Of a stretch of 64,000 nucleotides of DNA, positions 1 through 64,000 are shown in pieces. The stretch is from IMG/VR virus record IMGVR_UViG_3300030012_002710, positions 3,718 through 67,717 of that record; one strand, 5' to 3'. Positions within the stretch are counted from its first letter, which is position 1, and each line of letters begins with the position of its first letter. A model generated the notes under the pieces. The model was not told the DNA's origin and searched no databases. It saw only the letters and a list, made by a program, of their open reading frames with translations. The stretch is from a virus. A program made the position numbers and the translations under genes.

Positions 1-26
1 AAATGGTATAACTATAAAGGATTAAC

Positions 27-314
27 ATGGATAAGAATAACGAATTAGAAATAAAACAAAAGCTTAACAATGATGCATTTGATAAAGCTCAATCGCAAAT
101 GTATAATCTTAAACAAGATATTGTAAGACAAAAAGAAGAAATAAGAATAGGTGGAGATGGTACTATTCCAGTAGAACTATTAAAAACCTGCTTACAGTCA
201 AGTGAAAAGCAATTGGCTATATGGGAATATATCAATGAACTTATATGGCATGATATGGACCATGAACTACCAACACAGAAAACTTGGCATAAATTACAAA
301 CTAAATACGATTAA
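27..314 (+). CDS. hypothetical early protein
   Basis: 95-aa ORF with A-rich upstream region, co-oriented with the early block. Confidence 0.7.
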   Translation: MDKNNELEIKQKLNNDAFDKAQSQMYNLKQDIVRQKEEIRIGGDGTIPVELLKTCLQSSEKQLAIWEYINELIWHDMDHELPTQKTWHKLQTKYD

Positions 315-328
315 CTTACGATAATATA
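296..328 (+). promoter_or_regulatory. putative early promoter motif A (ACAAA[C/T]TAAATAC-N10-GATAATATA), copy 1
   Basis: Same motif and spacing at 296, 5976 and 63785, each just upstream of + strand genes or RNAs. Confidence 0.7.
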
Positions 329-349
329 TATACATATTATTATTATTTA

Positions 350-467
350 GGAAGTGTCTGGAAGACTGTAAGTCAGAAAGATGATATAAACAGATAGAGT
401 AAGACGCTTATGCCCTCTTAATGCGGAAGCTATAAGCGCGTACATTCCAGTTTCATCCACTTCCACC
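350..467 (+). ncRNA. candidate structured non-coding RNA
   Basis: Nested pairings: GGAAGTG(350-356)/CACTTCC(458-464), CTGGAA(358-363)/TTCCAG(445-450), TGTA(367-370)/TACA(441-444), CGCTTAT(405-411)/ATAAGCG(432-438). Lies between promoter motif A and the tRNA. Confidence 0.55.
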
Positions 468-473
468 TTATAT

Positions 474-547
474 TGCGCGGTAGAGCAGATGGTCAGCTCG
501 CGAGTCTCATAAACTCGAGGTCGGTGGTTCGAATCCACCTCGCGCAC
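474..547 (+). tRNA. tRNA-Met (anticodon CAT at 508-510), atypical initiator-like; CCA not encoded
   Basis: Full cloverleaf: acceptor TGCGCGG/TCGCGCA, D stem GAGC/GCTC, anticodon stem CGAGT/ACTCG with loop CTCATAA, T arm GGTGG-TTCGAAT-CCACC. Confidence 0.92.
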
Positions 548-566
548 CTAACTTTAAATTAAATAA

Positions 567-902
567 ATGGATTATATAAATAAATTAGAAAAATATCTAG
601 GCGATAAATATGATTGCTTAGTTAAAATCGGTGAAAATATAAATAACCCCGATTTAGAATTATCTGAGTGGTATACTGCTGATGATTATACAGTATATGT
701 TATGACAAATGATGCTAGAAACATTGATTGGGAAAATGATGTATACTATTATGAACCAAGTTTTGATATTATTATAGATAGAATACATGAAACAGTTGAT
801 GATATGGGTTTTGGTGGTGAAGTTAAAATATATATGGACACTGAACAGTTTTTACCTGAACAGGATACACTTGATTGGTTAGAAGATAAAGATGGCAACT
901 AG
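567..902 (+). CDS. acidic hypothetical protein
   Basis: 111-aa D/E-rich ORF; overlaps next gene. Confidence 0.75.
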   Translation: MDYINKLEKYLGDKYDCLVKIGENINNPDLELSEWYTADDYTVYVMTNDARNIDWENDVYYYEPSFDIIIDRIHETVDDMGFGGEVKIYMDTEQFLPEQDTLDWLEDKDGN

Positions 903-1383
903 AGCACTAATAAGAGTTATACCCAGACAACAAGGTATTGCGTATGACAAAGGGCATATGTATGTAGAAGAGTCTTTAGTAAATATATATCATCATTATG
1001 ATGGTAATCCTGAGCATTTAGGTGTTAAACTAGCTAAATTTTTATTACCTTATAAAATTACAAATGGTGTTTCTAACTTGAATGTTAAAGATTTTACACA
1101 TTTAGCTAATGGCCCAGAATGTTTAGCAGCACAATTAGTTAAACAATTAAAAACTGGTGACATTTGTGACACGGTTGTTGGTAATGTATATTTATATCCA
1201 AGAAACTCTTATAAATATGATGCGGAATATATATATACTTTATATCCTAAAACAGACGAACCTACATACGTAGCTATTTATAAAAACTTTGATGATGAAG
1301 TTATATTTGTAGGTACACCAGATAAATTAATTAAAAAGTATGACAGACAAAGAGATAAACAAATTAGCAGCACGAGTAGCTGA
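892..1383 (+). CDS. conserved phage hypothetical protein (MATR...IYxHYDG.PE motif)
   Basis: 163-aa ORF; the N-terminal TR and HYDG motifs are familiar from phage hypotheticals. Confidence 0.8.
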   Translation: MATRALIRVIPRQQGIAYDKGHMYVEESLVNIYHHYDGNPEHLGVKLAKFLLPYKITNGVSNLNVKDFTHLANGPECLAAQLVKQLKTGDICDTVVGNVYLYPRNSYKYDAEYIYTLYPKTDEPTYVAIYKNFDDEVIFVGTPDKLIKKYDRQRDKQISSTSS

Positions 1384-1585
1384 TCTTGTACTTAAAAAGT
1401 TTGTAGATTATTATGATAATCATGAGTCTTTAGAAGTGTTTAAACCTACTGAAGAAGATGTATTAGATTTTGAAATACAAAGACTTAGCCAGCTATTGTA
1501 CCAATATGAAGAAAAAGAAGAGTATGAAAAAGCTGCAATTGTTAAGAAAAAACTAGAAATATTAAATAAAAGACGTAAAAAATGA
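1340..1585 (+). CDS. UVR (UvrB/C) motif protein
   Basis: C-terminal EEKEEYEKAAIVKKKL matches the UVR coiled-coil motif. Confidence 0.7.
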   Translation: MTDKEINKLAARVADLVLKKFVDYYDNHESLEVFKPTEEDVLDFEIQRLSQLLYQYEEKEEYEKAAIVKKKLEILNKRRKK

Positions 1586-2439
1586 GTGATTTTAATGTAA
1601 TGCTAGCACACCCATACGGCAAAAAAGCGTTTGACAAAGACTCTTTTATTCAGCCAAAACTAGATGGTGTTAGATGCTATATAACCAAAGACGGCGCATT
1701 CAGCCGCAACCACAAAGAGTTTAAAACTGTAGATCACATTAAAGATCTGTTTAAACCTCTATTTGAATTGGCACCCGATATAATACTTGACGGTGAACTC
1801 TACAACCACCAATTTAAAGACAACTTCAATAAAATTATATCCCTTGTGAGAAAACAAAAGCTAACTGATGAAGATAGAGCTGAAGCTAAAAAGTATATAC
1901 AGTTTCATTGGTATGATTTTTACAATCCAAGTGATAAATTTGCAACATACAGAAGAAGACATCAGCTTATTAAACTAAACGTAACAGAGCTGCAATCCAT
2001 ATTTCATAAAATATTAAAATTTCCAATCGTACCAGTTGAAGCATACGAAGTATCCTTACTTGATTCAGCTAAATTATGGCATGATCACTATATTAAAGCT
2101 GGTTATGAAGGTAGTATAATTAGAAACAATAAACCTTATGAACAAAAAAGAAGTTACAACTTACAAAAATTCAAAGATTTCCATGACACAGAAGCGACAA
2201 TTGTTGGCTATGTTGAAGGCAAAGGTAAAAGAAGCGGAACAATTGGCAAGTTCTTGGCTGTTGATAGTAGTGGCATCCATTTCGGCATGCCTGTTATGGA
2301 AGATTATGACACTATGGCAATGATGCTTGTTAATGTCAAAGATTATATTGGCAAAAAAGCTACATTTACATACTTTCAAAAGACGCCTAGAGGATCATAT
2401 AGACATCCTCTATTTAAATCTCTTAGAAATTATGAATAA
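1582..2439 (+). CDS. ATP-dependent DNA ligase
   Basis: QPKLDGVR (motif I, KxDG), ILDGELY, GYEGSIIR, KFK, and a C-terminal OB-fold ending RHPLF. Confidence 0.95.
   Translation: MSDFNVMLAHPYGKKAFDKDSFIQPKLDGVRCYITKDGAFSRNHKEFKTVDHIKDLFKPLFELAPDIILDGELYNHQFKDNFNKIISLVRKQKLTDEDRAEAKKYIQFHWYDFYNPSDKFATYRRRHQLIKLNVTELQSIFHKILKFPIVPVEAYEVSLLDSAKLWHDHYIKAGYEGSIIRNNKPYEQKRSYNLQKFKDFHDTEATIVGYVEGKGKRSGTIGKFLAVDSSGIHFGMPVMEDYDTMAMMLVNVKDYIGKKATFTYFQKTPRGSYRHPLFKSLRNYE
2138..2323 (+). CDS. candidate +1-frame overprinted membrane peptide inside ligase
   Basis: 61-aa ORF with hydrophobic WLLIVVASISACLLW; local shift to C-ending codons in ligase. Confidence 0.35.
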   Translation: MNKKEVTTYKNSKISMTQKRQLLAMLKAKVKEAEQLASSWLLIVVASISACLLWKIMTLWQ

Positions 2440-2698
2440 TCTATCAGATTTAATCGTACCTTTTATGATAGCAATAACTATGGGCTTTAGCGGTTATGCT
2501 GTGGCCCTTATTGCTGATTATATTAGAAAAATAATTATAATACCTTTAATATGTATGTTTGTATTCGATGCAGCTGTATTATTTGGTTATTATTCAATAG
2601 AAACATCCAAGTTACAAATGATGATGGGTGTTATGTTAGGAACGATACTTAAAATAGTATCATTTATATTATATCAAAAATATTTAAGCAATGAGTAG
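2432..2698 (+). CDS. small multi-pass membrane protein
   Basis: ATG at 2432 (MNNLSDLIVPF) overlaps the ligase end; about 3 hydrophobic segments. Confidence 0.7.
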   Translation: MNNLSDLIVPFMIAITMGFSGYAVALIADYIRKIIIIPLICMFVFDAAVLFGYYSIETSKLQMMMGVMLGTILKIVSFILYQKYLSNE

Positions 2699-2798
2699 AA
2701 AATTATTTAATCATATGATAAGTGTTAATTTATTTAACATAAATAATAAACGTAAAAGAAAACAAAATGCTAATAAAAAACAGAAAAAACGGACATAG
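2691..2798 (+). CDS. small basic hypothetical protein (35 aa)
   Basis: Hand-translated MSRKLFNHMISVNLFNINNKRKRKQNANKKQKKRT*; fills the gap and overlaps both neighbours. Confidence 0.45.
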   Translation: MSRKLFNHMISVNLFNINNKRKRKQNANKKQKKRT

Positions 2799-2973
2799 AG
2801 ATTATTTATGGAACTCTATATATGAGTTACGTAAAGATATAACTAATTATGTTTTAAAATGTAAAGCTAAAAATAAACGTATAAAACTACATAAATTAGA
2901 TCACAAAGCAGAATTGATTATAAAGTACTCTGAGAAACTTAAAAAGTTTCAAGAGACACCTACCTTAAGATGA
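2767..2973 (+). CDS. basic hypothetical protein
   Basis: 68-aa ORF in operon context. Confidence 0.6.
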   Translation: MLIKNRKNGHRDYLWNSIYELRKDITNYVLKCKAKNKRIKLHKLDHKAELIIKYSEKLKKFQETPTLR

Positions 2974-3014
2974 CAATAGGTAGTAATATTTAATAGAGTA
3001 ATAGGCTAATGTCA
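2971..3014. promoter_or_regulatory. 44-bp inverted-repeat element (TGACAnTAGGTAGT...GCTAnTGTCA), copy 1
   Basis: Same length and near-identical arms as 63417-63460; overlaps the start codon of the HTH gene. Confidence 0.65.
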
Positions 3015-3617
3015 TACAGGAAAATAGATTATTTAAATAGGAATAGAATTATATACAATAGAGATCCTATAAATGATAAGCCAACAAAAACATTTACCTG
3101 GGGTAAATTTTATGAATACGGAACATACGAGTGCTATGAGTTGTTTAAAAGTAAAGCAAAGATTAATAGTTTTAAATCACTTAAATGGCACTTGTTAGTT
3201 CTAAAATATTTAAACCCAGAGCTTGAAGATAAAGATTTTAATAATCTTGCATATTATATAACAAATAAAAAAAATAATTTTATTACTTTTAATATAAAAC
3301 AAAAGTATTTAATTGACATGTTGGATAACTTAGAAATAGATAGACCTCCAGTTAATAGAAAACGAAAGGTAGTGTTTAATCAACAAACAAAGTTAACAAC
3401 AAAAGAAAAATTACAAATAGTAGGCCAATTAATAGGTAGATCTTCAGTTATAAAACAAGAAGATATTTATCAATGCATGTTAAATTTACATGAGTCAAAT
3501 GAAAAAATAACATGGATTAGAGTTGCAAAACTATTAAACTGTTCTGTAAGAACTATTTATCGTAATTTAAATAAAGAATTAAAAATTGAAAAAATTAATT
3601 TAAATGAAGAAATATAA
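3009..3617 (+). CDS. DNA-binding protein with C-terminal HTH (possible replication initiator or regulator)
   Basis: ITWIRVAKLLNCSVRTIYRNL is a classic helix-turn-helix. Confidence 0.75.
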   Translation: MSYRKIDYLNRNRIIYNRDPINDKPTKTFTWGKFYEYGTYECYELFKSKAKINSFKSLKWHLLVLKYLNPELEDKDFNNLAYYITNKKNNFITFNIKQKYLIDMLDNLEIDRPPVNRKRKVVFNQQTKLTTKEKLQIVGQLIGRSSVIKQEDIYQCMLNLHESNEKITWIRVAKLLNCSVRTIYRNLNKELKIEKINLNEEI

Positions 3618-4356
3618 TATATCTAATTATATTAGATACAAAGAAGATGTAAAAGAATCTCAACCAGTATCAAGCAATGTTATTGAATATAGTAGAAATG
3701 ATTTAATAAATAAGTTTTTACCATTAGTAGAAAATATAGCTAGAAAATTTTCAACTTCACAACAAGCTTCAGGTATATTAGATATAACTGATCTAATACA
3801 AGAAGGATCAATAGGTCTTGTTAAAGCAGTTGATAAATTAGATTATTCAGTCTTATCTGAATCAAAAGATAAAGAAAAAACATTAAAGTCGTTTTTTTTC
3901 AAACGTGTTAAAGGTGCTATACGTAGAGCAATAGATCATAACAGAGGTAATATTAGAATACCTGAACATAAAATGAATGAAATACGTAAAAACCCAAAAG
4001 ACAAAAAAATGGTTGAAATGTTTTTTAATTCTATATTTTTAAGTATAGATAAAAAAACAATGACAGATGATGAAGATATGGTATACCAAATACCTGATCA
4101 ATCTGAACCATACAATATTAATATTCTAAATAGTTATTTAAAAAGTTTAATGAGAAAACATTTAGAAGAAAACGAATATGAAGTTTTAAGACTATCATAT
4201 GGCCTTGATTGTGATAAACATTCTGCTACTCAAATAGCAGATAAAATTAATATCAAAGGACCGAGTGGATATGTAAGAGTTTCTGAGCTTAAAAAGCAAG
4301 CTGTAAGAAAATTAATTGATAATGTAGATCACTCGCAAGTGCTTGATTATCTGTAA
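3604..4356 (+). CDS. phage sigma-70 family RNA polymerase sigma factor
   Basis: LPLVENIARKF, DLIQEGSIGLVKAVDK (region 2), IRIPEH, and a region-4 HTH (EVLRLSYGL...IAD). Confidence 0.92.
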   Translation: MKKYNISNYIRYKEDVKESQPVSSNVIEYSRNDLINKFLPLVENIARKFSTSQQASGILDITDLIQEGSIGLVKAVDKLDYSVLSESKDKEKTLKSFFFKRVKGAIRRAIDHNRGNIRIPEHKMNEIRKNPKDKKMVEMFFNSIFLSIDKKTMTDDEDMVYQIPDQSEPYNINILNSYLKSLMRKHLEENEYEVLRLSYGLDCDKHSATQIADKINIKGPSGYVRVSELKKQAVRKLIDNVDHSQVLDYL

Positions 4357-4365
4357 GATACAGAT

Positions 4366-4395
4366 GTAAATAGCAATTTTAATGTGTAATTATAT
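4366..4395 (+). promoter_or_regulatory. putative middle/late promoter motif B (GTAAA-N15-GTAATTATAT)
   Basis: Intergenic; same 20-bp offset between boxes as the copies at 26440, 50604 and 63360. Confidence 0.5.
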
Positions 4396-4417
4396 ATAAT
4401 ACAAACCCTTTAAACCT

Positions 4418-4933
4418 ATGACACTTAACGATAAGTTAGCAACTATTCAGACTAAGTTTAAATCGAAAAAAAGTAGATTTAATTCATTCGGCAAATATTA
4501 CTTCCGCTCTGCCGAAGACATTCTCGAAGCAACTAAACCCTTTTTATTAGAATTAGGAGTTACAATAACATTAAATGAAAATTTAATTAAAAGTAAACCT
4601 ATGCCTATTATTGAGAGTATAGCTACTATATCTGATGGTAAAAATTCAATTAAAGCAACAGCTTTAGTTGGTGTAGATCTTTTACAAAAAGGTATGCAAA
4701 CACCACAACAGTTTGGTTCTGCTTCAAGTTATGGGAAGAAATACGCACTTGGAAATTTATTTCTAATCGATGATACACAAGACAGTGATGCTGTAAATGA
4801 TCATAACAGAACTATGACACCAGATCAAATAACACAAGCTAAAAAGTTTTTAAAATCTGGCGGTAAACTAGCTGCTATTAAAGCAAAATATAACATAACA
4901 CCTAAATTAGAACAAGAACTTACAACATTGTAA
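4418..4933 (+). CDS. ERF-family single-strand annealing protein
   Basis: FGKYYFRSAEDILEA and QQFGSASSYGKKYALGNLFLIDD are ERF motifs. Confidence 0.88.
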   Translation: MTLNDKLATIQTKFKSKKSRFNSFGKYYFRSAEDILEATKPFLLELGVTITLNENLIKSKPMPIIESIATISDGKNSIKATALVGVDLLQKGMQTPQQFGSASSYGKKYALGNLFLIDDTQDSDAVNDHNRTMTPDQITQAKKFLKSGGKLAAIKAKYNITPKLEQELTTL

Positions 4934-5665
4934 ATGGATAAAGAAGATATTTTAAAAAGGTTAAAAAATGATAATGACTACTACGGTGACTTTGGTAAAA
5001 AGTTTCTTAGTAATTCAGATATTAAAACCTTATTAAAAAATCCTTTAGCACTTGGACAACCAAGTAAACCTTCAGCTGCATTTCTAGTTGGTGGATACTT
5101 ACATACTGCTATACTTGAACCAAATAAATTAAAAAAGTATAAAGTAATAGAATCTACCACTAGAAATACGAAGGCATATAAAGAGATTTCAGATGGCGAA
5201 TTATGCTTACTACAACACGAAGTTGATAAAATAGAATTAATGGTAGATACTATAATGCAAAATAATGTTTGCAAAGATCTCATTAAAAGTAAAAATGTAG
5301 AGTATGAAGTACCAGGTCTGAAAGAAATTGAAGGAGAGATGTGGAAAGGTAAAGCTGATATAATTAATCATGATGAAAGATTAATTGTTGATTTAAAAAC
5401 AACATCAGATATTGATAAATTTAAATATTCAGCAAACCAATATAACTATGACAGTCAAGCATTTATTTATAATCAACTATTTAATTATGAAATGCTATTT
5501 ATTGTTATTGATAAACAAACTCTTCAAATAAAAATTTGTGAATGCTCTGAAGAATTTTACGAAAAGGGTCAACGTAAAGTACAAGAGGCAGTATCACAAT
5601 ATCAATTATTTTTTAAATCAAAAGACTTTGACCCTAAACAATATTTTAAAACAGAAACTTTATAA
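4934..5665 (+). CDS. PD-(D/E)XK exonuclease (RecE/exonuclease VIII-like)
   Basis: LSNSDIK, G..LH..ILEP, KGKAD...IVDLKTT, YDSQAFIY; adjacent to ERF. Confidence 0.85.
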   Translation: MDKEDILKRLKNDNDYYGDFGKKFLSNSDIKTLLKNPLALGQPSKPSAAFLVGGYLHTAILEPNKLKKYKVIESTTRNTKAYKEISDGELCLLQHEVDKIELMVDTIMQNNVCKDLIKSKNVEYEVPGLKEIEGEMWKGKADIINHDERLIVDLKTTSDIDKFKYSANQYNYDSQAFIYNQLFNYEMLFIVIDKQTLQIKICECSEEFYEKGQRKVQEAVSQYQLFFKSKDFDPKQYFKTETL

Positions 5666-5976
5666 TGGCATCAATAATAAAAACAAGTATTAACCTAAAC
5701 AATATTCCTAAAGATAAGATTATTGTTGGAGCTAAAGGCAAATATTTACCTATTAGTTTAACTTTAAATGATGAAGTAGATCAATTTGGTAATAATGGAC
5801 CTGTTATTGTAGAACAAACAAAAGAAGAAAGAGAATCAAAAGTTGATAAAGTTTATTTAGGTAATGCAAAAGTTGTTTGGACTAACGGTATGAATGTTGA
5901 AGCGGCACCTAGAATGGATCAGCCAAAAGCTATGCCTAAAGCTGAACCAGCTCAAGAACCTGATTTACCATTTTAA
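5665..5976 (+). CDS. single-stranded DNA-binding protein (putative)
   Basis: C-terminal DLPF tail; sits in the recombination cluster. Confidence 0.7.
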   Translation: MASIIKTSINLNNIPKDKIIVGAKGKYLPISLTLNDEVDQFGNNGPVIVEQTKEERESKVDKVYLGNAKVVWTNGMNVEAAPRMDQPKAMPKAEPAQEPDLPF

Positions 5977-6008
5977 CAAACTAAATACAAACAGATTTAG
6001 ATAATATA
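5976..6008 (+). promoter_or_regulatory. putative early promoter motif A, copy 2
   Basis: ACAAACTAAATACAA-ACAGATTT-AGATAATATA immediately before primase-helicase. Confidence 0.65.
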
Positions 6009-6011
6009 TAT

Positions 6012-7721
6012 ATGCAAATAACAGAGATCAATGGATTTGTGATTGATAAATTTAATCAACATGGTCTAGAGCAAGGTAAGTCTCAAGGGACATGCCCTTT
6101 ATGCTCACACACTAGACAACCTAAAAATAAAAAGCTTAAATGTGCTTCTTATGATTGGGAACGTGGTCTCGGTACTTGTCACAACTGTAATAAAACATTT
6201 CAATTACATACTTACAAGCGTAAAGGAGACAGTGAAAAAAATTATATTCGTCCAGAATTCAAAAGTCAAAAACCTGTAGGTAGCAAAATAGTTAAATGGT
6301 TTAATGACAGAGGTATATCTCAGTCGACCCTTAATGATTTAAATGTATCTGAGGGTCCTGAGTTTATGCCACAGACAAGTAAGACTGAAAATACAATAAA
6401 GTTCAACTACATGATGGGTGGTGAACTTATAAATATAAAATATAGAGATGGTAGAAAAAACTTTAAATTATATAAAGGCGCAGAAAAAATATTTTATAAT
6501 ATTGATAGTATTATTGGTTATGATGAATGTTATATTGTGGAAGGAGAGATGGATGCTTTATCTTTTCATGAAGTGGGGATCACTAACGTTATATCAGTAC
6601 CTAATGGAGCTACTTTAAACTCTAATAATTTAGATTATTTAGATAACTGTATTGATTATTTTGAAAATAAAAATAAAATAATATTAGCAGTTGATAATGA
6701 TGAAGCAGGCCAAGCACTACAACAAGAATTAATTAGAAGACTAGGTGCAGAAGTTTGTTACATTATAGATTTTAAAGATTGTAAAGATGCTAATGAATAT
6801 TTAATTAAACATGGTAAAGAAGCTTTTTCAAATATTCTCAAACACGCCAAAGCAGTACCTCTTGAAAACGTTACCACTTTTAATGATATTGAAAGTGAAG
6901 TTACAGACTTTGTACAGCATGGTTTTAAACCAGGTTATCAAGCTGGTTTATCCAACTTTGACAAAATTTTTTCAACTTATACAGGACAATTTATTACTGT
7001 TACAGGTATACCTTCTTCTGGTAAGTCTGATTTTGTTGATCAGCTTGTTGTTGGTTATAACATAAATTATAAATGGAAAACAGCTTTTGCATCGCCTGAA
7101 AATGCACCAACCTATTTACATGCACATAAGTTGATGCGTAAAGTTTGGCAAGGTATGCCAACACCAGGTGATATAAATACTAATCAATGGAAAAAAGTAG
7201 CAGAGCATATTAATGATAATTTCTTTTTTATTGATATGGAAAGATATACCCTTGAGTCTGTATTACGTAAAGGTGCAGAGTTAGTTAAACGTAAAGGTAT
7301 TAAATGTCTTGTTATAGATCCTTTTAATAAAATTAGAGATGTAGATTGTAATACTGAAGATGTTAATAAGTATACAATGGAATATCTTACAAAAATAGAA
7401 GTGTTTGCAAAAAAGTTTGATGTGCTAGTTTTTATAGTTGCACATCCAACTAAAATGTATAAAGACAAAGACGGTAAAATTGAAGAACCAAATATGTATA
7501 ATATAAAAGGTGGTGGCGAATGGTATGATGCTTCTTACCATGGTATATTAGTACATAGAGACTACGAAGCTAAAACTGTTAAAGCTAAAGTTTTAAAAGT
7601 TAAGTTTCAAAACTTAGGTGAAAATGGAGCAGAAGCTTATTTTAAATGGGAACCTAAGTCAGGTTGTTTTATACCTCATTTAGATCAACAACAGATTAAT
7701 GATGTAATGCCTTGGGATTAA
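6012..7721 (+). CDS. primase-helicase (T7 gp4/Twinkle-like)
   Basis: Zn finger CPLC...CHNC, TOPRIM EGEMD and DND, Walker A GIPSSGKS, VIDP, VAHP. Confidence 0.95.
   Translation: MQITEINGFVIDKFNQHGLEQGKSQGTCPLCSHTRQPKNKKLKCASYDWERGLGTCHNCNKTFQLHTYKRKGDSEKNYIRPEFKSQKPVGSKIVKWFNDRGISQSTLNDLNVSEGPEFMPQTSKTENTIKFNYMMGGELINIKYRDGRKNFKLYKGAEKIFYNIDSIIGYDECYIVEGEMDALSFHEVGITNVISVPNGATLNSNNLDYLDNCIDYFENKNKIILAVDNDEAGQALQQELIRRLGAEVCYIIDFKDCKDANEYLIKHGKEAFSNILKHAKAVPLENVTTFNDIESEVTDFVQHGFKPGYQAGLSNFDKIFSTYTGQFITVTGIPSSGKSDFVDQLVVGYNINYKWKTAFASPENAPTYLHAHKLMRKVWQGMPTPGDINTNQWKKVAEHINDNFFFIDMERYTLESVLRKGAELVKRKGIKCLVIDPFNKIRDVDCNTEDVNKYTMEYLTKIEVFAKKFDVLVFIVAHPTKMYKDKDGKIEEPNMYNIKGGGEWYDASYHGILVHRDYEAKTVKAKVLKVKFQNLGENGAEAYFKWEPKSGCFIPHLDQQQINDVMPWD
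6811..7065 (+). CDS. candidate +1-frame overprinted membrane protein inside primase-helicase
   Basis: 84 stop-free codons; C-terminal hydrophobic helix; host codons shift to CTC/CTT/GTT/ATT. Confidence 0.4.
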   Translation: MVKKLFQIFSNTPKQYLLKTLPLLMILKVKLQTLYSMVLNQVIKLVYPTLTKFFQLIQDNLLLLQVYLLLVSLILLISLLLVIT

Positions 7722-7722
7722 T

Positions 7723-7995
7723 ATGGTATATAAAAAACGTAAAAAGAATTTATTACCTAGTTATATAGCTGATTCAGATGAAGCTGAATGGTACAAATAC
7801 TGTGTTAACAATGACATACGAATATGTACTATACCAGTTGAAGATGAAACAGGCAAATGGAAAATTGGTGTAAACATAGGGCCATATAAAAAAGGTGAAA
7901 CGCCTTATATATCGCCTCACGTATATGATAAAGACACTCTTTATCCTACTTATTATCAAATGTGTAAATATTATTATGATAAACGTAAAAAATAA
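7723..7995 (+). CDS. hypothetical protein
   Basis: 90-aa ORF starting just after the helicase stop. Confidence 0.75.
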   Translation: MVYKKRKKNLLPSYIADSDEAEWYKYCVNNDIRICTIPVEDETGKWKIGVNIGPYKKGETPYISPHVYDKDTLYPTYYQMCKYYYDKRKK

Positions 7996-8626
7996 TTTTA
8001 ATAACGCTAATCAAGCTTTTAGGTATTTTTATAAAAAAATAAAAATAGATGGTATACCTTATGGTGATACAAAAGCTTTATTTAATGTTGGGTTTTATTT
8101 ACAAAACCCTTTAGATATGGAAATAACCCATCCTGACAGAAAGTGGAACAAAGAATATGCTCAAGCTGAATGGGAGTGGTATTTAACAGAAGATCCACAT
8201 ATTACACAATTAGGTGAAATATATGGTTCTATACCTCCAATATGGGAAAAAATGCAGGACTCAGAAGGTAAATGTAGATCAAACTATGGTCATCAATGGA
8301 GTAGAAATTATCAATTAGATCACGTTGTGGGTATGTTAAAAGAAATTAAAGATACTAGACAAGCTGCAATAAGTATTTATGATGGTAAAGAAATAAGTAC
8401 TTATCGCAAAGATACACCATGTACTTATGCTATACAGTTTAGTATAGTTAAAAATGTATTAAATATGGCTGTTCTGATGCGATCTAATGATCTCTGGTAC
8501 GGCTTTTGCAATGATCAGTATTGTTTTGCACAATTACAAAAATTAGTTGCAGACAGACTGTCTATTGATGTTGGAAATTATTATCATTTTGCACATAATT
8601 TACATTTATATAATAATAAAATTTAA
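7976..8626 (+). CDS. thymidylate synthase family enzyme, dCMP hydroxymethylase/methylase-like
   Basis: AEWEWY, SNYG, PCT (catalytic Cys), MRSNDLWYGFCND, HNLHLY; likely start at ATG 7976. Confidence 0.85.
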   Translation: MINVKNNFNNANQAFRYFYKKIKIDGIPYGDTKALFNVGFYLQNPLDMEITHPDRKWNKEYAQAEWEWYLTEDPHITQLGEIYGSIPPIWEKMQDSEGKCRSNYGHQWSRNYQLDHVVGMLKEIKDTRQAAISIYDGKEISTYRKDTPCTYAIQFSIVKNVLNMAVLMRSNDLWYGFCNDQYCFAQLQKLVADRLSIDVGNYYHFAHNLHLYNNKI

Positions 8627-8636
8627 AAAAAATAAT

Positions 8637-9401
8637 ATGTATTATTTATACCACATACCTGGTAAAAAAATAGGTGTTACCCGTAATCTTAATACAAGAG
8701 TTACCCTTATACAAGGATATAAAAAAGGTGAATATGAAGTACTTGAATCTAGTAATGATATAGATTATATATCTGATAAAGAAATTGAGTATCAAAAAGC
8801 TTTTGGCTATAAAGTTGATAGACAAAAGTATAATAAATTAATAAAATCAAATAAAATGAACGTAAATATTACAGAACAAACAACTACATTTCCTTGCTCA
8901 TTAGAAGATTTACCTAATGAATTAGAACAAGTTGTAGATAGTTTTAAGTGGACGACTTCGCATGGAGAATTTGCTGTTACTAATAAAACAATTAAATGGA
9001 TAATAGCTAATGCTAAAACGTCAATGTATAATAACAATAGAAGTTATATATATAATAAAGCTTATTATGAAGCTTTTTTAAATGAATTACATACACCACA
9101 AAATGGTAATAAGTTTGATCAAATAAGAGCTTGGGCCCAATCAAGAGGTTTATATGATAAAGGGAATACTGAAACACAATATGTAAAATTAATGGAAGAA
9201 GCAGGTGAATTAGCTAAAGCTTTGCTTACAGAAAATCAACCTGAAATTGTAGATGCAATAGGCGATATGGTTGTTGTATTAACTAATCTTGCACATATGA
9301 GACACATTACTATTGAAACTTGTATTAATGAAGCTTTTAGACAGATTGAAAACAGAAAAGGTAAAATGATTAACGGTACATTTGTTAAAGATGAGAATTA
9401 A
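8637..9401 (+). CDS. fusion: GIY-YIG-like N-terminal domain + MazG-like NTP pyrophosphohydrolase
   Basis: YYLYHIPGKKIGVT..L..R at the N-terminus; KLMEEAGELA...DAIGDMVVVL...RKGKM..GTFVK at the C-terminus; likely start at ATG 8637. Confidence 0.85.
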   Translation: MYYLYHIPGKKIGVTRNLNTRVTLIQGYKKGEYEVLESSNDIDYISDKEIEYQKAFGYKVDRQKYNKLIKSNKMNVNITEQTTTFPCSLEDLPNELEQVVDSFKWTTSHGEFAVTNKTIKWIIANAKTSMYNNNRSYIYNKAYYEAFLNELHTPQNGNKFDQIRAWAQSRGLYDKGNTETQYVKLMEEAGELAKALLTENQPEIVDAIGDMVVVLTNLAHMRHITIETCINEAFRQIENRKGKMINGTFVKDEN

Positions 9402-9642
9402 AACAGAAGATAAAATAGTTCAAGCTGTTTTAAGAAAGATGGATGAGCGTAGTCTTGTTGGCCAGAAAAAGTATGGTGCTACCATGATGCAAGAAATTAA
9501 AAACCAAGATAAAGATCTTAATAGGTTTTTAGTAGATGTGCAAGAAGAATTAATGGATGCAATATTGTATATTGAAGCAGCTAAACGATGTTTAAAAGAT
9601 CAAGTAGAAGATGCTGTATTGAAACACGTTTATGAAAAATAA
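9391..9642 (+). CDS. small all-alpha NTP-pyrophosphatase-like protein
   Basis: RS.VG.KKYG.TM and QEELMDAILY motifs. Confidence 0.6.
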   Translation: MRIKTEDKIVQAVLRKMDERSLVGQKKYGATMMQEIKNQDKDLNRFLVDVQEELMDAILYIEAAKRCLKDQVEDAVLKHVYEK

Positions 9643-10081
9643 ATATAAACGTAAAAAAGGTCCTGTACAGTCTAAAAAAATAAGTTATGATGGAATTAAA
9701 TTTTCATCTGGACTGGAAAGGTATATGTATATAGCATTAAAAAAATCTAAAATACCCGCTGTATATGAAGGCCAAACTTATGAAATATTTTCTGGATTTG
9801 ATTTTCCCAATTTTTCTTATGAAAGATGTGGTAATGGAAAAGGAGAGTATAAAAATAGAGGTAATAAAAAAATACTTAATATTAAATATACACCTGATTT
9901 TATAGGCAAAGGTTTTATAATAGAAACTAAAGGTAGAGCTAATGAAAGTTTTCCTTTACGTTGGAAAATGTTTAAAAGATATGTAGTAAACCATTTACCT
10001 GGTGTTACTTTATATAAACCACAAAATCAAAAAGAATGCGACGCAACGGTAAAATTGATATTAGAAAGCAAAAACAATTAG
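9632..10081 (+). CDS. T7 endonuclease I-like Holliday junction resolvase
   Basis: F.SGLE, YE, YTPDF...IIETKG motifs. Confidence 0.85.
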   Translation: MKNKYKRKKGPVQSKKISYDGIKFSSGLERYMYIALKKSKIPAVYEGQTYEIFSGFDFPNFSYERCGNGKGEYKNRGNKKILNIKYTPDFIGKGFIIETKGRANESFPLRWKMFKRYVVNHLPGVTLYKPQNQKECDATVKLILESKNN

Positions 10082-10209
10082 CAAGACAAAAATATGCTGA
10101 GCGTCAAATAGATAAGTGGGTTAAATGGAGGATGCAAGCTAAAGGTTATATACTTTATAAAGATTTAGTAGAAATGCAAAACAATTTTAATATAAAATGT
10201 TATGATTAA
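10036..10209 (+). CDS. hypothetical protein (57 aa)
   Basis: Hand-translated MRRNGKIDIRKQKQLARQKYAERQIDKWVKW...CYD*; fills the gap. Confidence 0.6.
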   Translation: MRRNGKIDIRKQKQLARQKYAERQIDKWVKWRMQAKGYILYKDLVEMQNNFNIKCYD

Positions 10210-10351
10210 TTTTAATAAAAGTTGGGAATTAAGTGTAGGGTTTTATCCAGGTGTATTATTTGGTATAAGATCTTATACAGAAAAAGAATATATACAACAT
10301 GTACTATATCTACCTTTTGTAGATATTTGTTTAGAAATAGATAAAGATTAA
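10202..10351 (+). CDS. hypothetical protein (49 aa)
   Basis: Hand-translated MINFNKSWELSVGFYPGVLFGIRSY...HVLYLPFVDICLEIDKD*; ends just before nrdB. Confidence 0.7.
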   Translation: MINFNKSWELSVGFYPGVLFGIRSYTEKEYIQHVLYLPFVDICLEIDKD

Positions 10352-10352
10352 T

Positions 10353-11321
10353 ATGGGATTATTTGACAAAAGAATACCTTATAAACCTTTTGAATATCCA
10401 GAATATTATACAGAAGGTTGGCTTAAACAAGCACAAGCTTTTTGGTTACACACAGAAATACCTATGTCTAGTGATGTAAAAGATTGGAATGAAAAGCTTA
10501 CACCAAGTGAGAAAAACTTAGTTGGTAATATATTACTTGGATTTGCACAAACAGAATGTGCCGTGTCAGATTACTGGACACAAAAAGTAGTAGGATGGTT
10601 TCCTAAACATGAGATACAGCAAATGGCTATGATGTTTGGATCACAAGAAACTATACACGCTGTTGCTTATTCATATTTAAATGAAACTCTTGGTCTTGAA
10701 AATTTTGAAGCGTTTTTACAAGACGAAGCAACAATGGAACGCTTTGATAATTTAGTTAGTTATGATGGAAATAAACCCACAGGAATTGCAAGAAGCATTG
10801 CTATATTTAGCGCCTTTGCTGAAGGTGTTAGCCTTTATTCTGCCTTTGCTGTTTTATATAGTTTTCAGCTCAGAAATCTGTTAAAAGGTATTGGACAGCA
10901 GATGAAATGGAGTGTGCGTGATGAGTCACTGCACAGTAAGATGGGTTGTGCTTTGTTCCGTCATATGTGTGAAGAAGATAAAACATTATTAAATAATTGT
11001 AAAAAAGATATATTAGATGCAGCAAAAACAATGCTTAAAGCAGAAGAAAAATATATTGACAAAATGTTCGAGCAAGGAGATATTGAAAACCTTAAAGCTT
11101 ACAACCTCAAACAATTTATTAGAAAACGTCTCAACGAAAAAATTGTTGAACTCGGTTACAAAGACGAGCGGGACTACTTTAAATTTGACAAAAAAGGAGC
11201 AGAAGATCTTGACTGGTTCTATCATCTTACCGGGGGCCACACTCATACTGATTTTTTTGCTGTGCGTCCGACTGATTATTCAAAAGCTAACGAAGGTGAA
11301 GACTTTGAAGACATGTGGTAA
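10353..11321 (+). CDS. nrdB: ribonucleotide reductase class I beta subunit
   Basis: ETIH.VAY, FAEGVSLYSAF, RDESLH di-iron ligands; DFF C-terminus. Confidence 0.95.
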   Translation: MGLFDKRIPYKPFEYPEYYTEGWLKQAQAFWLHTEIPMSSDVKDWNEKLTPSEKNLVGNILLGFAQTECAVSDYWTQKVVGWFPKHEIQQMAMMFGSQETIHAVAYSYLNETLGLENFEAFLQDEATMERFDNLVSYDGNKPTGIARSIAIFSAFAEGVSLYSAFAVLYSFQLRNLLKGIGQQMKWSVRDESLHSKMGCALFRHMCEEDKTLLNNCKKDILDAAKTMLKAEEKYIDKMFEQGDIENLKAYNLKQFIRKRLNEKIVELGYKDERDYFKFDKKGAEDLDWFYHLTGGHTHTDFFAVRPTDYSKANEGEDFEDMW

Positions 11322-11328
11322 TGATTAA
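11017..11328 (+). CDS. candidate +1-frame overprinted protein inside nrdB
   Basis: 103 stop-free codons; TM-like IILPGATLILIFLLCVRLII; GC-rich nrdB codons in the same span. Confidence 0.45.
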   Translation: MQQKQCLKQKKNILTKCSSKEILKTLKLTTSNNLLENVSTKKLLNSVTKTSGTTLNLTKKEQKILTGSIILPGATLILIFLLCVRLIIQKLTKVKTLKTCGND

Positions 11329-11584
11329 GAAAAGATTTTTAAGATATTTAGTTAAAAACAGAAGGCTTTCACCTAAAGAAAGACTAGCAAATAGACTTGG
11401 ATATTTAGGTACAGGATTTATAATGATAAGTCCTTATTTATTACCGTATGGAAACATAGGTGCTATAACATATATTATAGGTGGCATTGTATGTACTCCA
11501 CAGGTGTGGGTTGCTAAGCAATGGAATTTAGTTTTTATTAATTTTAATGTAATCATAGGTTACGCAATATATTTATTTAAATGA
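11321..11584 (+). CDS. small membrane protein (about 3 TM, PQ motif)
   Basis: TAATG coupling with nrdB; hydrophobic helices; CTPQVW. Confidence 0.7.
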   Translation: MIKKRFLRYLVKNRRLSPKERLANRLGYLGTGFIMISPYLLPYGNIGAITYIIGGIVCTPQVWVAKQWNLVFINFNVIIGYAIYLFK

Positions 11585-11817
11585 AAGAAAGTACAATATT
11601 AGGAAAATTTAAAAAAGTAGAAAAACAAATGTTAGCAATAACAAATGTTATTAAACGTTTAATTCAAGATATAGGATCAGTAGAATCTATAGCTAATGGT
11701 ACATTAAGTGCTTTAAAAATATCAATGACTGAAAAAGAGTGGGATGCTATAGTTGAAGAATTAAAACAAAAACACCAAGAAGAAAATAAACAAACAGATA
11801 AAAAGTTAGAACTATAA
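11581..11817 (+). CDS. hypothetical coiled-coil protein
   Basis: 78-aa ORF abutting both neighbours. Confidence 0.7.
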   Translation: MKESTILGKFKKVEKQMLAITNVIKRLIQDIGSVESIANGTLSALKISMTEKEWDAIVEELKQKHQEENKQTDKKLEL

Positions 11818-13535
11818 TGTGGAATAACGAATGGGAAAAAGGTGTTGATTATCCTTCATGGGGTAACAATGATATATATAAACAAACTATATCTGGTGGT
11901 TATTTATTTAATGGTGAATCACCCCGTGATGCTTACATGCGAGTTGCTAAAACAGTAGCAAAACGTTTATACAAACCAGAACTTGCAGATAAGTTTTTTA
12001 ATTATATATGGAATGGTTGGCTGTGCTTAGCTTCACCTGTGCTATCTAATACTGGTACAGATAGAGGTCTACCAATAAGTTGTTTTGGAATAGACGTAGC
12101 CGATAGTATAAACGATATAGGTAAGAAAAACCTAGAAATGATGTTACTTGCAAAACACGGTGGGGGTGTAGGTATCGGAGTTAATATGATTCGTCCTGCC
12201 GGAGCTAAAATTACAGGTAATGGAACTTCAGACGGCGTTGTCCCTTTTTGCAAAATATACGACTCAACTATACTCGCGACAAACCAAGGCGCCGTTAGAA
12301 GAGGAGCTGCAAGCGTTAATATCAATATTGAACACAACGATTTTCTCGACTGGCTTGAAATTAGAGAACCTAAAGGAGATGTCAATAGACAATCTCTTAA
12401 CTTGCACCAGTGTGCTGTCGTTGGTGATAAGTTTATGCGAAAACTTGAAGCAGGAGATGCAGAAGCTAGAAAAAAGTGGTCAAGACTTATACAAAAACGT
12501 AAAGCCACTGGAGAACCGTATATCTTATTTAAAGGAAATACAAACAAAGCTAATCCAGCAGCATATAAGAAAAATAGTTTAAAAGTACATATGACAAACA
12601 TATGTAGTGAAATAGTATTACAAACAGATGAATCACATAGCTTTGTGTGTTGTTTATCTAGTTTAAATTTAGCAAAATATGAAGAGTGGAAAAACACTAA
12701 TATTATACATGATGCTATATGGTTCCTTGATGGGGTACTTGAAGAGTTTATACAGAAAGCTAAAGGTAAAATTGGGTTTGAAAACTCAGTAAGATCTGCT
12801 GAAAAAGGTAGGGCTTTAGGTCTTGGTGTATTAGGTTGGCATACATATCTTCAAGAAAAAGGTTTACCTTTTGAAGGATTATTAGCTCAATATGAAACAA
12901 GAAAAATATTTAGTCAAATAAAAATAGAATCTGAAAGAGCATCAATGGCTTTAGCTGAAGTTTATGGTGAGCCATTATGGTGTGTTGGTACAGGTATGCG
13001 TAACACTCATTTAAGAGCAATTGCACCAACAGTTTCTAATAGTAAACTAGCAGGTAATATATCACCTGGTATTGAACCATGGGCTGCAAATGTATTTACA
13101 GAGCAGTCTGCTAAAGGTACATTTATAAGAAAAAATCCTACATTAATTAAATTATTAAGAAAATATAAATTAAATACTAATGAAATATGGGATAAAATAT
13201 TAGAAGATGGTGGATCAATACAAGATATAAAAGAACTTGACAATATAGTTTTCGCTAATGATATACCTGTAAAAGAAGTATTTAAAACATTTAAAGAAAT
13301 AAATCAACTAGAATTAGTTGCACAAGCTGGTTTAAGACAACAATATATAGATCAATCAGTATCTCTTAATCTTGCGTTTCCATCAGAAGCAACACCTAAA
13401 TGGATTAATAAAGTACATTTAGAAGCTTGGAAACAAGGTATTAAAACTTTATATTATATGAGAACTGAATCTGTGTTACGTGGAGATATAGCTGCTAAAG
13501 CTATGGATGATTCTTGTGTAGCTTGTGATGGATAA
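11817..13535 (+). CDS. nrdA: ribonucleotide reductase class I alpha subunit (short, no ATP cone)
   Basis: SPVLSN, SCF, GGGVG, TNICSEI, APTVSNS, DQSVSLN, KTLYY, C-terminal CVACDG. Confidence 0.95.
   Translation: MWNNEWEKGVDYPSWGNNDIYKQTISGGYLFNGESPRDAYMRVAKTVAKRLYKPELADKFFNYIWNGWLCLASPVLSNTGTDRGLPISCFGIDVADSINDIGKKNLEMMLLAKHGGGVGIGVNMIRPAGAKITGNGTSDGVVPFCKIYDSTILATNQGAVRRGAASVNINIEHNDFLDWLEIREPKGDVNRQSLNLHQCAVVGDKFMRKLEAGDAEARKKWSRLIQKRKATGEPYILFKGNTNKANPAAYKKNSLKVHMTNICSEIVLQTDESHSFVCCLSSLNLAKYEEWKNTNIIHDAIWFLDGVLEEFIQKAKGKIGFENSVRSAEKGRALGLGVLGWHTYLQEKGLPFEGLLAQYETRKIFSQIKIESERASMALAEVYGEPLWCVGTGMRNTHLRAIAPTVSNSKLAGNISPGIEPWAANVFTEQSAKGTFIRKNPTLIKLLRKYKLNTNEIWDKILEDGGSIQDIKELDNIVFANDIPVKEVFKTFKEINQLELVAQAGLRQQYIDQSVSLNLAFPSEATPKWINKVHLEAWKQGIKTLYYMRTESVLRGDIAAKAMDDSCVACDG
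12220..12582 (+). CDS. candidate +1-frame overprinted helical protein inside nrdA
   Basis: 120 stop-free codons with a concurrent GC/codon shift in nrdA; coiled-coil-like sequence. Confidence 0.55.
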   Translation: MELQTALSLFAKYTTQLYSRQTKAPLEEELQALISILNTTIFSTGLKLENLKEMSIDNLLTCTSVLSLVISLCENLKQEMQKLEKSGQDLYKNVKPLENRISYLKEIQTKLIQQHIRKIV

Positions 13536-13540
13536 AATAA

Positions 13541-13567
13541 AAAGGGAGACCTTAACGATCTCCCTTT
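13541..13567. terminator. bidirectional intrinsic terminator between convergent blocks
   Basis: AAAGGGAGA-cCTTAACGa-TCTCCCTTT hairpin with A/T tracts on both sides. Confidence 0.8.
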
Positions 13568-13610
13568 ATACAGGAACTTTGGGGTGTGGAAGCCCATTTT
13601 ATCGTGTTCC

Positions 13611-13964
13611 TTAATATGTCCATATTACATCTGGTGATTTAGAAGGATCAGAATCTACATGAATAAAAGTATTACCTACTCCTATACGATTAAATCCTAC
13701 GTCTAATAAACAATTAATTAGATCATATCTATCCCTTGAATTATTACAATGCAAATCAGCTGCATAGCCTGTTAAGTGAGATGAATTAGGTTTACCACCT
13801 ACTTTAGCATTATGAGCTGATGTGCGCATACCACTGTTTATTTTAATAGGTTTATCAAATTTAGATCTTGCTAAATCTAATTTTTCTAGAAAATCTACAT
13901 TCATTAACCTACCACTACCTACCTCATCAGGTGAATCAAACTCAGTTATAGTAAAATATCTCAT
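13611..13964 (-). CDS. endolysin, peptidase M15 family
   Basis: INSGMRT..HN..VGG..NSSH..G.AAD...FIHVD; likely start at 13964 (ATGA overlap). Confidence 0.9.
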   Translation of the reverse strand: MRYFTITEFDSPDEVGSGRLMNVDFLEKLDLARSKFDKPIKINSGMRTSAHNAKVGGKPNSSHLTGYAADLHCNNSRDRYDLINCLLDVGFNRIGVGNTFIHVDSDPSKSPDVIWTY

Positions 13965-14401
13965 TTTTCCCCACATTTTTTACTTGGATCATTAACTTGT
14001 CTCCAGTCTTCTTTTTCAAACCAGTCTCTTAATGTAGCACCTTTTTTTCTAGCACCTTTAACATTAGTGCTTGAAGATCTTTTATATTTACCTGCTGCAC
14101 CAGATTTTTGTTTAGCATTAACAAGTTTTTGTCTTTCTTCTTTACTCATACTTTTTATTTTAGAAGCAGGTAAACAAGTTTTTCTAGTACCACCACCTTT
14201 TTGTTTTTTAGCAGGGCCAGATCCTTTTTTTCTACAACTACCTTTAGAAAATTCAGAAGTACCAGGTACTCTTTCATAACCCGCCCAACACTCAAGTGGT
14301 GATGGTGGTTGAATAAAGCCTAATTTTTTAGGGCCTTTTTCTCCTTCTTCATTGCGTTTAGCCCAAACAGCTTTTCGCTGTGCTGCACTTACAAATCCCA
14401 T
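13961..14401 (-). CDS. basic modular virion-associated hypothetical protein
   Basis: 146 aa; short modules FVSAAQRKAVWA, CWAGYERVPG...KGSC, CLPASK, LRDWF.KEDW. Confidence 0.75.
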   Translation of the reverse strand: MGFVSAAQRKAVWAKRNEEGEKGPKKLGFIQPPSPLECWAGYERVPGTSEFSKGSCRKKGSGPAKKQKGGGTRKTCLPASKIKSMSKEERQKLVNAKQKSGAAGKYKRSSSTNVKGARKKGATLRDWFEKEDWRQVNDPSKKCGEK

Positions 14402-14523
14402 TATTTTTTCTTTTTAGGGTTTAATGATTTTAACATTCTATCTATTCTTACAGCTTGGCTTTTATGCATAGCTGAAGCTTTTTTTAATTCAGCAGATATT
14501 TGTTTTAACTTTTTTGGATCCAT
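14401..14523 (-). CDS. small basic protein (40 aa)
   Basis: Hand-translated MDPKKLKQISAELKKASAMHKSQAVRIDRMLKSLNPKKKK*; TAATG coupling at both ends. Confidence 0.7.
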   Translation of the reverse strand: MDPKKLKQISAELKKASAMHKSQAVRIDRMLKSLNPKKKK

Positions 14524-14666
14524 TAGTCTTTCTTTTTAGATTTACCCATATTACGAGGCCCACCTGCTTTAGTACATCTAACACCCCAACCAGAAGCGTA
14601 TGCACTAGGCCATACTTTAAATTTCTTTTTTGCTGCAGCTTTACACGCTGGACTTATTTTTCCCAT
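14523..14666 (-). CDS. small basic protein (47 aa, K.KFKVWPSAYASG motif)
   Basis: Hand-translated MGKISPACKAAAKKKFKVWPSAYASGWGVRCTKAGGPRNMGKSKKKD*. Confidence 0.75.
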   Translation of the reverse strand: MGKISPACKAAAKKKFKVWPSAYASGWGVRCTKAGGPRNMGKSKKKD

Positions 14667-14668
14667 AA

Positions 14669-14947
14669 TTATTTTTCTTTATTTGAATTACAAAAGTTTC
14701 TTGCAGCTTCAACACTGCCAAATCCCCATTTTTTTAGAGCTCTTGCTTTTCTAGTAGGTTTACCTTTAGCATCTTTCATTGCACCAGCCATACCTGCAAA
14801 TCTACAAGCAAAAGAAACTCTTCTTTTATTTTTACCACTGGTTAATCTTTTACCAAGTGTTTTACCTGTTTGACTCTTATGTTCGCTACGCATTTTTCTA
14901 TTTGATTTTTCATACGCGGCATCTGTTAGTTTTAATGGACTTTTCAT
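14669..14947 (-). CDS. small basic protein (RRxSFxCR motif)
   Basis: RRVSFACRFAGM.G.MKD.KG.PTRKA.ALKKW; likely start at ATG 14947. Confidence 0.75.
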   Translation of the reverse strand: MKSPLKLTDAAYEKSNRKMRSEHKSQTGKTLGKRLTSGKNKRRVSFACRFAGMAGAMKDAKGKPTRKARALKKWGFGSVEAARNFCNSNKEK

Positions 14948-14948
14948 A

Positions 14949-15374
14949 TTATTCGCCTTCACATTTTACTTCTTTACATTTGTTTTCACCACAAGTACAT
15001 TTTTTTTCTTTATTATATACTGTATCAAAAGCATTTGCACCAAGAAGTGTTAATTGATCTATTATATTAGTTTGAACTGTAATTAACATTTTTTCTAGTT
15101 CGTCTTTTTGTTGTACTAAATGTTCTACTTTTGATGTTAATCCTTCATTTGCTTTTTTTAGTTCATTAACTTCATCAGGATTTCTACCAATAACAGTCAT
15201 TATTACAACTGATAAGCTACCTACTATCATACCTATTATAGATACAATAACGTCTTTATTTACGCTAGGTATTTCATTATAAGATAAGAATATTAGTATA
15301 CCTACTACAAGCATAAATATACCTATTGCACCAACGTAATGTCTAATTTCTTTTGCTACTCCGTTTTTTACCAT
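14949..15374 (-). CDS. 2-TM membrane protein with coiled coil (possible holin or other lysis protein)
   Basis: Two N-terminal hydrophobic helices followed by a coiled coil; near the endolysin. Confidence 0.65.
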   Translation of the reverse strand: MVKNGVAKEIRHYVGAIGIFMLVVGILIFLSYNEIPSVNKDVIVSIIGMIVGSLSVVIMTVIGRNPDEVNELKKANEGLTSKVEHLVQQKDELEKMLITVQTNIIDQLTLLGANAFDTVYNKEKKCTCGENKCKEVKCEGE

Positions 15375-15375
15375 C

Positions 15376-18300
15376 TTATTTTTTTCTTGTTTCTACTTTT
15401 TTACTTCTAGATTTTGCTTTTTTTGATCTTGTTTTTGTTGTTTTTCTTCTTTGATTTGGCCCTAATTTTTCTTCTGGTTTAACACCAAGTTCCCAGTCAG
15501 CCCAACCAGCTAACATAGCTATTCTTGCCCATGCTTCATAATCAGAACTACTTGCATTTCTTATATTTTCTATTTTTTTAAAAGCTCTATCAAGAGGTAT
15601 ATTAAATCCTGCTGCTAATAATTGGCCTGCTGCTAAGTAAGCAGGATTATCTAATGAAAAACCTTTTTCCATTATTTCTTTTTTATTCCAATCATAAGTT
15701 CTAAAAGCTGCTTTTACTTTACCAACTTTAGAAGATATAGGTGGTGATATTTGTAGTATTTCTTTTACTACCACATCTTGATATTCAGGTCTTTTTTTAT
15801 CTCCTTCTTGATATAATTTAGTTGCAGTATTTTTTAAAACAGATACAATAGCGCCACCAACACCTAAGCCTCTTAATATACTATCAGCCATAGAGTTTAA
15901 AATACTAATATATTTTTTCTGTTTTTTCTTTTCTTTTTCTTCTAAAGTTTCGTCATCATCACCAAAACCTATAGCAAATAAAGCTTGTTGCATTGCGTTA
16001 AATAATAAGTTTTGAGCAAACCCATAATAAAATATTTTAGATATATTTGTCTTTGCGTCCCCTCGGCCATTCTTAAGATCGCTAGCAGCTTTTTTAATTA
16101 ATCTCGTGTATTGCATTGGAGTGTTAGCAAAAGCCAATATAATACGTCCTAATGGACTAGCTTGTTGTTGACTAATTCTATCAGGCCTACTAGACTGCTG
16201 TGATTCTTCTGCTATTTCTCTAAAATCTAAAAACGCTTCTTTCTCTGCTTCGGCTTTGCTTTTACCTTGTTTTTGTAAAGATTTAATTCTATTTCTATAA
16301 AACGTAGCACCACCTGATGCAATTGCAAAGCTATCTGCTATTTGTGTAGGTAAAAACCCAAGTCTAAGCATTTCACTTATAACACCTCTTACCCCACCTT
16401 TTTTAGCCATATCAGCTATATCATTTTCATTTACATTTAACCTTAAACCGTTTCTTCTGTCTACCAAAAAATCACTGTTCATTAAAGTCATAAAATCTTT
16501 CCAAAATTGTGGTTGATTAGCAAACGCTTTACCTGCAGCAAATATATTATTATCTTTAAAATTAATAAAGTTAACAGCTGATATAGTTTGAAGTACTGCA
16601 GATCTAGTATTAAAAAACATAATGGCACCAATAGAGTTTGTTAACCAGTCAGTTACTCTACCTGTTAATGTATCAGAATTAAATTCTCTGTTTCTACCAG
16701 TTCGCATACGTTTTAATATACCTTCTAACGCTACTCTATAGTTTTTACCATATGCAGCTTCAAGTTTATTTAAATTAGCTCTACTAAATATTTCATCTGC
16801 ATTATATTGCCATTGTTCTAAATACTTAGCTCTTTTGATAGTATTAATACCATCCATTAAATCTGTAGTAATAGTACCAGCAAGCCACCCAAATTTAGGT
16901 GCAGGATATGAATCACCTTTTTGTAATCTTATTAACTCATTAGCAAAAGTTACAAGCTCAGGTTTACTTTCAACAAAGCTTACTAATTCATTTATATCTG
17001 TTTGAGACATACCCTCTGGTCTCATACCCTGTAAATTCCATATATAAACTCTTACAGCTTGTTCTTGAGTATAAGGTTCTCCAGTTATTTTTTTTCTTAA
17101 ATTTTTAGGTACAATTTTTAAATCTTGTTTAAGCTTTTTAAAATCGTTTTGTAATGCTATACGATCTCTTGATATATTATCCATTGCTCTAGCAAATGGA
17201 TCTAATAAATTTTTTTTATACCAAGCCATTTGAGCATCACCAAGTTTACCTTTACCTAAGGTTTTATATAATAAACCCATAAAGTCTTCAGCAGAAGGAG
17301 GTATAAAGAAATTAAACCTACCTTTGCTAGCACCAACAACCTGTGCTTTAACATCTGAGTATACTTTTTCTGCACCTATACCCGTTTTGTTTTCTATTAT
17401 TTTATTAAAGTCGTCGCTTAAATTTTGTGATTTGCTAAATTTAATCTGAGCTTCAGCTTGCTCTAAATCTAATTCAGCCATTCTTTCTAACACCATATCA
17501 TTAGTATAGTCTTGACGTTTACTAAATTTAACAACACTAGGTAGTTTTTCATTATTAAAAGGTGCAGCAAGTTTTTCTGATTTAATGAGATCTTCTTGTA
17601 TTGCACTTATTAAATTTTTATCATAAATAGTTCCTTCAAAACCAAACTCTGATAAAACATATTTTGATGCTTCATTTTTATCATAGAATCTATAATACTT
17701 AGAAGTGTTTGTTTTACCATAAGCATCTATTTCATCAAACTTATTTTTATAACCAAACATACCTTTAAAATCGTTAGCAATAGATGTATCCCATGTGCCT
17801 GAAACAATAGACTTTAAAGACTGTACAGACTGCTGACTACTAGATTTAACATGTTCTAATTTTATTGGTCCATCTGGTTCACCTAAATAAAAACCATCTA
17901 AAGCAACTAAATCTCTTTCACCTTTTACGTTATCACTGTTTAATCTTTTTAATTTTAAAATGTAATCTAATCTGTTTTCAAATTCTTTTTGATTTTTAGA
18001 ATCATATAAATAATCTGTTAATAAAGAATTAAAAGCATTAAAAAAGTTTTTAGCAGATTCTTGATGTTCTCGTAAAGCTGGTAAGTTTTGTTTAGCAATT
18101 TTTATTTTTTCTTCTCTAGTTTTAGCTTCACTTATTTTTTTCTGAACATTTTTAAAACTACTAGCTGGTATTATAGTTTTTACTTTATCAAATAACTTTT
18201 GCGTTTTTTCTGAAACCCATTTAGGTTTAGTATTAGTATCAAGTGCCTTGTAAAACTCTTCTAATTTTCCATCACCAGTACTTCTTCTATGATAACCAAC

Positions 18301-21300
18301 TAACGCACCAGGTATAAAGCTTTTTCTTCTACCTAAAAGTATTTTATCTTCAGTATTTATTGCTTTTGTTATTTCTAAAGCATTTTTTATAAAATTATTT
18401 ACATCTTTAGTATTTTCTAATTTTAATCTTTTTTTACCTATTGTTCTTAAAGATTCAGTTGGTTTTAATTTAAAATTTAATTTATTTTTATCTACTAAAT
18501 TATAATAATTTAAGTTATCTGTTTCTTTTGTAAACTTAGCACCTTCTTTACCAGCTAATACAGCTTCTTCTAATGCAACATCAATAACACCTTCTAAATA
18601 TTCTGTATTATTAATTAATTTAGGGTTTACTCTTATTTCTTCTGCAATAGATTCTACAATAGCATCTTTACCTCTACCATCTGGAATAGCTGATAAAGCA
18701 TCATATATAACATCCTGATTTCTTTTACTAAACATAACAGGGTTTCTACCTTCTCCTATGTTTTCTATAATTCTAGGATCTGTACCTATTTCTTGTAAAT
18801 ATTGTCTTGCAGCTGTATTTGTAGCAGCTCTACCTATAAGCTCTAACATACCTTTTAAAGCTTGTGATGTACTACTTCTTACTTTAAACGTAGGTGATTT
18901 AACATTACCTTCAATACCTAAAGCTTTTTTAAATGATTCAACTGTAATATCTTTTTTCTTTGTAAACTGAAAGTTGTTACCTATTCTTTTACCTTTATTA
19001 TAAAATAGCTTTTGTATATTTCTTGGTACACCTGTTGGTAAACCACCAATAGATACTTTTTTACCAGGTTTATTTTTAGCTTCTACTTCTTTTACTTCTG
19101 TATTATTTTCAGGTAACAAGTTAATTATTGCTCTAGCATTTTTATTTATAAACATTAAAGCTTTTCTAGCTTCTGGTTGTGATAAGTTTGCAGCTGGTGA
19201 AAATATTTTTTTAGCTGGTATACCTACTAAATCAGCTATACCTTGTTCATCTAGTGTTCTTAATGTTTTGTATGTAAGTTCATTAACATTTAATTTTTTA
19301 AGCTCTTTAACTGTTTTTTCTACAAAATTAGTTTTAGCTTTTTCATCAAGACCAAATAATTTTAACGGATTAGTTGTTGGTTTTTTATCCTCTTTAATTG
19401 TTGTAGTTTCAACCTCTGGTGTGGTGTCTGCTATTTGTCTAGACTCAGGAGCGTCGATGCTAGTTGTAAGTGCTTCATCACCAATAAGTTGATCGTAAAA
19501 CTGCTGTCTTTTAGGCACTATGTTAGCATTGACATGTGTAGTAAATGCTGCTTTTGTAGGATCAAACCTATCTATAATACTTTTAAATTGTGATCTAACA
19601 AAACTTAATGCTTCTTCAGGAGCCACAGTACCTCTTCTTACATCATAACCTAATGCGGCTACAGCTACACTTTCATATTGATCTATTAAATCTTTTTCTA
19701 ATTTTTTATCATTACGGTTTTCATTATATTGCTCAGCTAAATTATTTACATTTTGTGTTTCTCTTTTAGATAATGAAACACGTTTTTTAGGAACAACTTT
19801 TGACTTTTGTTCTGGCTTAATTAATTCTCCTTCAGCACCTTCTTTTGCTAAAAGAACTTGAGCTAAAGTAAAATTACCTTTTTCCATGCTTTTATTAAAA
19901 TCTTTTAAAGCATTGTAAACATCTCTACCTTCATTAAATTTAATATTAACACCTAAGTTTTGTAAATTTCTTCTTACAACATCACCTACTTTTGTAGCAA
20001 AGTTTTCTTTGTATTTTATATTACCTGTATTTAAAGCTTCAACAAATAATGTTAAATACTCCTCAGCTTGCATTTCTTCAGTTTTATCTTTATATGATTT
20101 TAATCTTCTTTTAAAAGCAGGGTTTTCAACTTGGCTTGGATCTAATTTATCTAATTCAGATTTTAAAGCATCTCTCATTCTAATAGCAGCTTCAGGATTA
20201 CTTTTTAAAGTTTTATATAATAAAGCATGTAACGTTTCATGGAAAGGTGCTGCAACCGCTTTGTCTGTAGCGGCAAATTCTCTGTTAATTATAATAATTT
20301 GTTCATTGGTTTTAGGATCTTGATATATAAAAGCTTGTTGTTCAGGAGCTTCTTTAGGAATTTCTTTTTCTAAACCTCTTTCTTTAATAAATTTTTCTAC
20401 AGCTTTTGAATCCTCTAAGTCTTGTACTTCTAGTTTATCTATAAATCTTGATACATCTTTAGCTGTTTGAATATTAGAAGCTAGTTTTTCAGCTGTATTT
20501 CTAATATCATATATACCTTGTGACACTGCGTTAATTGCATCTTGATTTTCTTGGAGCATATCATCTCGAGTTTTTTTATCAACGCTTGTGTTTTGTGAAA
20601 TACCTTGTCTTTTTTTATTTAAATCTTGTAAAAGTTTACTACCTTCTTCAATTTGTTTTATTTGAGCAGGTGTTAATGCTGCTATTAACTGATCATTTTC
20701 ATTATAAGTTTCAGTAAGTTTTTTTATAATTTCTTGTTGTGATTTTTCTATTTGATTAATTTGCTCTGTTGTAAGATTTTTTTGATATTTAGAATTTTCT
20801 AATACACCTAACTTTCTAACATAATTTGATATTCTTTCATTTTGAGCTTTAGTTCTCATAGCTCTTTTAACTGTTCTTCCTACAACTGAAACACCTTTAC
20901 CACCTACATAACCTTGTAATAAAGTTTCTATCCCTTCATTAGACTTCATTGTTTCAAAAGCATTTTTACTAGCTTCTTCTAAAGTTAATCCAGTGGCTAA
21001 ATTTCTATTTAGTTCTTCTAAACCAAACTGTGTCCATTCGGTTACTGCATTTGTTGTTCCAGGACCAGGTAAGTTTAATAATGTATATAATGCTCCTTTT
21101 TGTGCTAAAGGTGCACCATTAATATATTTAATAGCACTTTTTAAACCAGCTCTTTCTAATAAAAAACCAGCTGTACCTAAAACAACAGGGGTTAATGTTT
21201 CAGCTTGACCACTTTCTACTAATTGATCTAAAGTAATACCTAAACTTGCAGCTTTTTGATTATTAAATTCTTGTATAGAACTTCCAATCATATCTGTAGC

Positions 21301-22311
21301 TAAACCTACACCGTAAGTACTTGCACTAATAGCAGCTGAAGTACCAAAAGCTGTAAAGGCATTAAAACTAGCAGCTAGTCCACCACCAATATAACTAGCT
21401 TTTCCTTCAGGTAAATCTGTAAAACCAATTGTTTGTCTATTAACTTTATTTCTTTTATCTAAGTCTTTTGAAAATTTTATATAAGTATCTTGCCAATATT
21501 TTCTATAATCTTTACTTTCTTCCCAACCAAAAGTATTAGGTAAAATATCTGTATTACTTAATAAAGCTGCTAAAGTTAATCCAGCCCTATTATCTACAGT
21601 ATTTATTTGATTAAAAGCATTTACTATAGTATTATAAGAACTAGTTAAAGCTGACATATCTTTTCCAGTCTGTTTAGGATCAGTAACAGAAGCCATAGCA
21701 TCTATAATTTTTTCACCTGTTTTACCAAGCACTATTTCACCTAATCCTCCTATGTGTGATAAAGCAATTGTATCATCGTCAGGATCACCTAAAATCATTT
21801 TCATTAATTCATCGGCAAATTTATTTTCTTCGTTTTGAGATATTTCTTTATATTTTTCTCCTGTAACTACTACTTCATCTAAATCTAATGGATCAAAACC
21901 TTCTTGTATTTGTCTTAGTTTTGCACCACCTTCTTCTGTAAAAACAGATCCTGTAGATTCTTGATATTGTTGCATAGACTCACCACCTGTATAAAGAGGA
22001 TTACCTTCATAAGATCTTTGATTTAAATACAAAGGGTTTATTTGTTCTTTTACTTTATTATATTTTTCTACTAATTTATTAAACTCTATTATTCTATTAG
22101 GTGAATCCATGTTATCCATTTCCATATCATCACCTGCTATGTTTTTAATTTCTTGTGTTATGCTAGCTAACTCATCTAATTTATTTACAGGATCTTCAGG
22201 TTCAACAGACAAAGGAGTGGCTTCAGGATAAGTTGATACTAAAGTATTTACTACATCTTTCCTATTATTAGGAATAGTATATGTGTCTTTACCAACTTTG
22301 TATTTAAACAT
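15376..22311 (-). CDS. giant internal virion/ejection polyvalent protein (HExxH peptidase, sigma-like domain)
   Basis: 2311 aa; last of three genes after the tail module; HETLH at 20227-20241; helical C-terminal region; FSK-type linkers. Confidence 0.8.
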   Translation of the reverse strand: MFKYKVGKDTYTIPNNRKDVVNTLVSTYPEATPLSVEPEDPVNKLDELASITQEIKNIAGDDMEMDNMDSPNRIIEFNKLVEKYNKVKEQINPLYLNQRSYEGNPLYTGGESMQQYQESTGSVFTEEGGAKLRQIQEGFDPLDLDEVVVTGEKYKEISQNEENKFADELMKMILGDPDDDTIALSHIGGLGEIVLGKTGEKIIDAMASVTDPKQTGKDMSALTSSYNTIVNAFNQINTVDNRAGLTLAALLSNTDILPNTFGWEESKDYRKYWQDTYIKFSKDLDKRNKVNRQTIGFTDLPEGKASYIGGGLAASFNAFTAFGTSAAISASTYGVGLATDMIGSSIQEFNNQKAASLGITLDQLVESGQAETLTPVVLGTAGFLLERAGLKSAIKYINGAPLAQKGALYTLLNLPGPGTTNAVTEWTQFGLEELNRNLATGLTLEEASKNAFETMKSNEGIETLLQGYVGGKGVSVVGRTVKRAMRTKAQNERISNYVRKLGVLENSKYQKNLTTEQINQIEKSQQEIIKKLTETYNENDQLIAALTPAQIKQIEEGSKLLQDLNKKRQGISQNTSVDKKTRDDMLQENQDAINAVSQGIYDIRNTAEKLASNIQTAKDVSRFIDKLEVQDLEDSKAVEKFIKERGLEKEIPKEAPEQQAFIYQDPKTNEQIIIINREFAATDKAVAAPFHETLHALLYKTLKSNPEAAIRMRDALKSELDKLDPSQVENPAFKRRLKSYKDKTEEMQAEEYLTLFVEALNTGNIKYKENFATKVGDVVRRNLQNLGVNIKFNEGRDVYNALKDFNKSMEKGNFTLAQVLLAKEGAEGELIKPEQKSKVVPKKRVSLSKRETQNVNNLAEQYNENRNDKKLEKDLIDQYESVAVAALGYDVRRGTVAPEEALSFVRSQFKSIIDRFDPTKAAFTTHVNANIVPKRQQFYDQLIGDEALTTSIDAPESRQIADTTPEVETTTIKEDKKPTTNPLKLFGLDEKAKTNFVEKTVKELKKLNVNELTYKTLRTLDEQGIADLVGIPAKKIFSPAANLSQPEARKALMFINKNARAIINLLPENNTEVKEVEAKNKPGKKVSIGGLPTGVPRNIQKLFYNKGKRIGNNFQFTKKKDITVESFKKALGIEGNVKSPTFKVRSSTSQALKGMLELIGRAATNTAARQYLQEIGTDPRIIENIGEGRNPVMFSKRNQDVIYDALSAIPDGRGKDAIVESIAEEIRVNPKLINNTEYLEGVIDVALEEAVLAGKEGAKFTKETDNLNYYNLVDKNKLNFKLKPTESLRTIGKKRLKLENTKDVNNFIKNALEITKAINTEDKILLGRRKSFIPGALVGYHRRSTGDGKLEEFYKALDTNTKPKWVSEKTQKLFDKVKTIIPASSFKNVQKKISEAKTREEKIKIAKQNLPALREHQESAKNFFNAFNSLLTDYLYDSKNQKEFENRLDYILKLKRLNSDNVKGERDLVALDGFYLGEPDGPIKLEHVKSSSQQSVQSLKSIVSGTWDTSIANDFKGMFGYKNKFDEIDAYGKTNTSKYYRFYDKNEASKYVLSEFGFEGTIYDKNLISAIQEDLIKSEKLAAPFNNEKLPSVVKFSKRQDYTNDMVLERMAELDLEQAEAQIKFSKSQNLSDDFNKIIENKTGIGAEKVYSDVKAQVVGASKGRFNFFIPPSAEDFMGLLYKTLGKGKLGDAQMAWYKKNLLDPFARAMDNISRDRIALQNDFKKLKQDLKIVPKNLRKKITGEPYTQEQAVRVYIWNLQGMRPEGMSQTDINELVSFVESKPELVTFANELIRLQKGDSYPAPKFGWLAGTITTDLMDGINTIKRAKYLEQWQYNADEIFSRANLNKLEAAYGKNYRVALEGILKRMRTGRNREFNSDTLTGRVTDWLTNSIGAIMFFNTRSAVLQTISAVNFINFKDNNIFAAGKAFANQPQFWKDFMTLMNSDFLVDRRNGLRLNVNENDIADMAKKGGVRGVISEMLRLGFLPTQIADSFAIASGGATFYRNRIKSLQKQGKSKAEAEKEAFLDFREIAEESQQSSRPDRISQQQASPLGRIILAFANTPMQYTRLIKKAASDLKNGRGDAKTNISKIFYYGFAQNLLFNAMQQALFAIGFGDDDETLEEKEKKKQKKYISILNSMADSILRGLGVGGAIVSVLKNTATKLYQEGDKKRPEYQDVVVKEILQISPPISSKVGKVKAAFRTYDWNKKEIMEKGFSLDNPAYLAAGQLLAAGFNIPLDRAFKKIENIRNASSSDYEAWARIAMLAGWADWELGVKPEEKLGPNQRRKTTKTRSKKAKSRSKKVETRKK

Positions 22312-23837
22312 TATTTGTCTTTAAAATTTAATAATTGATCTGCTGGTTTATCAAATGGTGTTAAACTAATATCCTCTACACCAAGTAAAATATCTGCGCT
22401 TTTACCGTATTGAGTAGAAGAATAATTTTTCATTAAATCTAACCAATCAGATGTTGATGTATCAAAAAGATCTAATTCATTTATTAGTTCTTCACTGTCT
22501 CCTTTGTCTTTCCATAATTTTAATTTATTACCTACAACTTCAACAGAAGCTATTTTGCCTTCTTTTGTAGTTATACCTTTTAAAAAGTCAAACGAATTAG
22601 TATCTTTGTTATAATTATTTATTGCATCTTGAAAAGCATTTTCTACTTTTTTAACCGCTGCGTTAGTTCTTATTTCAGATTTAGTTAATTTGTTGTCATC
22701 AGTGCTTTCTTTTGGAACATTTCTAAGTGAACCTTCTTTATCTGCAACAGTTAACGTAGATTTAAATATTTCTTTTTCATTTGTTATTTCATAGTTAGGT
22801 ATTAAAGTCTTAGCTCTTTTTAAATACATTTCTATCCACTTTACTTTTGATTCTTCATCTAAAACTTTTCCACCACTAGCGGTGTCTACAAACTTTAATT
22901 TAAAATCATTATCTTCACCTGCATTTAATTCCCACGTGGCATTAACAGATGCATAATCTTTATCATCTTCTAAATGAGATTCTGCTGCAGCTTGTAATTG
23001 AGTTAAAATTTTACTAGAAATAGCTGCTGTATTATATGGTGTAACGTCATATTGTCTAGTGCCATCAGCGTTTGTTCTAGTAAAACTTCTAGACCTGTCA
23101 AGCATACTAGCATCAAACTTACCAGTTTCAGTATTATAAATACCAGTTTTATCTATTGCTGCTTGAGCAGAAGCTTTCATATCTATAATTACACCAGGTT
23201 CATATTCTAACATAGCACTAATATTTATATCTTCTTTAATACCAGATACAGTGCCAAATAATTGTTTATCTTTAACATAAATAGAATCTAATTTACCTTC
23301 TATTCCTGATATAGCTCTCATAACCTTATGATACTTTTGCGTTTCTTCTCCACCTACTAAAGCAATACCATTAGGTGTATCTGGTTTTGGTGCATCTCCA
23401 GTAAAACCCATATCTTTAAAATAGTCAACTTTACCTTTTTCTAAAACTGTACCTAAAGTAGCTAACAATGATATTGCACTTTGTTTTTCACTTAATAAAT
23501 TCATCAAGTATTGTTTATCTTCCATAGATCCTGTAGAATACTTTATTTGACTTTGTAGCTTAGAAATATCATCCATAGTACCCATGCCATATTTAAAAAA
23601 TACATCTGAATTTATACCAGCATTAGCCATTCTTTTATTAAGCTCTGTTCTATTATCTAAAGCATTTTTAATAATATCAACATTTCTTTTTTCTTCTGCT
23701 TGAGCTTGTTTTGTTTTTCTTTGTTGAATAGTATTCATGGTATTAATGGTAACTTGTGCAATATTATTTATTGCATTAGCCCACATTTTACCTGATTCTG
23801 TATCTATTACGGTTATTGGATTTTCGTATGCTCCCAT
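22311..23837 (-). CDS. putative internal virion/ejection protein
   Basis: 508 aa; position between the small ejection protein and the giant protein. Confidence 0.65.
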   Translation of the reverse strand: MGAYENPITVIDTESGKMWANAINNIAQVTINTMNTIQQRKTKQAQAEEKRNVDIIKNALDNRTELNKRMANAGINSDVFFKYGMGTMDDISKLQSQIKYSTGSMEDKQYLMNLLSEKQSAISLLATLGTVLEKGKVDYFKDMGFTGDAPKPDTPNGIALVGGEETQKYHKVMRAISGIEGKLDSIYVKDKQLFGTVSGIKEDINISAMLEYEPGVIIDMKASAQAAIDKTGIYNTETGKFDASMLDRSRSFTRTNADGTRQYDVTPYNTAAISSKILTQLQAAAESHLEDDKDYASVNATWELNAGEDNDFKLKFVDTASGGKVLDEESKVKWIEMYLKRAKTLIPNYEITNEKEIFKSTLTVADKEGSLRNVPKESTDDNKLTKSEIRTNAAVKKVENAFQDAINNYNKDTNSFDFLKGITTKEGKIASVEVVGNKLKLWKDKGDSEELINELDLFDTSTSDWLDLMKNYSSTQYGKSADILLGVEDISLTPFDKPADQLLNFKDK

Positions 23838-23851
23838 TTTTATCCTTTTTA

Positions 23852-24583
23852 TTATTGGCTACCCGCTGCACCTACTGCAGCACCAGCCATACTACCAAAA
23901 GCAGAAACACCTGCTGATATAGCAGCTGCTTGGTTTTGCCTTCCAGCTATTTCTGCTTGCTGTTGTCCAGTTATTTGTGCTTGTTTTCTATTTAATTGTT
24001 CTGTTTCTCTTCTTTCTTGTTCACTATAAACAAACTGTTTACCAGAAACTTCTACCTGTTGCATCCTAGCCGCTTCACCCATTAATGCACCTTGAACTCT
24101 TAATGCTTCACTCATTTTAGTTTGTTGCAATTGTTGTTCTCCTTGTAATCTTAGTTTTTCGTTTTGAGCTTCTTGTTGTTCTATATTAGCAGCAACACCT
24201 TGTTTACTTTTAAGTGCAGCTTGAGCAAGTGCTGTAGCACCTCCTGCAGATGCACCGCTAGCTTGTAAAGCATCTAAAGTATTAGCTAAAGCTATATCTG
24301 ATTGTTCCATTTGTATTTCAGCCGCTTTTGTAGCTACCCCTAAGTTCTCGTATGGGTTTGAAATCATACCACTTAAATCAGAAATCATTGAAGATAAGTC
24401 GGTTACTCCTTCATAAGGATTAATAATTTCTTGTCTGTTATTTTCTAAAACTCTTAATTCGCTTTCAAGTCTTCTTTTTTCTCGCGCTGCTCTTCTAGCT
24501 TGTTTAGCTCCTGAAGCCGCACCTATGGCTGCACCACCTAATGTTGCTACACCACCTATTATTGCTGCTGCTACAAATGTCAT
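23852..24583 (-). CDS. putative DNA ejection protein (small, Ala/Gly/Gln-rich)
   Basis: Hydrophobic Gly/Ala N-terminus and Q-rich helices typical of podoviral pilot proteins. Confidence 0.7.
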   Translation of the reverse strand: MTFVAAAIIGGVATLGGAAIGAASGAKQARRAAREKRRLESELRVLENNRQEIINPYEGVTDLSSMISDLSGMISNPYENLGVATKAAEIQMEQSDIALANTLDALQASGASAGGATALAQAALKSKQGVAANIEQQEAQNEKLRLQGEQQLQQTKMSEALRVQGALMGEAARMQQVEVSGKQFVYSEQERRETEQLNRKQAQITGQQQAEIAGRQNQAAAISAGVSAFGSMAGAAVGAAGSQ

Positions 24584-24954
24584 AATTCTACAATTTGTTT
24601 TTCAAGTTTTTTTATATTTTTTGTATTACTAGGGTTTTTATGAACATTTATAAAAATAGATTTTTCATGTGCATAAATAATTCTTTGAGCACCAGGTTTT
24701 GATATAGTATAACAAGGAGCTATATGATCTATTACCTCACCATTTTCTTTTATAGTTACTTTACCTTCTAATAAAAACCAAACATGTAAGTGTTTGTGTT
24801 TTGCGCCTAATACAGCTTGATCTTTTTGCATAACCATTTTTCTTAAATAAACTTGATCTGCAAAATCATGTGTTATAGGTATTTCTTCTACTTCAACAAT
24901 GTTACCATTGTTATGTGCTATTTGTATATTGTTTTCTAATTCAATTAATTCCAT
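24580..24954 (-). CDS. cupin-like protein
   Basis: H.F...VY.R.M......G..HKH.H...LL.G cupin-like motif. Confidence 0.6.
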   Translation of the reverse strand: MELIELENNIQIAHNNGNIVEVEEIPITHDFADQVYLRKMVMQKDQAVLGAKHKHLHVWFLLEGKVTIKENGEVIDHIAPCYTISKPGAQRIIYAHEKSIFINVHKNPSNTKNIKKLEKQIVEL

Positions 24955-26436
24955 TTAATATGCTGATTCTACAAAATCCGATGATACTGCAAATAATTCT
25001 TTCATACCACCTGGATCTGTTAATGTGTCTGTTGATACTTTTACCGTTGCAAAATAACCTTTTATACCTGTCATTTGTTTACCAAATACTACTTCACCTG
25101 GTGCTGCTGTACTATCATTAACTAGATTAGCAACATATTTGTTTTCTTTTCTATCAAAACCAGCATGATTAATAGGTGGTATTAAAGCTGTTGTATTAGC
25201 TGTAATAGGTGTTGTTGTTAAGTTTGCAAACGTATTACCAAAGTTATCATATGATCCTTCATTATAACTTCGTATAAATGCTACACTATCATTAGTGTTT
25301 GTTGTAGCATAATTTTCAAAATCTGTATTAATGCTACCTATACCGGTTGAGTCAGATACAAAGCTATCAACCTCCCAACCATTGCTACCTTCGTAGTTAA
25401 CTGTTTTAAATACTTTAGATACACTTACAGATGGGTTAAATATAAACTCTATAGATGCATCACCTTGTGTACCATAAAACTGACATCTTGGCTGTGTAGA
25501 TATATAATGTTGATATAAACCTCCTGTATCACTAGCACCTGTAGATGATGGCCCTGTTGTATAAAACTTATTTTTTAAACTTAACATCATACCAGGTTTA
25601 TATGTATATAAACTAGTCCACCCTTGTACTTGTTCATCAAAAGATAATGTTTTGTAATCTACATAAGATGTATCTGGTTGTATAGATAATACATATTGTT
25701 TATTATATATATCCCACCCACCAGTTAGTTTACCATTACCCATAGTACCAAATTGATCTCTAAAAAAGTCAATCATACCATAGTTAGATATTTCAGTTAA
25801 ACCATCTTGTGATAATCTCATTACAGCATTTCTATCTTTGTCTGTAAAGTATTTTCTTCTACCATATACAGCAAAGCTTTCAGGGTTTTTACTAATACCA
25901 AAGTTACCTACGTATGCTTGTACTGTACCTATTACCATATTAGATGCTGTAACATTTGGTGTGCCTTCGGCTGTATATATAATATCTTTATCTATAGGTG
26001 CTCTGTTAACTTTCTTTTCTTGAAATATAATTAAGTTAGTATCTTCTGCATATAGTTTTTGTATACTGCCGTTAGCTGGATCTACACTTTTTGTTATATC
26101 TTCACCTATAGGAAATACGTTTGTATCATTTATACCAGTTCTAGCATTAAATATACCAGAGTAAATTAAAGAGTTTATTCTTCTAGATGCTTTAGGATTG
26201 TCTTCTACTAAAAATGCTCTTACACCTTGACCACAATAAGTGTTGTTATAACCACCTCTTATTCTTGATTCTTCTATAGCCCAGTCTCTTTCATTATCTG
26301 GATTAGTTGTTATAGCAGGATATGTACCATCACCTCTAGACCCGTTCCATTCAGCTGGTGCAGGGTTAGTGGTATCATTTAAAGTCTTTCTAAGTATAAA
26401 AGAATTAAAAAATTTTACTTCTAATGTTGCTGCCAT
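24955..26436 (-). CDS. tail stabilisation/nozzle protein, C-terminal part
   Basis: SLIYSG, GSIQKL, FGIS.NPESFA, YFTD, KVFKT..YEG, F..KENKY motifs (P22 gp10-like). Confidence 0.75.
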   Translation of the reverse strand: MAATLEVKFFNSFILRKTLNDTTNPAPAEWNGSRGDGTYPAITTNPDNERDWAIEESRIRGGYNNTYCGQGVRAFLVEDNPKASRRINSLIYSGIFNARTGINDTNVFPIGEDITKSVDPANGSIQKLYAEDTNLIIFQEKKVNRAPIDKDIIYTAEGTPNVTASNMVIGTVQAYVGNFGISKNPESFAVYGRRKYFTDKDRNAVMRLSQDGLTEISNYGMIDFFRDQFGTMGNGKLTGGWDIYNKQYVLSIQPDTSYVDYKTLSFDEQVQGWTSLYTYKPGMMLSLKNKFYTTGPSSTGASDTGGLYQHYISTQPRCQFYGTQGDASIEFIFNPSVSVSKVFKTVNYEGSNGWEVDSFVSDSTGIGSINTDFENYATTNTNDSVAFIRSYNEGSYDNFGNTFANLTTTPITANTTALIPPINHAGFDRKENKYVANLVNDSTAAPGEVVFGKQMTGIKGYFATVKVSTDTLTDPGGMKELFAVSSDFVESAY

Positions 26437-26439
26437 AAT

Positions 26440-26469
26440 TTATTATTGCATATTTCTTTATAATATTAC
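26440..26469 (-). promoter_or_regulatory. putative promoter motif B
   Basis: GTAAT-N15-GCAATAATAA in a short intergenic gap. Confidence 0.4.
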
Positions 26470-26470
26470 C

Positions 26471-29400
26471 TTAAGGACAAGATGTTACACCATTTATATA
26501 CCAGTTTTGTGCTGGAGCGGGTTGAAAATCACTTGAAACATATGTTACACCTGTTAAACGTAGTTCTTTTTCATTTGATATACCATTATCTACTATAGAT
26601 GCTTGTGAACTACCTGGGTTAATACTAATAGATCCTATAGATGAATAACCATTTAATGGGTCTGATGAAAATACAGTTAATTCAGAAACACCTTGTACTA
26701 AAACAGAACCACCAAGTGCTGATGAATCATTTGTTAATCTTGAAAACAAAGCATTTATATTACAAGTTTGAAAAGCTGCACTAAATTTTTGAACAAATAT
26801 AATACCTGTAGATCCTTGTGGAGAAACAGTCATAGTTCCAAATTGATAACTATTTGCTGGTGGTGTAGGTAAATTATTATTACCACCAGTTGTAGGATCT
26901 AGATTAGCTACACAGGGTTGAGCTGTCCTAATAATTTTTTTACCATACTGATCAAACTGTGCTGACCATTTCATATCTTTTGCTGATGTATTACTACCAT
27001 ATTTAAAATTTGGATTTACACCAACACCGCTAAATATAGGTGCTCCATTTCTTGTAGAACTATATTCATTACCCCATTGTACGTTTAAACTACTTTCACC
27101 ATCAGCTGCGCCTCTATATGAAAACCATTTAGTGCCAGATGTACCAGGATCCCAATGTATAGTTAATTGTGGATCTACATAAAACTGTGATATGTATTTA
27201 AATGCCCATTCTCTTGCATAAACTATTTGATCAGGAAACTTTGCCTCTGCTTCTGTTCTTGAATCTGAAGATGAACTTGTTACTCTATAAGCAAATGATG
27301 ACGGTGGTGTTTTTTCTACACCTTGTACAGCTCCATTACCATAACTTGAAGCAAGTTGAACTGGATTATAAAAATCACCAAAACTTAAATATACTCTTTG
27401 ATTTTCTTGTGAATTTAAATAATCAGAGTAAGCACCTGATGGACAATTAAAAGTACTTAATGTAGGTATTTTAGGATTAGTTACAGATACAGAGTTTGTT
27501 GGAGATATATTTGTACCATATGGGTATCTAGTTATAAGTCTGTATTCACCAAATCTATCTGGTGCATCACTTGGTGCTGTTCCTGATGGTTCTCTAAATG
27601 CTTGGTTTCTACCTACTACAAATAATTTTCTACCTATAGTTGTTAACTCTGGATCACTTTGTGTTTCTTTAGATTCCATCCATGATTCAAAACTATCATT
27701 TTTAGATGGAGTAGATCCTGTGCCTTCTTGTGTTATTGCAGAGCTTAATTGATCTTTGACACCTGTATTAGCAAAAGCACTAGGTGGTGTACCAATTGTA
27801 ACAGAACTAGTAGAATTAGGCCTATCATATGTATTAGCATGAGCTCCACCAAACTGTATTGTATTACCTTCTACGTCAGTTGCTGTTTGCCAAGGTGAAT
27901 TTACATCTTGTCTATATTGTAAATAAGCTGGCCATATAACACCAGGTCTATCATTAGGAGCTTGACCATAATTACCAAGTTCAAAATCTACAATAATATA
28001 TGCACTACCACCTGGTGTATCTGTAGTACCCGCTGTAATACCAGCAGGCACAGCACTGCTACCACCTGTAGTTGCACAATCTGTTCTACCATTTAATACT
28101 ACACCACTAGGACTACTAAATAAAGTTGATCCTAAACCTGAATTAGCTTCACCCATAGCAACTTTAGCATTTCTATTAGAGTTAGTCCATGTCCACCCTG
28201 TACAGTTTGTTGCACTAGTAGTTACACTCCAAGGTGATGCTACTGTAGTATTAGACAAACCACTTTTAGGTTCTCTATTAACTGGTGGTAATGTTGATGT
28301 AGTAACTGGATTAGTGCTACCTGTTGTAGCTGCTGCCCAATAAAAACCTGAAGATTCAGGTCCTTGATTTATACATATGTTTTTAATATTATAAAAACTA
28401 TCATTTAATGCAAATGTTTCATACCCTTGGTTACCATTTACAACTGTAATACAGGTACCATCTGCTACACCACCTATTGTTGTATCATTTGTACCTGCGT
28501 CACTTAATGTAACGGTTAAAGTTACTGGTGTGTTTAGTGTAGCTGTAGGGTCTGTTACTACACCTGTTAAAGGATCTATAACTAAAGCCGGTATACCATT
28601 TGCTGGATCTGACGGTGTTTGTGTCATGCTCCAGGTTAAATCTTCTTGGTTTTTACTATTATCTTGACTACCATTTACACCAACAAAAGAGTGTATTAAT
28701 GTAGCTCCAGGTTGAGCAATAATAGGATTAACACATGTTATTATAGGTGCTACGTTAAATAATTTTTCTGATAAAGATATTTTTGTTACTAATCCATTTT
28801 GTGAACCACTGTCATTATTTTGTACATCAAAATTAAATGTAAAAGAATCAATAACAGGTGAATCAGGACTATAATAAAAATAAACACCACTAGCTATGGT
28901 TATTACGTATTTATCAGGTGTACTAACACCATTTCCAGGCGTTCTAGTTAATACAAATTTATTTGTTACATTTTCTCCATTACCATTTATTACTGAAAAA
29001 CCAGATGTTGTATCAATATTACTGTTTATTACAGGAAGCTTAACACCTGAAGCGTCTGATGTGTATGGAAAGAAAGGTAAAGGTGTATATGAACCACTAC
29101 TATATGTTGCGGTTGGTGATGCACCTGGAGTAATATCTTCTGCTAAATTAAATGTCCAAGTATCAGGCGCTAAAGACATGTTTTCATCTGTAGTAAAGTT
29201 TTTAATTACTGCAGAACCTTCTTTAATAGCTGTATTTAATTCAGATACTGTACCAGATGAAGATGTTTCCCAATATATATCTAATCTTGATTCAACTGGT
29301 TCTGTTTCATAAATACTTAAAAACTGAGTTTGATCATCTGTAACATTTGTAGGTGCTTGTGTACCAATAGGATTTGATGGGTTGCTTATAGATATTCTAG

Positions 29401-31882
29401 CTAATGAAGGATTAGATACAGTTTGATAGATAGAACCAAACTTAACACCAGTGGTATTATCAAACATATTGTTTTGATCTGATATAGTAGATACTGTATC
29501 TGATATAGCAATATTAGTAGCTGTGTTTACAGGGTTAAATTGATAATTATATGTAGGTGTAGCATTTGAATGTGGTGCTATTCTACCAAATAACTGTACT
29601 GAGCTTCTAAATTGTTTTTGTTCTGGACCTACCTCAGATAAATCTCTAGGTACTTTGTTTATATTATCATTTAACAATGAAATAAATGAAACTGTATTTA
29701 CTGGATCAGGTGCTGTAGATTGTTGAGCAGCTGTTAGGTTAGGATAAAAATTCATAATGCTTGGTAAATAAACATTATAATATTCTTGCTCTGTTTGTTT
29801 AACAACTATTTTATAACTATACCAACCAAGTGGATTATATTCTGTACTAGTCGGATCTCCATTATATAAACCGGGCCAACCTGTAGTAAGGTTATGAGGT
29901 CTATTTTCATCTATAGGAGTATTAAAAAGTATTTTAATAGAATCACCAGGCCATTGTTGTATTCTATTTTGATTAGCCGTTGTGTTAGAAACTTCATTAT
30001 ATGGAAAATAAACTGTATCACCTAATAAAGTTAAATTATCATTATCTGTTGCTTGTGTATTAACAGATGATAGTATAGTTGTCGATGTTCTACCATATCT
30101 ATCGGATAATACAACACCAACTTGATAATTTCTATTTTGCTTAACAGTGTGCATAGGATATTCTCTTGACACTGTTCTTTCTATCGGTCTTGGTACTGTT
30201 GGATCATCTGCTACAAAGGTTGTATATTTATCAGATACAGCTACATTATAATCTAATGTTTCAGGCGGTGTATGTTTGTTTTGAAAATTACCATATACTA
30301 ACCTATTACTTATTATTTCTTGATTATGAGCTCTAACAGGCGCTTTATCATATACCCTAATTAATTCAGATTCAGGTAAAGTTTTATAAGGTTTATTACC
30401 TTGATAATTATATTCTATTGTTGTAGCAGTGTTAAATCTTTCATAACCAAAGCTACCAGTTCTTGGTATTACGTCTACAACTTGTACAGCTAAAGCATCT
30501 GATTCTTTATATAAAATTTCTATTTCATCGATTTTTAATGAATCAAATAAATTAACAGCTTGTATACCATCATTATTAATATCTAAAGGTAATGGTATTT
30601 GTAAAAATATATTGTTAACTTTGTTTTCCATAAAATCAACAACAGTACTTCTATATGTAGCTTGTTCATCTGTAGTGTTACCTGTTGGTGTTGTTTGACC
30701 TATAAAATAACCATCTTGTTTAGGTATAAATGTTGGCTGCGTAAATGGTGCCATAATTGAATAATTACCATCTTCATATTTAAAACGATAACTAAATCTT
30801 ACAAATTTATCTTCTAAAAAATCAGGATCTCCATTAAATTTAGGATTATAATTTGGATTTGTTGTTAAACCAGGAAAATCTTCGTTATATGTGCCACCAG
30901 GATTCATTGGTGTACTAGCATCCTCCATGCTTGTTACCCAATAACTTGGAGATGTAAGAGCTGTTAATGTGTTTTGGTTAAAATAAATGGTAGTGCCTGC
31001 AGGTATATCTACTGTTGTTGTTGCTAAAGGTGTACCAGCAGATAAATTAGATCTGTCTATTAATGTTATTTGATTACCGTTTGCAAAACTTTGTAAAACA
31101 GTATCAGCTGGTATACCAGGTACTACTACCCCAGCTGAATCTACAGCTGTTATAGTAGCACCAATTAATGTTTTATCTACACCTAATTCTTTGGCTAATC
31201 CTAATCTATTATCAGCTTGTAATAATATTGTGCTACTACCAGTTGTTGTTATTCCATCGGTTAAAGCAGATCCTCCATTTGGTAAAAACGCATTATCTCT
31301 TTTGTGATATAACTGTATAGGTTGAAAAGGCGCATATGTTGCTACAGATATTTGATCTTCTGTTGTATAATAATTAGGAGTAGTAGCTCTATCTATATTA
31401 ATTCTACGAGGTTGATTTCTATCATCTGTCCAAAATAAAATACCTTCTAATAAATTAACAGATAATATAGGAAAGTTTTTAGAAAAATTTAAAAAAGCAC
31501 CTGTAAGTAATAAGTTAGTTTCATTACTTGCAACATTGTGTACATATATATAATTATTTGCAGTAGTAGAATAATTAATTGATTGAAAGTTATAATTTGT
31601 AGAAGATCTTTCATCATAATCAGTTAAAAATATATATATGTTATCATTAACTTCATCTGTATATAAACCGATAGTTGTAAGATCACAATTGCAACCACTT
31701 ATAGTTTTAAAATCTACAACAAGTTTATTACCTAAAACATTTTCTAACGCTCCAACGTCGGCACCTTCTGATTTACTTACTTGTATATTAACTCCTTCAC
31801 GATATTCACCATTTGGTAAAAGCCTGGCATCCAGGTCTTTATTCATTTTGGATTTAATAAAAGCATTTTTTACTTCTGCCAT
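26471..31882 (-). CDS. tail stabilisation protein, N-terminal part, with long Ig-like/variable extension
   Basis: KMNKDLD.RL.PNGEYR.G.NI, LFWTD..NQPR.IN, RFSYRFKY, NRLVYGN, Y.VGVV..D.YGR. Confidence 0.8.
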   Translation of the reverse strand: MAEVKNAFIKSKMNKDLDARLLPNGEYREGVNIQVSKSEGADVGALENVLGNKLVVDFKTISGCNCDLTTIGLYTDEVNDNIYIFLTDYDERSSTNYNFQSINYSTTANNYIYVHNVASNETNLLLTGAFLNFSKNFPILSVNLLEGILFWTDDRNQPRRINIDRATTPNYYTTEDQISVATYAPFQPIQLYHKRDNAFLPNGGSALTDGITTTGSSTILLQADNRLGLAKELGVDKTLIGATITAVDSAGVVVPGIPADTVLQSFANGNQITLIDRSNLSAGTPLATTTVDIPAGTTIYFNQNTLTALTSPSYWVTSMEDASTPMNPGGTYNEDFPGLTTNPNYNPKFNGDPDFLEDKFVRFSYRFKYEDGNYSIMAPFTQPTFIPKQDGYFIGQTTPTGNTTDEQATYRSTVVDFMENKVNNIFLQIPLPLDINNDGIQAVNLFDSLKIDEIEILYKESDALAVQVVDVIPRTGSFGYERFNTATTIEYNYQGNKPYKTLPESELIRVYDKAPVRAHNQEIISNRLVYGNFQNKHTPPETLDYNVAVSDKYTTFVADDPTVPRPIERTVSREYPMHTVKQNRNYQVGVVLSDRYGRTSTTILSSVNTQATDNDNLTLLGDTVYFPYNEVSNTTANQNRIQQWPGDSIKILFNTPIDENRPHNLTTGWPGLYNGDPTSTEYNPLGWYSYKIVVKQTEQEYYNVYLPSIMNFYPNLTAAQQSTAPDPVNTVSFISLLNDNINKVPRDLSEVGPEQKQFRSSVQLFGRIAPHSNATPTYNYQFNPVNTATNIAISDTVSTISDQNNMFDNTTGVKFGSIYQTVSNPSLARISISNPSNPIGTQAPTNVTDDQTQFLSIYETEPVESRLDIYWETSSSGTVSELNTAIKEGSAVIKNFTTDENMSLAPDTWTFNLAEDITPGASPTATYSSGSYTPLPFFPYTSDASGVKLPVINSNIDTTSGFSVINGNGENVTNKFVLTRTPGNGVSTPDKYVITIASGVYFYYSPDSPVIDSFTFNFDVQNNDSGSQNGLVTKISLSEKLFNVAPIITCVNPIIAQPGATLIHSFVGVNGSQDNSKNQEDLTWSMTQTPSDPANGIPALVIDPLTGVVTDPTATLNTPVTLTVTLSDAGTNDTTIGGVADGTCITVVNGNQGYETFALNDSFYNIKNICINQGPESSGFYWAAATTGSTNPVTTSTLPPVNREPKSGLSNTTVASPWSVTTSATNCTGWTWTNSNRNAKVAMGEANSGLGSTLFSSPSGVVLNGRTDCATTGGSSAVPAGITAGTTDTPGGSAYIIVDFELGNYGQAPNDRPGVIWPAYLQYRQDVNSPWQTATDVEGNTIQFGGAHANTYDRPNSTSSVTIGTPPSAFANTGVKDQLSSAITQEGTGSTPSKNDSFESWMESKETQSDPELTTIGRKLFVVGRNQAFREPSGTAPSDAPDRFGEYRLITRYPYGTNISPTNSVSVTNPKIPTLSTFNCPSGAYSDYLNSQENQRVYLSFGDFYNPVQLASSYGNGAVQGVEKTPPSSFAYRVTSSSSDSRTEAEAKFPDQIVYAREWAFKYISQFYVDPQLTIHWDPGTSGTKWFSYRGAADGESSLNVQWGNEYSSTRNGAPIFSGVGVNPNFKYGSNTSAKDMKWSAQFDQYGKKIIRTAQPCVANLDPTTGGNNNLPTPPANSYQFGTMTVSPQGSTGIIFVQKFSAAFQTCNINALFSRLTNDSSALGGSVLVQGVSELTVFSSDPLNGYSSIGSISINPGSSQASIVDNGISNEKELRLTGVTYVSSDFQPAPAQNWYINGVTSCP

Positions 31883-31887
31883 TTAAT

Positions 31888-33111
31888 TTAGAATTTAAGC
31901 CATTTAGATTTACCTCTCATAATCTGAACAAACTCATTAGATTTTAAATTAGATAATCTTATTTTTGCGTTTCTTAGTTTTGCACTTTTTTCTTGTTTAA
32001 GTCTTCTTATTATATATTCAGGTTGATTTATTCTGCTAGCTAAAATAGCATGACTTAAATAAGCATAAACAGCTTCTTCAGCTAACTTAGGTACTCGCAT
32101 ATCTTCTTCATATGCTAAACCATCTGATACATATTCTAATACTATAATTTTATCTTTTAAATCACTAGAAAAAGCAAATGTACCATTACGATCATTAATT
32201 GTAAAAGTACCATTTATTTGTGATGTTTCAGGTTGTAAACCATATCTTTGGCCATAACCATAAAACCAGTTACCATACCAACCATATAATCCATCAGCTA
32301 CAAGTCTACCTGTTATATCATCTCTTATTTCTTGTAATATTTCAGTATTTTGTTCTTTATATCTTTTTTCTGTTATAGATGTACCAGTTAAGTTTTGTCC
32401 TTCGTTGTCTTGTGTTGCTATACCTTGAGCATCTTGTATAGGTTTAGTATAAGGATTAGTAGTTAAAGTTGTTGGATAAATAATATGTGTTATACCTATA
32501 TCATCAACCCATGATAAATTTACATAATTAACATAATCTTGTGGTATTGGCACGTTTAAACTAGGAGGTATAGTTAATTCTTGAGATTTTATACTTCTTA
32601 ATGTATCATAGCTAAACTCTTGTAAAGCTCTTTTAGTGTGAAATATTACATCGGTTCTTTTTACACTAGGTATAAGTTTACCAGCACCTACATATGCGAC
32701 TAAAAAATTATTAACTAAGTCTTGTACTTTAATATATGAATAGCTATTATAATTATGTTGTGTTGTTTTACCAAAAGCATCTCTATCACCATATTCACCA
32801 CCTGTTTCTGTTAACAACTGTACAACAACAAAAGTACCAGCTGCTTGAGCAGGTAATGTAAATACATTATCTAATACAGTATAGGTTGTAGTGTATTCTG
32901 TAAATGTACCAGGGTTACCATTAGCACTAGTATATATTCTAAAATTATTTTTATTATAATTTTCAGATGTAGGATCTGAACTACCAAAAGTAATTTTTGT
33001 ATTAAATGTAGTGGTAAATGTTGTTTGATCTGTTGTAGCAATGAACATTTGAGCACCTGCATAATATTGCGAATTAGACTCAGTAATTAAACCGCCATTT
33101 GGTTGCGCCAT
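31888..33111 (-). CDS. tail tubular/ring (adaptor) protein
   Basis: P.DYVNYV, LEYVSDGL, AKLRNAKIRLS motifs; position after the capsid genes. Confidence 0.7.
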   Translation of the reverse strand: MAQPNGGLITESNSQYYAGAQMFIATTDQTTFTTTFNTKITFGSSDPTSENYNKNNFRIYTSANGNPGTFTEYTTTYTVLDNVFTLPAQAAGTFVVVQLLTETGGEYGDRDAFGKTTQHNYNSYSYIKVQDLVNNFLVAYVGAGKLIPSVKRTDVIFHTKRALQEFSYDTLRSIKSQELTIPPSLNVPIPQDYVNYVNLSWVDDIGITHIIYPTTLTTNPYTKPIQDAQGIATQDNEGQNLTGTSITEKRYKEQNTEILQEIRDDITGRLVADGLYGWYGNWFYGYGQRYGLQPETSQINGTFTINDRNGTFAFSSDLKDKIIVLEYVSDGLAYEEDMRVPKLAEEAVYAYLSHAILASRINQPEYIIRRLKQEKSAKLRNAKIRLSNLKSNEFVQIMRGKSKWLKF

Positions 33112-33114
33112 AAT

Positions 33115-33891
33115 TTATATTTTTTCGTTTTGTTCATTAATAGCAACTTGTTGAGCTGCATCTTGTACTATTTGTGGATCTCTAATTATTACACCTGCAT
33201 ATTTTAATATTTGTAATATAAGGTTTGTTTGCTCTGATATATGTAAATCAAAATCAATAGAACCTGTTGGCATTGTATTAGCATCATAAAGATTTGAATT
33301 ATATAAATATTGTCCTAATGTACCAACAGTAAAGCCCCAAATTGGACTTACAGGTTTTCTAACATATTCTACTTGTATGTCACCAGCTGTAACTATTGTA
33401 TCTGGTTTAACATATAGTTTAAAGTTTTCGAATAAATATATTGGAAAAGTTGTTGAGGGTTTTGTAAGAAGAGATTTGTTTACTTGATAGAACTCTGCTC
33501 TATCAACACGTTGTATTTCAGTTTGGTTTTTATATAAAACCGTACCTAATCTATAAAATATTACCTCTTGGCCATATGCATCTAAACCTGGAAGTGTCCA
33601 GTAAGAAAGTGTTTTACCTGTACTAGATGGTGTAATTGATGTAAAAGCAGCATCACCAAAAGTTTTAAATATAGCTAATTTTTCATCAAGATTTTTAACT
33701 CTATCAGCATAATCAGTATCAGTTTGTGGAACTCTTATTTGCTGATTCATATCTTCAAAATATTTTTCAAATATTTCTAATTGCACTTGAGTTCCTAGAC
33801 TATTAAACTCAGAAGGAGTTATATAACCTCTTTGTTCTTTATTTAATATAAGTAAAACAGTTTGATATACCGTGTTTACGTTTATAGCCAT
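33115..33891 (-). CDS. tail ring/head-tail adaptor protein
   Basis: NKEQRGYITP.EFN, Y.RKP..P.WG, IL.YAG motifs. Confidence 0.7.
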   Translation of the reverse strand: MAINVNTVYQTVLLILNKEQRGYITPSEFNSLGTQVQLEIFEKYFEDMNQQIRVPQTDTDYADRVKNLDEKLAIFKTFGDAAFTSITPSSTGKTLSYWTLPGLDAYGQEVIFYRLGTVLYKNQTEIQRVDRAEFYQVNKSLLTKPSTTFPIYLFENFKLYVKPDTIVTAGDIQVEYVRKPVSPIWGFTVGTLGQYLYNSNLYDANTMPTGSIDFDLHISEQTNLILQILKYAGVIIRDPQIVQDAAQQVAINEQNEKI

Positions 33892-33910
33892 GTGTATTTT
33901 TTATTATAAT

Positions 33911-33933
33911 AAAGGAGGCACTTGGCCTCCCTT
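33911..33933 (-). terminator. intrinsic terminator
   Basis: On the - strand: AAGGGAGGC-CAAGT-GCCTCCTTT followed by T-rich sequence. Confidence 0.7.
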
Positions 33934-33947
33934 ATTAGTATTACATA

Positions 33948-34715
33948 TTAAGAAAGTTTTTTCTCTATAGACTTAAAGATTTCTAATCCTTCATCAGTCT
34001 TAAAGAATTGAGCCATTGCAGAATATGGATGTTCATCAAACGGTACTGTCATTAATTTTTTACCATTTGAAGCCCACATAAATGTTCTTTGATCAGAACT
34101 TAGTTTTATTATTCCAGCTTCTGTAGCTTTTATTGCAAAGTTTCGTAATTGTACATTTTCATCATTTGCTAGATCTAAGAATAGTTTTGCATTTTTCTTA
34201 GCAAATACAAGTAAATCTCTTTTTATTTCCTTAGAACTCATCTCTGATACCTTAGAACCTAATTCTACTCTTAATATTGCTTCAGCTTGATCAATATCTA
34301 TGTTTCTAGCCATATTTAAAGCATCTATTTCAAGTTCTAAATCTAAAAGCTCGTCTTGTGCAATTACAACTTCATCTAATTCTTTATATCTTTTATCTTT
34401 TAATGGATGATATAAAGATAATATTTTTTGTAAAGCTTGATTTTGTTGTTTTACATATAATGATCCATCTCTAAATACTATATGTCCTAAAGTTGCTTCA
34501 CCTTTTTGTTCATCTTTAAACGGAGAGTTTTGATTTGTTGCATATCTTATTTCTCTCTGTTCTTGTGTTTTTTCATCGTACCACAAAAGAGGGTGTCTTG
34601 TTGTGTGTTTAGATGGTATTTTATATGTTAATGGACTATTAGGCCCAGTTAATATATATGTTCTATCTTTTATTTCCCAGCTTGGTGCTGAAATTGTTTT
34701 TTCTTTTTTTGCCAT
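33948..34715 (-). CDS. conserved capsid-associated protein
   Basis: 255-aa ORF directly downstream of the major capsid gene. Confidence 0.7.
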   Translation of the reverse strand: MAKKEKTISAPSWEIKDRTYILTGPNSPLTYKIPSKHTTRHPLLWYDEKTQEQREIRYATNQNSPFKDEQKGEATLGHIVFRDGSLYVKQQNQALQKILSLYHPLKDKRYKELDEVVIAQDELLDLELEIDALNMARNIDIDQAEAILRVELGSKVSEMSSKEIKRDLLVFAKKNAKLFLDLANDENVQLRNFAIKATEAGIIKLSSDQRTFMWASNGKKLMTVPFDEHPYSAMAQFFKTDEGLEIFKSIEKKLS

Positions 34716-34740
34716 GATATAATATAATTAAATAATTAAT

Positions 34741-34778
34741 GTAAAGACAAGGGCACCATTAAGATGCCCTATCTTTAC
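34741..34778 (-). terminator. hairpin/terminator after the capsid gene
   Basis: GTAAAGA..AGGGCA/TGCCCT.TCTTTAC extended inverted repeat. Confidence 0.65.
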
Positions 34779-34786
34779 TAAAAAAA

Positions 34787-36238
34787 TTAAACTCCTTTGA
34801 ATAATACAAAGTTGTTTGCAGCTTGAGTTACTAAACATCTTTCTGATAGGAAGTTGACTTCCATAGCATCAAGATTAGAAGTGTAAGCACCTCCTGCTGA
34901 ACCAGTTAACCAAGACTTCATTCGTCTGTCTTCTGTTTGAGAAGCTCTATATCTGACGTGTAAGAATGGTCTTCTAATATTTGTACCTAAAATTTGATCG
35001 TATACAGTTGATGTACCTGCTGGTATTAAAACTCCTTCAATAGACTGAGTACCATCAATAGCACCTCTTGTAGAAGCGTCATTTAAGTATTTCCAGTCAG
35101 TTTTGTAGAAGTCATATGAACCTCTTCTAAAACCACTAAAACCTAAGTTTAAAGCCATTTCTTCAGAGTTTTCAAATAAACCGTAAGCAGTACCACCACC
35201 TTGACCGATAGATATGTTTGACAACATATTATCAAATTCTAGTGCAGTTGATCTTTGTAAGAACAACATATTTTCTTCAATAGCACCTTGAGTGTCTAAG
35301 TTTTTAAGTATTGCATCAAAGTCATCTAGACCAGAAGCTCCAGAAAAACCTACTTCAACATTACCTCTTGATGAGATAGCAGCAAAAAGACCTTCAGTAC
35401 CTTTAAAACCTGAAGCAGCAGCGTTATTTCCAGCGGCCGCAGCAGCGATCTCACCTTCAACACATACCATTTCTAGGTAATCTTCAAATCTTAATCTTGT
35501 TTCAGATTCAGCTTTTAAGTACCATAAATAACCTGTAGTACCATCTTCAGTAGTTACTTCAACCCAACCAATTTGAGCCATATCAGAACCATTTATTGTA
35601 TAAACATTTCTAATTATAATTGGTGAATTGTTGTACTGTTGAAAAGAAGGTGTAATAGTTACTTGTGGTTGAACAGTATTATTTAAGTTGTTAAGACCAG
35701 CGCCTGCATTAGATGTAGAAGCACCTTTAACAAATTCTGAACCATAAACAAATATTTTTACTGACGTACCTAAGCCACTAAGATCTGTAGTTAAATAAGG
35801 AGCAACAGTCACTGCACCTGTAGTAGTGTTAGATGCTGTTACAACACATTTAGCTTCATTACCAGCATCGTCTAAAACTACAATAGTTTGTCCGGGAGAT
35901 ATTACATTTCTTGTAACACCTGGAGCTGTAGCAGCTGGTACTGTAATTATAGATGGGTTAGCCTGGTCGTTAACACAATTATCATATGCTATATGTAATC
36001 TGTTTTGCTCTGACCAAACAACTTGATCTGAAGTCAGAGGCATTTCAGCACCTACCATACGTAAAAAACCAGAAAGAGTTCTGTTTCCATATCTTTCTAC
36101 TTCTTGTTCGTATATTTCAGGTAGATATTGCTGAGCAAAATCATTATTACCATCTGTAAAAGATAGGTAATTGCTGGCTAATAGCTGCTGATTAGGAGCA
36201 GGAACTATTGAGCCAAACTGTGGAGTTAAAATTCCCAT
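34787..36238 (-). CDS. major capsid protein
   Basis: 483 aa after the scaffold; QQYLPEIYE.EVERYGNR, WSEQ.RLH, LGF.GFRRGSYDF motifs recalled from Bacteroidota phage capsids. Confidence 0.85.
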   Translation of the reverse strand: MGILTPQFGSIVPAPNQQLLASNYLSFTDGNNDFAQQYLPEIYEQEVERYGNRTLSGFLRMVGAEMPLTSDQVVWSEQNRLHIAYDNCVNDQANPSIITVPAATAPGVTRNVISPGQTIVVLDDAGNEAKCVVTASNTTTGAVTVAPYLTTDLSGLGTSVKIFVYGSEFVKGASTSNAGAGLNNLNNTVQPQVTITPSFQQYNNSPIIIRNVYTINGSDMAQIGWVEVTTEDGTTGYLWYLKAESETRLRFEDYLEMVCVEGEIAAAAAGNNAAASGFKGTEGLFAAISSRGNVEVGFSGASGLDDFDAILKNLDTQGAIEENMLFLQRSTALEFDNMLSNISIGQGGGTAYGLFENSEEMALNLGFSGFRRGSYDFYKTDWKYLNDASTRGAIDGTQSIEGVLIPAGTSTVYDQILGTNIRRPFLHVRYRASQTEDRRMKSWLTGSAGGAYTSNLDAMEVNFLSERCLVTQAANNFVLFKGV

Positions 36239-36254
36239 AATTTATTTTCAATTT

Positions 36255-37517
36255 TTAATTAAACGTTCTTTTTTTTATTTTCAATTTTGAAGAATCAAGA
36301 CCACTAACTGCTTTTACTTTTAAACCACCTATAAATACTTCTCCAGATGCTGTTTTACGAGGTTCTGTACTAATATTTTTAGATTTTGCTAATTGTTCTT
36401 TTATTGCATCAGTTTTACCTTGCTCATAAAAGTGATTAGCTATAGTATCAACATTTTGTGCTGCATATAAAGCTTTGTGATAACCAGCTGTGTCTTCAAT
36501 TTCTCCACTTTTGCCTAGAAACTTTCCGACAAAATTAGATAAGTCACTTTGGTTATTTGCAACAGATGAAGGATCTTTTATTCCATATCTAAACTTTTTA
36601 TCTCCTAATTTAAAATCAAAACCTTTGAATTCTGGGTTAAGCATTTGTTTAGTATTAGATACAAATCTTTCATGTCTAGCTTTTTGCTGTTCTCTATCTT
36701 CGTTATAGCGATTAAAAAAGTCTATTGCTTTTTGTTGTTCTTGTGTTACGCCAGGCCTCAACTTGATTTCTGCGTAATAATCTTTTTTAAGACCATCTAA
36801 AAAACTTTTAGCTTTTGCTATTTCTTCCTTGTAAGCGAGTTTTTTCTTTTTAATATCTCGCTCTTCATCGACCTCTTCATCATACTTAAAAGTATCTTCA
36901 ATTATAAAATTAACTTCTTCAGCATTTAAATGAGGTTTTGCTTGCTTGTAATATTCATGTAATAATGCTTCATCATTTACTTTACTATAATCAGCATTAA
37001 GTCTGGCATAATCTTCAATTGATCCACCAGTTTCTTCCATAAATTTTACTAATTTTTCTATGTTTTCAGGTAGCTTTTGTGCTTCTGCTTCCTGTAATAC
37101 TTCTTTTTGTTCCGATGTGGTAGTGGTAGTTTCATTGCTTCCTGCCACTCCTGCCTTGTTAGAATTATCTTCTTCATCTGTAATTTCTTGTAAAGGTGAA
37201 TCAGTTTCTATTTTTTCTTCTGACTCTTTATCTTTAACATCGTCGCTGGACTCTTGTATTTGTTCGTCCACCTTAGGGCTATCTCCGGTTTGTTCGCCCA
37301 CATCCACTTTCTCTGTTTCTCCGATTGAAATGGCATCTTTTTCTTCTTTTTTACTTAAATCTACTTTTGTTACTGTAGGTTTTTGTTTTTCTTGTGACAA
37401 AACTTTAGCTTTTTTAACTTTAAAACTACCTTCTGTTTTAACTTCTTCTACAGGTTTTGCCTCTATTTTTGTTTCTTCTTTTACTTCTTCAACTTTTTTC
37501 GTTTCTTTTTTTGACAT
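36255..37517 (-). CDS. capsid scaffolding protein (acidic)
   Basis: E/K-rich disordered N-terminus; located between portal and capsid. Confidence 0.75.
   Translation of the reverse strand: MSKKETKKVEEVKEETKIEAKPVEEVKTEGSFKVKKAKVLSQEKQKPTVTKVDLSKKEEKDAISIGETEKVDVGEQTGDSPKVDEQIQESSDDVKDKESEEKIETDSPLQEITDEEDNSNKAGVAGSNETTTTTSEQKEVLQEAEAQKLPENIEKLVKFMEETGGSIEDYARLNADYSKVNDEALLHEYYKQAKPHLNAEEVNFIIEDTFKYDEEVDEERDIKKKKLAYKEEIAKAKSFLDGLKKDYYAEIKLRPGVTQEQQKAIDFFNRYNEDREQQKARHERFVSNTKQMLNPEFKGFDFKLGDKKFRYGIKDPSSVANNQSDLSNFVGKFLGKSGEIEDTAGYHKALYAAQNVDTIANHFYEQGKTDAIKEQLAKSKNISTEPRKTASGEVFIGGLKVKAVSGLDSSKLKIKKRTFN
37058..37177 (-). CDS. overprinted +1-frame basic peptide (39 aa) inside scaffold
   Basis: Hand-translated MKKIILTRQEWQEAMKLPLPHRNKKKYYRKQKHKSYLKT*. 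Confidence 0.6.
   Translation of the reverse strand: MKKIILTRQEWQEAMKLPLPHRNKKKYYRKQKHKSYLKT
37208..37336 (-). CDS. overprinted +1-frame basic peptide (42 aa) inside scaffold
   Basis: Hand-translated MPFQSEKQRKWMWANKPEIALRWTNKYKSPATMLKIKSQKKK*; N-terminus resembles that of the free-standing gene 13961-14401. Confidence 0.7.
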   Translation of the reverse strand: MPFQSEKQRKWMWANKPEIALRWTNKYKSPATMLKIKSQKKK

Positions 37518-37545
37518 AATAAAATAATATAAAATTAATAATAAA

Positions 37546-39954
37546 TTATCTTGGGGTAAATTGTTCTAACCCAAAACCATCAAGACTATCGTTATCTGAT
37601 TCAAAATTTTTAGGTAATAAATCATTTTGTCTTTGACTAATAAGTTCACTTTGTTGTGTTCCTTGTATTTTTACTCTTTTATCTTTACGATCTTCGATAG
37701 CTGCTTCTTTTTGTTGTTGTGCTTTAGCTTGTACTTCAGCTAATTGAATATCATAATTAAACTCTTCAGCCATTAATTGTTTTTTAATTAACGCTTCTTG
37801 TTCCATTTTTTGTATTTCAAATTGAGATTTAGCTTGTTCTATTTGTATTTCAGTTTCAGCTAAAGCTTGTTGTTTTTGTACTTCAGCAAGAGCTGCTTTT
37901 TCAGCAGACTCTGCATTAGCTTGAGCTTGAACTTGAATGTTTTCTAATTGTTGTGCTCTATCTTTTTCCTGCTTTTTCTTTTGTCTTAATTTTAAACTTT
38001 GATTAGCAAGTTTACTATTTTTAATTTGTCTTAAATCTATAGCATCTTCTAAACCTATATTTCCAGCTTGCAAAGCTATTTGTATGTTTTGTTCTAATGC
38101 AGCTTTATCTTCTTCTTCTGGTTCGAGTTCTAAATAAATACCAAAATCATGCATACTTAATTTTTGTATTTCTGATAAGGTATTTGTATTAAAAGTATTT
38201 ATACTAGATAATAAACTTTGTCTTGTTAAAGGAAAGTTTAACATATCCGCTACTCTTAAGCTTATATTTTCACAAGTTCTTACAGTTAAATACATTAAAG
38301 ACTGTAGTATATGTCTTGTAGCAGTATTAGAGTTTGCTGCTGCTAATTTTTGTAATCCAACTAAAGCATCTTTTGCTGGTGTTGTTCCATCTCTTGCTTC
38401 ATTTAAACCGGTTACATCACGTATCATTTGTAAATAATATTGATATGTTTGTATCATAGCTGATATTTTACCCATACCATTTGAAGTTTGTAACTCTTGA
38501 ACAGGTACTTTACCTCTATTTATTTCACCATCTTGAGTTAGTGATCTACCAACAATACTACCAGTTTGAAAATACATATTTAATGCCTCGGCTGGATTAT
38601 AATTTGTACCGTTACCTAAATCAACTTCTGCTAAACCATCTACATCTAAATATACACCATCAGGTACCATTCTTGATAACACTTGTTGTAATTTTAAATG
38701 CGTAAGTTGAATCATATCTGCAAAACCTATTGTTTTACTTACAACAGACTCTATTCTACCTTGATACATTCTAGGAGCAGATATAATATAATTCATATTT
38801 ACTTTTGTTGTATCGCCAAAAGGTCTAGTCATATTTTCACTTAATCTCCAATCTAATAAGTTTTTACCTAAACCTAAAACTTTTGCACCTGTATATAAAA
38901 CTTCTATTGATCTACCAACTCTTTCAAAATTATCATTAGGTGGAGGATCAAAAGTATCTGGTTTTTCTAATGTTTTTTCTAAACCTTGATCTGTTTGTTT
39001 TATTTTAAACACTTGATCATGATATGTTTTATATTCAAAATATAAAACTTGAACTTGATCTTTAGTGCTTTGTCCCCACCACGTATTATCAGTGTATGAG
39101 TTTCTACCCGGATATTTTTGTATTTCTTCTAATTCTTTATCACTTAAATAAGGAAACTGTCTTTTAACTTCAGACAAAGACATGTTTTTTACTTCACCTA
39201 CATAATATATATCTTCAAAGTTTGGATCATCAGTATAAGAATATACAATGTTTGCAGGATTTACATAATCAACTGTTACACCTTCTGATAAATTAAAATT
39301 AGTTTTTACACAACCTATTCCTAAAATAGTTAAATCTTGTGCTAATCTTTTTTTAGTTTCATCATATTTATTAAAATCAAGTATATTATTAATAACTTCT
39401 TCTTCAGCTATTTCAACACTTTGTTTATATTTTAATTGTAAATATAATTCTAATTCTTCCGGATCATCTGGTAATGCTTCTGGGTTAGGTGAGTTATAAA
39501 AACTTCTACCAGTTAATTGAGCTAATTGTTGTATAGCCTCTTTATTTTGTATATCTCTTAAAGCATTAAAAGCAAAATTAGTTCTTTCTTGTATAGCAAA
39601 AGGATCTTGAGCATAAGATTTTATTTCATATCCTTTATCTGTCATACCATTAACTACTATATCTACAAATTTAGATAATATAGGAACAGGTTTCCAGTCT
39701 AAATTTAAATAAGATAAATCACCATTAATAGCTAATTCATCTTTGTATTTTTGAACAGGTTGTTCTCCTCTAGCATATAATCTTAATCTGTTAAAATTTT
39801 GAAAATTACTAAGAAATCTATTCTGACCACTACTATTTTTAAACCACTCACCTTCAATAGCTTGTGCTACCTGTAAACCATATTCTCTAGACTTTTTCAC
39901 TTCTTCAGGTACCACCTGATCAGGAAAAGCACTATTATAGTTAATGTTAACCAT
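37546..39954 (-). CDS. portal protein
   Basis: 802 aa directly after terminase; long Q-rich C-terminal barrel helix as in P22-type portals. Confidence 0.85.
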   Translation of the reverse strand: MVNINYNSAFPDQVVPEEVKKSREYGLQVAQAIEGEWFKNSSGQNRFLSNFQNFNRLRLYARGEQPVQKYKDELAINGDLSYLNLDWKPVPILSKFVDIVVNGMTDKGYEIKSYAQDPFAIQERTNFAFNALRDIQNKEAIQQLAQLTGRSFYNSPNPEALPDDPEELELYLQLKYKQSVEIAEEEVINNILDFNKYDETKKRLAQDLTILGIGCVKTNFNLSEGVTVDYVNPANIVYSYTDDPNFEDIYYVGEVKNMSLSEVKRQFPYLSDKELEEIQKYPGRNSYTDNTWWGQSTKDQVQVLYFEYKTYHDQVFKIKQTDQGLEKTLEKPDTFDPPPNDNFERVGRSIEVLYTGAKVLGLGKNLLDWRLSENMTRPFGDTTKVNMNYIISAPRMYQGRIESVVSKTIGFADMIQLTHLKLQQVLSRMVPDGVYLDVDGLAEVDLGNGTNYNPAEALNMYFQTGSIVGRSLTQDGEINRGKVPVQELQTSNGMGKISAMIQTYQYYLQMIRDVTGLNEARDGTTPAKDALVGLQKLAAANSNTATRHILQSLMYLTVRTCENISLRVADMLNFPLTRQSLLSSINTFNTNTLSEIQKLSMHDFGIYLELEPEEEDKAALEQNIQIALQAGNIGLEDAIDLRQIKNSKLANQSLKLRQKKKQEKDRAQQLENIQVQAQANAESAEKAALAEVQKQQALAETEIQIEQAKSQFEIQKMEQEALIKKQLMAEEFNYDIQLAEVQAKAQQQKEAAIEDRKDKRVKIQGTQQSELISQRQNDLLPKNFESDNDSLDGFGLEQFTPR

Positions 39955-42177
39955 CTAATTTAGTATTTTTGAATTTACTCCTTTATTATCATATTTTTTG
40001 AAACCTAAAGGTACAGTTGTTAATTTTCTTTCAGCAACAGGTCTATATCTATTTTTATTACAAGCCATAATAGCAAGACCAGAGCTTATAGAAGCATCAT
40101 GTGATGTTCTATTATTAATGTTAAATTGTGCCCAGTCTTCTAATGTGCGTTGAAAATACATATCACCGTAATTTTCACCATCAAATCCTATAAAATTTTC
40201 TATATAATCTTCTATAGCAGCTGCATGAGCTTGTTTTATATCTTCACTAGAATTAGGTATTCCACCTATCTCTCTTTCTGTTACAGATAATTTATTATAT
40301 ATTTTATCAGGTCTATTCATTGAATAACCTCTATAACCTCTACGTTTTAAATAATATAAAAGTCTAGGTTTGTTATTTTCTGCAAGTATAGGCATACCGT
40401 AAAATACAATTGCCATTAAAACATCTTCAAAAAATATTTCTGCAGTTTGTGGTCTAGCTATATACTCTAAAAAAAATGTATTAGGCGGAACATCCGCCAT
40501 TGTAAACTTAGTTAAACCATGTAAAGATCCTTTAGATCCTCTACCGTCAACAGTTCCTGATATATCATATGGATCACAACCAAAAGCACCACAGTCTTCA
40601 TTAGCTGGATATTTTATACCATTTTTAACTATATATCTATTTTGTAAATTAATAGGTGGTGTCCATGAAATAAAAAATCTACCACTGTTATTAGGAACAA
40701 ATATAACTCTAGTATCTTTAATCCCACTTTCCCATTGAAAATTACCTTGTGTAATTGCTGTAGAGTGTTTTAAATCTTCATTATAATCTATTTGTTCATA
40801 AATTTTTGCAAGATTAAATAAAGATTCTTTAGCTTCATCTCTAAAAGCATGTTTTTCTGTTCTTGGAAATTGTCTATATAATTCGTTTAAACCGTCTTGA
40901 TCATCTTTTAAACCTTCAACTTCGTTTTCCCAGTGTGATATAACCCCGATCTCAATTGTTGTTCCATCGATGCTTTTAACTGGTTTTTCTGGTGTGTCGA
41001 ATACAGGAAAGCCATAAGTATCGATGTATCCTTCGTAGTTCCATTCCATAGGTATGAACAAAGAATATAATCCTGAACCAGTCTGTCCGTTGCGGTTTCT
41101 TTTTGTAACGTCTGAAGCATCATATAGTTTTTTAAAATTAGCACCACCTTTATCTAAAGCATTAGAGGTAGAACCCATCATACATTTACCTACAATCCTA
41201 CTTCCAAGTCTTAACGTTGTCTTCGTGACCCTCCAGTTGTTGAGGATGTTGTCCGGTCTCTCCCATTTACCCGACTCATCATGGGCGAGTAACCTGAGTT
41301 TCTCCCCGTCGTAGGAGTTGTCACCGGTATTCTTCCAGTCAATGGTAGTATCGAGCCCGATGAGTTCCTCGGGGGTGTCGTTCTGCTCGATCTTACGGCG
41401 GGTGAACTTCGATGCCGGTACCCTGTATGCCAACTCAGTCTTTGGCCTGTCCATACCGTCCTGAATTGGTTTGAAAAAAAACGGGTAGTTGACCGATATG
41501 GGTACCACTTTATCTGTGAACATCTTCTTTGCATCTGCACCAGTCTTGGATAAAATGCCATACCTGGAGTCAGCGGAAATTGTAGCTTGATGAACGAGTT
41601 CTGAGGATGCCATGAAGCTAAAGCCAGACCGTCTATTCTTGAGGTAACACATTCCATAGGATCTATGATCCAACTTACACGCTTCCCAGAATATAAAGAA
41701 TAAGCGGTTTGATTCTCTGAACTGCGCAGAGCCAACGTCAATTTTTGTCCACTGCAAGTACATATAATGAGAGCCAGTAATGTAAGTAGGAATACCTTTG
41801 TTATAGAAGCTAAAGCCTTGTTCCCTTCTTTTAAACTCTTCATCAATATAATCATACCATTTATTTTTAAAATCAAGCGATGTTTGATTCCAATCAAAAA
41901 CAGTTTTTAATTTAGTTAATTGTTTTGGATAATCAAAAACCTCCCAATATTGCTCTTGTTTTTTATTAGATCTTTTATACGTTTTTTCTAGTAAAGGTAA
42001 AGCTATTTTTAAACCTTGTATTTCATATATTTCACCAATTTTACCAGTTTTACTTATAATAATAACATCATATTCTTTATTATAACCTGGTTCCCATTTA
42101 TTATATCTATTATTTCTAGCTATAATTTTTGGTTTTATATGATTATCTAAAACTTTATATAATGTTTGTTTATACAT
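39955..42177 (-). CDS. terL: terminase large subunit
   Basis: Walker A-like LKNRRSGFS, Walker B LAHDESGK, GST coupling motif, nuclease GCDPYD, ENNK and HD motifs. Confidence 0.92.
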   Translation of the reverse strand: MYKQTLYKVLDNHIKPKIIARNNRYNKWEPGYNKEYDVIIISKTGKIGEIYEIQGLKIALPLLEKTYKRSNKKQEQYWEVFDYPKQLTKLKTVFDWNQTSLDFKNKWYDYIDEEFKRREQGFSFYNKGIPTYITGSHYMYLQWTKIDVGSAQFRESNRLFFIFWEACKLDHRSYGMCYLKNRRSGFSFMASSELVHQATISADSRYGILSKTGADAKKMFTDKVVPISVNYPFFFKPIQDGMDRPKTELAYRVPASKFTRRKIEQNDTPEELIGLDTTIDWKNTGDNSYDGEKLRLLAHDESGKWERPDNILNNWRVTKTTLRLGSRIVGKCMMGSTSNALDKGGANFKKLYDASDVTKRNRNGQTGSGLYSLFIPMEWNYEGYIDTYGFPVFDTPEKPVKSIDGTTIEIGVISHWENEVEGLKDDQDGLNELYRQFPRTEKHAFRDEAKESLFNLAKIYEQIDYNEDLKHSTAITQGNFQWESGIKDTRVIFVPNNSGRFFISWTPPINLQNRYIVKNGIKYPANEDCGAFGCDPYDISGTVDGRGSKGSLHGLTKFTMADVPPNTFFLEYIARPQTAEIFFEDVLMAIVFYGMPILAENNKPRLLYYLKRRGYRGYSMNRPDKIYNKLSVTEREIGGIPNSSEDIKQAHAAAIEDYIENFIGFDGENYGDMYFQRTLEDWAQFNINNRTSHDASISSGLAIMACNKNRYRPVAERKLTTVPLGFKKYDNKGVNSKILN
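40908..41123 (-). CDS. candidate second +1-frame overprinted protein inside terL (71 aa from ATG 41123)
   Basis: Stop-free +1 frame coinciding with a second GC-elevated patch of terL. Confidence 0.4.
   Translation of the reverse strand: MMLQTLQKETATDRLVQDYILCSYLWNGTTKDTSILMAFLYSTHQKNQLKASMEQQLRSGLYHTGKTKLKV
41211..41843 (-). CDS. overprinted +1-frame putative lipoprotein inside terL
   Basis: 228-codon open frame (41211-41897); signal-like KVFLLTLLALIICTC; R/S/T/P-rich tail; about 55% GC counted over 41281-41400 vs 22-27% in sampled flanking terL. Confidence 0.7.
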   Translation of the reverse strand: MKSLKEGNKALASITKVFLLTLLALIICTCSGQKLTLALRSSENQTAYSLYSGKRVSWIIDPMECVTSRIDGLALASWHPQNSFIKLQFPLTPGMAFYPRLVQMQRRCSQIKWYPYRSTTRFFSNQFRTVWTGQRLSWHTGYRHRSSPAVRSSRTTPPRNSSGSILPLTGRIPVTTPTTGRNSGYSPMMSRVNGRDRTTSSTTGGSRRQR

Positions 42178-42449
42178 TATCTTGATCTACCTTCTGCAAA
42201 ACCTCCAAACGTTGAAGCTTTACTATTTTTATTTGTAGAGTTAATCATATTTTCTTCTTCTTCTATTCTAGTTAATATTTCAAAGGCATCAAATATAGCT
42301 AACTTTTTAGTAGCAGCAGCATTTTTTAATCTATCAGCTGATACATCATCTTCTGAATCTACTATTTTTTCTTTAGCTACTTTTATTAATTCTTCAACCG
42401 CTTTTTGCCCAGCTTGGATTATACGCAGCTTTGTTTTTTTTGTTTCCAT
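42177..42449 (-). CDS. helical protein, possible terminase small subunit
   Basis: 90 aa, coupled to the terL start. Confidence 0.55.
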   Translation of the reverse strand: METKKTKLRIIQAGQKAVEELIKVAKEKIVDSEDDVSADRLKNAAATKKLAIFDAFEILTRIEEEENMINSTNKNSKASTFGGFAEGRSR

Positions 42450-42996
42450 ATTTAACTAAAATATCATTTGATTCCATACAATATAAAAGTTCATTATTAA
42501 TAATAAACTCAAATTCACGTTGACTTTTAAACCCTACTAAGTCTCCTACGTTTATTTTAAACGTTTCTAATGTATTATTACCATATTTTAGTATTCCAGT
42601 ATTCTTTAATAATTTTTGATTACTAGAAGTGTTATTTTCTAAAACAGGTTTTACAAAACAATATTCAGCTTGAGTACGCCAACCATTGTTATAATACATG
42701 TAAATTTGTGATGGGTGAGCAAAATAAAGATTATCTTTAAAATATTTTGTACTGTTTACAGACTTACCTTTCATATTATAGTATCTTCTAAATAAATTAT
42801 GATGTACTATAACGTGATCTCCTTTTTTAATTTTTGTTTTGTATTCTAGTGGAACACTTACAACTTCAGCTTCTCTGTTTACAAATTTATGACTTGATAT
42901 GCTAGAATTAACAATTAGTTCACAACCTTCTATATTAATTTTATTTTTATATCTTTCACCTACAGGTTTAATTATAAATTGATATAAACTATTCAT
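42394..42996 (-). CDS. tandem GroES-like (co-chaperonin fold) protein
   Basis: Two repeats: FIIKP...VVSV...IKKGDHV and FVKP...VGDLVGF...EF.I..E.LY.M.SNDIL. Confidence 0.55.
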   Translation of the reverse strand: MNSLYQFIIKPVGERYKNKINIEGCELIVNSSISSHKFVNREAEVVSVPLEYKTKIKKGDHVIVHHNLFRRYYNMKGKSVNSTKYFKDNLYFAHPSQIYMYYNNGWRTQAEYCFVKPVLENNTSSNQKLLKNTGILKYGNNTLETFKINVGDLVGFKSQREFEFIINNELLYCMESNDILVKYGNKKNKAAYNPSWAKSG

Positions 42997-43226
42997 TAAT
43001 ATTCTAAATCATATTCTACAGATATTGCCATTTGTGAATTAAATTTTTTCCAAGGCAATACCTCACCATCTTTTTTAATAAAAATATTATAAGCATCTTT
43101 TTCCTCATCACACAATATATGTGATATAGTATGACCACCATACACTTGCTGCCCAACAGCATAATGCATGGCATCATTTTTATAATCAGATCCAATACTG
43201 ATTTTTCTTATAATTTTACTACTCAC
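42996..43226 (-). CDS. conserved hypothetical protein
   Basis: 76 aa; IRKISIG.DYK..AMHY.VGQ. Confidence 0.75.
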   Translation of the reverse strand: MSSKIIRKISIGSDYKNDAMHYAVGQQVYGGHTISHILCDEEKDAYNIFIKKDGEVLPWKKFNSQMAISVEYDLEY

Positions 43227-43482
43227 TTTTTTTAGGTTCTTCTATTAATGTATAACTACCATCTTCAAGACTAATATTTATACCACCATACTGTTTTTCC
43301 AACTCTTTTTTAAAATCTTCAGCATCTTGTACAATGCCAGCATATTTATGTAATAAACCGTGTTTTTGTGTTTCAAGAAAACCTATATCTTTTAAAGATT
43401 GAGCTATATCTTCTTGTTGTTGCTTAATAGTATTTAATTGTTCAGCTGTGATTTTACCAGCCACTTTTTCTTTTTTTGTCAT
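43219..43482 (-). CDS. coiled-coil hypothetical protein
   Basis: 87 aa; L...YG...I.L.DG.Y C-terminus. Confidence 0.75.
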   Translation of the reverse strand: MTKKEKVAGKITAEQLNTIKQQQEDIAQSLKDIGFLETQKHGLLHKYAGIVQDAEDFKKELEKQYGGINISLEDGSYTLIEEPKKSE

Positions 43483-43506
43483 TTGATTTAATTTAATTAT
43501 AGTTTT

Positions 43507-44118
43507 TTAAAATAATGCTAATATATCTGTAGCAGTTGTTTCAGTGTCACTTGTTAAGTTAAACACTCTTTTAACAGCTATTGGTAAAAAGCTGTTTGCT
43601 GTAATACCTTTAATTATTATAGGTTGTTCATCACTAGCTAATGTTAATTTTATATTACCAGCTCCACCTACGTATAGTGATGGCATTTTAGTTACAAAAG
43701 TACCGCTTGGTCTTTCTAAATCACCACCAGCTAATGTTGCTGTTAAAGCGCCTGTTAATCCTGTTACACCAAAAGCTAGTTCTAATGAAGCTAAACTAAA
43801 CTCTATTGTTTGTGCAGCAACACCTACATTAGGGCCTTGATTTTGTACGGTAACACTAGCTACAGCACCCGCTCCATCTGAAGCTACTAAAAATGTAGCA
43901 CCTAAACCAACACCTCTTGGTGTGGCAATAGTGGTTAATGTAGCAGCACCAGGATATGTACCTCCAGTAGCATAAACAATTGCACTACTACTAGCAGGTA
44001 AACCAGCTATAGTATTTGTAGACAAGTTGCTTAGCCCAGCGGCTTTTAACGTTTTTGATTCTTGCAACTCTATTGCACTAGTTGAAAAATCACTTAAATT
44101 TTTTTGATAGTATCCCAT
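43507..44118 (-). CDS. structural protein with head spike-base-like C-terminal domain
   Basis: LYVGGAGNIK...SFLPIAVKRV...TTATDILAL resembles GTA spike base (Rcc01079-type) proteins. Confidence 0.6.
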   Translation of the reverse strand: MGYYQKNLSDFSTSAIELQESKTLKAAGLSNLSTNTIAGLPASSSAIVYATGGTYPGAATLTTIATPRGVGLGATFLVASDGAGAVASVTVQNQGPNVGVAAQTIEFSLASLELAFGVTGLTGALTATLAGGDLERPSGTFVTKMPSLYVGGAGNIKLTLASDEQPIIIKGITANSFLPIAVKRVFNLTSDTETTATDILALF

Positions 44119-44119
44119 T

Positions 44120-44500
44120 TTACTTTACTTTGTCTTTTATTTTTTCATATGTTCTTAAACCTCCTAAACCAAGCATACCTAATAATACAGTCATTAAGTG
44201 TTCCATTTGTAACGGAGGTGGTACATCTGCAGCTTTTGTTATCCATATAAATAAATCTCTAATAACAAAATTATATGCTAATGCAAAACCACATATCCAA
44301 CCTACAAAAGGTCGCCACCCCGCAACGAACAAAGTTCTATGCGAGGCTTCAACCATATTAATTTTTGTTTGTAATTCAATAAGTTTTTCTGGATCTAATT
44401 CTTTGCCTTTTATTGCTTCTCTTATTTCCCAAGCTAAGCCACCAGCAACTGATTTTCTTCCGTCACCGCCTTTTAAAAGACCTAAAATTAATTTCCACAT
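44120..44500 (-). CDS. holin (3TM, GTA-holin-like)
   Basis: FVAGWRPFVGWICG..LAY and LLGMLGLGGLRT.EK motifs. Confidence 0.85.
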   Translation of the reverse strand: MWKLILGLLKGGDGRKSVAGGLAWEIREAIKGKELDPEKLIELQTKINMVEASHRTLFVAGWRPFVGWICGFALAYNFVIRDLFIWITKAADVPPPLQMEHLMTVLLGMLGLGGLRTYEKIKDKVK

Positions 44501-44504
44501 TTAT

Positions 44505-44957
44505 TTAATCTTTTTTACTAAAATAATTTTGAATTCTTGAATTTCTATTTGCAGCAGCTCTTCCCATTGCTTGACTTGTTGGATCTTCATTTTTAAAAGC
44601 ACGGCTAACTGTGTTTTTAAATTTTGTTAGTGCACCTTTATATTTATCAGGATTTACAAGATCTCTAAATTTTTGTTTAGTAGATTCTGGTAATTTAATA
44701 AATTGTGCTGGTCCGTCATGTTCCATATGAGGCCCATATCCATGTTTACCTGGTCCTTTTGGTTTTCCATATTCAGCCATACCTGGATGATGTTTACCTG
44801 GTCCTTTATGCATACCATGTTTTTTAGGTCCCATTGATCCATATTCACCAGGACCTTTACCACTAGCTCTATTGTCTATTGGCATTTCTGATAGTAAGTT
44901 TCTTGCATGCTTAGACATCCATGAACCTCCTTTTACTAGTTTACTTCCTTTTCCCAT
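44505..44957 (-). CDS. basic Gly/His/Met-rich repeat protein
   Basis: Likely start at ATG 44957 (MGKGSK); repeated GPxxH units. Confidence 0.7.
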   Translation of the reverse strand: MGKGSKLVKGGSWMSKHARNLLSEMPIDNRASGKGPGEYGSMGPKKHGMHKGPGKHHPGMAEYGKPKGPGKHGYGPHMEHDGPAQFIKLPESTKQKFRDLVNPDKYKGALTKFKNTVSRAFKNEDPTSQAMGRAAANRNSRIQNYFSKKD

Positions 44958-45264
44958 TTTTTTTATTATTTGCTGGTTTTTCCCAAGGCAAATTAGAGTT
45001 ACCCTCATCAAATGTACTACGCGGATATGTTTTACCTTTGTAATATACATTTTCTGCATCATAATCAAGCACACCACTTTTTAATTGTTGTATATGTACT
45101 TCTTCATGTCTTATAACATCTTTTCTTTGCTCTGGATCTGTTATGTTTTTATTAATTAATATGTTTCCGTTTTTATCAGCTCTACCTAACACACCTTCTT
45201 CTAATTCTACCTCATGTACAGGTGTACCCATAACATAAGGTGGATTTGTTAATTTAAAAGCCAT
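44941..45264 (-). CDS. small HExxH zinc metallopeptidase-like protein
   Basis: VIRHEEVHIQQ followed by LPWEK.A. Confidence 0.75.
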   Translation of the reverse strand: MAFKLTNPPYVMGTPVHEVELEEGVLGRADKNGNILINKNITDPEQRKDVIRHEEVHIQQLKSGVLDYDAENVYYKGKTYPRSTFDEGNSNLPWEKPANNKKNGKRK

Positions 45265-45265
45265 A

Positions 45266-45475
45266 TTAGTTTTTTATAGGTGTTTCTATCACATACTTTG
45301 CATTAGGAAATATATAATCATATCCTGGATACATTATTTTTGTATAACCCCTATCATCTGTACCAGATACTTTAAATTTTACTCCTTTCATTGTTATATT
45401 ACCACCATTAATTATATTATGTGATTTATTAACATCAGGGCTATTATGTTTGTATCCTTTTTTAGATGTTTTCAT
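45266..45475 (-). CDS. conserved small protein
   Basis: GY..NSPD, ITMKGV, M.PG.DY.FP...V.E.P motifs. Confidence 0.7.
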   Translation of the reverse strand: MKTSKKGYKHNSPDVNKSHNIINGGNITMKGVKFKVSGTDDRGYTKIMYPGYDYIFPNAKYVIETPIKN

Positions 45476-45630
45476 TTAGTTGAGTATGGAAACATTTTGT
45501 TTAAAATATCTCTACGTTTTCCGCATCCACAAGGAATATTAAGACCCTCGGAGACTTTGTCAACGACAGTCTTAATACCTGTTTTAGTGGTAAACTTTTC
45601 TATTGAATCGCCTAGTCCTCGTGATTGCAT
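45472..45630 (-). CDS. small protein (52 aa, GLGD...CGC..R motif)
   Basis: Hand-translated MQSRGLGDSIEKFTTKTGIK...PCGCGKRRDILNKMFPYSTK*; ATGA coupling. Confidence 0.75.
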   Translation of the reverse strand: MQSRGLGDSIEKFTTKTGIKTVVDKVSEGLNIPCGCGKRRDILNKMFPYSTK

Positions 45631-45635
45631 AATTA

Positions 45636-45980
45636 TTAAGCTATAGCTATATCGTTTACATACATCTGTAGCGGTGTACCTGCATCATCTTTTGGTAAAA
45701 ATACTTTAGATTTTACACCACCTGGATTTGCAGTTAAAGCGTCATTAATAGCTTTTGCACCTTTATTACTTGTAAGTGTAGGGTTTACAGCTGAGGTTTT
45801 ACTAGTACTTAGTGTTACTGTAATAAAGTCAGCAGCTGTACTACCACCATTTACTGTAATAAGAACAGTTTGATCAGCAGTTTGAGTAACAGTTGTAACT
45901 AAATCAGCATTTATTAAATGTTTTCCATTTTCAAAGTCATTAGAGTTACCAACAACTTCTAGTTCTATAAATTTTGCCAT
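45636..45980 (-). CDS. putative structural protein
   Basis: 114 aa, T/A/V-rich; ALTANPGG. Confidence 0.7.
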   Translation of the reverse strand: MAKFIELEVVGNSNDFENGKHLINADLVTTVTQTADQTVLITVNGGSTAADFITVTLSTSKTSAVNPTLTSNKGAKAINDALTANPGGVKSKVFLPKDDAGTPLQMYVNDIAIA

Positions 45981-46044
45981 TTTTAATATTTATGTTTGTG
46001 TTAATGTTTGTGTTTTGGTTAGATTTATACAGTTCTATCTGTTT

Positions 46045-46278
46045 TTAATGATGTTTTTTATCATACTTCATATCACCAGCAAGTTTAGAAATATGCTTTT
46101 CATCAGCTGTCATATCTATATTACTATGATTATGTTTAGCATCATAGTCTATATCTCTTTTTAAATATGATATATGTGCTGCATCATCTCTTTCAGCAGC
46201 ATGTACATTATGTTTTGTTACGGGAGTATGAGAATGTCTAGCATTACCAGTATAATGTCCAAAATGTCCTTTTTCCAT
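46045..46278 (-). CDS. His-rich small protein with internal repeat
   Basis: D.AHISYLKRDIDYDAKH / DEKHISKLAGDMKYDKKH. Confidence 0.7.
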   Translation of the reverse strand: MEKGHFGHYTGNARHSHTPVTKHNVHAAERDDAAHISYLKRDIDYDAKHNHSNIDMTADEKHISKLAGDMKYDKKHH

Positions 46279-46281
46279 AAT

Positions 46282-46437
46282 TTATTTTTTATTGTCTTTT
46301 AACTTTAACCATTTAGATACAGTATACCCTATAGTTACTAATAAAAGAATTATTTTAAGTGAAATCTCTATATGTGTCATTGATACAGCAAGAGCTATAC
46401 CATTTATGGCTAATAACTTAATATCTGAAACAGCCAT
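46282..46437 (-). CDS. small membrane protein (51 aa, holin-like)
   Basis: Hand-translated MAVSDIKLLAINGIALAVSMTHIEISLKIILLLVTIGYTVSKWLKLKDNKK*. Confidence 0.7.
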   Translation of the reverse strand: MAVSDIKLLAINGIALAVSMTHIEISLKIILLLVTIGYTVSKWLKLKDNKK

Positions 46438-46438
46438 T

Positions 46439-46654
46439 TTAACCTTGTACTAATTTGGTTATAGGAAATTTAACTTGGTATGCATTTGGTCCACATGGAT
46501 ATTTTGATACTTCCATACCAGTAATACCAGAGCTAGAACCCACACCGTGCATTCTACCTTCTTGATTTAATGGACCATCCCATATATGAGATTCTCCTAC
46601 TATACCTACTTTTTTATTTTTACTTGCTTTGTTGTAACCTGGATCGTGTTTCAT
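46439..46654 (-). CDS. small hypothetical protein
   Basis: Likely start at ATG 46654 (MKHDPGY); WDGPL...G.G.SSG..GMEV. Confidence 0.65.
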   Translation of the reverse strand: MKHDPGYNKASKNKKVGIVGESHIWDGPLNQEGRMHGVGSSSGITGMEVSKYPCGPNAYQVKFPITKLVQG

Positions 46655-46658
46655 TTTT

Positions 46659-46871
46659 TTATTTTTTATTTTTGCATCCAAAATTTTTTGCGTAGTTAGC
46701 CATTTTTCTGACACTATCGCTGTATTTACCGTCTTTAGCTTTCATAACAGCAGAAGCTGCACTACAGGCATCTTTAAATCCATTTTTTTTAGCCCAAGCT
46801 GTAAACTTACCTTGATTTTTTTCTTTTATTTCAGGAAAACCTTTTTGTAATAATGGTGATGTGCTTCTCAT
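46659..46871 (-). CDS. small basic protein
   Basis: IK.KN.GKFTAWAK...KMANYAKN. Confidence 0.7.
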   Translation of the reverse strand: MRSTSPLLQKGFPEIKEKNQGKFTAWAKKNGFKDACSAASAVMKAKDGKYSDSVRKMANYAKNFGCKNKK

Positions 46872-46889
46872 TTATTTATTACTTTAAAT

Positions 46890-48005
46890 TTACATTTTTC
46901 TAACTTTCCCATCATTTTTCTTTCTTCTTTTTCGCATTTTTTCCATAGTTTCTTTGTTGCGCTTTTTATGTTCTTCTTGGTCTCTTTGTTTCATTTTTTC
47001 ACGCGTCTCTTTTCTTATCTGCTCCCTTATTTTTTCTCTTTCTTCGTTTCTTCTTTCTTCACGGGATTTTGTTTTAAATTTTGGTTCAGGTTTTTTACTT
47101 TTTTCATTGGGATTTGGAACTTGATATTGTGCAGGACCTTTTCCTTCTTTAAGGTTTTTTTGATGAGTTTTACTTCTAGGATCACTTGCTTTTCTTCTAG
47201 GATATTTATCATTTAAATTTGCATCTTTATGATAATCATCTGGATTTCTTCCATATTTATTGTCTGGTGTTGGTTTTACTTGATTAACTTGTGCAGGACC
47301 TTTTCCTTTTTGTTTATCTCTAGAGTCTATTATTGCTTTTCTTTTTTCACCTCTAGTCATTTTACCTTCACGAGCTTTTTTACGTATTTCTTTTCTTTCT
47401 TGTCTACCTTCTTGTCTTTTTGCTCTTTTTTCTAATCTTAAAGTTTTATCTCTTTTTTGTTGAGTTTTACTTTTTGTTTTACTTACTCTACCTTTAGCTG
47501 CTGTTTCTTTTGAAGTTGTTTCTTTTCTAGCATCAGCTGCTTTTTGTTTTGTTTTTTCTAATCTTTTTTGGCTTTTTGTTTTAGGTTTTTTTGTAACATT
47601 TGATTTAATTTCAGAAACAAAATCACTACCTGGTGCCATTCCAGCTTGTGCAGGACCAATAGAACCTTTTTTAGCCATACCTTGCATATGATTTACAGCC
47701 ATTCTAGGATCATACGCTTGGTTTAGTATTTGAGCATTTGTAGATACGTCCATACCCATTGGTTGTCTTGGTTGTTGTCTTACCATATTAGACATGTTAT
47801 TTACAGATCTATTTGGTTTTAATACACTTTGTGAACCTGGTTGACTTTGTAATAATCCAGCAATACCACCAGCATTATTTAATCTTTTTAAAAATCTAGC
47901 AGAAGCAGGCCCTTGTGAATCGTTTATTGCATTATATTTAGCTTGTTCCCAGCTATCAATCTTACCGTTTTTATTTATATCTTTAACTTTATATTTTTTT
48001 CCCAT
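46890..48005 (-). CDS. highly basic low-complexity protein with repeated GPA(Q) motifs
   Basis: 371 aa, K/R-rich; EF-hand-like DINKNGKIDSWE at the N-terminus; GPAS, GPAQ x3. Confidence 0.7.
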   Translation of the reverse strand: MGKKYKVKDINKNGKIDSWEQAKYNAINDSQGPASARFLKRLNNAGGIAGLLQSQPGSQSVLKPNRSVNNMSNMVRQQPRQPMGMDVSTNAQILNQAYDPRMAVNHMQGMAKKGSIGPAQAGMAPGSDFVSEIKSNVTKKPKTKSQKRLEKTKQKAADARKETTSKETAAKGRVSKTKSKTQQKRDKTLRLEKRAKRQEGRQERKEIRKKAREGKMTRGEKRKAIIDSRDKQKGKGPAQVNQVKPTPDNKYGRNPDDYHKDANLNDKYPRRKASDPRSKTHQKNLKEGKGPAQYQVPNPNEKSKKPEPKFKTKSREERRNEEREKIREQIRKETREKMKQRDQEEHKKRNKETMEKMRKRRKKNDGKVRKM

Positions 48006-48007
48006 AA

Positions 48008-48454
48008 TTATCTTGTTTTATCTCTATTGAGATTTTTTATTGCTGTTATTAACACTTTATCTGTATATGTTTTAGCTTTCATTATTGAATTACGTTTTTT
48101 ACTTACAGGTATATCTTCTTCACCTAGCATAATACGGTACATACGTGCTATTAGTTGTTTACACTTAAAAGAAACTTTATAGATATTATACTTTTGAGTT
48201 GTTCTATTTCGTTGCCTCCATGTTACAATCCAATTGTTTTTTACCAATTTGTTCCAGCGTCTGTTGTCCCAACTGTAAGCATACGTACCGATCTTAAAAT
48301 CCTGTTTAGTAAATAAATCCATACAGTCAAAGTATATTAATAACTCTAGATCTGCATCATTAAGATCATTGTTTCTACAAGCCCACTTTCTTATTAATCT
48401 GTAGTGTTTTAACAAGTTTAAATCTCGTACGTCACCAGATTTTAAACGTTTCAT
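48008..48454 (-). CDS. conserved hypothetical protein (possible winged helix)
   Basis: 148 aa coupled to groES; L..ADLELLIY. Confidence 0.7.
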   Translation of the reverse strand: MKRLKSGDVRDLNLLKHYRLIRKWACRNNDLNDADLELLIYFDCMDLFTKQDFKIGTYAYSWDNRRWNKLVKNNWIVTWRQRNRTTQKYNIYKVSFKCKQLIARMYRIMLGEEDIPVSKKRNSIMKAKTYTDKVLITAIKNLNRDKTR

Positions 48455-48711
48455 AAAACAACAACAACATCTTGTAATTTAATTACAATAAATTTTTCTT
48501 TTTCAAATTCAATACCGTGCCCTGCATGACGATCATAAAATATATTATCATCTTTTTTTATAGTTGTTATATCATCACTAACTGATACAACTTTAGCTTT
48601 TCTGTATCTTATATCTTCCCTATCTTTTTCTATTATAAGTAAACCACCTTTTGTTTTATCAGTTTTTACTTTTTCAGGAATTATTATTATATTATTACCT
48701 ACTGCCTTCAT
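48451..48711 (-). CDS. groES: co-chaperonin GroES
   Basis: KT.GGLLI mobile loop, KVVSV, I.YD..AG..I...KF.VI...DVV. Confidence 0.88.
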   Translation of the reverse strand: MKAVGNNIIIIPEKVKTDKTKGGLLIIEKDREDIRYRKAKVVSVSDDITTIKKDDNIFYDRHAGHGIEFEKEKFIVIKLQDVVVVL

Positions 48712-50248
48712 TAATTCTTAAATTATTAATTACACAATCAGTTGATAATATTGTTGTAGCTACAGATGCAGCATTAACAAGAGCACTTTTTGTAACAAGT
48801 AAAGGATCAATAATACCTGCTTTAATCATATTTACAGTTTTACCTGTAACAACATTTAATCCTTCACCTTTATTTTTAACTAAGCTTTCTGTATAATCTA
48901 TACCTGCATTATCTAAAATAACTTTAAATGGATATGTTATAGCATTTAATAATACCAGTTCAGCTTCGTTTTTTGTTTTAATATGTTGTGATGCGTTTAA
49001 AAGCGCTATACCACCACCAGGTACAATACCTTCTTTAATAGCAGCTTTTGTTGCACATATAGCATCTTCTATTCTATCAGATTTTTCTTTTAATTCTATA
49101 TCTGAATTTGCACCTACTTTTACTATTGCTATTTTAGCTGATAATCTAGCTAATCTTTTTTCAAGCCTTATAACATGTGCAGGTGAGGGTAAACTTGCTA
49201 AATCTTTTTTTACTTTATTTATAAGTGATAATACTTCATCACTTGGATCACCAACTTGTATTATGGTATCTTTTTCATCTGTTGTAGATTTTAAACAACT
49301 ACCTAAAAATTCTGGTTGTATTAAATCCATATCATCACCTAAGTCTTCATTAATGACAGTAGCTCCTGTAAGCAAAGCTAAATCATCTAATGTTTCACGT
49401 TTATTAACACCATATGTTGGTGCATTTACAATATTTACTTTAATATTACCTTTTGTTTTATTCATGGCAAGTGTAGCCATTACTGGTGCTTCTACATCTG
49501 CTATTATAAGTAAAGGTATGTTTTTCTTTATAACGTGTTCTAATACAGACTGTATTTGTCTTATATTTTCAACTGGTGATTCTATAATTAAAACAGCAGG
49601 TTTTTCAAGTTCTGCAGTTTTCTTTTCTTTATTTGTAATAAAATGTGGATTAGTTAATCCTTTATTATATTGAACACCATCAACTAGCTCTACATCTGTT
49701 TCTGGCATTGATGAATGTTCCATCATCACTACACCTGTTTGACCTACAGCTCTAAAAGCATCACCTATAATTTTTCCAAGCTCAGGATCATTATTTGTAG
49801 ATATACTAGCTATTTGATCAATCATATCACCTTTTACAGGTATAGATATATCTTCTAAATATTTAAGTACTTTTTTAACTGCTTTATTAATGTTTTCTTT
49901 TAATTGTCTAGAATTTACATTAACATTTTTTGCTAAACTTATTATAGCATGAGCAAGTACAGTTGCGGTAGTAGTACCATCACCAGCTTCATTTACTGTT
50001 TTTCGTGCTGCTTCTTTTAATAAAGTAGCACCCATATTTTCTACAGGATCTAATAAAACTATTGAATTTGCTACAGTAACACCATCTTTTGTAATCATTG
50101 GTTTACCTTGATCATCTTCAAGTAATACACATTTACCGCTAGCTCCTAAAGTAGAGCTAACGGCTTGTGTGAGTTTATCAATTCCTTTAAATACTTGATT
50201 TTGAGCATTTTTGCCAAAATTAAGATTTTTGACTATTAAGTCTGACAT
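48695..50248 (-). CDS. groEL: chaperonin GroEL
   Basis: TKDGVTVA, AGDGTTTATVLA, EGIVPGGG, GIIDP motifs; no GGM tail. Confidence 0.95.
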   Translation of the reverse strand: MSDLIVKNLNFGKNAQNQVFKGIDKLTQAVSSTLGASGKCVLLEDDQGKPMITKDGVTVANSIVLLDPVENMGATLLKEAARKTVNEAGDGTTTATVLAHAIISLAKNVNVNSRQLKENINKAVKKVLKYLEDISIPVKGDMIDQIASISTNNDPELGKIIGDAFRAVGQTGVVMMEHSSMPETDVELVDGVQYNKGLTNPHFITNKEKKTAELEKPAVLIIESPVENIRQIQSVLEHVIKKNIPLLIIADVEAPVMATLAMNKTKGNIKVNIVNAPTYGVNKRETLDDLALLTGATVINEDLGDDMDLIQPEFLGSCLKSTTDEKDTIIQVGDPSDEVLSLINKVKKDLASLPSPAHVIRLEKRLARLSAKIAIVKVGANSDIELKEKSDRIEDAICATKAAIKEGIVPGGGIALLNASQHIKTKNEAELVLLNAITYPFKVILDNAGIDYTESLVKNKGEGLNVVTGKTVNMIKAGIIDPLLVTKSALVNAASVATTILSTDCVINNLRINEGSR

Positions 50249-50275
50249 ATTAAATTAAATTTGATTAGATTAAAA

Positions 50276-50563
50276 CTATTTAAAGGTCTTAACGACTTTA
50301 GGTCCGTTTAAGAATTCAATTTTTTTCTCGTAATGCTGAACTGAAGCATTAACAGCTTCTTCAGCACCTTCGAGTGTTTCTCTACGGGTTACATCGATCC
50401 ATTGCTCTGCTTCTGGATCTTGGTATTCAGTTTGATAAAAACCGTTAGGTAATTGGGTTATTCGCCAGTTTTTCTTTTCAGCGACATGTTTCCAAAGGGT
50501 TTTTGTTTTTTCTGAAACTTGTGGTTGACTACTCCACGAACTAGTCTGGTAATATAGTGTCAT
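50276..50563 (-). CDS. conserved hypothetical protein
   Basis: 95 aa; WRITQLPNGFYQTEY, DVTRRET. Confidence 0.75.
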   Translation of the reverse strand: MTLYYQTSSWSSQPQVSEKTKTLWKHVAEKKNWRITQLPNGFYQTEYQDPEAEQWIDVTRRETLEGAEEAVNASVQHYEKKIEFLNGPKVVKTFK

Positions 50564-50603
50564 AAGGTTTGGGTTTTAATTGTTTGACATTTGGTTATAA
50601 AAT

Positions 50604-50633
50604 ATATAGTTACTTGTTTTTCTTTGTTTTTAA
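50604..50633 (-). promoter_or_regulatory. putative promoter motif B
   Basis: TTAAA-N15-GTAACTATAT in the intergenic gap upstream of the chaperonin block. Confidence 0.45.
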
Positions 50634-50642
50634 GTGGAAAAA

Positions 50643-52505
50643 TTATGTTATACCATATTTACCTTTTTGATCATCATATTTAGTATCTAATTCACTTGTT
50701 GTAAATATTTTATCATAAGCTCTTATTTCTCCTAAATAACCATAACCCCCATATACACCACCACCATCACTCATTAAATTAATATCAGTATCTGTTGTAT
50801 ATTGTGGTGAAACAGTGGTTGTGCTTGTAACATTATAATTTGTTTTTCCAGGTTGATAACGGTTTATACTCCATTGGTTATTTGGAAAATCATAACCAAT
50901 AACATACATAAACCAATCAGAAGTAGTAACACTTGCAACATAACCAGAGTTAAAATCTGCATTTCTTGATGTATCATAAACAAAATTATTGAAACCTTGC
51001 GTGCTTGGTCTATAATATCTAACAGCGGCTTGTGCTGTACTAGTACCAGTTGTATTTCCATATAAAATAGTATTTAAACCAGAAGTACCTGAGGCAATAG
51101 AGCTCATTCTTATCCAAAACAAAAATGTTAATACGTTTCCTGATTTTAAACTTAATGCTCCTCCATGTGTGGCGCTTGGTATTTGAAAATAATCAGCTCT
51201 ACTTGATAAATCTAAATAAGTTGCGCCATTTACACTTCCGGTAGAAGGAACAGTAGTAACTATTGTTGCATCATAATTATTAGCACTTAAATCAAACCAA
51301 GTTGAACCACTTCCAGTCCAAGATAAAGAACTATTAGCATCTAACCATAATATTTGATTTGCTTCTAACTTTGGTGGTTGACCAGGTATATATTCATCTG
51401 CTATTTGTTTCCACGTAGTCCCATTATAAAACTCTACAAGCTTATCTGTTGTGTTATATCTAAATTCACCTGTTGAAGGTTGTGGTGCAGAACTAGTTGT
51501 AAATTGTATAATTCCACTTGTACCCGCTGTAAATGTTGTAATTTTAGTATTTGCTACAGACGTAGAATCTGTGGTGAATGTTAACACACTAGTTGTTTCT
51601 ACTATAGTGTATTCATCAGAATATCGTAATATTACAACTCCAGATCCTCCAGATCCTGAACTTCCACCTATAGTTTGATTAGGATGTGCTCCACCTCCTC
51701 CACCTGTATTTGCAGTTCCATCTTGAGCATTACCAGTTCCTTCACTTTTGCCTCTACCATTTCCTCCTCCATCGGAACCTGTTCCAGCTGAACCACTTGA
51801 AAGATTACTTGAACCACCACCACCTCCAGCGCGTAAAACAGGTGATCCAGTTATAGATGATGATAAACCACTACCACCATTTGTTCCAACACCTAAAGTA
51901 CTTACAGCAAGGGATGCGCTTCCAGCTCCTCCACCACCAACACCACCTTCTTGATTAACAGTTGCACCTAAAGCATTACCGTCTCCTGCATTAAACCCTT
52001 GTGTGGGTGTTACTGCAGTTCCTCCAGTATAAAAATTACCAGCATAATTAGAAGCTCCACCACCTGAACCTCCATCTCCAGGTGCTTGTGCGGAAAGACC
52101 ACCGCCACCGCCACCTCCACCAGTAGAGGTAATTTGATCAAATATTGAGTCATCTCCATCAGCACCATGATTAGCTGAAGCACCAGTTACTCCAGATCCA
52201 CCTTCTCCAACAGTTACATTATATGAAGTGTTTGTAGATAACGAAAGAGTTGTTTCTACAGGTTGTAAACCACCGCTAATATTTCCAGATCCAAATGATG
52301 TTCTATAACCTCCAGCTCCACCACCACCGGCTCCTCTGTTACCACCTCCGCCTCCACCACCAGCAATTACTAAAAAATCAACACTAAAATTTCCTGGTCT
52401 TTCTGCTGTTGTTCCTTTAGGTAATATTACACCTTCTGTATTTTCTGAAGTTAAAGTTTCTCCTGGTAAATCAATTAAAACTGGTGTTGTTATTTTTGTT
52501 GACAT
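50643..52505 (-). CDS. glycine-rich fibre protein with C-terminal LamG/ConA-like domain
   Basis: VDFLVIAGGGGGG...GSGVVILRY; LWLDAN...WFDLS...IRAYD. Confidence 0.75.
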   Translation of the reverse strand: MSTKITTPVLIDLPGETLTSENTEGVILPKGTTAERPGNFSVDFLVIAGGGGGGGNRGAGGGGAGGYRTSFGSGNISGGLQPVETTLSLSTNTSYNVTVGEGGSGVTGASANHGADGDDSIFDQITSTGGGGGGGGLSAQAPGDGGSGGGASNYAGNFYTGGTAVTPTQGFNAGDGNALGATVNQEGGVGGGGAGSASLAVSTLGVGTNGGSGLSSSITGSPVLRAGGGGGSSNLSSGSAGTGSDGGGNGRGKSEGTGNAQDGTANTGGGGGAHPNQTIGGSSGSGGSGVVILRYSDEYTIVETTSVLTFTTDSTSVANTKITTFTAGTSGIIQFTTSSAPQPSTGEFRYNTTDKLVEFYNGTTWKQIADEYIPGQPPKLEANQILWLDANSSLSWTGSGSTWFDLSANNYDATIVTTVPSTGSVNGATYLDLSSRADYFQIPSATHGGALSLKSGNVLTFLFWIRMSSIASGTSGLNTILYGNTTGTSTAQAAVRYYRPSTQGFNNFVYDTSRNADFNSGYVASVTTSDWFMYVIGYDFPNNQWSINRYQPGKTNYNVTSTTTVSPQYTTDTDINLMSDGGGVYGGYGYLGEIRAYDKIFTTSELDTKYDDQKGKYGIT

Positions 52506-52507
52506 AT

Positions 52508-54268
52508 TTATAAATTAGTAAAGTCTTTATATCCTGTTGCAGTATAATGTTCCATTTGCCCTAATGTAGTATTACATCTTAACATACCTATTTCAGCACC
52601 TGGTTCAGCATCTGCTTTTTGAAAAGTTATATTACCTGAACCCTCTTTAAATACAATAGTATCTGTCGTTCCGTTTGTAAACTTAGTTTGATATGCGACT
52701 TCATTATATAGATCTGTAACTTGATCTGAAGATAAAGTTGTATTAAAATATCTAAGTTGATCTATAGCTCCATTCCAAAAATATGATCCACCTTGATATG
52801 ATCCTATTCTTACATCGCCAGTATTAGTATTTACAGCAGAGCCAAAAGTGTTTGAATCTGCTACAGCTCCATTTAAATACAATATACAACCAGTTCCTGC
52901 AGAATCAACAGTTAATACAACGTGATACCACGTATTAAGAGTAATTGATGAAGTAGTAAGTTGTGAATATGAAGGATTATATAATGTAAAATATAAAATA
53001 GAACCATTTGTCCATACTCCATAAGATTCAGGACTACCTTTTTGAAACAACCAAGCATTACCTGAATTATTAGAGTTAATCCACAAACTTATGCTTTGAG
53101 ATGCTGTTAAATCAAAATTAGAATTATCTGGTAAAAATATATTAGAACTTGATCCATTAAGTTGTGCTGCATTTCCATATTTACCAGCTGCATATGTTAT
53201 ATTACTACTTGATACACCATTGTAATTTCCACAAGTGTCATTTATATTATCATTAAATTGATATAAAGCTTGACATCCAGCTCCTGTAGGATAATTGCAC
53301 GTTGATGTAGTCATTGTAGTTATAGGAGCTACTAATGTTCCATCAACTGTAACACTATTAACTACAGTATTATCATATTTTAATATTACTACACCAGAAC
53401 CGCCATCACCACCAGTAGAATCTGAACTACCTGTAACGCCGCCTCCGCCGCCACCTCCCGAATTTTCCAAAGCACTTGTTCCTCTTACACCTGCTGTTTG
53501 GCTACCGGTTCCACCTCCTCCGGATCCTCCAGTTCCACCTATAACATTACCACCAGTACCAATTGCGCTTCCTGAATCATCTCCGCCTCCGCCTCCGCCG
53601 CCTCCGGCAAAAAATACACTTGTTCCACCTACTATTTCACCAACACTAGCATCAGTTGCGTTAGAAACACTTATAAAAGATGTCATATTAGTGCCGCTTC
53701 CACCATTACCACTTTGATTAGCTGAACTACTATTACCTACGCCATTTGTGTCTGATAAAGGGTTACCTGACCCACCACCTCCGCCTGTAGCCCATTTATA
53801 TGATGTATTACTATTACCTCCATTATTGCCTTGCCCAGTAATACCTGATCCTCCAACATAAGCTGTTGAATTACTAAAAACACCAGCTCCTGCACCTGAA
53901 CCACCTGGTCTACCATCTCCTCTTCTTTGTCCAGATCCACCACCTACCGCTCTTAATCCTGCAAAACCAGAATCAAGACCATTAGGTTGATTATTTGTTA
54001 ATGTTGTATCTGCTGTAGCACCTTCACCAACTGTTAATACAACAGAGCTTCCTGATGCAACAGATGTTGTACCTGTTAAAAGACCACCAGCACCGCCACC
54101 GCCTGATCCACTTCCTGAAGCAGTACCACCACCACCTACAATAAGATAATCTATATCAAATGATGAGGTTGGTTGCTGTGCTGTAGTACCTGCACAACCT
54201 TTTAATGCATTTGTAGAACCTGATTGGTTTAAATCGATAAGATCATTTATTACTTTTATTATTGCCAT
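52508..54268 (-). CDS. glycine-rich fibre protein with internal LamG domain
   Basis: IDYLIVGGGG; NTWYHVVLT...LYLNG...G.IDQLR.FN..LS. Confidence 0.75.
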   Translation of the reverse strand: MAIIKVINDLIDLNQSGSTNALKGCAGTTAQQPTSSFDIDYLIVGGGGTASGSGSGGGGAGGLLTGTTSVASGSSVVLTVGEGATADTTLTNNQPNGLDSGFAGLRAVGGGSGQRRGDGRPGGSGAGAGVFSNSTAYVGGSGITGQGNNGGNSNTSYKWATGGGGGSGNPLSDTNGVGNSSSANQSGNGGSGTNMTSFISVSNATDASVGEIVGGTSVFFAGGGGGGGGDDSGSAIGTGGNVIGGTGGSGGGGTGSQTAGVRGTSALENSGGGGGGGVTGSSDSTGGDGGSGVVILKYDNTVVNSVTVDGTLVAPITTMTTSTCNYPTGAGCQALYQFNDNINDTCGNYNGVSSSNITYAAGKYGNAAQLNGSSSNIFLPDNSNFDLTASQSISLWINSNNSGNAWLFQKGSPESYGVWTNGSILYFTLYNPSYSQLTTSSITLNTWYHVVLTVDSAGTGCILYLNGAVADSNTFGSAVNTNTGDVRIGSYQGGSYFWNGAIDQLRYFNTTLSSDQVTDLYNEVAYQTKFTNGTTDTIVFKEGSGNITFQKADAEPGAEIGMLRCNTTLGQMEHYTATGYKDFTNL

Positions 54269-54274
54269 ATTTTA

Positions 54275-56356
54275 TTATTCTGAAAATGCCATAAATAAAT
54301 ATTGATTACCTGCATCATTATAACCTGAGTCTGTGGTTACAATTTCAAAGCCATAGTCTAAAAAATTTACTGCAGATAAAGTATCTTCAGTACTAGTAGT
54401 GTTTGGGTATAATATTTTATTTCTAGGATTAGTTGTAGATCTTTTATTATCTAATATATACCAATATTTTGTTGTACTTACATTTCTTACAAGTAACCAT
54501 GCTGGTTTAAATCCTGTATATATTTGGTTACCACTAGTTGTATCAGTTCCTATATAATAACCTATTTGAGAATACCCTGGAATTGAAGCAAAACAATATG
54601 CTATATAATTTGTAGAACTATTATTATAATCACTAAAAGTACCATTTATACCAAAAGTAGTACTTGTTATATTAGTCCAAGGAGGATCTGAAGGATAATC
54701 AGCCGGTGGAGCATCACTATTAAGATACATATAATAATCAGTACCTGTTGTTGAACTGTATGTAATCCAATTACCTGTAGTATTAAGGGATTTTATAAAT
54801 ATAAGTTCTGGTGTTACTCCTAATCCATGTGGTACTGTGCTTGCTGTACTTGTACCTTGATACTTTATTATACTAAAACCAGTTTCTGTATTAACTGAAG
54901 ATCCAGTTGGTGTTATAGTTCCTGCTGTAAGACCTGCTGCAGCTGCTGATGCATAACCTGTTCCATTTTTATTAAAAGTGTTTGAATTACCACCTGCTTT
55001 CCATGACCAACCTACATAATCACCTCTACCAGAATAATTAACTAAACCAACTGTATCACTACCTAATGTAAAACCAGTAGCATTAAAAGAAGTTAGTGTA
55101 GTGTTATTATTTGCCTCTGCATTAGTAGAATTAGGTTGTATGTATTCACCTGCTCCTCTAACTGAATCAAATGATATATGTGGTTCACAGCATTTTTGAT
55201 AATCTTTAATCCATACAAAATCTGGTTGAAAACCTGTTACAATATTATGTGGTGCCGCTTGATAACTCCATAAATTAGTTGTAAAATTATTAGATGGAAT
55301 AATACCTACATCTTGACCTGTTTGTTGTAATGCTCTCCAACCTGTAGTACCAGTGTAAACTTCCATTTTACCAGTAGTAGTATTTTCTCTTAAAGTACCT
55401 TCAACTGGTGATGCTCCTCCAGTAAATACAATAGTACCTGTGCCAGCTGTAATTTTAATATATTTTTCATCTGTACCAATATTAGTCTCTGTACCTGCGG
55501 CACCGCCAGTACCTGCGGTATATGTAGCTGTATGACTATCACTATATCTTAAAATAATAATACCATCACTACCATTACCTCCTACGCCATCTTGACCACC
55601 ACCACCTCCACCACTACCAGTGTTAGTAACTCCATTTGTTCCAGGGTTTTTATGTTTTCCACCATTACCACCAATACTGCTTCCTCCAGCTCCATTAGAT
55701 GTTCCTGGATCCCAAGAACCACCACCACCACCGCCAGCATAGAAACTATTTGCTCCATCTATATTATTTTGTACTCCATCACCTCCATTTCCTGGACTAT
55801 TATAAACTCCTGTAGCTCCAGTGGAACCAGCTCCACCGCCTCCACCACCAGTCCAATCGAGACTACCACTATAACCACCTCCTCCAGCATTACCTTCAGA
55901 ACCTGTTCCTGCAGCGCCGCCACTAGCACCGGATTTTCCACCGCCACCTCCGCCAGAACCACCTATTTTAGCAACACCTATAGTATTATATCCACCACCA
56001 CCTCCACCAGTTGCGGTAATTGTAGTTAATCCACCACCAGAAATAAATGAGTTGTCTCCACTAGTACCTGCTCCTGCAGTTGCTGGACTTCCACTTGAAC
56101 TACCATTTCCACCATCACCTACAGTTACAGTGTAAGTAGTACCTAAAGCTAATGTTACAGTGCTAGCTAAATAACCTCCGGCACCACCACCTCCTCCAGA
56201 TCCATCAGCACCATAACCACCACCTCCGCCGCCAGCTACAACTAAATATTCTACTGAAACAGAACCTGGTCTTTGAGCTGTAGTACCTGTTGGTATTTCA
56301 AGGGCAGTTGTGTCTGCACTTAAATCTATATTATCTGTTATTATTTTAGTGGCCAT
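54275..56356 (-). CDS. glycine-rich fibre protein with C-terminal beta-rich domain
   Basis: VEYLVVAGGGGG; GFQPDFVWIK, GFSII.Y.G, HGLG..P, GFKPAWL. Confidence 0.75.
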   Translation of the reverse strand: MATKIITDNIDLSADTTALEIPTGTTAQRPGSVSVEYLVVAGGGGGGYGADGSGGGGGAGGYLASTVTLALGTTYTVTVGDGGNGSSSGSPATAGAGTSGDNSFISGGGLTTITATGGGGGGYNTIGVAKIGGSGGGGGGKSGASGGAAGTGSEGNAGGGGYSGSLDWTGGGGGGAGSTGATGVYNSPGNGGDGVQNNIDGANSFYAGGGGGGSWDPGTSNGAGGSSIGGNGGKHKNPGTNGVTNTGSGGGGGGQDGVGGNGSDGIIILRYSDSHTATYTAGTGGAAGTETNIGTDEKYIKITAGTGTIVFTGGASPVEGTLRENTTTGKMEVYTGTTGWRALQQTGQDVGIIPSNNFTTNLWSYQAAPHNIVTGFQPDFVWIKDYQKCCEPHISFDSVRGAGEYIQPNSTNAEANNNTTLTSFNATGFTLGSDTVGLVNYSGRGDYVGWSWKAGGNSNTFNKNGTGYASAAAAGLTAGTITPTGSSVNTETGFSIIKYQGTSTASTVPHGLGVTPELIFIKSLNTTGNWITYSSTTGTDYYMYLNSDAPPADYPSDPPWTNITSTTFGINGTFSDYNNSSTNYIAYCFASIPGYSQIGYYIGTDTTSGNQIYTGFKPAWLLVRNVSTTKYWYILDNKRSTTNPRNKILYPNTTSTEDTLSAVNFLDYGFEIVTTDSGYNDAGNQYLFMAFSE

Positions 56357-56362
56357 TAATTA

Positions 56363-58972
56363 TTAGTAAGAAGTTACAAATTCTACTTTTGTTCCAGCTG
56401 GTACACCTGTTTGTAAAGTAACAGTAGTACCTGATACACTTGCAATAGCACTTTTGTTTTGATATACACCAGAAACAAATACGTTTACATAATTTATATC
56501 TGTAGGAGCTTGACTTAAACCAGTAAATACTGTTTGATTAGCTGAGGCTGTCATTTCATCTTTTACTATACTACCACCACCAGCTGCAGCCCACTGACCA
56601 TCACCTCTTAAAAAGTTAGAAGTATTACCTGTTGCATCTGGTACGTGTCCTACTTTTCCTTCTCCATCAAAAGCGTTAGAAACTATTGTAACTGTTTTAC
56701 TAGATTCAGTAACTGATATTGCATCATTAGCACCTGTTGATGTGCCAGATGTACCTGTTGTAAATGTTACAGTATTTCCGTTACTTACATCACTATTATT
56801 ACTACCATCAGATACAATCCATTTTTCATAACTTATAGGTGCATCGATCCAATCAACACCAGCACCACCACCGCCAAGTGAAGATAATAATTGACCAGCT
56901 GAACCTGTACCTCCATTTACATCAATTAAATCAGCATCAAGTTCTAAATCACCAGTAATTTTACCAGCACTACTTATTGTTACTAAACTACCTGTATCTT
57001 CAACATTAGAATCAGCTATAGCACTTCCACTGCTCCACTTAGCAACTTTGTTTGCAGTACCACTACCTGTTACAGTACCTGTACCTGCACCAATATAAGT
57101 TTTAATTGTTGATAATGTAATTTCTTTAACAGCATTACCTGCAGTAGAATCGTTTATTAATAACTTATCATTATCTACAGCAGAACTTAATAAACTAGGT
57201 GCTGCAAGTACTATGTTATTTGCTGTTGTATAATCAGGGGATATTGTGCCTGTGCCTGTTATAGGACCACCTGTTAATCCATTACCTGTTGATACTTGTG
57301 TAACACCTGCACCAGTTGCTGTAGCATAAATATTACCACCCATACCAGCACCATGTATATAACATGTATAATACAATGTAGGCGAACCTTGTTGTAATGT
57401 TACCCTTAATCTTCTAGTTGTAGCTGCATTAAAGTTAGTTGTATTAACCCAATCAGATTCTGCTGTTACAACATTATCTAATAAATAAACTACACCTGTA
57501 TTATAAACAGTTGTACTTGGAGAGGTTGTACTTATTACAAGTGGATGATTATTATTAGTAGCATCATCTTGATTTATAAAAAATGTAGTACCTCTAGCAA
57601 GATACATATCTTCTTGAGAATTACCATCAACAACAAAAACACCACCTCCAACAGTTATGTTAATACTATTTAAAGTTGTTGAAGTTATAAAACCATCAGT
57701 TGTAGCAGCAAACATTTGATTGTCAAAACTTGCTACACCTTTAGTTGTACCAGCATCGGTTGCACCAGCTGTTGCAGGTACTACATTAGATTCAACAGTT
57801 GTCCAATCATTAACTGTAGAAGCACCTACACTAGCAGCTGTTTTACATATTACCTGATCACCAACTCCTAATGGTACACTACCATAAAAATCGCCTGCTG
57901 TTGTAACTACATATAAATCACCTACTGCAATTGCAACTCTTGATGCACCTGTTGTTAAATTACCACCACTATCTATTGCACCTGTACCTGCATTAAATCC
58001 ACCTTTAAACTCTACAGATCCAATAAGTGCATTATCAATAGCTGTTTGTACTTGGTCACCAGTTACAAGATTTGTGTTGCTTGCACCTACACCACCTGTT
58101 GTAACAGCTGTTATTTCTGGTGTTGTAGTGTTATTTACTATACTAATTGTATTTGGATCAGTAGATGAAACATTTGTAACACTACCTTGTGTATTTGCAC
58201 TAATTTCTACTTCTGTAGGACTAATTACACTTATATTAATATTGCTACCTTGTTTTATCTTAACTTGTGAATCATCACCTGTACTTGTTGATGTTAAATT
58301 TAAATTAGCATCACTACCACTTGTGGCTACACTTAAATCATATTTATCAGCTACTGTTGTTAAGTCTAACCATTCAACTGGAGTGCCTGCACCTTTTGAT
58401 TGTAACACATATCCACTAGTACCTGTACTACCATTAGCACTAAGCGTACCAGTCATGGTTATATTAGCTGTAGATACAGTACCTGCTAAAAAAGCATCTT
58501 TCCATCTAGCAGTACTTGTAACACCTAAGTCTTTAGTATTATCACCAGATGGTGCAAAAGTTTTATCAGAAGTTATCGTTGTACCACCACCTGTTTCTGT
58601 TAATGATGAATTACCAAGCGCTGATGTTGTAGACCATATTGGTATTTTGTATTGAGTACCTGATATACCACCTAGTTTATCATTAAATGTATTCCAGTCT
58701 GCAGAACTTAAATAACCATCTGTTACGTTATCTGCTTGTGGTATTGATACTGTACCTGTATTTGTTATTGTACCACCAGTAAGTGGTGTATTAAAAGTAA
58801 TAGACTGTACCCCAACACCGCCTAAGGTTTTAATATAATCAGTTATTGTTTGTAATGAGTAACTTCTTGTTACGTTACTTTGTTTACCATCAACAGTTAC
58901 AGTAGAAGTACCAATAAGTAAATCTGTTGGCTGTGGGTTAGTTTCTTTGGGGTAGCTATAAATTATTGCCAT
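56363..58972 (-). CDS. tail/head fibre protein (MAIIYSY paralogue 3)
   Basis: Fibre motifs GYLSSADWNTFN.K, GLTGGPIT.TGTI, FLRGDGQW. Confidence 0.75.
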   Translation of the reverse strand: MAIIYSYPKETNPQPTDLLIGTSTVTVDGKQSNVTRSYSLQTITDYIKTLGGVGVQSITFNTPLTGGTITNTGTVSIPQADNVTDGYLSSADWNTFNDKLGGISGTQYKIPIWSTTSALGNSSLTETGGGTTITSDKTFAPSGDNTKDLGVTSTARWKDAFLAGTVSTANITMTGTLSANGSTGTSGYVLQSKGAGTPVEWLDLTTVADKYDLSVATSGSDANLNLTSTSTGDDSQVKIKQGSNINISVISPTEVEISANTQGSVTNVSSTDPNTISIVNNTTTPEITAVTTGGVGASNTNLVTGDQVQTAIDNALIGSVEFKGGFNAGTGAIDSGGNLTTGASRVAIAVGDLYVVTTAGDFYGSVPLGVGDQVICKTAASVGASTVNDWTTVESNVVPATAGATDAGTTKGVASFDNQMFAATTDGFITSTTLNSINITVGGGVFVVDGNSQEDMYLARGTTFFINQDDATNNNHPLVISTTSPSTTVYNTGVVYLLDNVVTAESDWVNTTNFNAATTRRLRVTLQQGSPTLYYTCYIHGAGMGGNIYATATGAGVTQVSTGNGLTGGPITGTGTISPDYTTANNIVLAAPSLLSSAVDNDKLLINDSTAGNAVKEITLSTIKTYIGAGTGTVTGSGTANKVAKWSSGSAIADSNVEDTGSLVTISSAGKITGDLELDADLIDVNGGTGSAGQLLSSLGGGGAGVDWIDAPISYEKWIVSDGSNNSDVSNGNTVTFTTGTSGTSTGANDAISVTESSKTVTIVSNAFDGEGKVGHVPDATGNTSNFLRGDGQWAAAGGGSIVKDEMTASANQTVFTGLSQAPTDINYVNVFVSGVYQNKSAIASVSGTTVTLQTGVPAGTKVEFVTSY

Positions 58973-58986
58973 TGTTTATTATTATT

Positions 58987-60540
58987 TTATGTTAATGCTA
59001 AAGTACCTGTTATAGTAGTTACTACTGTTTGAGATCCATTTAATGTACCACTAGCATTAGTGATAGTTGGACCTGATGTAAAATTATAATTTGCATTTGC
59101 AGTGCATGTAGTTGTAAAGCCATAAGCGTGTGAAGTACCAGTTGTTGAACTTGTACTGCCTGTTATATCTCCACCTAAAGTAAATCCTGAACCATCACCA
59201 CCTGGGCCTTGTATATCAGTTATAACTAATAATGTAGCTGTAATTGCAAATGTAGGATCAGGGGCTATAACACCAGCTAGTGTTTGATTAGCATTACCAC
59301 CTGGGTTTGTTATTTGACCTGTTACTGTTAAACCTGTTACTGGTGTAGAAAAATAATACCCAACATCTGGTGTTGCTATAGTTTTGAACGTAAACTCTTC
59401 ACCTTCACAACCTTCATATGTTGCACCATTTGTGTCACCAGATAAAGTATAGTTAGAGCCACCTGTTATACTATTTGTAGTATTAAGTGTCATAGTTTGT
59501 GGTGTACATTTATTAGCATCAAGTATTGCTATATATAATGTATTAGGATCTGGAGTACCAATAGCTGCATATTCTGTATCAGTTAAAGTTACTATTTTAT
59601 TTACCTTAGCTGTTGTATTATATGTATCAGTATTATTTTTAATTGTATTAGCATCACCAGTATCTATATATTGTTGTACTAAAGGCAATGCGCTTGCTGG
59701 TATTGTAGCGAATGTAGAAGACTTAACATTGCCTGACGATAGCTGATTAAATGCTATATAATCATTTGATGTAGGTACTGTAGCAGGTGTTGCACCTGAG
59801 TTTTTACCTACTAATATATAATTGTTTGAACCATCATATTCTACACCCAGTGTTGGGTTAGAAGTTAAAGTGCCTGAGTCTAATTGTAAACCATTACCAG
59901 GTATAGCACTTTGTACTGTACCTGGGTTATTTAGGGCATTTATTACAACATTTCCTACACCACTTGGCGGTGATAAAGAAATATTTGTTCCAGCTACTAT
60001 TGATGTTACACCGTCATTTGTAATAGTTACATCTCCTGTAGCTTGATCCACACTTATTCCTGTACCTTCAATTAGACTCGATACAGCACTTGTTGGTGAA
60101 GGTATAGTTACAGTAACATCATTACTTGATCCTACTGTTGCAGTTACACCGGCACCTGTAAAATTAATACCTTCTACCGCTGTTGTTATACTAGCACCTT
60201 CATCTAAAACAGCAATATTTGGTGATCCTGTACTTGTAGCTGGCGCCCAAGTATTATCACCTCTTAAAAAAGTTGTACTTGATGGTGTACCTGTTGCGGA
60301 CAGTGATGCTGTTAAAGTACCACTGTTTGTAATAGGACCACCAGTTATATTTATAAAAGTTGAGTTAGCAGTTGCTACATTTGTAACTGTACCTGTACCT
60401 GAGTTAGCGGTAACAAGTGAAGCTAAACTTGCTATTGTATAAGTTTTTGTAGGATTGCTATCATTTTTTATAGAAGTACCGAGTAATAAGTCTGACGTTG
60501 TCGGTGTTGCTTCTACTGGATAACTATATATTATTGCCAT
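58987..60540 (-). CDS. fibre protein (MAIIYSY paralogue 2)
   Basis: GGPIT..GTLTASLSA.GTPS..TFLRGD.TW; VTLT..EY....D.NTLY. Confidence 0.75.
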   Translation of the reverse strand: MAIIYSYPVEATPTTSDLLLGTSIKNDSNPTKTYTIASLASLVTANSGTGTVTNVATANSTFINITGGPITNSGTLTASLSATGTPSSTTFLRGDNTWAPATSTGSPNIAVLDEGASITTAVEGINFTGAGVTATVGSSNDVTVTIPSPTSAVSSLIEGTGISVDQATGDVTITNDGVTSIVAGTNISLSPPSGVGNVVINALNNPGTVQSAIPGNGLQLDSGTLTSNPTLGVEYDGSNNYILVGKNSGATPATVPTSNDYIAFNQLSSGNVKSSTFATIPASALPLVQQYIDTGDANTIKNNTDTYNTTAKVNKIVTLTDTEYAAIGTPDPNTLYIAILDANKCTPQTMTLNTTNSITGGSNYTLSGDTNGATYEGCEGEEFTFKTIATPDVGYYFSTPVTGLTVTGQITNPGGNANQTLAGVIAPDPTFAITATLLVITDIQGPGGDGSGFTLGGDITGSTSSTTGTSHAYGFTTTCTANANYNFTSGPTITNASGTLNGSQTVVTTITGTLALT

Positions 60541-60542
60541 TT

Positions 60543-63218
60543 TTATTCGTTAATTGTTATTACTATATTATCACCTTGACTTAAACCTGTAATGTTTACA
60601 CCTGAACTTTGTATTACAGTAGATCCTGGCGTCCAAGTTCTATCATATATACCACCTGCTACAGTTCCACCATTTAATGTTGTTGTAAAACTACCTGAAT
60701 ATTGAGGTACATTAGGTGGACAACCCCAACCAGAGCATCCATATCCAGATGGATAACAAGCAGGTAAAGATGAAGTACTACACCATTGTGCGCCTGATCT
60801 TGTAACTGAAGCACTTATTGAACCTCCATTAAATACTGGTACTGTTGTTATATCATTATAAGAAACACCAGATGATGTACATGTTGCTGTAGTAGAACCT
60901 CCATTATAAGAAAATACTACAGTATAAGTTACATTAGAGCTTAAGCTTGGACTTACACTAATATTAACTGTTTTTCTAGCAACTGCTCCTGCTGTTACAG
61001 ACCAATCTGAAGTAAAAGGTGAACCAACTGAACTACTTTCTGTACCTACTAGCGGTTTACCATTTGTATTATTAAAATTAACTGGTGTTGAAAAATAAAA
61101 AGCATTATCACTTAATGTTACTGTAGGTCCTGTACCAGGTGGAATTGTATATTGTGAATTAACAGCAACTTGTCCACTACCTGCGGTAGGTGTAGGTGAA
61201 AATGTTAAAGTAGCACCAACACTGTTTGTTATACCATAATTAGGACTACTACCAGCATAATTCATATTAACCTCATAATTTGGTGCTGGTGGATTATATG
61301 CTATTGTACCTTGCGCGTATACGGTTTCTGTAGCATTACCACCTGAAGGAGAAATGCTACCACTTACTGAACTAACAGGACTAGATCCTCCTGGATCAGA
61401 ACTAAAAGATATTGATCCACTATAATACGTACCACCTATAGAACCAGTTAAATTATTCCAACCATATGAATCACTTGCTGCTAATATTTGAGGTATTGAT
61501 TCATTATAACCAATTGGTGCTGTAGATGTAGCACTAAATGAAAGATTTGCACCTGATAATGTTCCGCCTCCTGTAAAAACTAAATTTGATGTATTAAAAT
61601 TTAATGTAGCTGTATATAGTGGTTGTGATAAACTTCCTGTTACAGTAACATTCCAAGTCATTGTAGATTGATTCAATGCTGTTCCAGATAAACCAGGAGT
61701 AAAAGTTGGACCAGAAGAAAATTGATAACCATTTATTGCAGTTAATTGTGTATTAAAAGAAAATTGAGTTCCTTGTTGAACTGTTTTTATAGCTCCACTT
61801 GCATCAGTACCTGGTGTAACTTGCCAATTACCCGAAGGAGTTGTATTATCTATTAAATTTAATGTTACATCACAATTACTAATTGGTGGTGGATCTAATA
61901 CAGCAGTTATAGTTTGTGTTTCAGTTGCATTACCAGATATTGTACCAGTTGTTATATTACCACTAGGCCCTGATACTAATGTATACCCATTTATAGCAGT
62001 TATTGTAGTTCTAAATGTATAGTTTATACCAGCAACACCTGTTATAGAGCTTGCTGTTACAAAACCACTACCATCGTCTACTTCTGTTAATATACTATAT
62101 GCACTAGCTGGAGCAACACTACCTGATGATAGTGTTACATTTGTCCAACCAGAATATACTAAATTAACTGTGTATGTTGTACCTGGTCCTAAAATTAAAT
62201 ATAATGTGTTATTGTCACAGTTTACGCCAGGACATATAGAATTATATTCAGCTAGTGTTAATGTAACTACTTGTGTATTTTTCCATACATTTGTATATGT
62301 ATCGATATTTTTTATCTTACCATCATCAGCAGTATCTACTGTCGATGTAATAGATGTTAATGCTGTGTTTGGTATAGAATTAAATTTTGCCGTTTTTACT
62401 ACACCTGTAGTTAATTGATTAAACGGTATAAAATCATTTTCAGCTGATGTATCTGTCCAATTGTCTTCTTGACCTTCATCTGGTTGAGATCTTATATAAT
62501 TATCAAGACCTGCATAGTCTACATCAACAATTGCATTTGTAGTTGTGTTTGTTACATCTAAACCAAAACCTTCATTTACTGCTATTAATGTACCGGCATT
62601 AGCTCTTGTTGATACTGTAACATCACCTTTAGTAGAAGATAATGTTACACTATTACCTGCTGTTAGTTGCGTAACACCAGCATTAGTTACTGTAACATCA
62701 CCTGTAGATGGGTTTGTTGTAGTAGTACCTGTTGCTGTAATTCCAACACCATTTACAACTGAATCAACAGAAGATAATAATCCTGGAATATCTATTGTTA
62801 CATTGTTATTTGTTGCAGACGCTGTTACACCAGTTCCTACAAAATTCCAACTTTCTGTATCAGTTGTTATAGTATTACCAAAACCGTTATAAGCGGTTGA
62901 TATATCAGTGGGCGTGGGACCAGGTTGTGACCAAGTCCCATCCCCTCTTAGGTAGGTGAGTGTCGAGGGAGTGCCACTGGCAGACAGACTCGCTGTTAGG
63001 GTACCCGTTGTGGTGATCGGTCCGCCTGCTATTGTAATAAAATCTGAATCAGCAGTAGATATAGAGGTTACTGTGCCAATACCAAGTGCAGCTAGTATGG
63101 TATTTACTATCTCACTTACCTTGAAGTTCCTTGTTACATTCTCTGTACTCAAGTCCGATGCTATTAAATAGTCGGTGAGCTTCAGGGTACCTGACGAGTA
63201 ACTCTTAATTATTGCCAT
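60543..63218 (-). CDS. fibre protein (MAIIKSY paralogue 1) with Ig-like repeats
   Basis: N-terminal half collinear with 58987-60540. Confidence 0.75.
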   Translation of the reverse strand: MAIIKSYSSGTLKLTDYLIASDLSTENVTRNFKVSEIVNTILAALGIGTVTSISTADSDFITIAGGPITTTGTLTASLSASGTPSTLTYLRGDGTWSQPGPTPTDISTAYNGFGNTITTDTESWNFVGTGVTASATNNNVTIDIPGLLSSVDSVVNGVGITATGTTTTNPSTGDVTVTNAGVTQLTAGNSVTLSSTKGDVTVSTRANAGTLIAVNEGFGLDVTNTTTNAIVDVDYAGLDNYIRSQPDEGQEDNWTDTSAENDFIPFNQLTTGVVKTAKFNSIPNTALTSITSTVDTADDGKIKNIDTYTNVWKNTQVVTLTLAEYNSICPGVNCDNNTLYLILGPGTTYTVNLVYSGWTNVTLSSGSVAPASAYSILTEVDDGSGFVTASSITGVAGINYTFRTTITAINGYTLVSGPSGNITTGTISGNATETQTITAVLDPPPISNCDVTLNLIDNTTPSGNWQVTPGTDASGAIKTVQQGTQFSFNTQLTAINGYQFSSGPTFTPGLSGTALNQSTMTWNVTVTGSLSQPLYTATLNFNTSNLVFTGGGTLSGANLSFSATSTAPIGYNESIPQILAASDSYGWNNLTGSIGGTYYSGSISFSSDPGGSSPVSSVSGSISPSGGNATETVYAQGTIAYNPPAPNYEVNMNYAGSSPNYGITNSVGATLTFSPTPTAGSGQVAVNSQYTIPPGTGPTVTLSDNAFYFSTPVNFNNTNGKPLVGTESSSVGSPFTSDWSVTAGAVARKTVNISVSPSLSSNVTYTVVFSYNGGSTTATCTSSGVSYNDITTVPVFNGGSISASVTRSGAQWCSTSSLPACYPSGYGCSGWGCPPNVPQYSGSFTTTLNGGTVAGGIYDRTWTPGSTVIQSSGVNITGLSQGDNIVITINE

Positions 63219-63223
63219 TTATG

Positions 63224-63331
63224 CTAAACTATGCGCTTATCGCCTAAATATATTTCTGAAATTTGCGTTGTCCCTACATAATAGACCACTCCGGTCATAT
63301 TTGTGGCACCTAAATGTATACCTGCTGCCAT
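63224..63331 (-). CDS. small beta-rich protein (35 aa), first gene of the late block
   Basis: Hand-translated MAAGIHLGATNMTGVVYYVGTTQISEIYLGDKRIV*; three xx[HY][LV]G units. Confidence 0.6.
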   Translation of the reverse strand: MAAGIHLGATNMTGVVYYVGTTQISEIYLGDKRIV

Positions 63332-63359
63332 ATTATTTTTACTTTAAAGTGTATACTTA

Positions 63360-63389
63360 ATATACTTACAGAAAAACACCTTTTTTTAC
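63360..63389 (-). promoter_or_regulatory. putative promoter motif B heading the late operon
   Basis: GTAAA-N15-GTAAGTATAT about 30 bp upstream of the first late gene. Confidence 0.5.
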
Positions 63390-63416
63390 GCAAAATGCAT
63401 GATATTTACACTTATG

Positions 63417-63460
63417 TGACACTAGGTAGTTACTTATAGGATCTTTATTAGCTATTGTCA
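63417..63460. promoter_or_regulatory. 44-bp inverted-repeat element, copy 2
   Basis: TGACACTAGGTAGT...GCTATTGTCA; 13/14 and 9/10 identity to the arms at 2971-3014. Confidence 0.65.
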
Positions 63461-63565
63461 TTAAAAATTGGTTGCAAATATAGGAGTATTGTGTTACCCC
63501 TATGTTATTGATTATCAATTTGTTATACAAAACAGTTTTTATTACCCCCACCACCCCCTTTTTCA

Positions 63566-63727
63566 TGACATTTTGTCAAAACTTTTTGACTTTTTGTCAT
63601 ATATTGTACAAATCTTTTAGTTTTTTTCTATAAAATATACTAATTTATCTATACTATAAAATCTATACAATTATATTTAGTATTATGACAACTTGACATA
63701 TAATATTATGTTAATGACAATGTGTCA
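63566..63727. repeat. cluster of TGACA-N3-TGTCA palindromic boxes
   Basis: Boxes at 63566, 63587 (TGACT variant), 63686 (TGACA-N3-TGACA variant) and 63715. Confidence 0.65.
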
Positions 63728-63784
63728 TAGTGGTATACATTCAATATAAAACTATTATATAAATAATTTTACACCTTTTTATTT

Positions 63785-63817
63785 ACAAATTAAATACAAC
63801 ATCATTCGGATAATATA
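63785..63817 (+). promoter_or_regulatory. putative early promoter motif A, copy 3
   Basis: ACAAATTAAATACAA-CATCATTC-GGATAATATA upstream of ATG 63831. Confidence 0.7.
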
Positions 63818-63830
63818 ATAAAATTAAAAC

Positions 63831-64000
63831 ATGAAAAAATTATATTCAAAACATTATCAAACAAAAATATTAAATATTAAAAAATTAAAAATTAATAATA
63901 AAAAATATATTGGATTTAAATTAAACGATTTATTTTTAATTAAAAATTCAAACGAAATTATCGAATTTAATTATAAAGGTTTTTCGTTTATAAATATAAA
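63831..64000 (+). CDS. early hypothetical protein (truncated by window end)
   Basis: MKKLYSKHYQTKILNIKKLKINNKKYIGFKL... is open to the window edge. Confidence 0.55.
   Translation, partial: MKKLYSKHYQTKILNIKKLKINNKKYIGFKLNDLFLIKNSNEIIEFNYKGFSFINI

What the first reader, a model, noticed from the sequence alone, without database searches (positions are those of the whole stretch)
41211..41897. Putative lipoprotein overprinted on the terminase ATPase domain
Seen: a 228-codon open +1 frame. GC is 66/120 over 41281-41400, versus 27/120 (42001-42120) and 32/120 (40321-40440) elsewhere in terL. From ATG 41843 it reads MKSLKEGNKALASITKVFLLTLLALIICTCSG (basic n-region, hydrophobic core, Cys), then an aromatic-rich middle and an R/S/T/P-rich tail (RSSRTTPPRNSSG...GGSRRQR). 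Known: nested out-of-frame lipoproteins exist in phages (Rz1 inside Rz), but normally inside the i-spanin gene. Inference: an outer-membrane lipoprotein, possibly a spanin component or superinfection-exclusion factor. No conventional spanin pair is recognisable elsewhere in the window.
Basis: partly seen in the sequence, partly recalled or inferred. Interest (0 to 1): 0.85.

Follow-up and report, generated by a model that had tools for sequence, protein, structure and literature searches.

The report
Hidden membrane-protein gene inside phage terminase gene
A second protein-coding gene, read one base out of step, lies inside the DNA-packaging (terminase) gene of a widespread group of uncultured marine phages; it appears to encode a small membrane-anchored, disordered protein of unknown role and is a clear case of a new gene written over an old one.

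Summary
It is not chance and not a recombination tract. In a fixed core (terL codons 115-255), 59 of 81 TerL homologues (74-90% aa identity) have no +1 stop, against 0.8 expected from local synonymous shuffles. A second set gave 26 of 29 against 0.22. The +2 frame carries 19-42 stops (ORF region) in every sequence of the first set. The GC rise sits at terL third positions and ends where the +1 frame ends in each lineage. Homologues without the frame show no rise. In carriers, terL synonymous sites are fixed so that the +1 frame reads a Leu-rich transmembrane helix (Thr134 is ACT in 60/60 against 5/20).

The likely product (ATG 41855, 214 aa) is a short basic N-terminus, one TM helix, a C-T-C motif and about 180 basic S/T/R-rich disordered residues. 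No known family matches.

The lipoprotein/spanin reading is not supported: 0/60 have a canonical lipobox, and the first Cys is forced by terL Met-Tyr codons. Function is unknown; I favour a late membrane-acting accessory protein. There is no direct evidence of expression.

The parts
39955..42177 (-). terL (terminase large subunit), 740 aa; the older host frame
   Evidence: phrog_6681 E 1.4e-164. Annotated as terL in relatives. 109 further homologues (80 + 29 new) at 73-90% aa identity.
41211..41897 (-). The reported +1-frame ORF: 228 codons from TTG, 231 codons stop to stop, stop codon included
41211..41855 (-). Most likely CDS of the overprinted gene: ATG 41855 (terL codon 108, +1 frame) to the stop at 41211-41213, 214 aa. 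Alternative start at ATG 41843 (codon 112, 210 aa).
   Evidence: ATG at codon 108 in 49/60 carriers, at 112/113 in 8 more, and only TTG at 115 in 3. Tyr108 is TAT in 49/51 carriers whose frame is open there, against 14/20 non-carriers.
41760..41816 (-). Transmembrane helix of the product (residues 14-32)
   Evidence: Maximum Kyte-Doolittle 19-mer is 2.37. terL third positions are T in 51-60 of 60 carriers at codons 130, 131, 133, 134 and 136, giving Leu in +1; non-carriers have T in 2-12 of 20. Mean KD is 2.21 against 0.37 for resampled synonymous codons, and 75/12000 resamples reach the observed value. AF2 predicts a helix with pLDDT 65-75.
41754..41762 (-). C-T-C motif at the end of the helix (residues 32-34)
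   Evidence: The first Cys is forced by terL ATG-TAY. Thr (Tyr140 = TAC in 57/60 against 10/20) and the second Cys (Leu141 ends in G in 56/60 against 10/20) are selected in carriers. C-x-C is present in 56/60. It is less constant in the basal clade.
41214..41747 (-). Basic, S/T/R/G/K/P-rich, predicted disordered region (residues 37-214)
   Evidence: AF2 with a 59-sequence alignment gives pLDDT <50 for 36-214 except residues 161 and 177. Tail composition is T17 S13 R12 G8 K8 %, and median net charge of the whole protein is +20. Length varies between lineages: the frame ends at terL codons 249-272, 294 or 312-324.
41211..41815 (-). GC3-rich patch of terL (codons about 121-322; peak 41220-41460 at 52-56% GC)
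   Evidence: GC3 is 0.72-0.75 at codons 241-320 with normal GC at positions 1 and 2. The rise ends with the +1 frame in each lineage.

Best explanation
This is a genuine overprinted gene. A second protein-coding frame was born inside terL, +1 relative to it, in the ancestor of a clade of uncultured marine phages related to podoviruses of Flavobacteriia. Selection has kept it since, and several lineages have lost it.

Shown:
- The frame is kept free of stops far beyond chance.
- terL pays through its synonymous sites. They shift to C/G wherever the +1 frame runs, which turns would-be stops and Ile/Leu/Phe into Ser/Thr/Pro/Arg/Gly. They are fixed as T where the +1 frame needs Leu in a transmembrane helix.

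Inferred:
- The gene is translated from the late terL mRNA by internal initiation at ATG 41855, in an AT-rich stretch.
- The 214-aa product has a short basic N-terminus, one TM helix ending in C-T-C, and about 180 residues of very basic, disordered polypeptide. It would insert into the host cytoplasmic membrane late in infection.
- Topology is open. The flanking charges are +3 on the N side and about +1 to +3 on the C side. They slightly favour N-in/C-out, while the strongly basic tail argues the other way.

Function is unknown. My odds, given that the gene is real:
- about 35% a lysis-timing or envelope-disruption factor (holin/antiholin-like: one TM plus a charged hydrophilic C-terminus)
- about 20% superinfection exclusion or envelope modification
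- about 10% a lipoprotein/spanin-like role
- about 15% a membrane tether for nucleic acid
- the rest something else
For: Stop avoidance
- +1 frame open for at least 140 codons in 60 of 81 TerL sequences; the +2 frame has 19-42 stops in the same region in all 81.
- Fixed core (codons 115-255): 59/81 have zero +1 stops against 0.80 expected under local synonymous shuffles.
- Carriers show 1 stop against 190.6 expected. Control regions, and non-carriers in the core, give observed/expected 0.83-1.01.
- Replication on 29 new TerL sequences: 26/29 against 0.22 expected.

GC3 follows the frame
- Frames ending at codons 249-272 (n=21): GC3 0.24 and 0.22 over codons 273-294 and 295-322.
- Frames ending at 294 (n=13): 0.69 and 0.27.
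- Frames ending at 312-324 (n=26): 0.65 and 0.61, then 0.19 at 323-350.
- Non-carriers: 0.15-0.25 across the ORF region (codons 91-350).

Site-specific selection
- Thr134 is ACT in 60/60 carriers against 5/20 non-carriers. Leu-coding T at four more codons; Thr and Cys of the C-T-C motif.
- TM hydropathy is far above resampled codons.

Distribution and origin
- Carriers occupy all deep clades of the TerL tree. Non-carriers are nested, and at least 6 changes are forced.
- Five more distant phages (TerL 37-63% identical) have no such frame and no GC3 rise.
- No hit in Pfam, PHROGs, NCBIfam or the ESM Atlas.
- Exhaustive HMMER finds only about 152 clusters of the same short family.

Other
- Public gene callers already predict it: 154 unnamed proteins.
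- The 5 population variants inside the frame in seawater metagenomes give R>K, R>K, A>A, A>G and A>V, with no stop.
Against: - There is no direct evidence of translation. Two RNA-library contigs at 99% identity or more cover 41510-41848, but the tool warns that DNA can be present in such libraries.
- Beyond the TM helix there is no position-specific constraint. Pairwise synonymous difference in terL is higher, not lower, across the frame (0.50-0.60 against about 0.40). Column-wise codon entropy relative to shuffles (0.89-0.94) is no lower than in control regions (0.88-0.93) or in non-carriers. Only openness, composition and the helix are demonstrably selected.
- The +1 proteins are only 32-53% identical to the window's, and AF2 finds no fold.
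- 25 of 110 homologues lack the frame, so it is dispensable.
- 3 of 60 carriers have no ATG before the helix.
- The tree is FastTree, rooted on one long outgroup branch, so 'ancestral gain plus losses' is tentative.
Confidence: 0.82

Rival explanations
1. The open frame is a by-product of a GC-rich tract brought in by recent recombination from a higher-GC relative. Fewer AT-rich stop codons then leave a long frame open by chance.
For: The window has the strongest GC3 of the set (0.72-0.75). Sister pairs such as L068 and L076 differ sharply in regional GC (0.44 against 0.29), which suggests that whole alleles are exchanged.
Against: The GC3 rise is family-wide in carriers and stops at each lineage's own frame end. 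Shuffles that keep the local codon composition still predict 3-9 stops per sequence, and none is seen. The +2 frame in the same GC-rich DNA keeps 19-34 stops. The more GC-rich outgroup MW202828 (GC3 about 0.4 throughout) has no open frame of 60 codons or more.
Confidence: 0.03
2. Selection acts on something other than a functional protein. Candidates are a nucleic-acid element, or translation of the +1 frame for its own sake (for example to tune TerL synthesis), with the product only kept harmless.
For: There is no site-specific constraint beyond the helix, the product is disordered, and the frame is dispensable in 25/110 homologues.
Against: Variation at terL third positions in the helix is T/C at sites that read I/T or V/A, but is T only where Leu is needed. 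That is a protein-level pattern, not a nucleotide-level one. A harmless by-product would be removed most simply by an early stop, as in non-carriers, yet carriers keep 141-220 codons open across deep divergence.
Confidence: 0.08
3. The product is an outer-membrane lipoprotein, either an o-spanin-like component or a lipoprotein exclusion factor.
For: The architecture is basic N-region, hydrophobic core, then Cys. Given terL's Tyr codons, only Thr or Ile is possible at the residue before each Cys. Carriers prefer the smaller Thr before the second Cys (55/60 against 10/20), as if approximating a lipobox under constraint. The tail is rich in S/T/P. No spanin hit was found among the 35 window ORFs scanned.
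Against: 0/60 have a canonical lipobox and 2/60 match a PROSITE-like pattern. The first Cys is forced by terL. The second Cys is replaced by Tyr or Ser in part of the basal clade. The product is much longer than Rz1-type o-spanins (recalled) and is not nested in or beside an i-spanin gene.
Confidence: 0.1
4. The +1 frame is reached by programmed ribosomal frameshifting from terL. The product would then be a fusion of the TerL N-terminus (about 110 residues) with the +1 polypeptide, not an independently initiated protein.
For: Three carriers lack an ATG before the helix. Some database proteins join the TerL N-terminus to the +1 frame (P0006, P0061, P0107).
Against: 57/60 carriers have ATG at codons 108-113. 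In 26/60 the +1 frame opens only at codons 102-114, just upstream of that ATG, which leaves almost no room for a shift site. The chimeric database proteins also switch back into the terL frame (P0046, P0070, P0092), as expected from error-tolerant gene callers rather than biology (the cause is my inference). I did not look for a slippery motif.
Confidence: 0.04

Closest known systems
Rz1 nested in Rz of phage lambda; T7 18.7 in 18.5
   Same: A complete gene nested out of frame inside another late phage gene, and the nested product is rich in S/T/P-type residues. The T7 record confirms that 18.7 lies inside 18.5, next to the terminase genes.
   Different: The host gene here is terL, not an i-spanin gene. 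There is no canonical lipobox (0/60). The product is 141-220 aa with a long basic disordered tail. No partner protein is known. The properties of Rz1 are recalled, not tested here.
T7 genes 19.2 and 19.3
   Same: These are ORFs annotated inside the terminase large-subunit gene, both +1 relative to it by my arithmetic on the record's coordinates (38016-38273 and 38553-38726 inside 37370-39130). This is the only precedent I could verify for a nested ORF in terL.
   Different: They are short (85 and 57 aa) and annotated only as hypothetical proteins. I saw no evidence of selection or expression for them. Their sequences show no TM-plus-tail architecture and no resemblance by eye.
Holins, especially single-TM class III such as T4 gpT (recalled)
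   Same: Small late proteins with one TM segment near the N-terminus and a long, charged, hydrophilic C-terminal part. The sizes are similar (T4 T is about 218 aa, recalled).
   Different: There is no sequence or profile similarity to any PHROG or Pfam holin family. The gene is not beside the endolysin-like gene (13611-13976). The phage already has a holin-family gene (44120-44500, phrog_3427). The tail is disordered rather than a folded periplasmic domain.
De novo overprinted viral proteins in general
   Same: Narrow phylogenetic spread compared with the host frame, a biased composition, predicted disorder, fast evolution (32-53% identity against 74-90% for TerL), and accessory or dispensable status. 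Reviews appeared in my search listing (PMC8227390, PMC6195259; listing and abstract starts only).
   Different: Most documented cases are in small RNA or ssDNA viruses. Here the frame lies in a 68-kb dsDNA phage, where space is not limiting, and it leaves an unusually clear GC3 footprint.

Membership tests
Overprinted (out-of-frame nested) protein-coding gene | The alternative frame is kept open across diverged homologues beyond chance | tested here: met
   59/81 against 0.80 expected; replication 26/29 against 0.22 expected. Controls give observed/expected 0.83-1.01.
Overprinted (out-of-frame nested) protein-coding gene | Selection on amino-acid properties of the alternative frame, seen at the host gene's synonymous sites | tested here: met
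   Leu codons of the TM helix, Thr and Cys of C-T-C, the hydropathy test, and GC3 following the frame's extent. Not met for site-specific constraint in the tail.
Overprinted (out-of-frame nested) protein-coding gene | Conserved start codon | tested here: met
   ATG at terL codons 108-113 in 57/60; only TTG at 115 in 3/60.
Overprinted (out-of-frame nested) protein-coding gene | The product is expressed | not testable with these tools
   Only contigs from two RNA libraries cover part of the frame, and these are not proof of transcription. No proteomic or ribosome-profiling data are available.
Bacterial lipoprotein / o-spanin (Rz1-like) | Lipobox [LVI][ASTVI][GAS]C at the end of a signal peptide | tested here: not met
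   0/60 canonical; 2/60 PROSITE-like; the residue before Cys is T or I. SignalP/LipoP are not available.
Bacterial lipoprotein / o-spanin (Rz1-like) | Nested in, overlapping or adjacent to an i-spanin gene | tested here: not met
   The host gene is terL. The neighbours are the portal gene and a 90-aa ORF.
u-spanin (T1 gp11-like) | N-terminal lipoprotein signal plus a C-terminal TM segment | tested here: not met
   The only strongly hydrophobic 19-mer in the five carriers checked is N-terminal, and the C-terminus is basic and hydrophilic. The definition of the family is recalled.
Holin | At least one TM segment, small size and a charged hydrophilic C-terminus | tested here: met
   One TM segment, 141-220 aa, median net charge +20. 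These features are not specific to holins.
Holin | Membership of a known holin family, or a position in a lysis cassette | tested here: not met
   No PHROG, Pfam or NCBIfam hit. The endolysin-like gene is 27 kb away.
Holin | Timed, lethal permeabilisation of the membrane | not testable with these tools
   Needs expression and complementation experiments.

The most novel reading that the evidence does not exclude
terL of this globally distributed marine phage clade is a gene nursery. A 141-220-aa membrane protein was born de novo in its +1 frame. It has since been lengthened or shortened in steps (frame ends at codons about 250-272, 294 and 312-324) and lost at least six times, and it does a late, membrane-directed job (lysis timing or exclusion) whose synthesis is physically tied to that of the packaging motor. 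A second +1 stretch about 20 codons downstream (terL codons about 345-400, window 40978-41143) is open in 77/81 sequences, non-carriers included. It has near-invariant synonymous sites and may be a second, older overlapping element.
Probability: 0.4. Interest if true: 0.85.

Novelty: new variant of a known kind. Interest (0 to 1): 0.78.

Why it matters
Standard annotation forbids long nested genes in dsDNA phages, so they are thought to be rare. This one is supported by a natural experiment. Within a single gene family there are about 85 carriers and about 25 non-carriers, and a compositional footprint (third-position GC) switches on and off exactly with the hidden frame. That gives:
- a clean, datable case of de novo gene birth and repeated loss in a large phage genome
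- a simple signature for finding more such genes: a local GC3 island inside a conserved gene of an AT-rich genome
- a new, unannotated family of phage membrane proteins, present in seawater metagenomes of at least 8 studies, in a group whose lysis and exclusion systems are poorly known

It also explains why error-tolerant gene callers produce chimeric 'TerL' proteins for these phages in public databases.

Tried and rejected
- Family searches on the +1 protein found nothing: Pfam, PHROGs, NCBIfam and ESM Atlas.
- AF2 of the +1 protein with 59 homologues gave pLDDT 41 and only the N-terminal helix, so no fold search was made.
- Mapping the overlap onto the TerL ATPase domain failed. phmmer and a 25-sequence profile against the PDB gave 0 hits. 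The AF2 TerL model had pLDDT 45 and was too poor for a fold search, so none was run.
- A synonymous-rate test was expected to show reduced variability in the overlap. It showed the opposite, and a column-entropy test showed no excess constraint beyond the helix. Both are reported as evidence against.
- Cultured relatives (Flavobacterium elemo phages, Cellulophaga phi19:3 and phi38:1, Maribacter Panino) and MW202828 were checked as possible experimental models. None carries the frame.
- RNA libraries: only small shares, held as contigs, which cannot show transcription start, strand or level.
- RNA structure for the second conserved stretch (codons 355-400): consensus energy -3.56 kcal/mol with negligible covariation, so no support.
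- Literature: two full-text searches returned nothing on a gene nested in terL. I saw only listings and abstract starts and read no paper. Supplementary files were not consulted.
Full report
**What is there**

The window is most of a 67.7-kb viral record from IMG/VR, rated 100% complete. It has 31.8% GC. Its terL (39955-42177, minus strand, 740 aa; phrog_6681, E 1.4e-164) sits upstream of the portal gene.

Inside terL, offset by one base, the ORF listing finds the reported ORF 41211-41897 (228 codons from TTG).

The GC rise is carried by terL third codon positions. GC3 is 0.72-0.75 at codons 241-320, against 0.03-0.15 in most of the gene. Positions 1 and 2 are ordinary. So the TerL protein is not unusual here; its choice of synonymous codons is.

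**Comparative test**

The search for related loci gave 80 TerL homologues from viral contigs, 74-90% identical in protein. I codon-aligned them to the window.

- 60 of the 81 sequences ('carriers') have the +1 frame open for at least 140 codons over the same region.
- 20 ('non-carriers') have 9-17 stops there, and one is intermediate.
- The +2 frame has 19-42 stops in every sequence.

I then fixed a core region in advance (terL codons 115-255).

- 59 of 81 sequences have no +1 stop there. Shuffling synonymous codons within that region of each sequence, which keeps its amino acids and local codon usage, predicts 0.80 such sequences.
- Carriers have 1 stop in total against 190.6 expected.
- The same test on three control regions of terL, and on non-carriers in the core, gives observed/expected 0.83-1.01, so the null model is sound.
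- A second scan seeded with the most distant homologue brought 29 TerL sequences not in the first set. 26 have no core stop against 0.22 expected.
- For the window alone, block-wise shuffles reach a 231-codon opening in 0.1-0.6% of trials.

**The GC patch is the footprint of the frame, not its cause**

Carriers fall into groups by where the +1 frame ends. GC3 over terL codons 273-294, 295-322 and 323-350 is as follows.

| Frame ends at codon | n | 273-294 | 295-322 | 323-350 |
|---|---|---|---|---|
| 249-272 | 21 | 0.24 | 0.22 | 0.25 |
| 294 | 13 | 0.69 | 0.27 | 0.21 |
| 312-324 | 26 | 0.65 | 0.61 | 0.19 |
| non-carriers | 20 | 0.23 | 0.21 | 0.21 |

A terL third position is the middle base of the +1 codon. 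T there gives Ile/Leu/Phe/Val/Met. A there gives stops or Lys/Asn/Gln. C or G gives Ser/Thr/Pro/Ala/Arg/Gly.

For example, TerL D-N-I-L-N-N-W reads T-T-S-S-T-T-G in the window's +1 frame. In AT-rich non-carriers the corresponding stretch reads mostly Ile and Tyr or Phe, with a stop at terL codon 312 in 18 of 20. A stop-free, hydrophilic +1 polypeptide therefore demands a GC3 island.

The recombination-tract idea fails for two reasons. The island is family-wide, and its edges are frame-specific.

**Selection on residues**

- At Thr134, which is four-fold degenerate, all 60 carriers use ACT, giving Leu in +1. Non-carriers use A13, C2 and T5.
- Codons 130, 131, 133 and 136 are T in 51-59 of 60 carriers.
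- Sites that read I/T or V/A vary freely between T and C.
- Tyr140 is TAC in 57/60 against 10/20, giving Thr.
- Leu141 ends in G in 56/60 against 10/20, giving Cys.
- The helix segment has mean hydropathy 2.21 against 0.37 for resampled synonymous codons, and 75 of 12000 resamples reach the observed values.

They say nothing about the +1 product.

**Evidence that cuts the other way**

- Past the helix I found no site-specific constraint. Pairwise synonymous difference is higher in the overlap (0.50-0.60) than outside it (about 0.40).
- Column-wise codon entropy relative to shuffles is no lower than in controls.
- The +1 proteins are 32-53% identical to the window's.
- AlphaFold2 with 59 homologues predicts only the N-terminal helix (pLDDT 65-75). 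Nearly everything from residue 36 on is below 50.

So openness, composition and the helix are selected, which is what one expects of a disordered tail. But there is no fold and no direct proof of translation. Contigs from two RNA libraries match 41510-41848 at 99% or more, and the tool cautions that this does not show transcription.

**The product**

ATG at terL codon 108 (window 41855) is present in 49/60 carriers. ATG at codon 112 or 113 is present in 8 more, and three have only TTG at 115.

From 41855 the product is 214 aa:
- a basic N-terminus (net +3)
- a TM helix (residues 14-32)
- the C-T-C motif
- about 180 residues rich in T, S, R, G, K and P

Median net charge across the family is +20, and lengths run from 141 to 220 aa.

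**Distribution and origin**

- On a FastTree TerL tree rooted with MW202828, carriers fill every deep clade, including the basal one. Non-carriers are nested, and starred branches force at least 6 changes.
- The outgroup (62.6% identical) and four cultured relatives (Flavobacterium elemo, Cellulophaga phi19:3 and phi38:1, Maribacter Panino; 37-45% identical) have no such frame and no GC3 island.
- No family library or atlas recognises the protein.
- A word-seeded profile search finds 154 unnamed predicted proteins from ENA, JGI and NCBI metagenome calls.
- An exhaustive HMMER search of 1.84 billion representatives finds 152 clusters, all of the same short family or fragments of it.
- 6 of the 11 proteins I fetched were frame-switch chimeras with TerL. 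I take these to be artefacts of error-tolerant gene callers; that is inference.

I read this as de novo birth in the clade's ancestor, followed by repeated loss or allele replacement. The rooting makes the order of events tentative.

**Function**

A lipoprotein or o-spanin is not supported. No carrier has a canonical lipobox, the host gene is not an i-spanin gene, and there is no C-terminal TM segment.

The phage has ordinary lysis candidates elsewhere:
- an endolysin-like peptidase (13611-13976, phrog_894)
- a holin-family protein (44120-44500, phrog_3427)
- a two-TM protein with a helical tail (14949-15374)

No spanin hit appeared among the 35 ORFs I scanned.

The architecture (one N-terminal TM segment and a long charged hydrophilic C-terminus, made late) is closest to holin/antiholin-type or exclusion proteins. 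That is a resemblance only, and my odds are given under the best explanation.

The one verified precedent for nested ORFs in a terL is T7 genes 19.2 and 19.3. Both are +1 to gene 19 and annotated as hypothetical.

**Literature**

Two full-text searches found nothing on a gene nested in terL. I saw listings only. What I say about Rz/Rz1, T4 holin T, general holin features and Bacteroidota translation initiation is recalled.

**Verdict**

This is a real and unusually well-supported overprinted gene of unknown function. It is a new variant of a known kind.

Noticed in passing
window 40908-41147 (-), terL codons about 345-400; near-invariant nucleotide block about 41020-41061: A second +1-frame stretch just downstream of the first is open in 77/81 TerL sequences, non-carriers included, against 36.5 expected (4 stops against 53.0 expected). 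Synonymous sites are almost fixed in all 81: Pro376 CCT 81/81, Tyr381 TAC 81/81, Tyr384 TAC 80/81, Tyr371 TAT 80/81. GC3 is raised in all groups at codons 351-400 (0.34-0.37). It could be a second short overlapping ORF (79 aa in the window) or a nucleic-acid element. RNAalifold gives no structural support (-3.56 kcal/mol). The outgroup MW202828 keeps it only in part.
   Followed up: partly
window 50643-56356 (-): Three adjacent paralogous genes (620, 586 and 693 aa) share an N-terminal phrog_2295 module. The third also matches tail-fibre and virion structural families. They hold further GC-rich patches (42-47% GC at 51501-52500, 53501-54000 and 55501-56000) with antisense ORFs of 140-145 aa (53295-53717 and 55592-56029, plus strand). 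I did not test these for selection.
   Followed up: no
window 12002-12697 (-): A 231-codon antisense ORF lies inside the ribonucleotide reductase large-subunit gene (11817-13535, phrog_84), in a 40% GC patch. It is probably a by-product of the GC-richer, conserved RNR gene. Not tested.
   Followed up: no
window 42394-42996 (-) and 48695-50248 (-): The phage encodes its own GroES-like co-chaperonin (phrog_13932, E 2.5e-24) just upstream of terL, and a GroEL-like chaperonin (phrog_5725, E 1.9e-132).
   Followed up: no
window 14401-14962 (-) and 13961-14401 (-): A run of small, extremely basic K/R/G-rich ORFs (40-146 aa) lies between the endolysin-like gene and the 2311-aa virion protein. Next to them, at 14949-15374, is a two-TM protein with a helical tail and a Cys-rich end, which is a possible holin or spanin-like candidate.
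   Followed up: no
database proteins P0006, P0046, P0061, P0070, P0092, P0107: Public metagenome gene calls for these phages include chimeric proteins that switch between the terL frame and the +1 frame. This shows that the hidden frame misleads frameshift-tolerant gene finders.
   Followed up: partly
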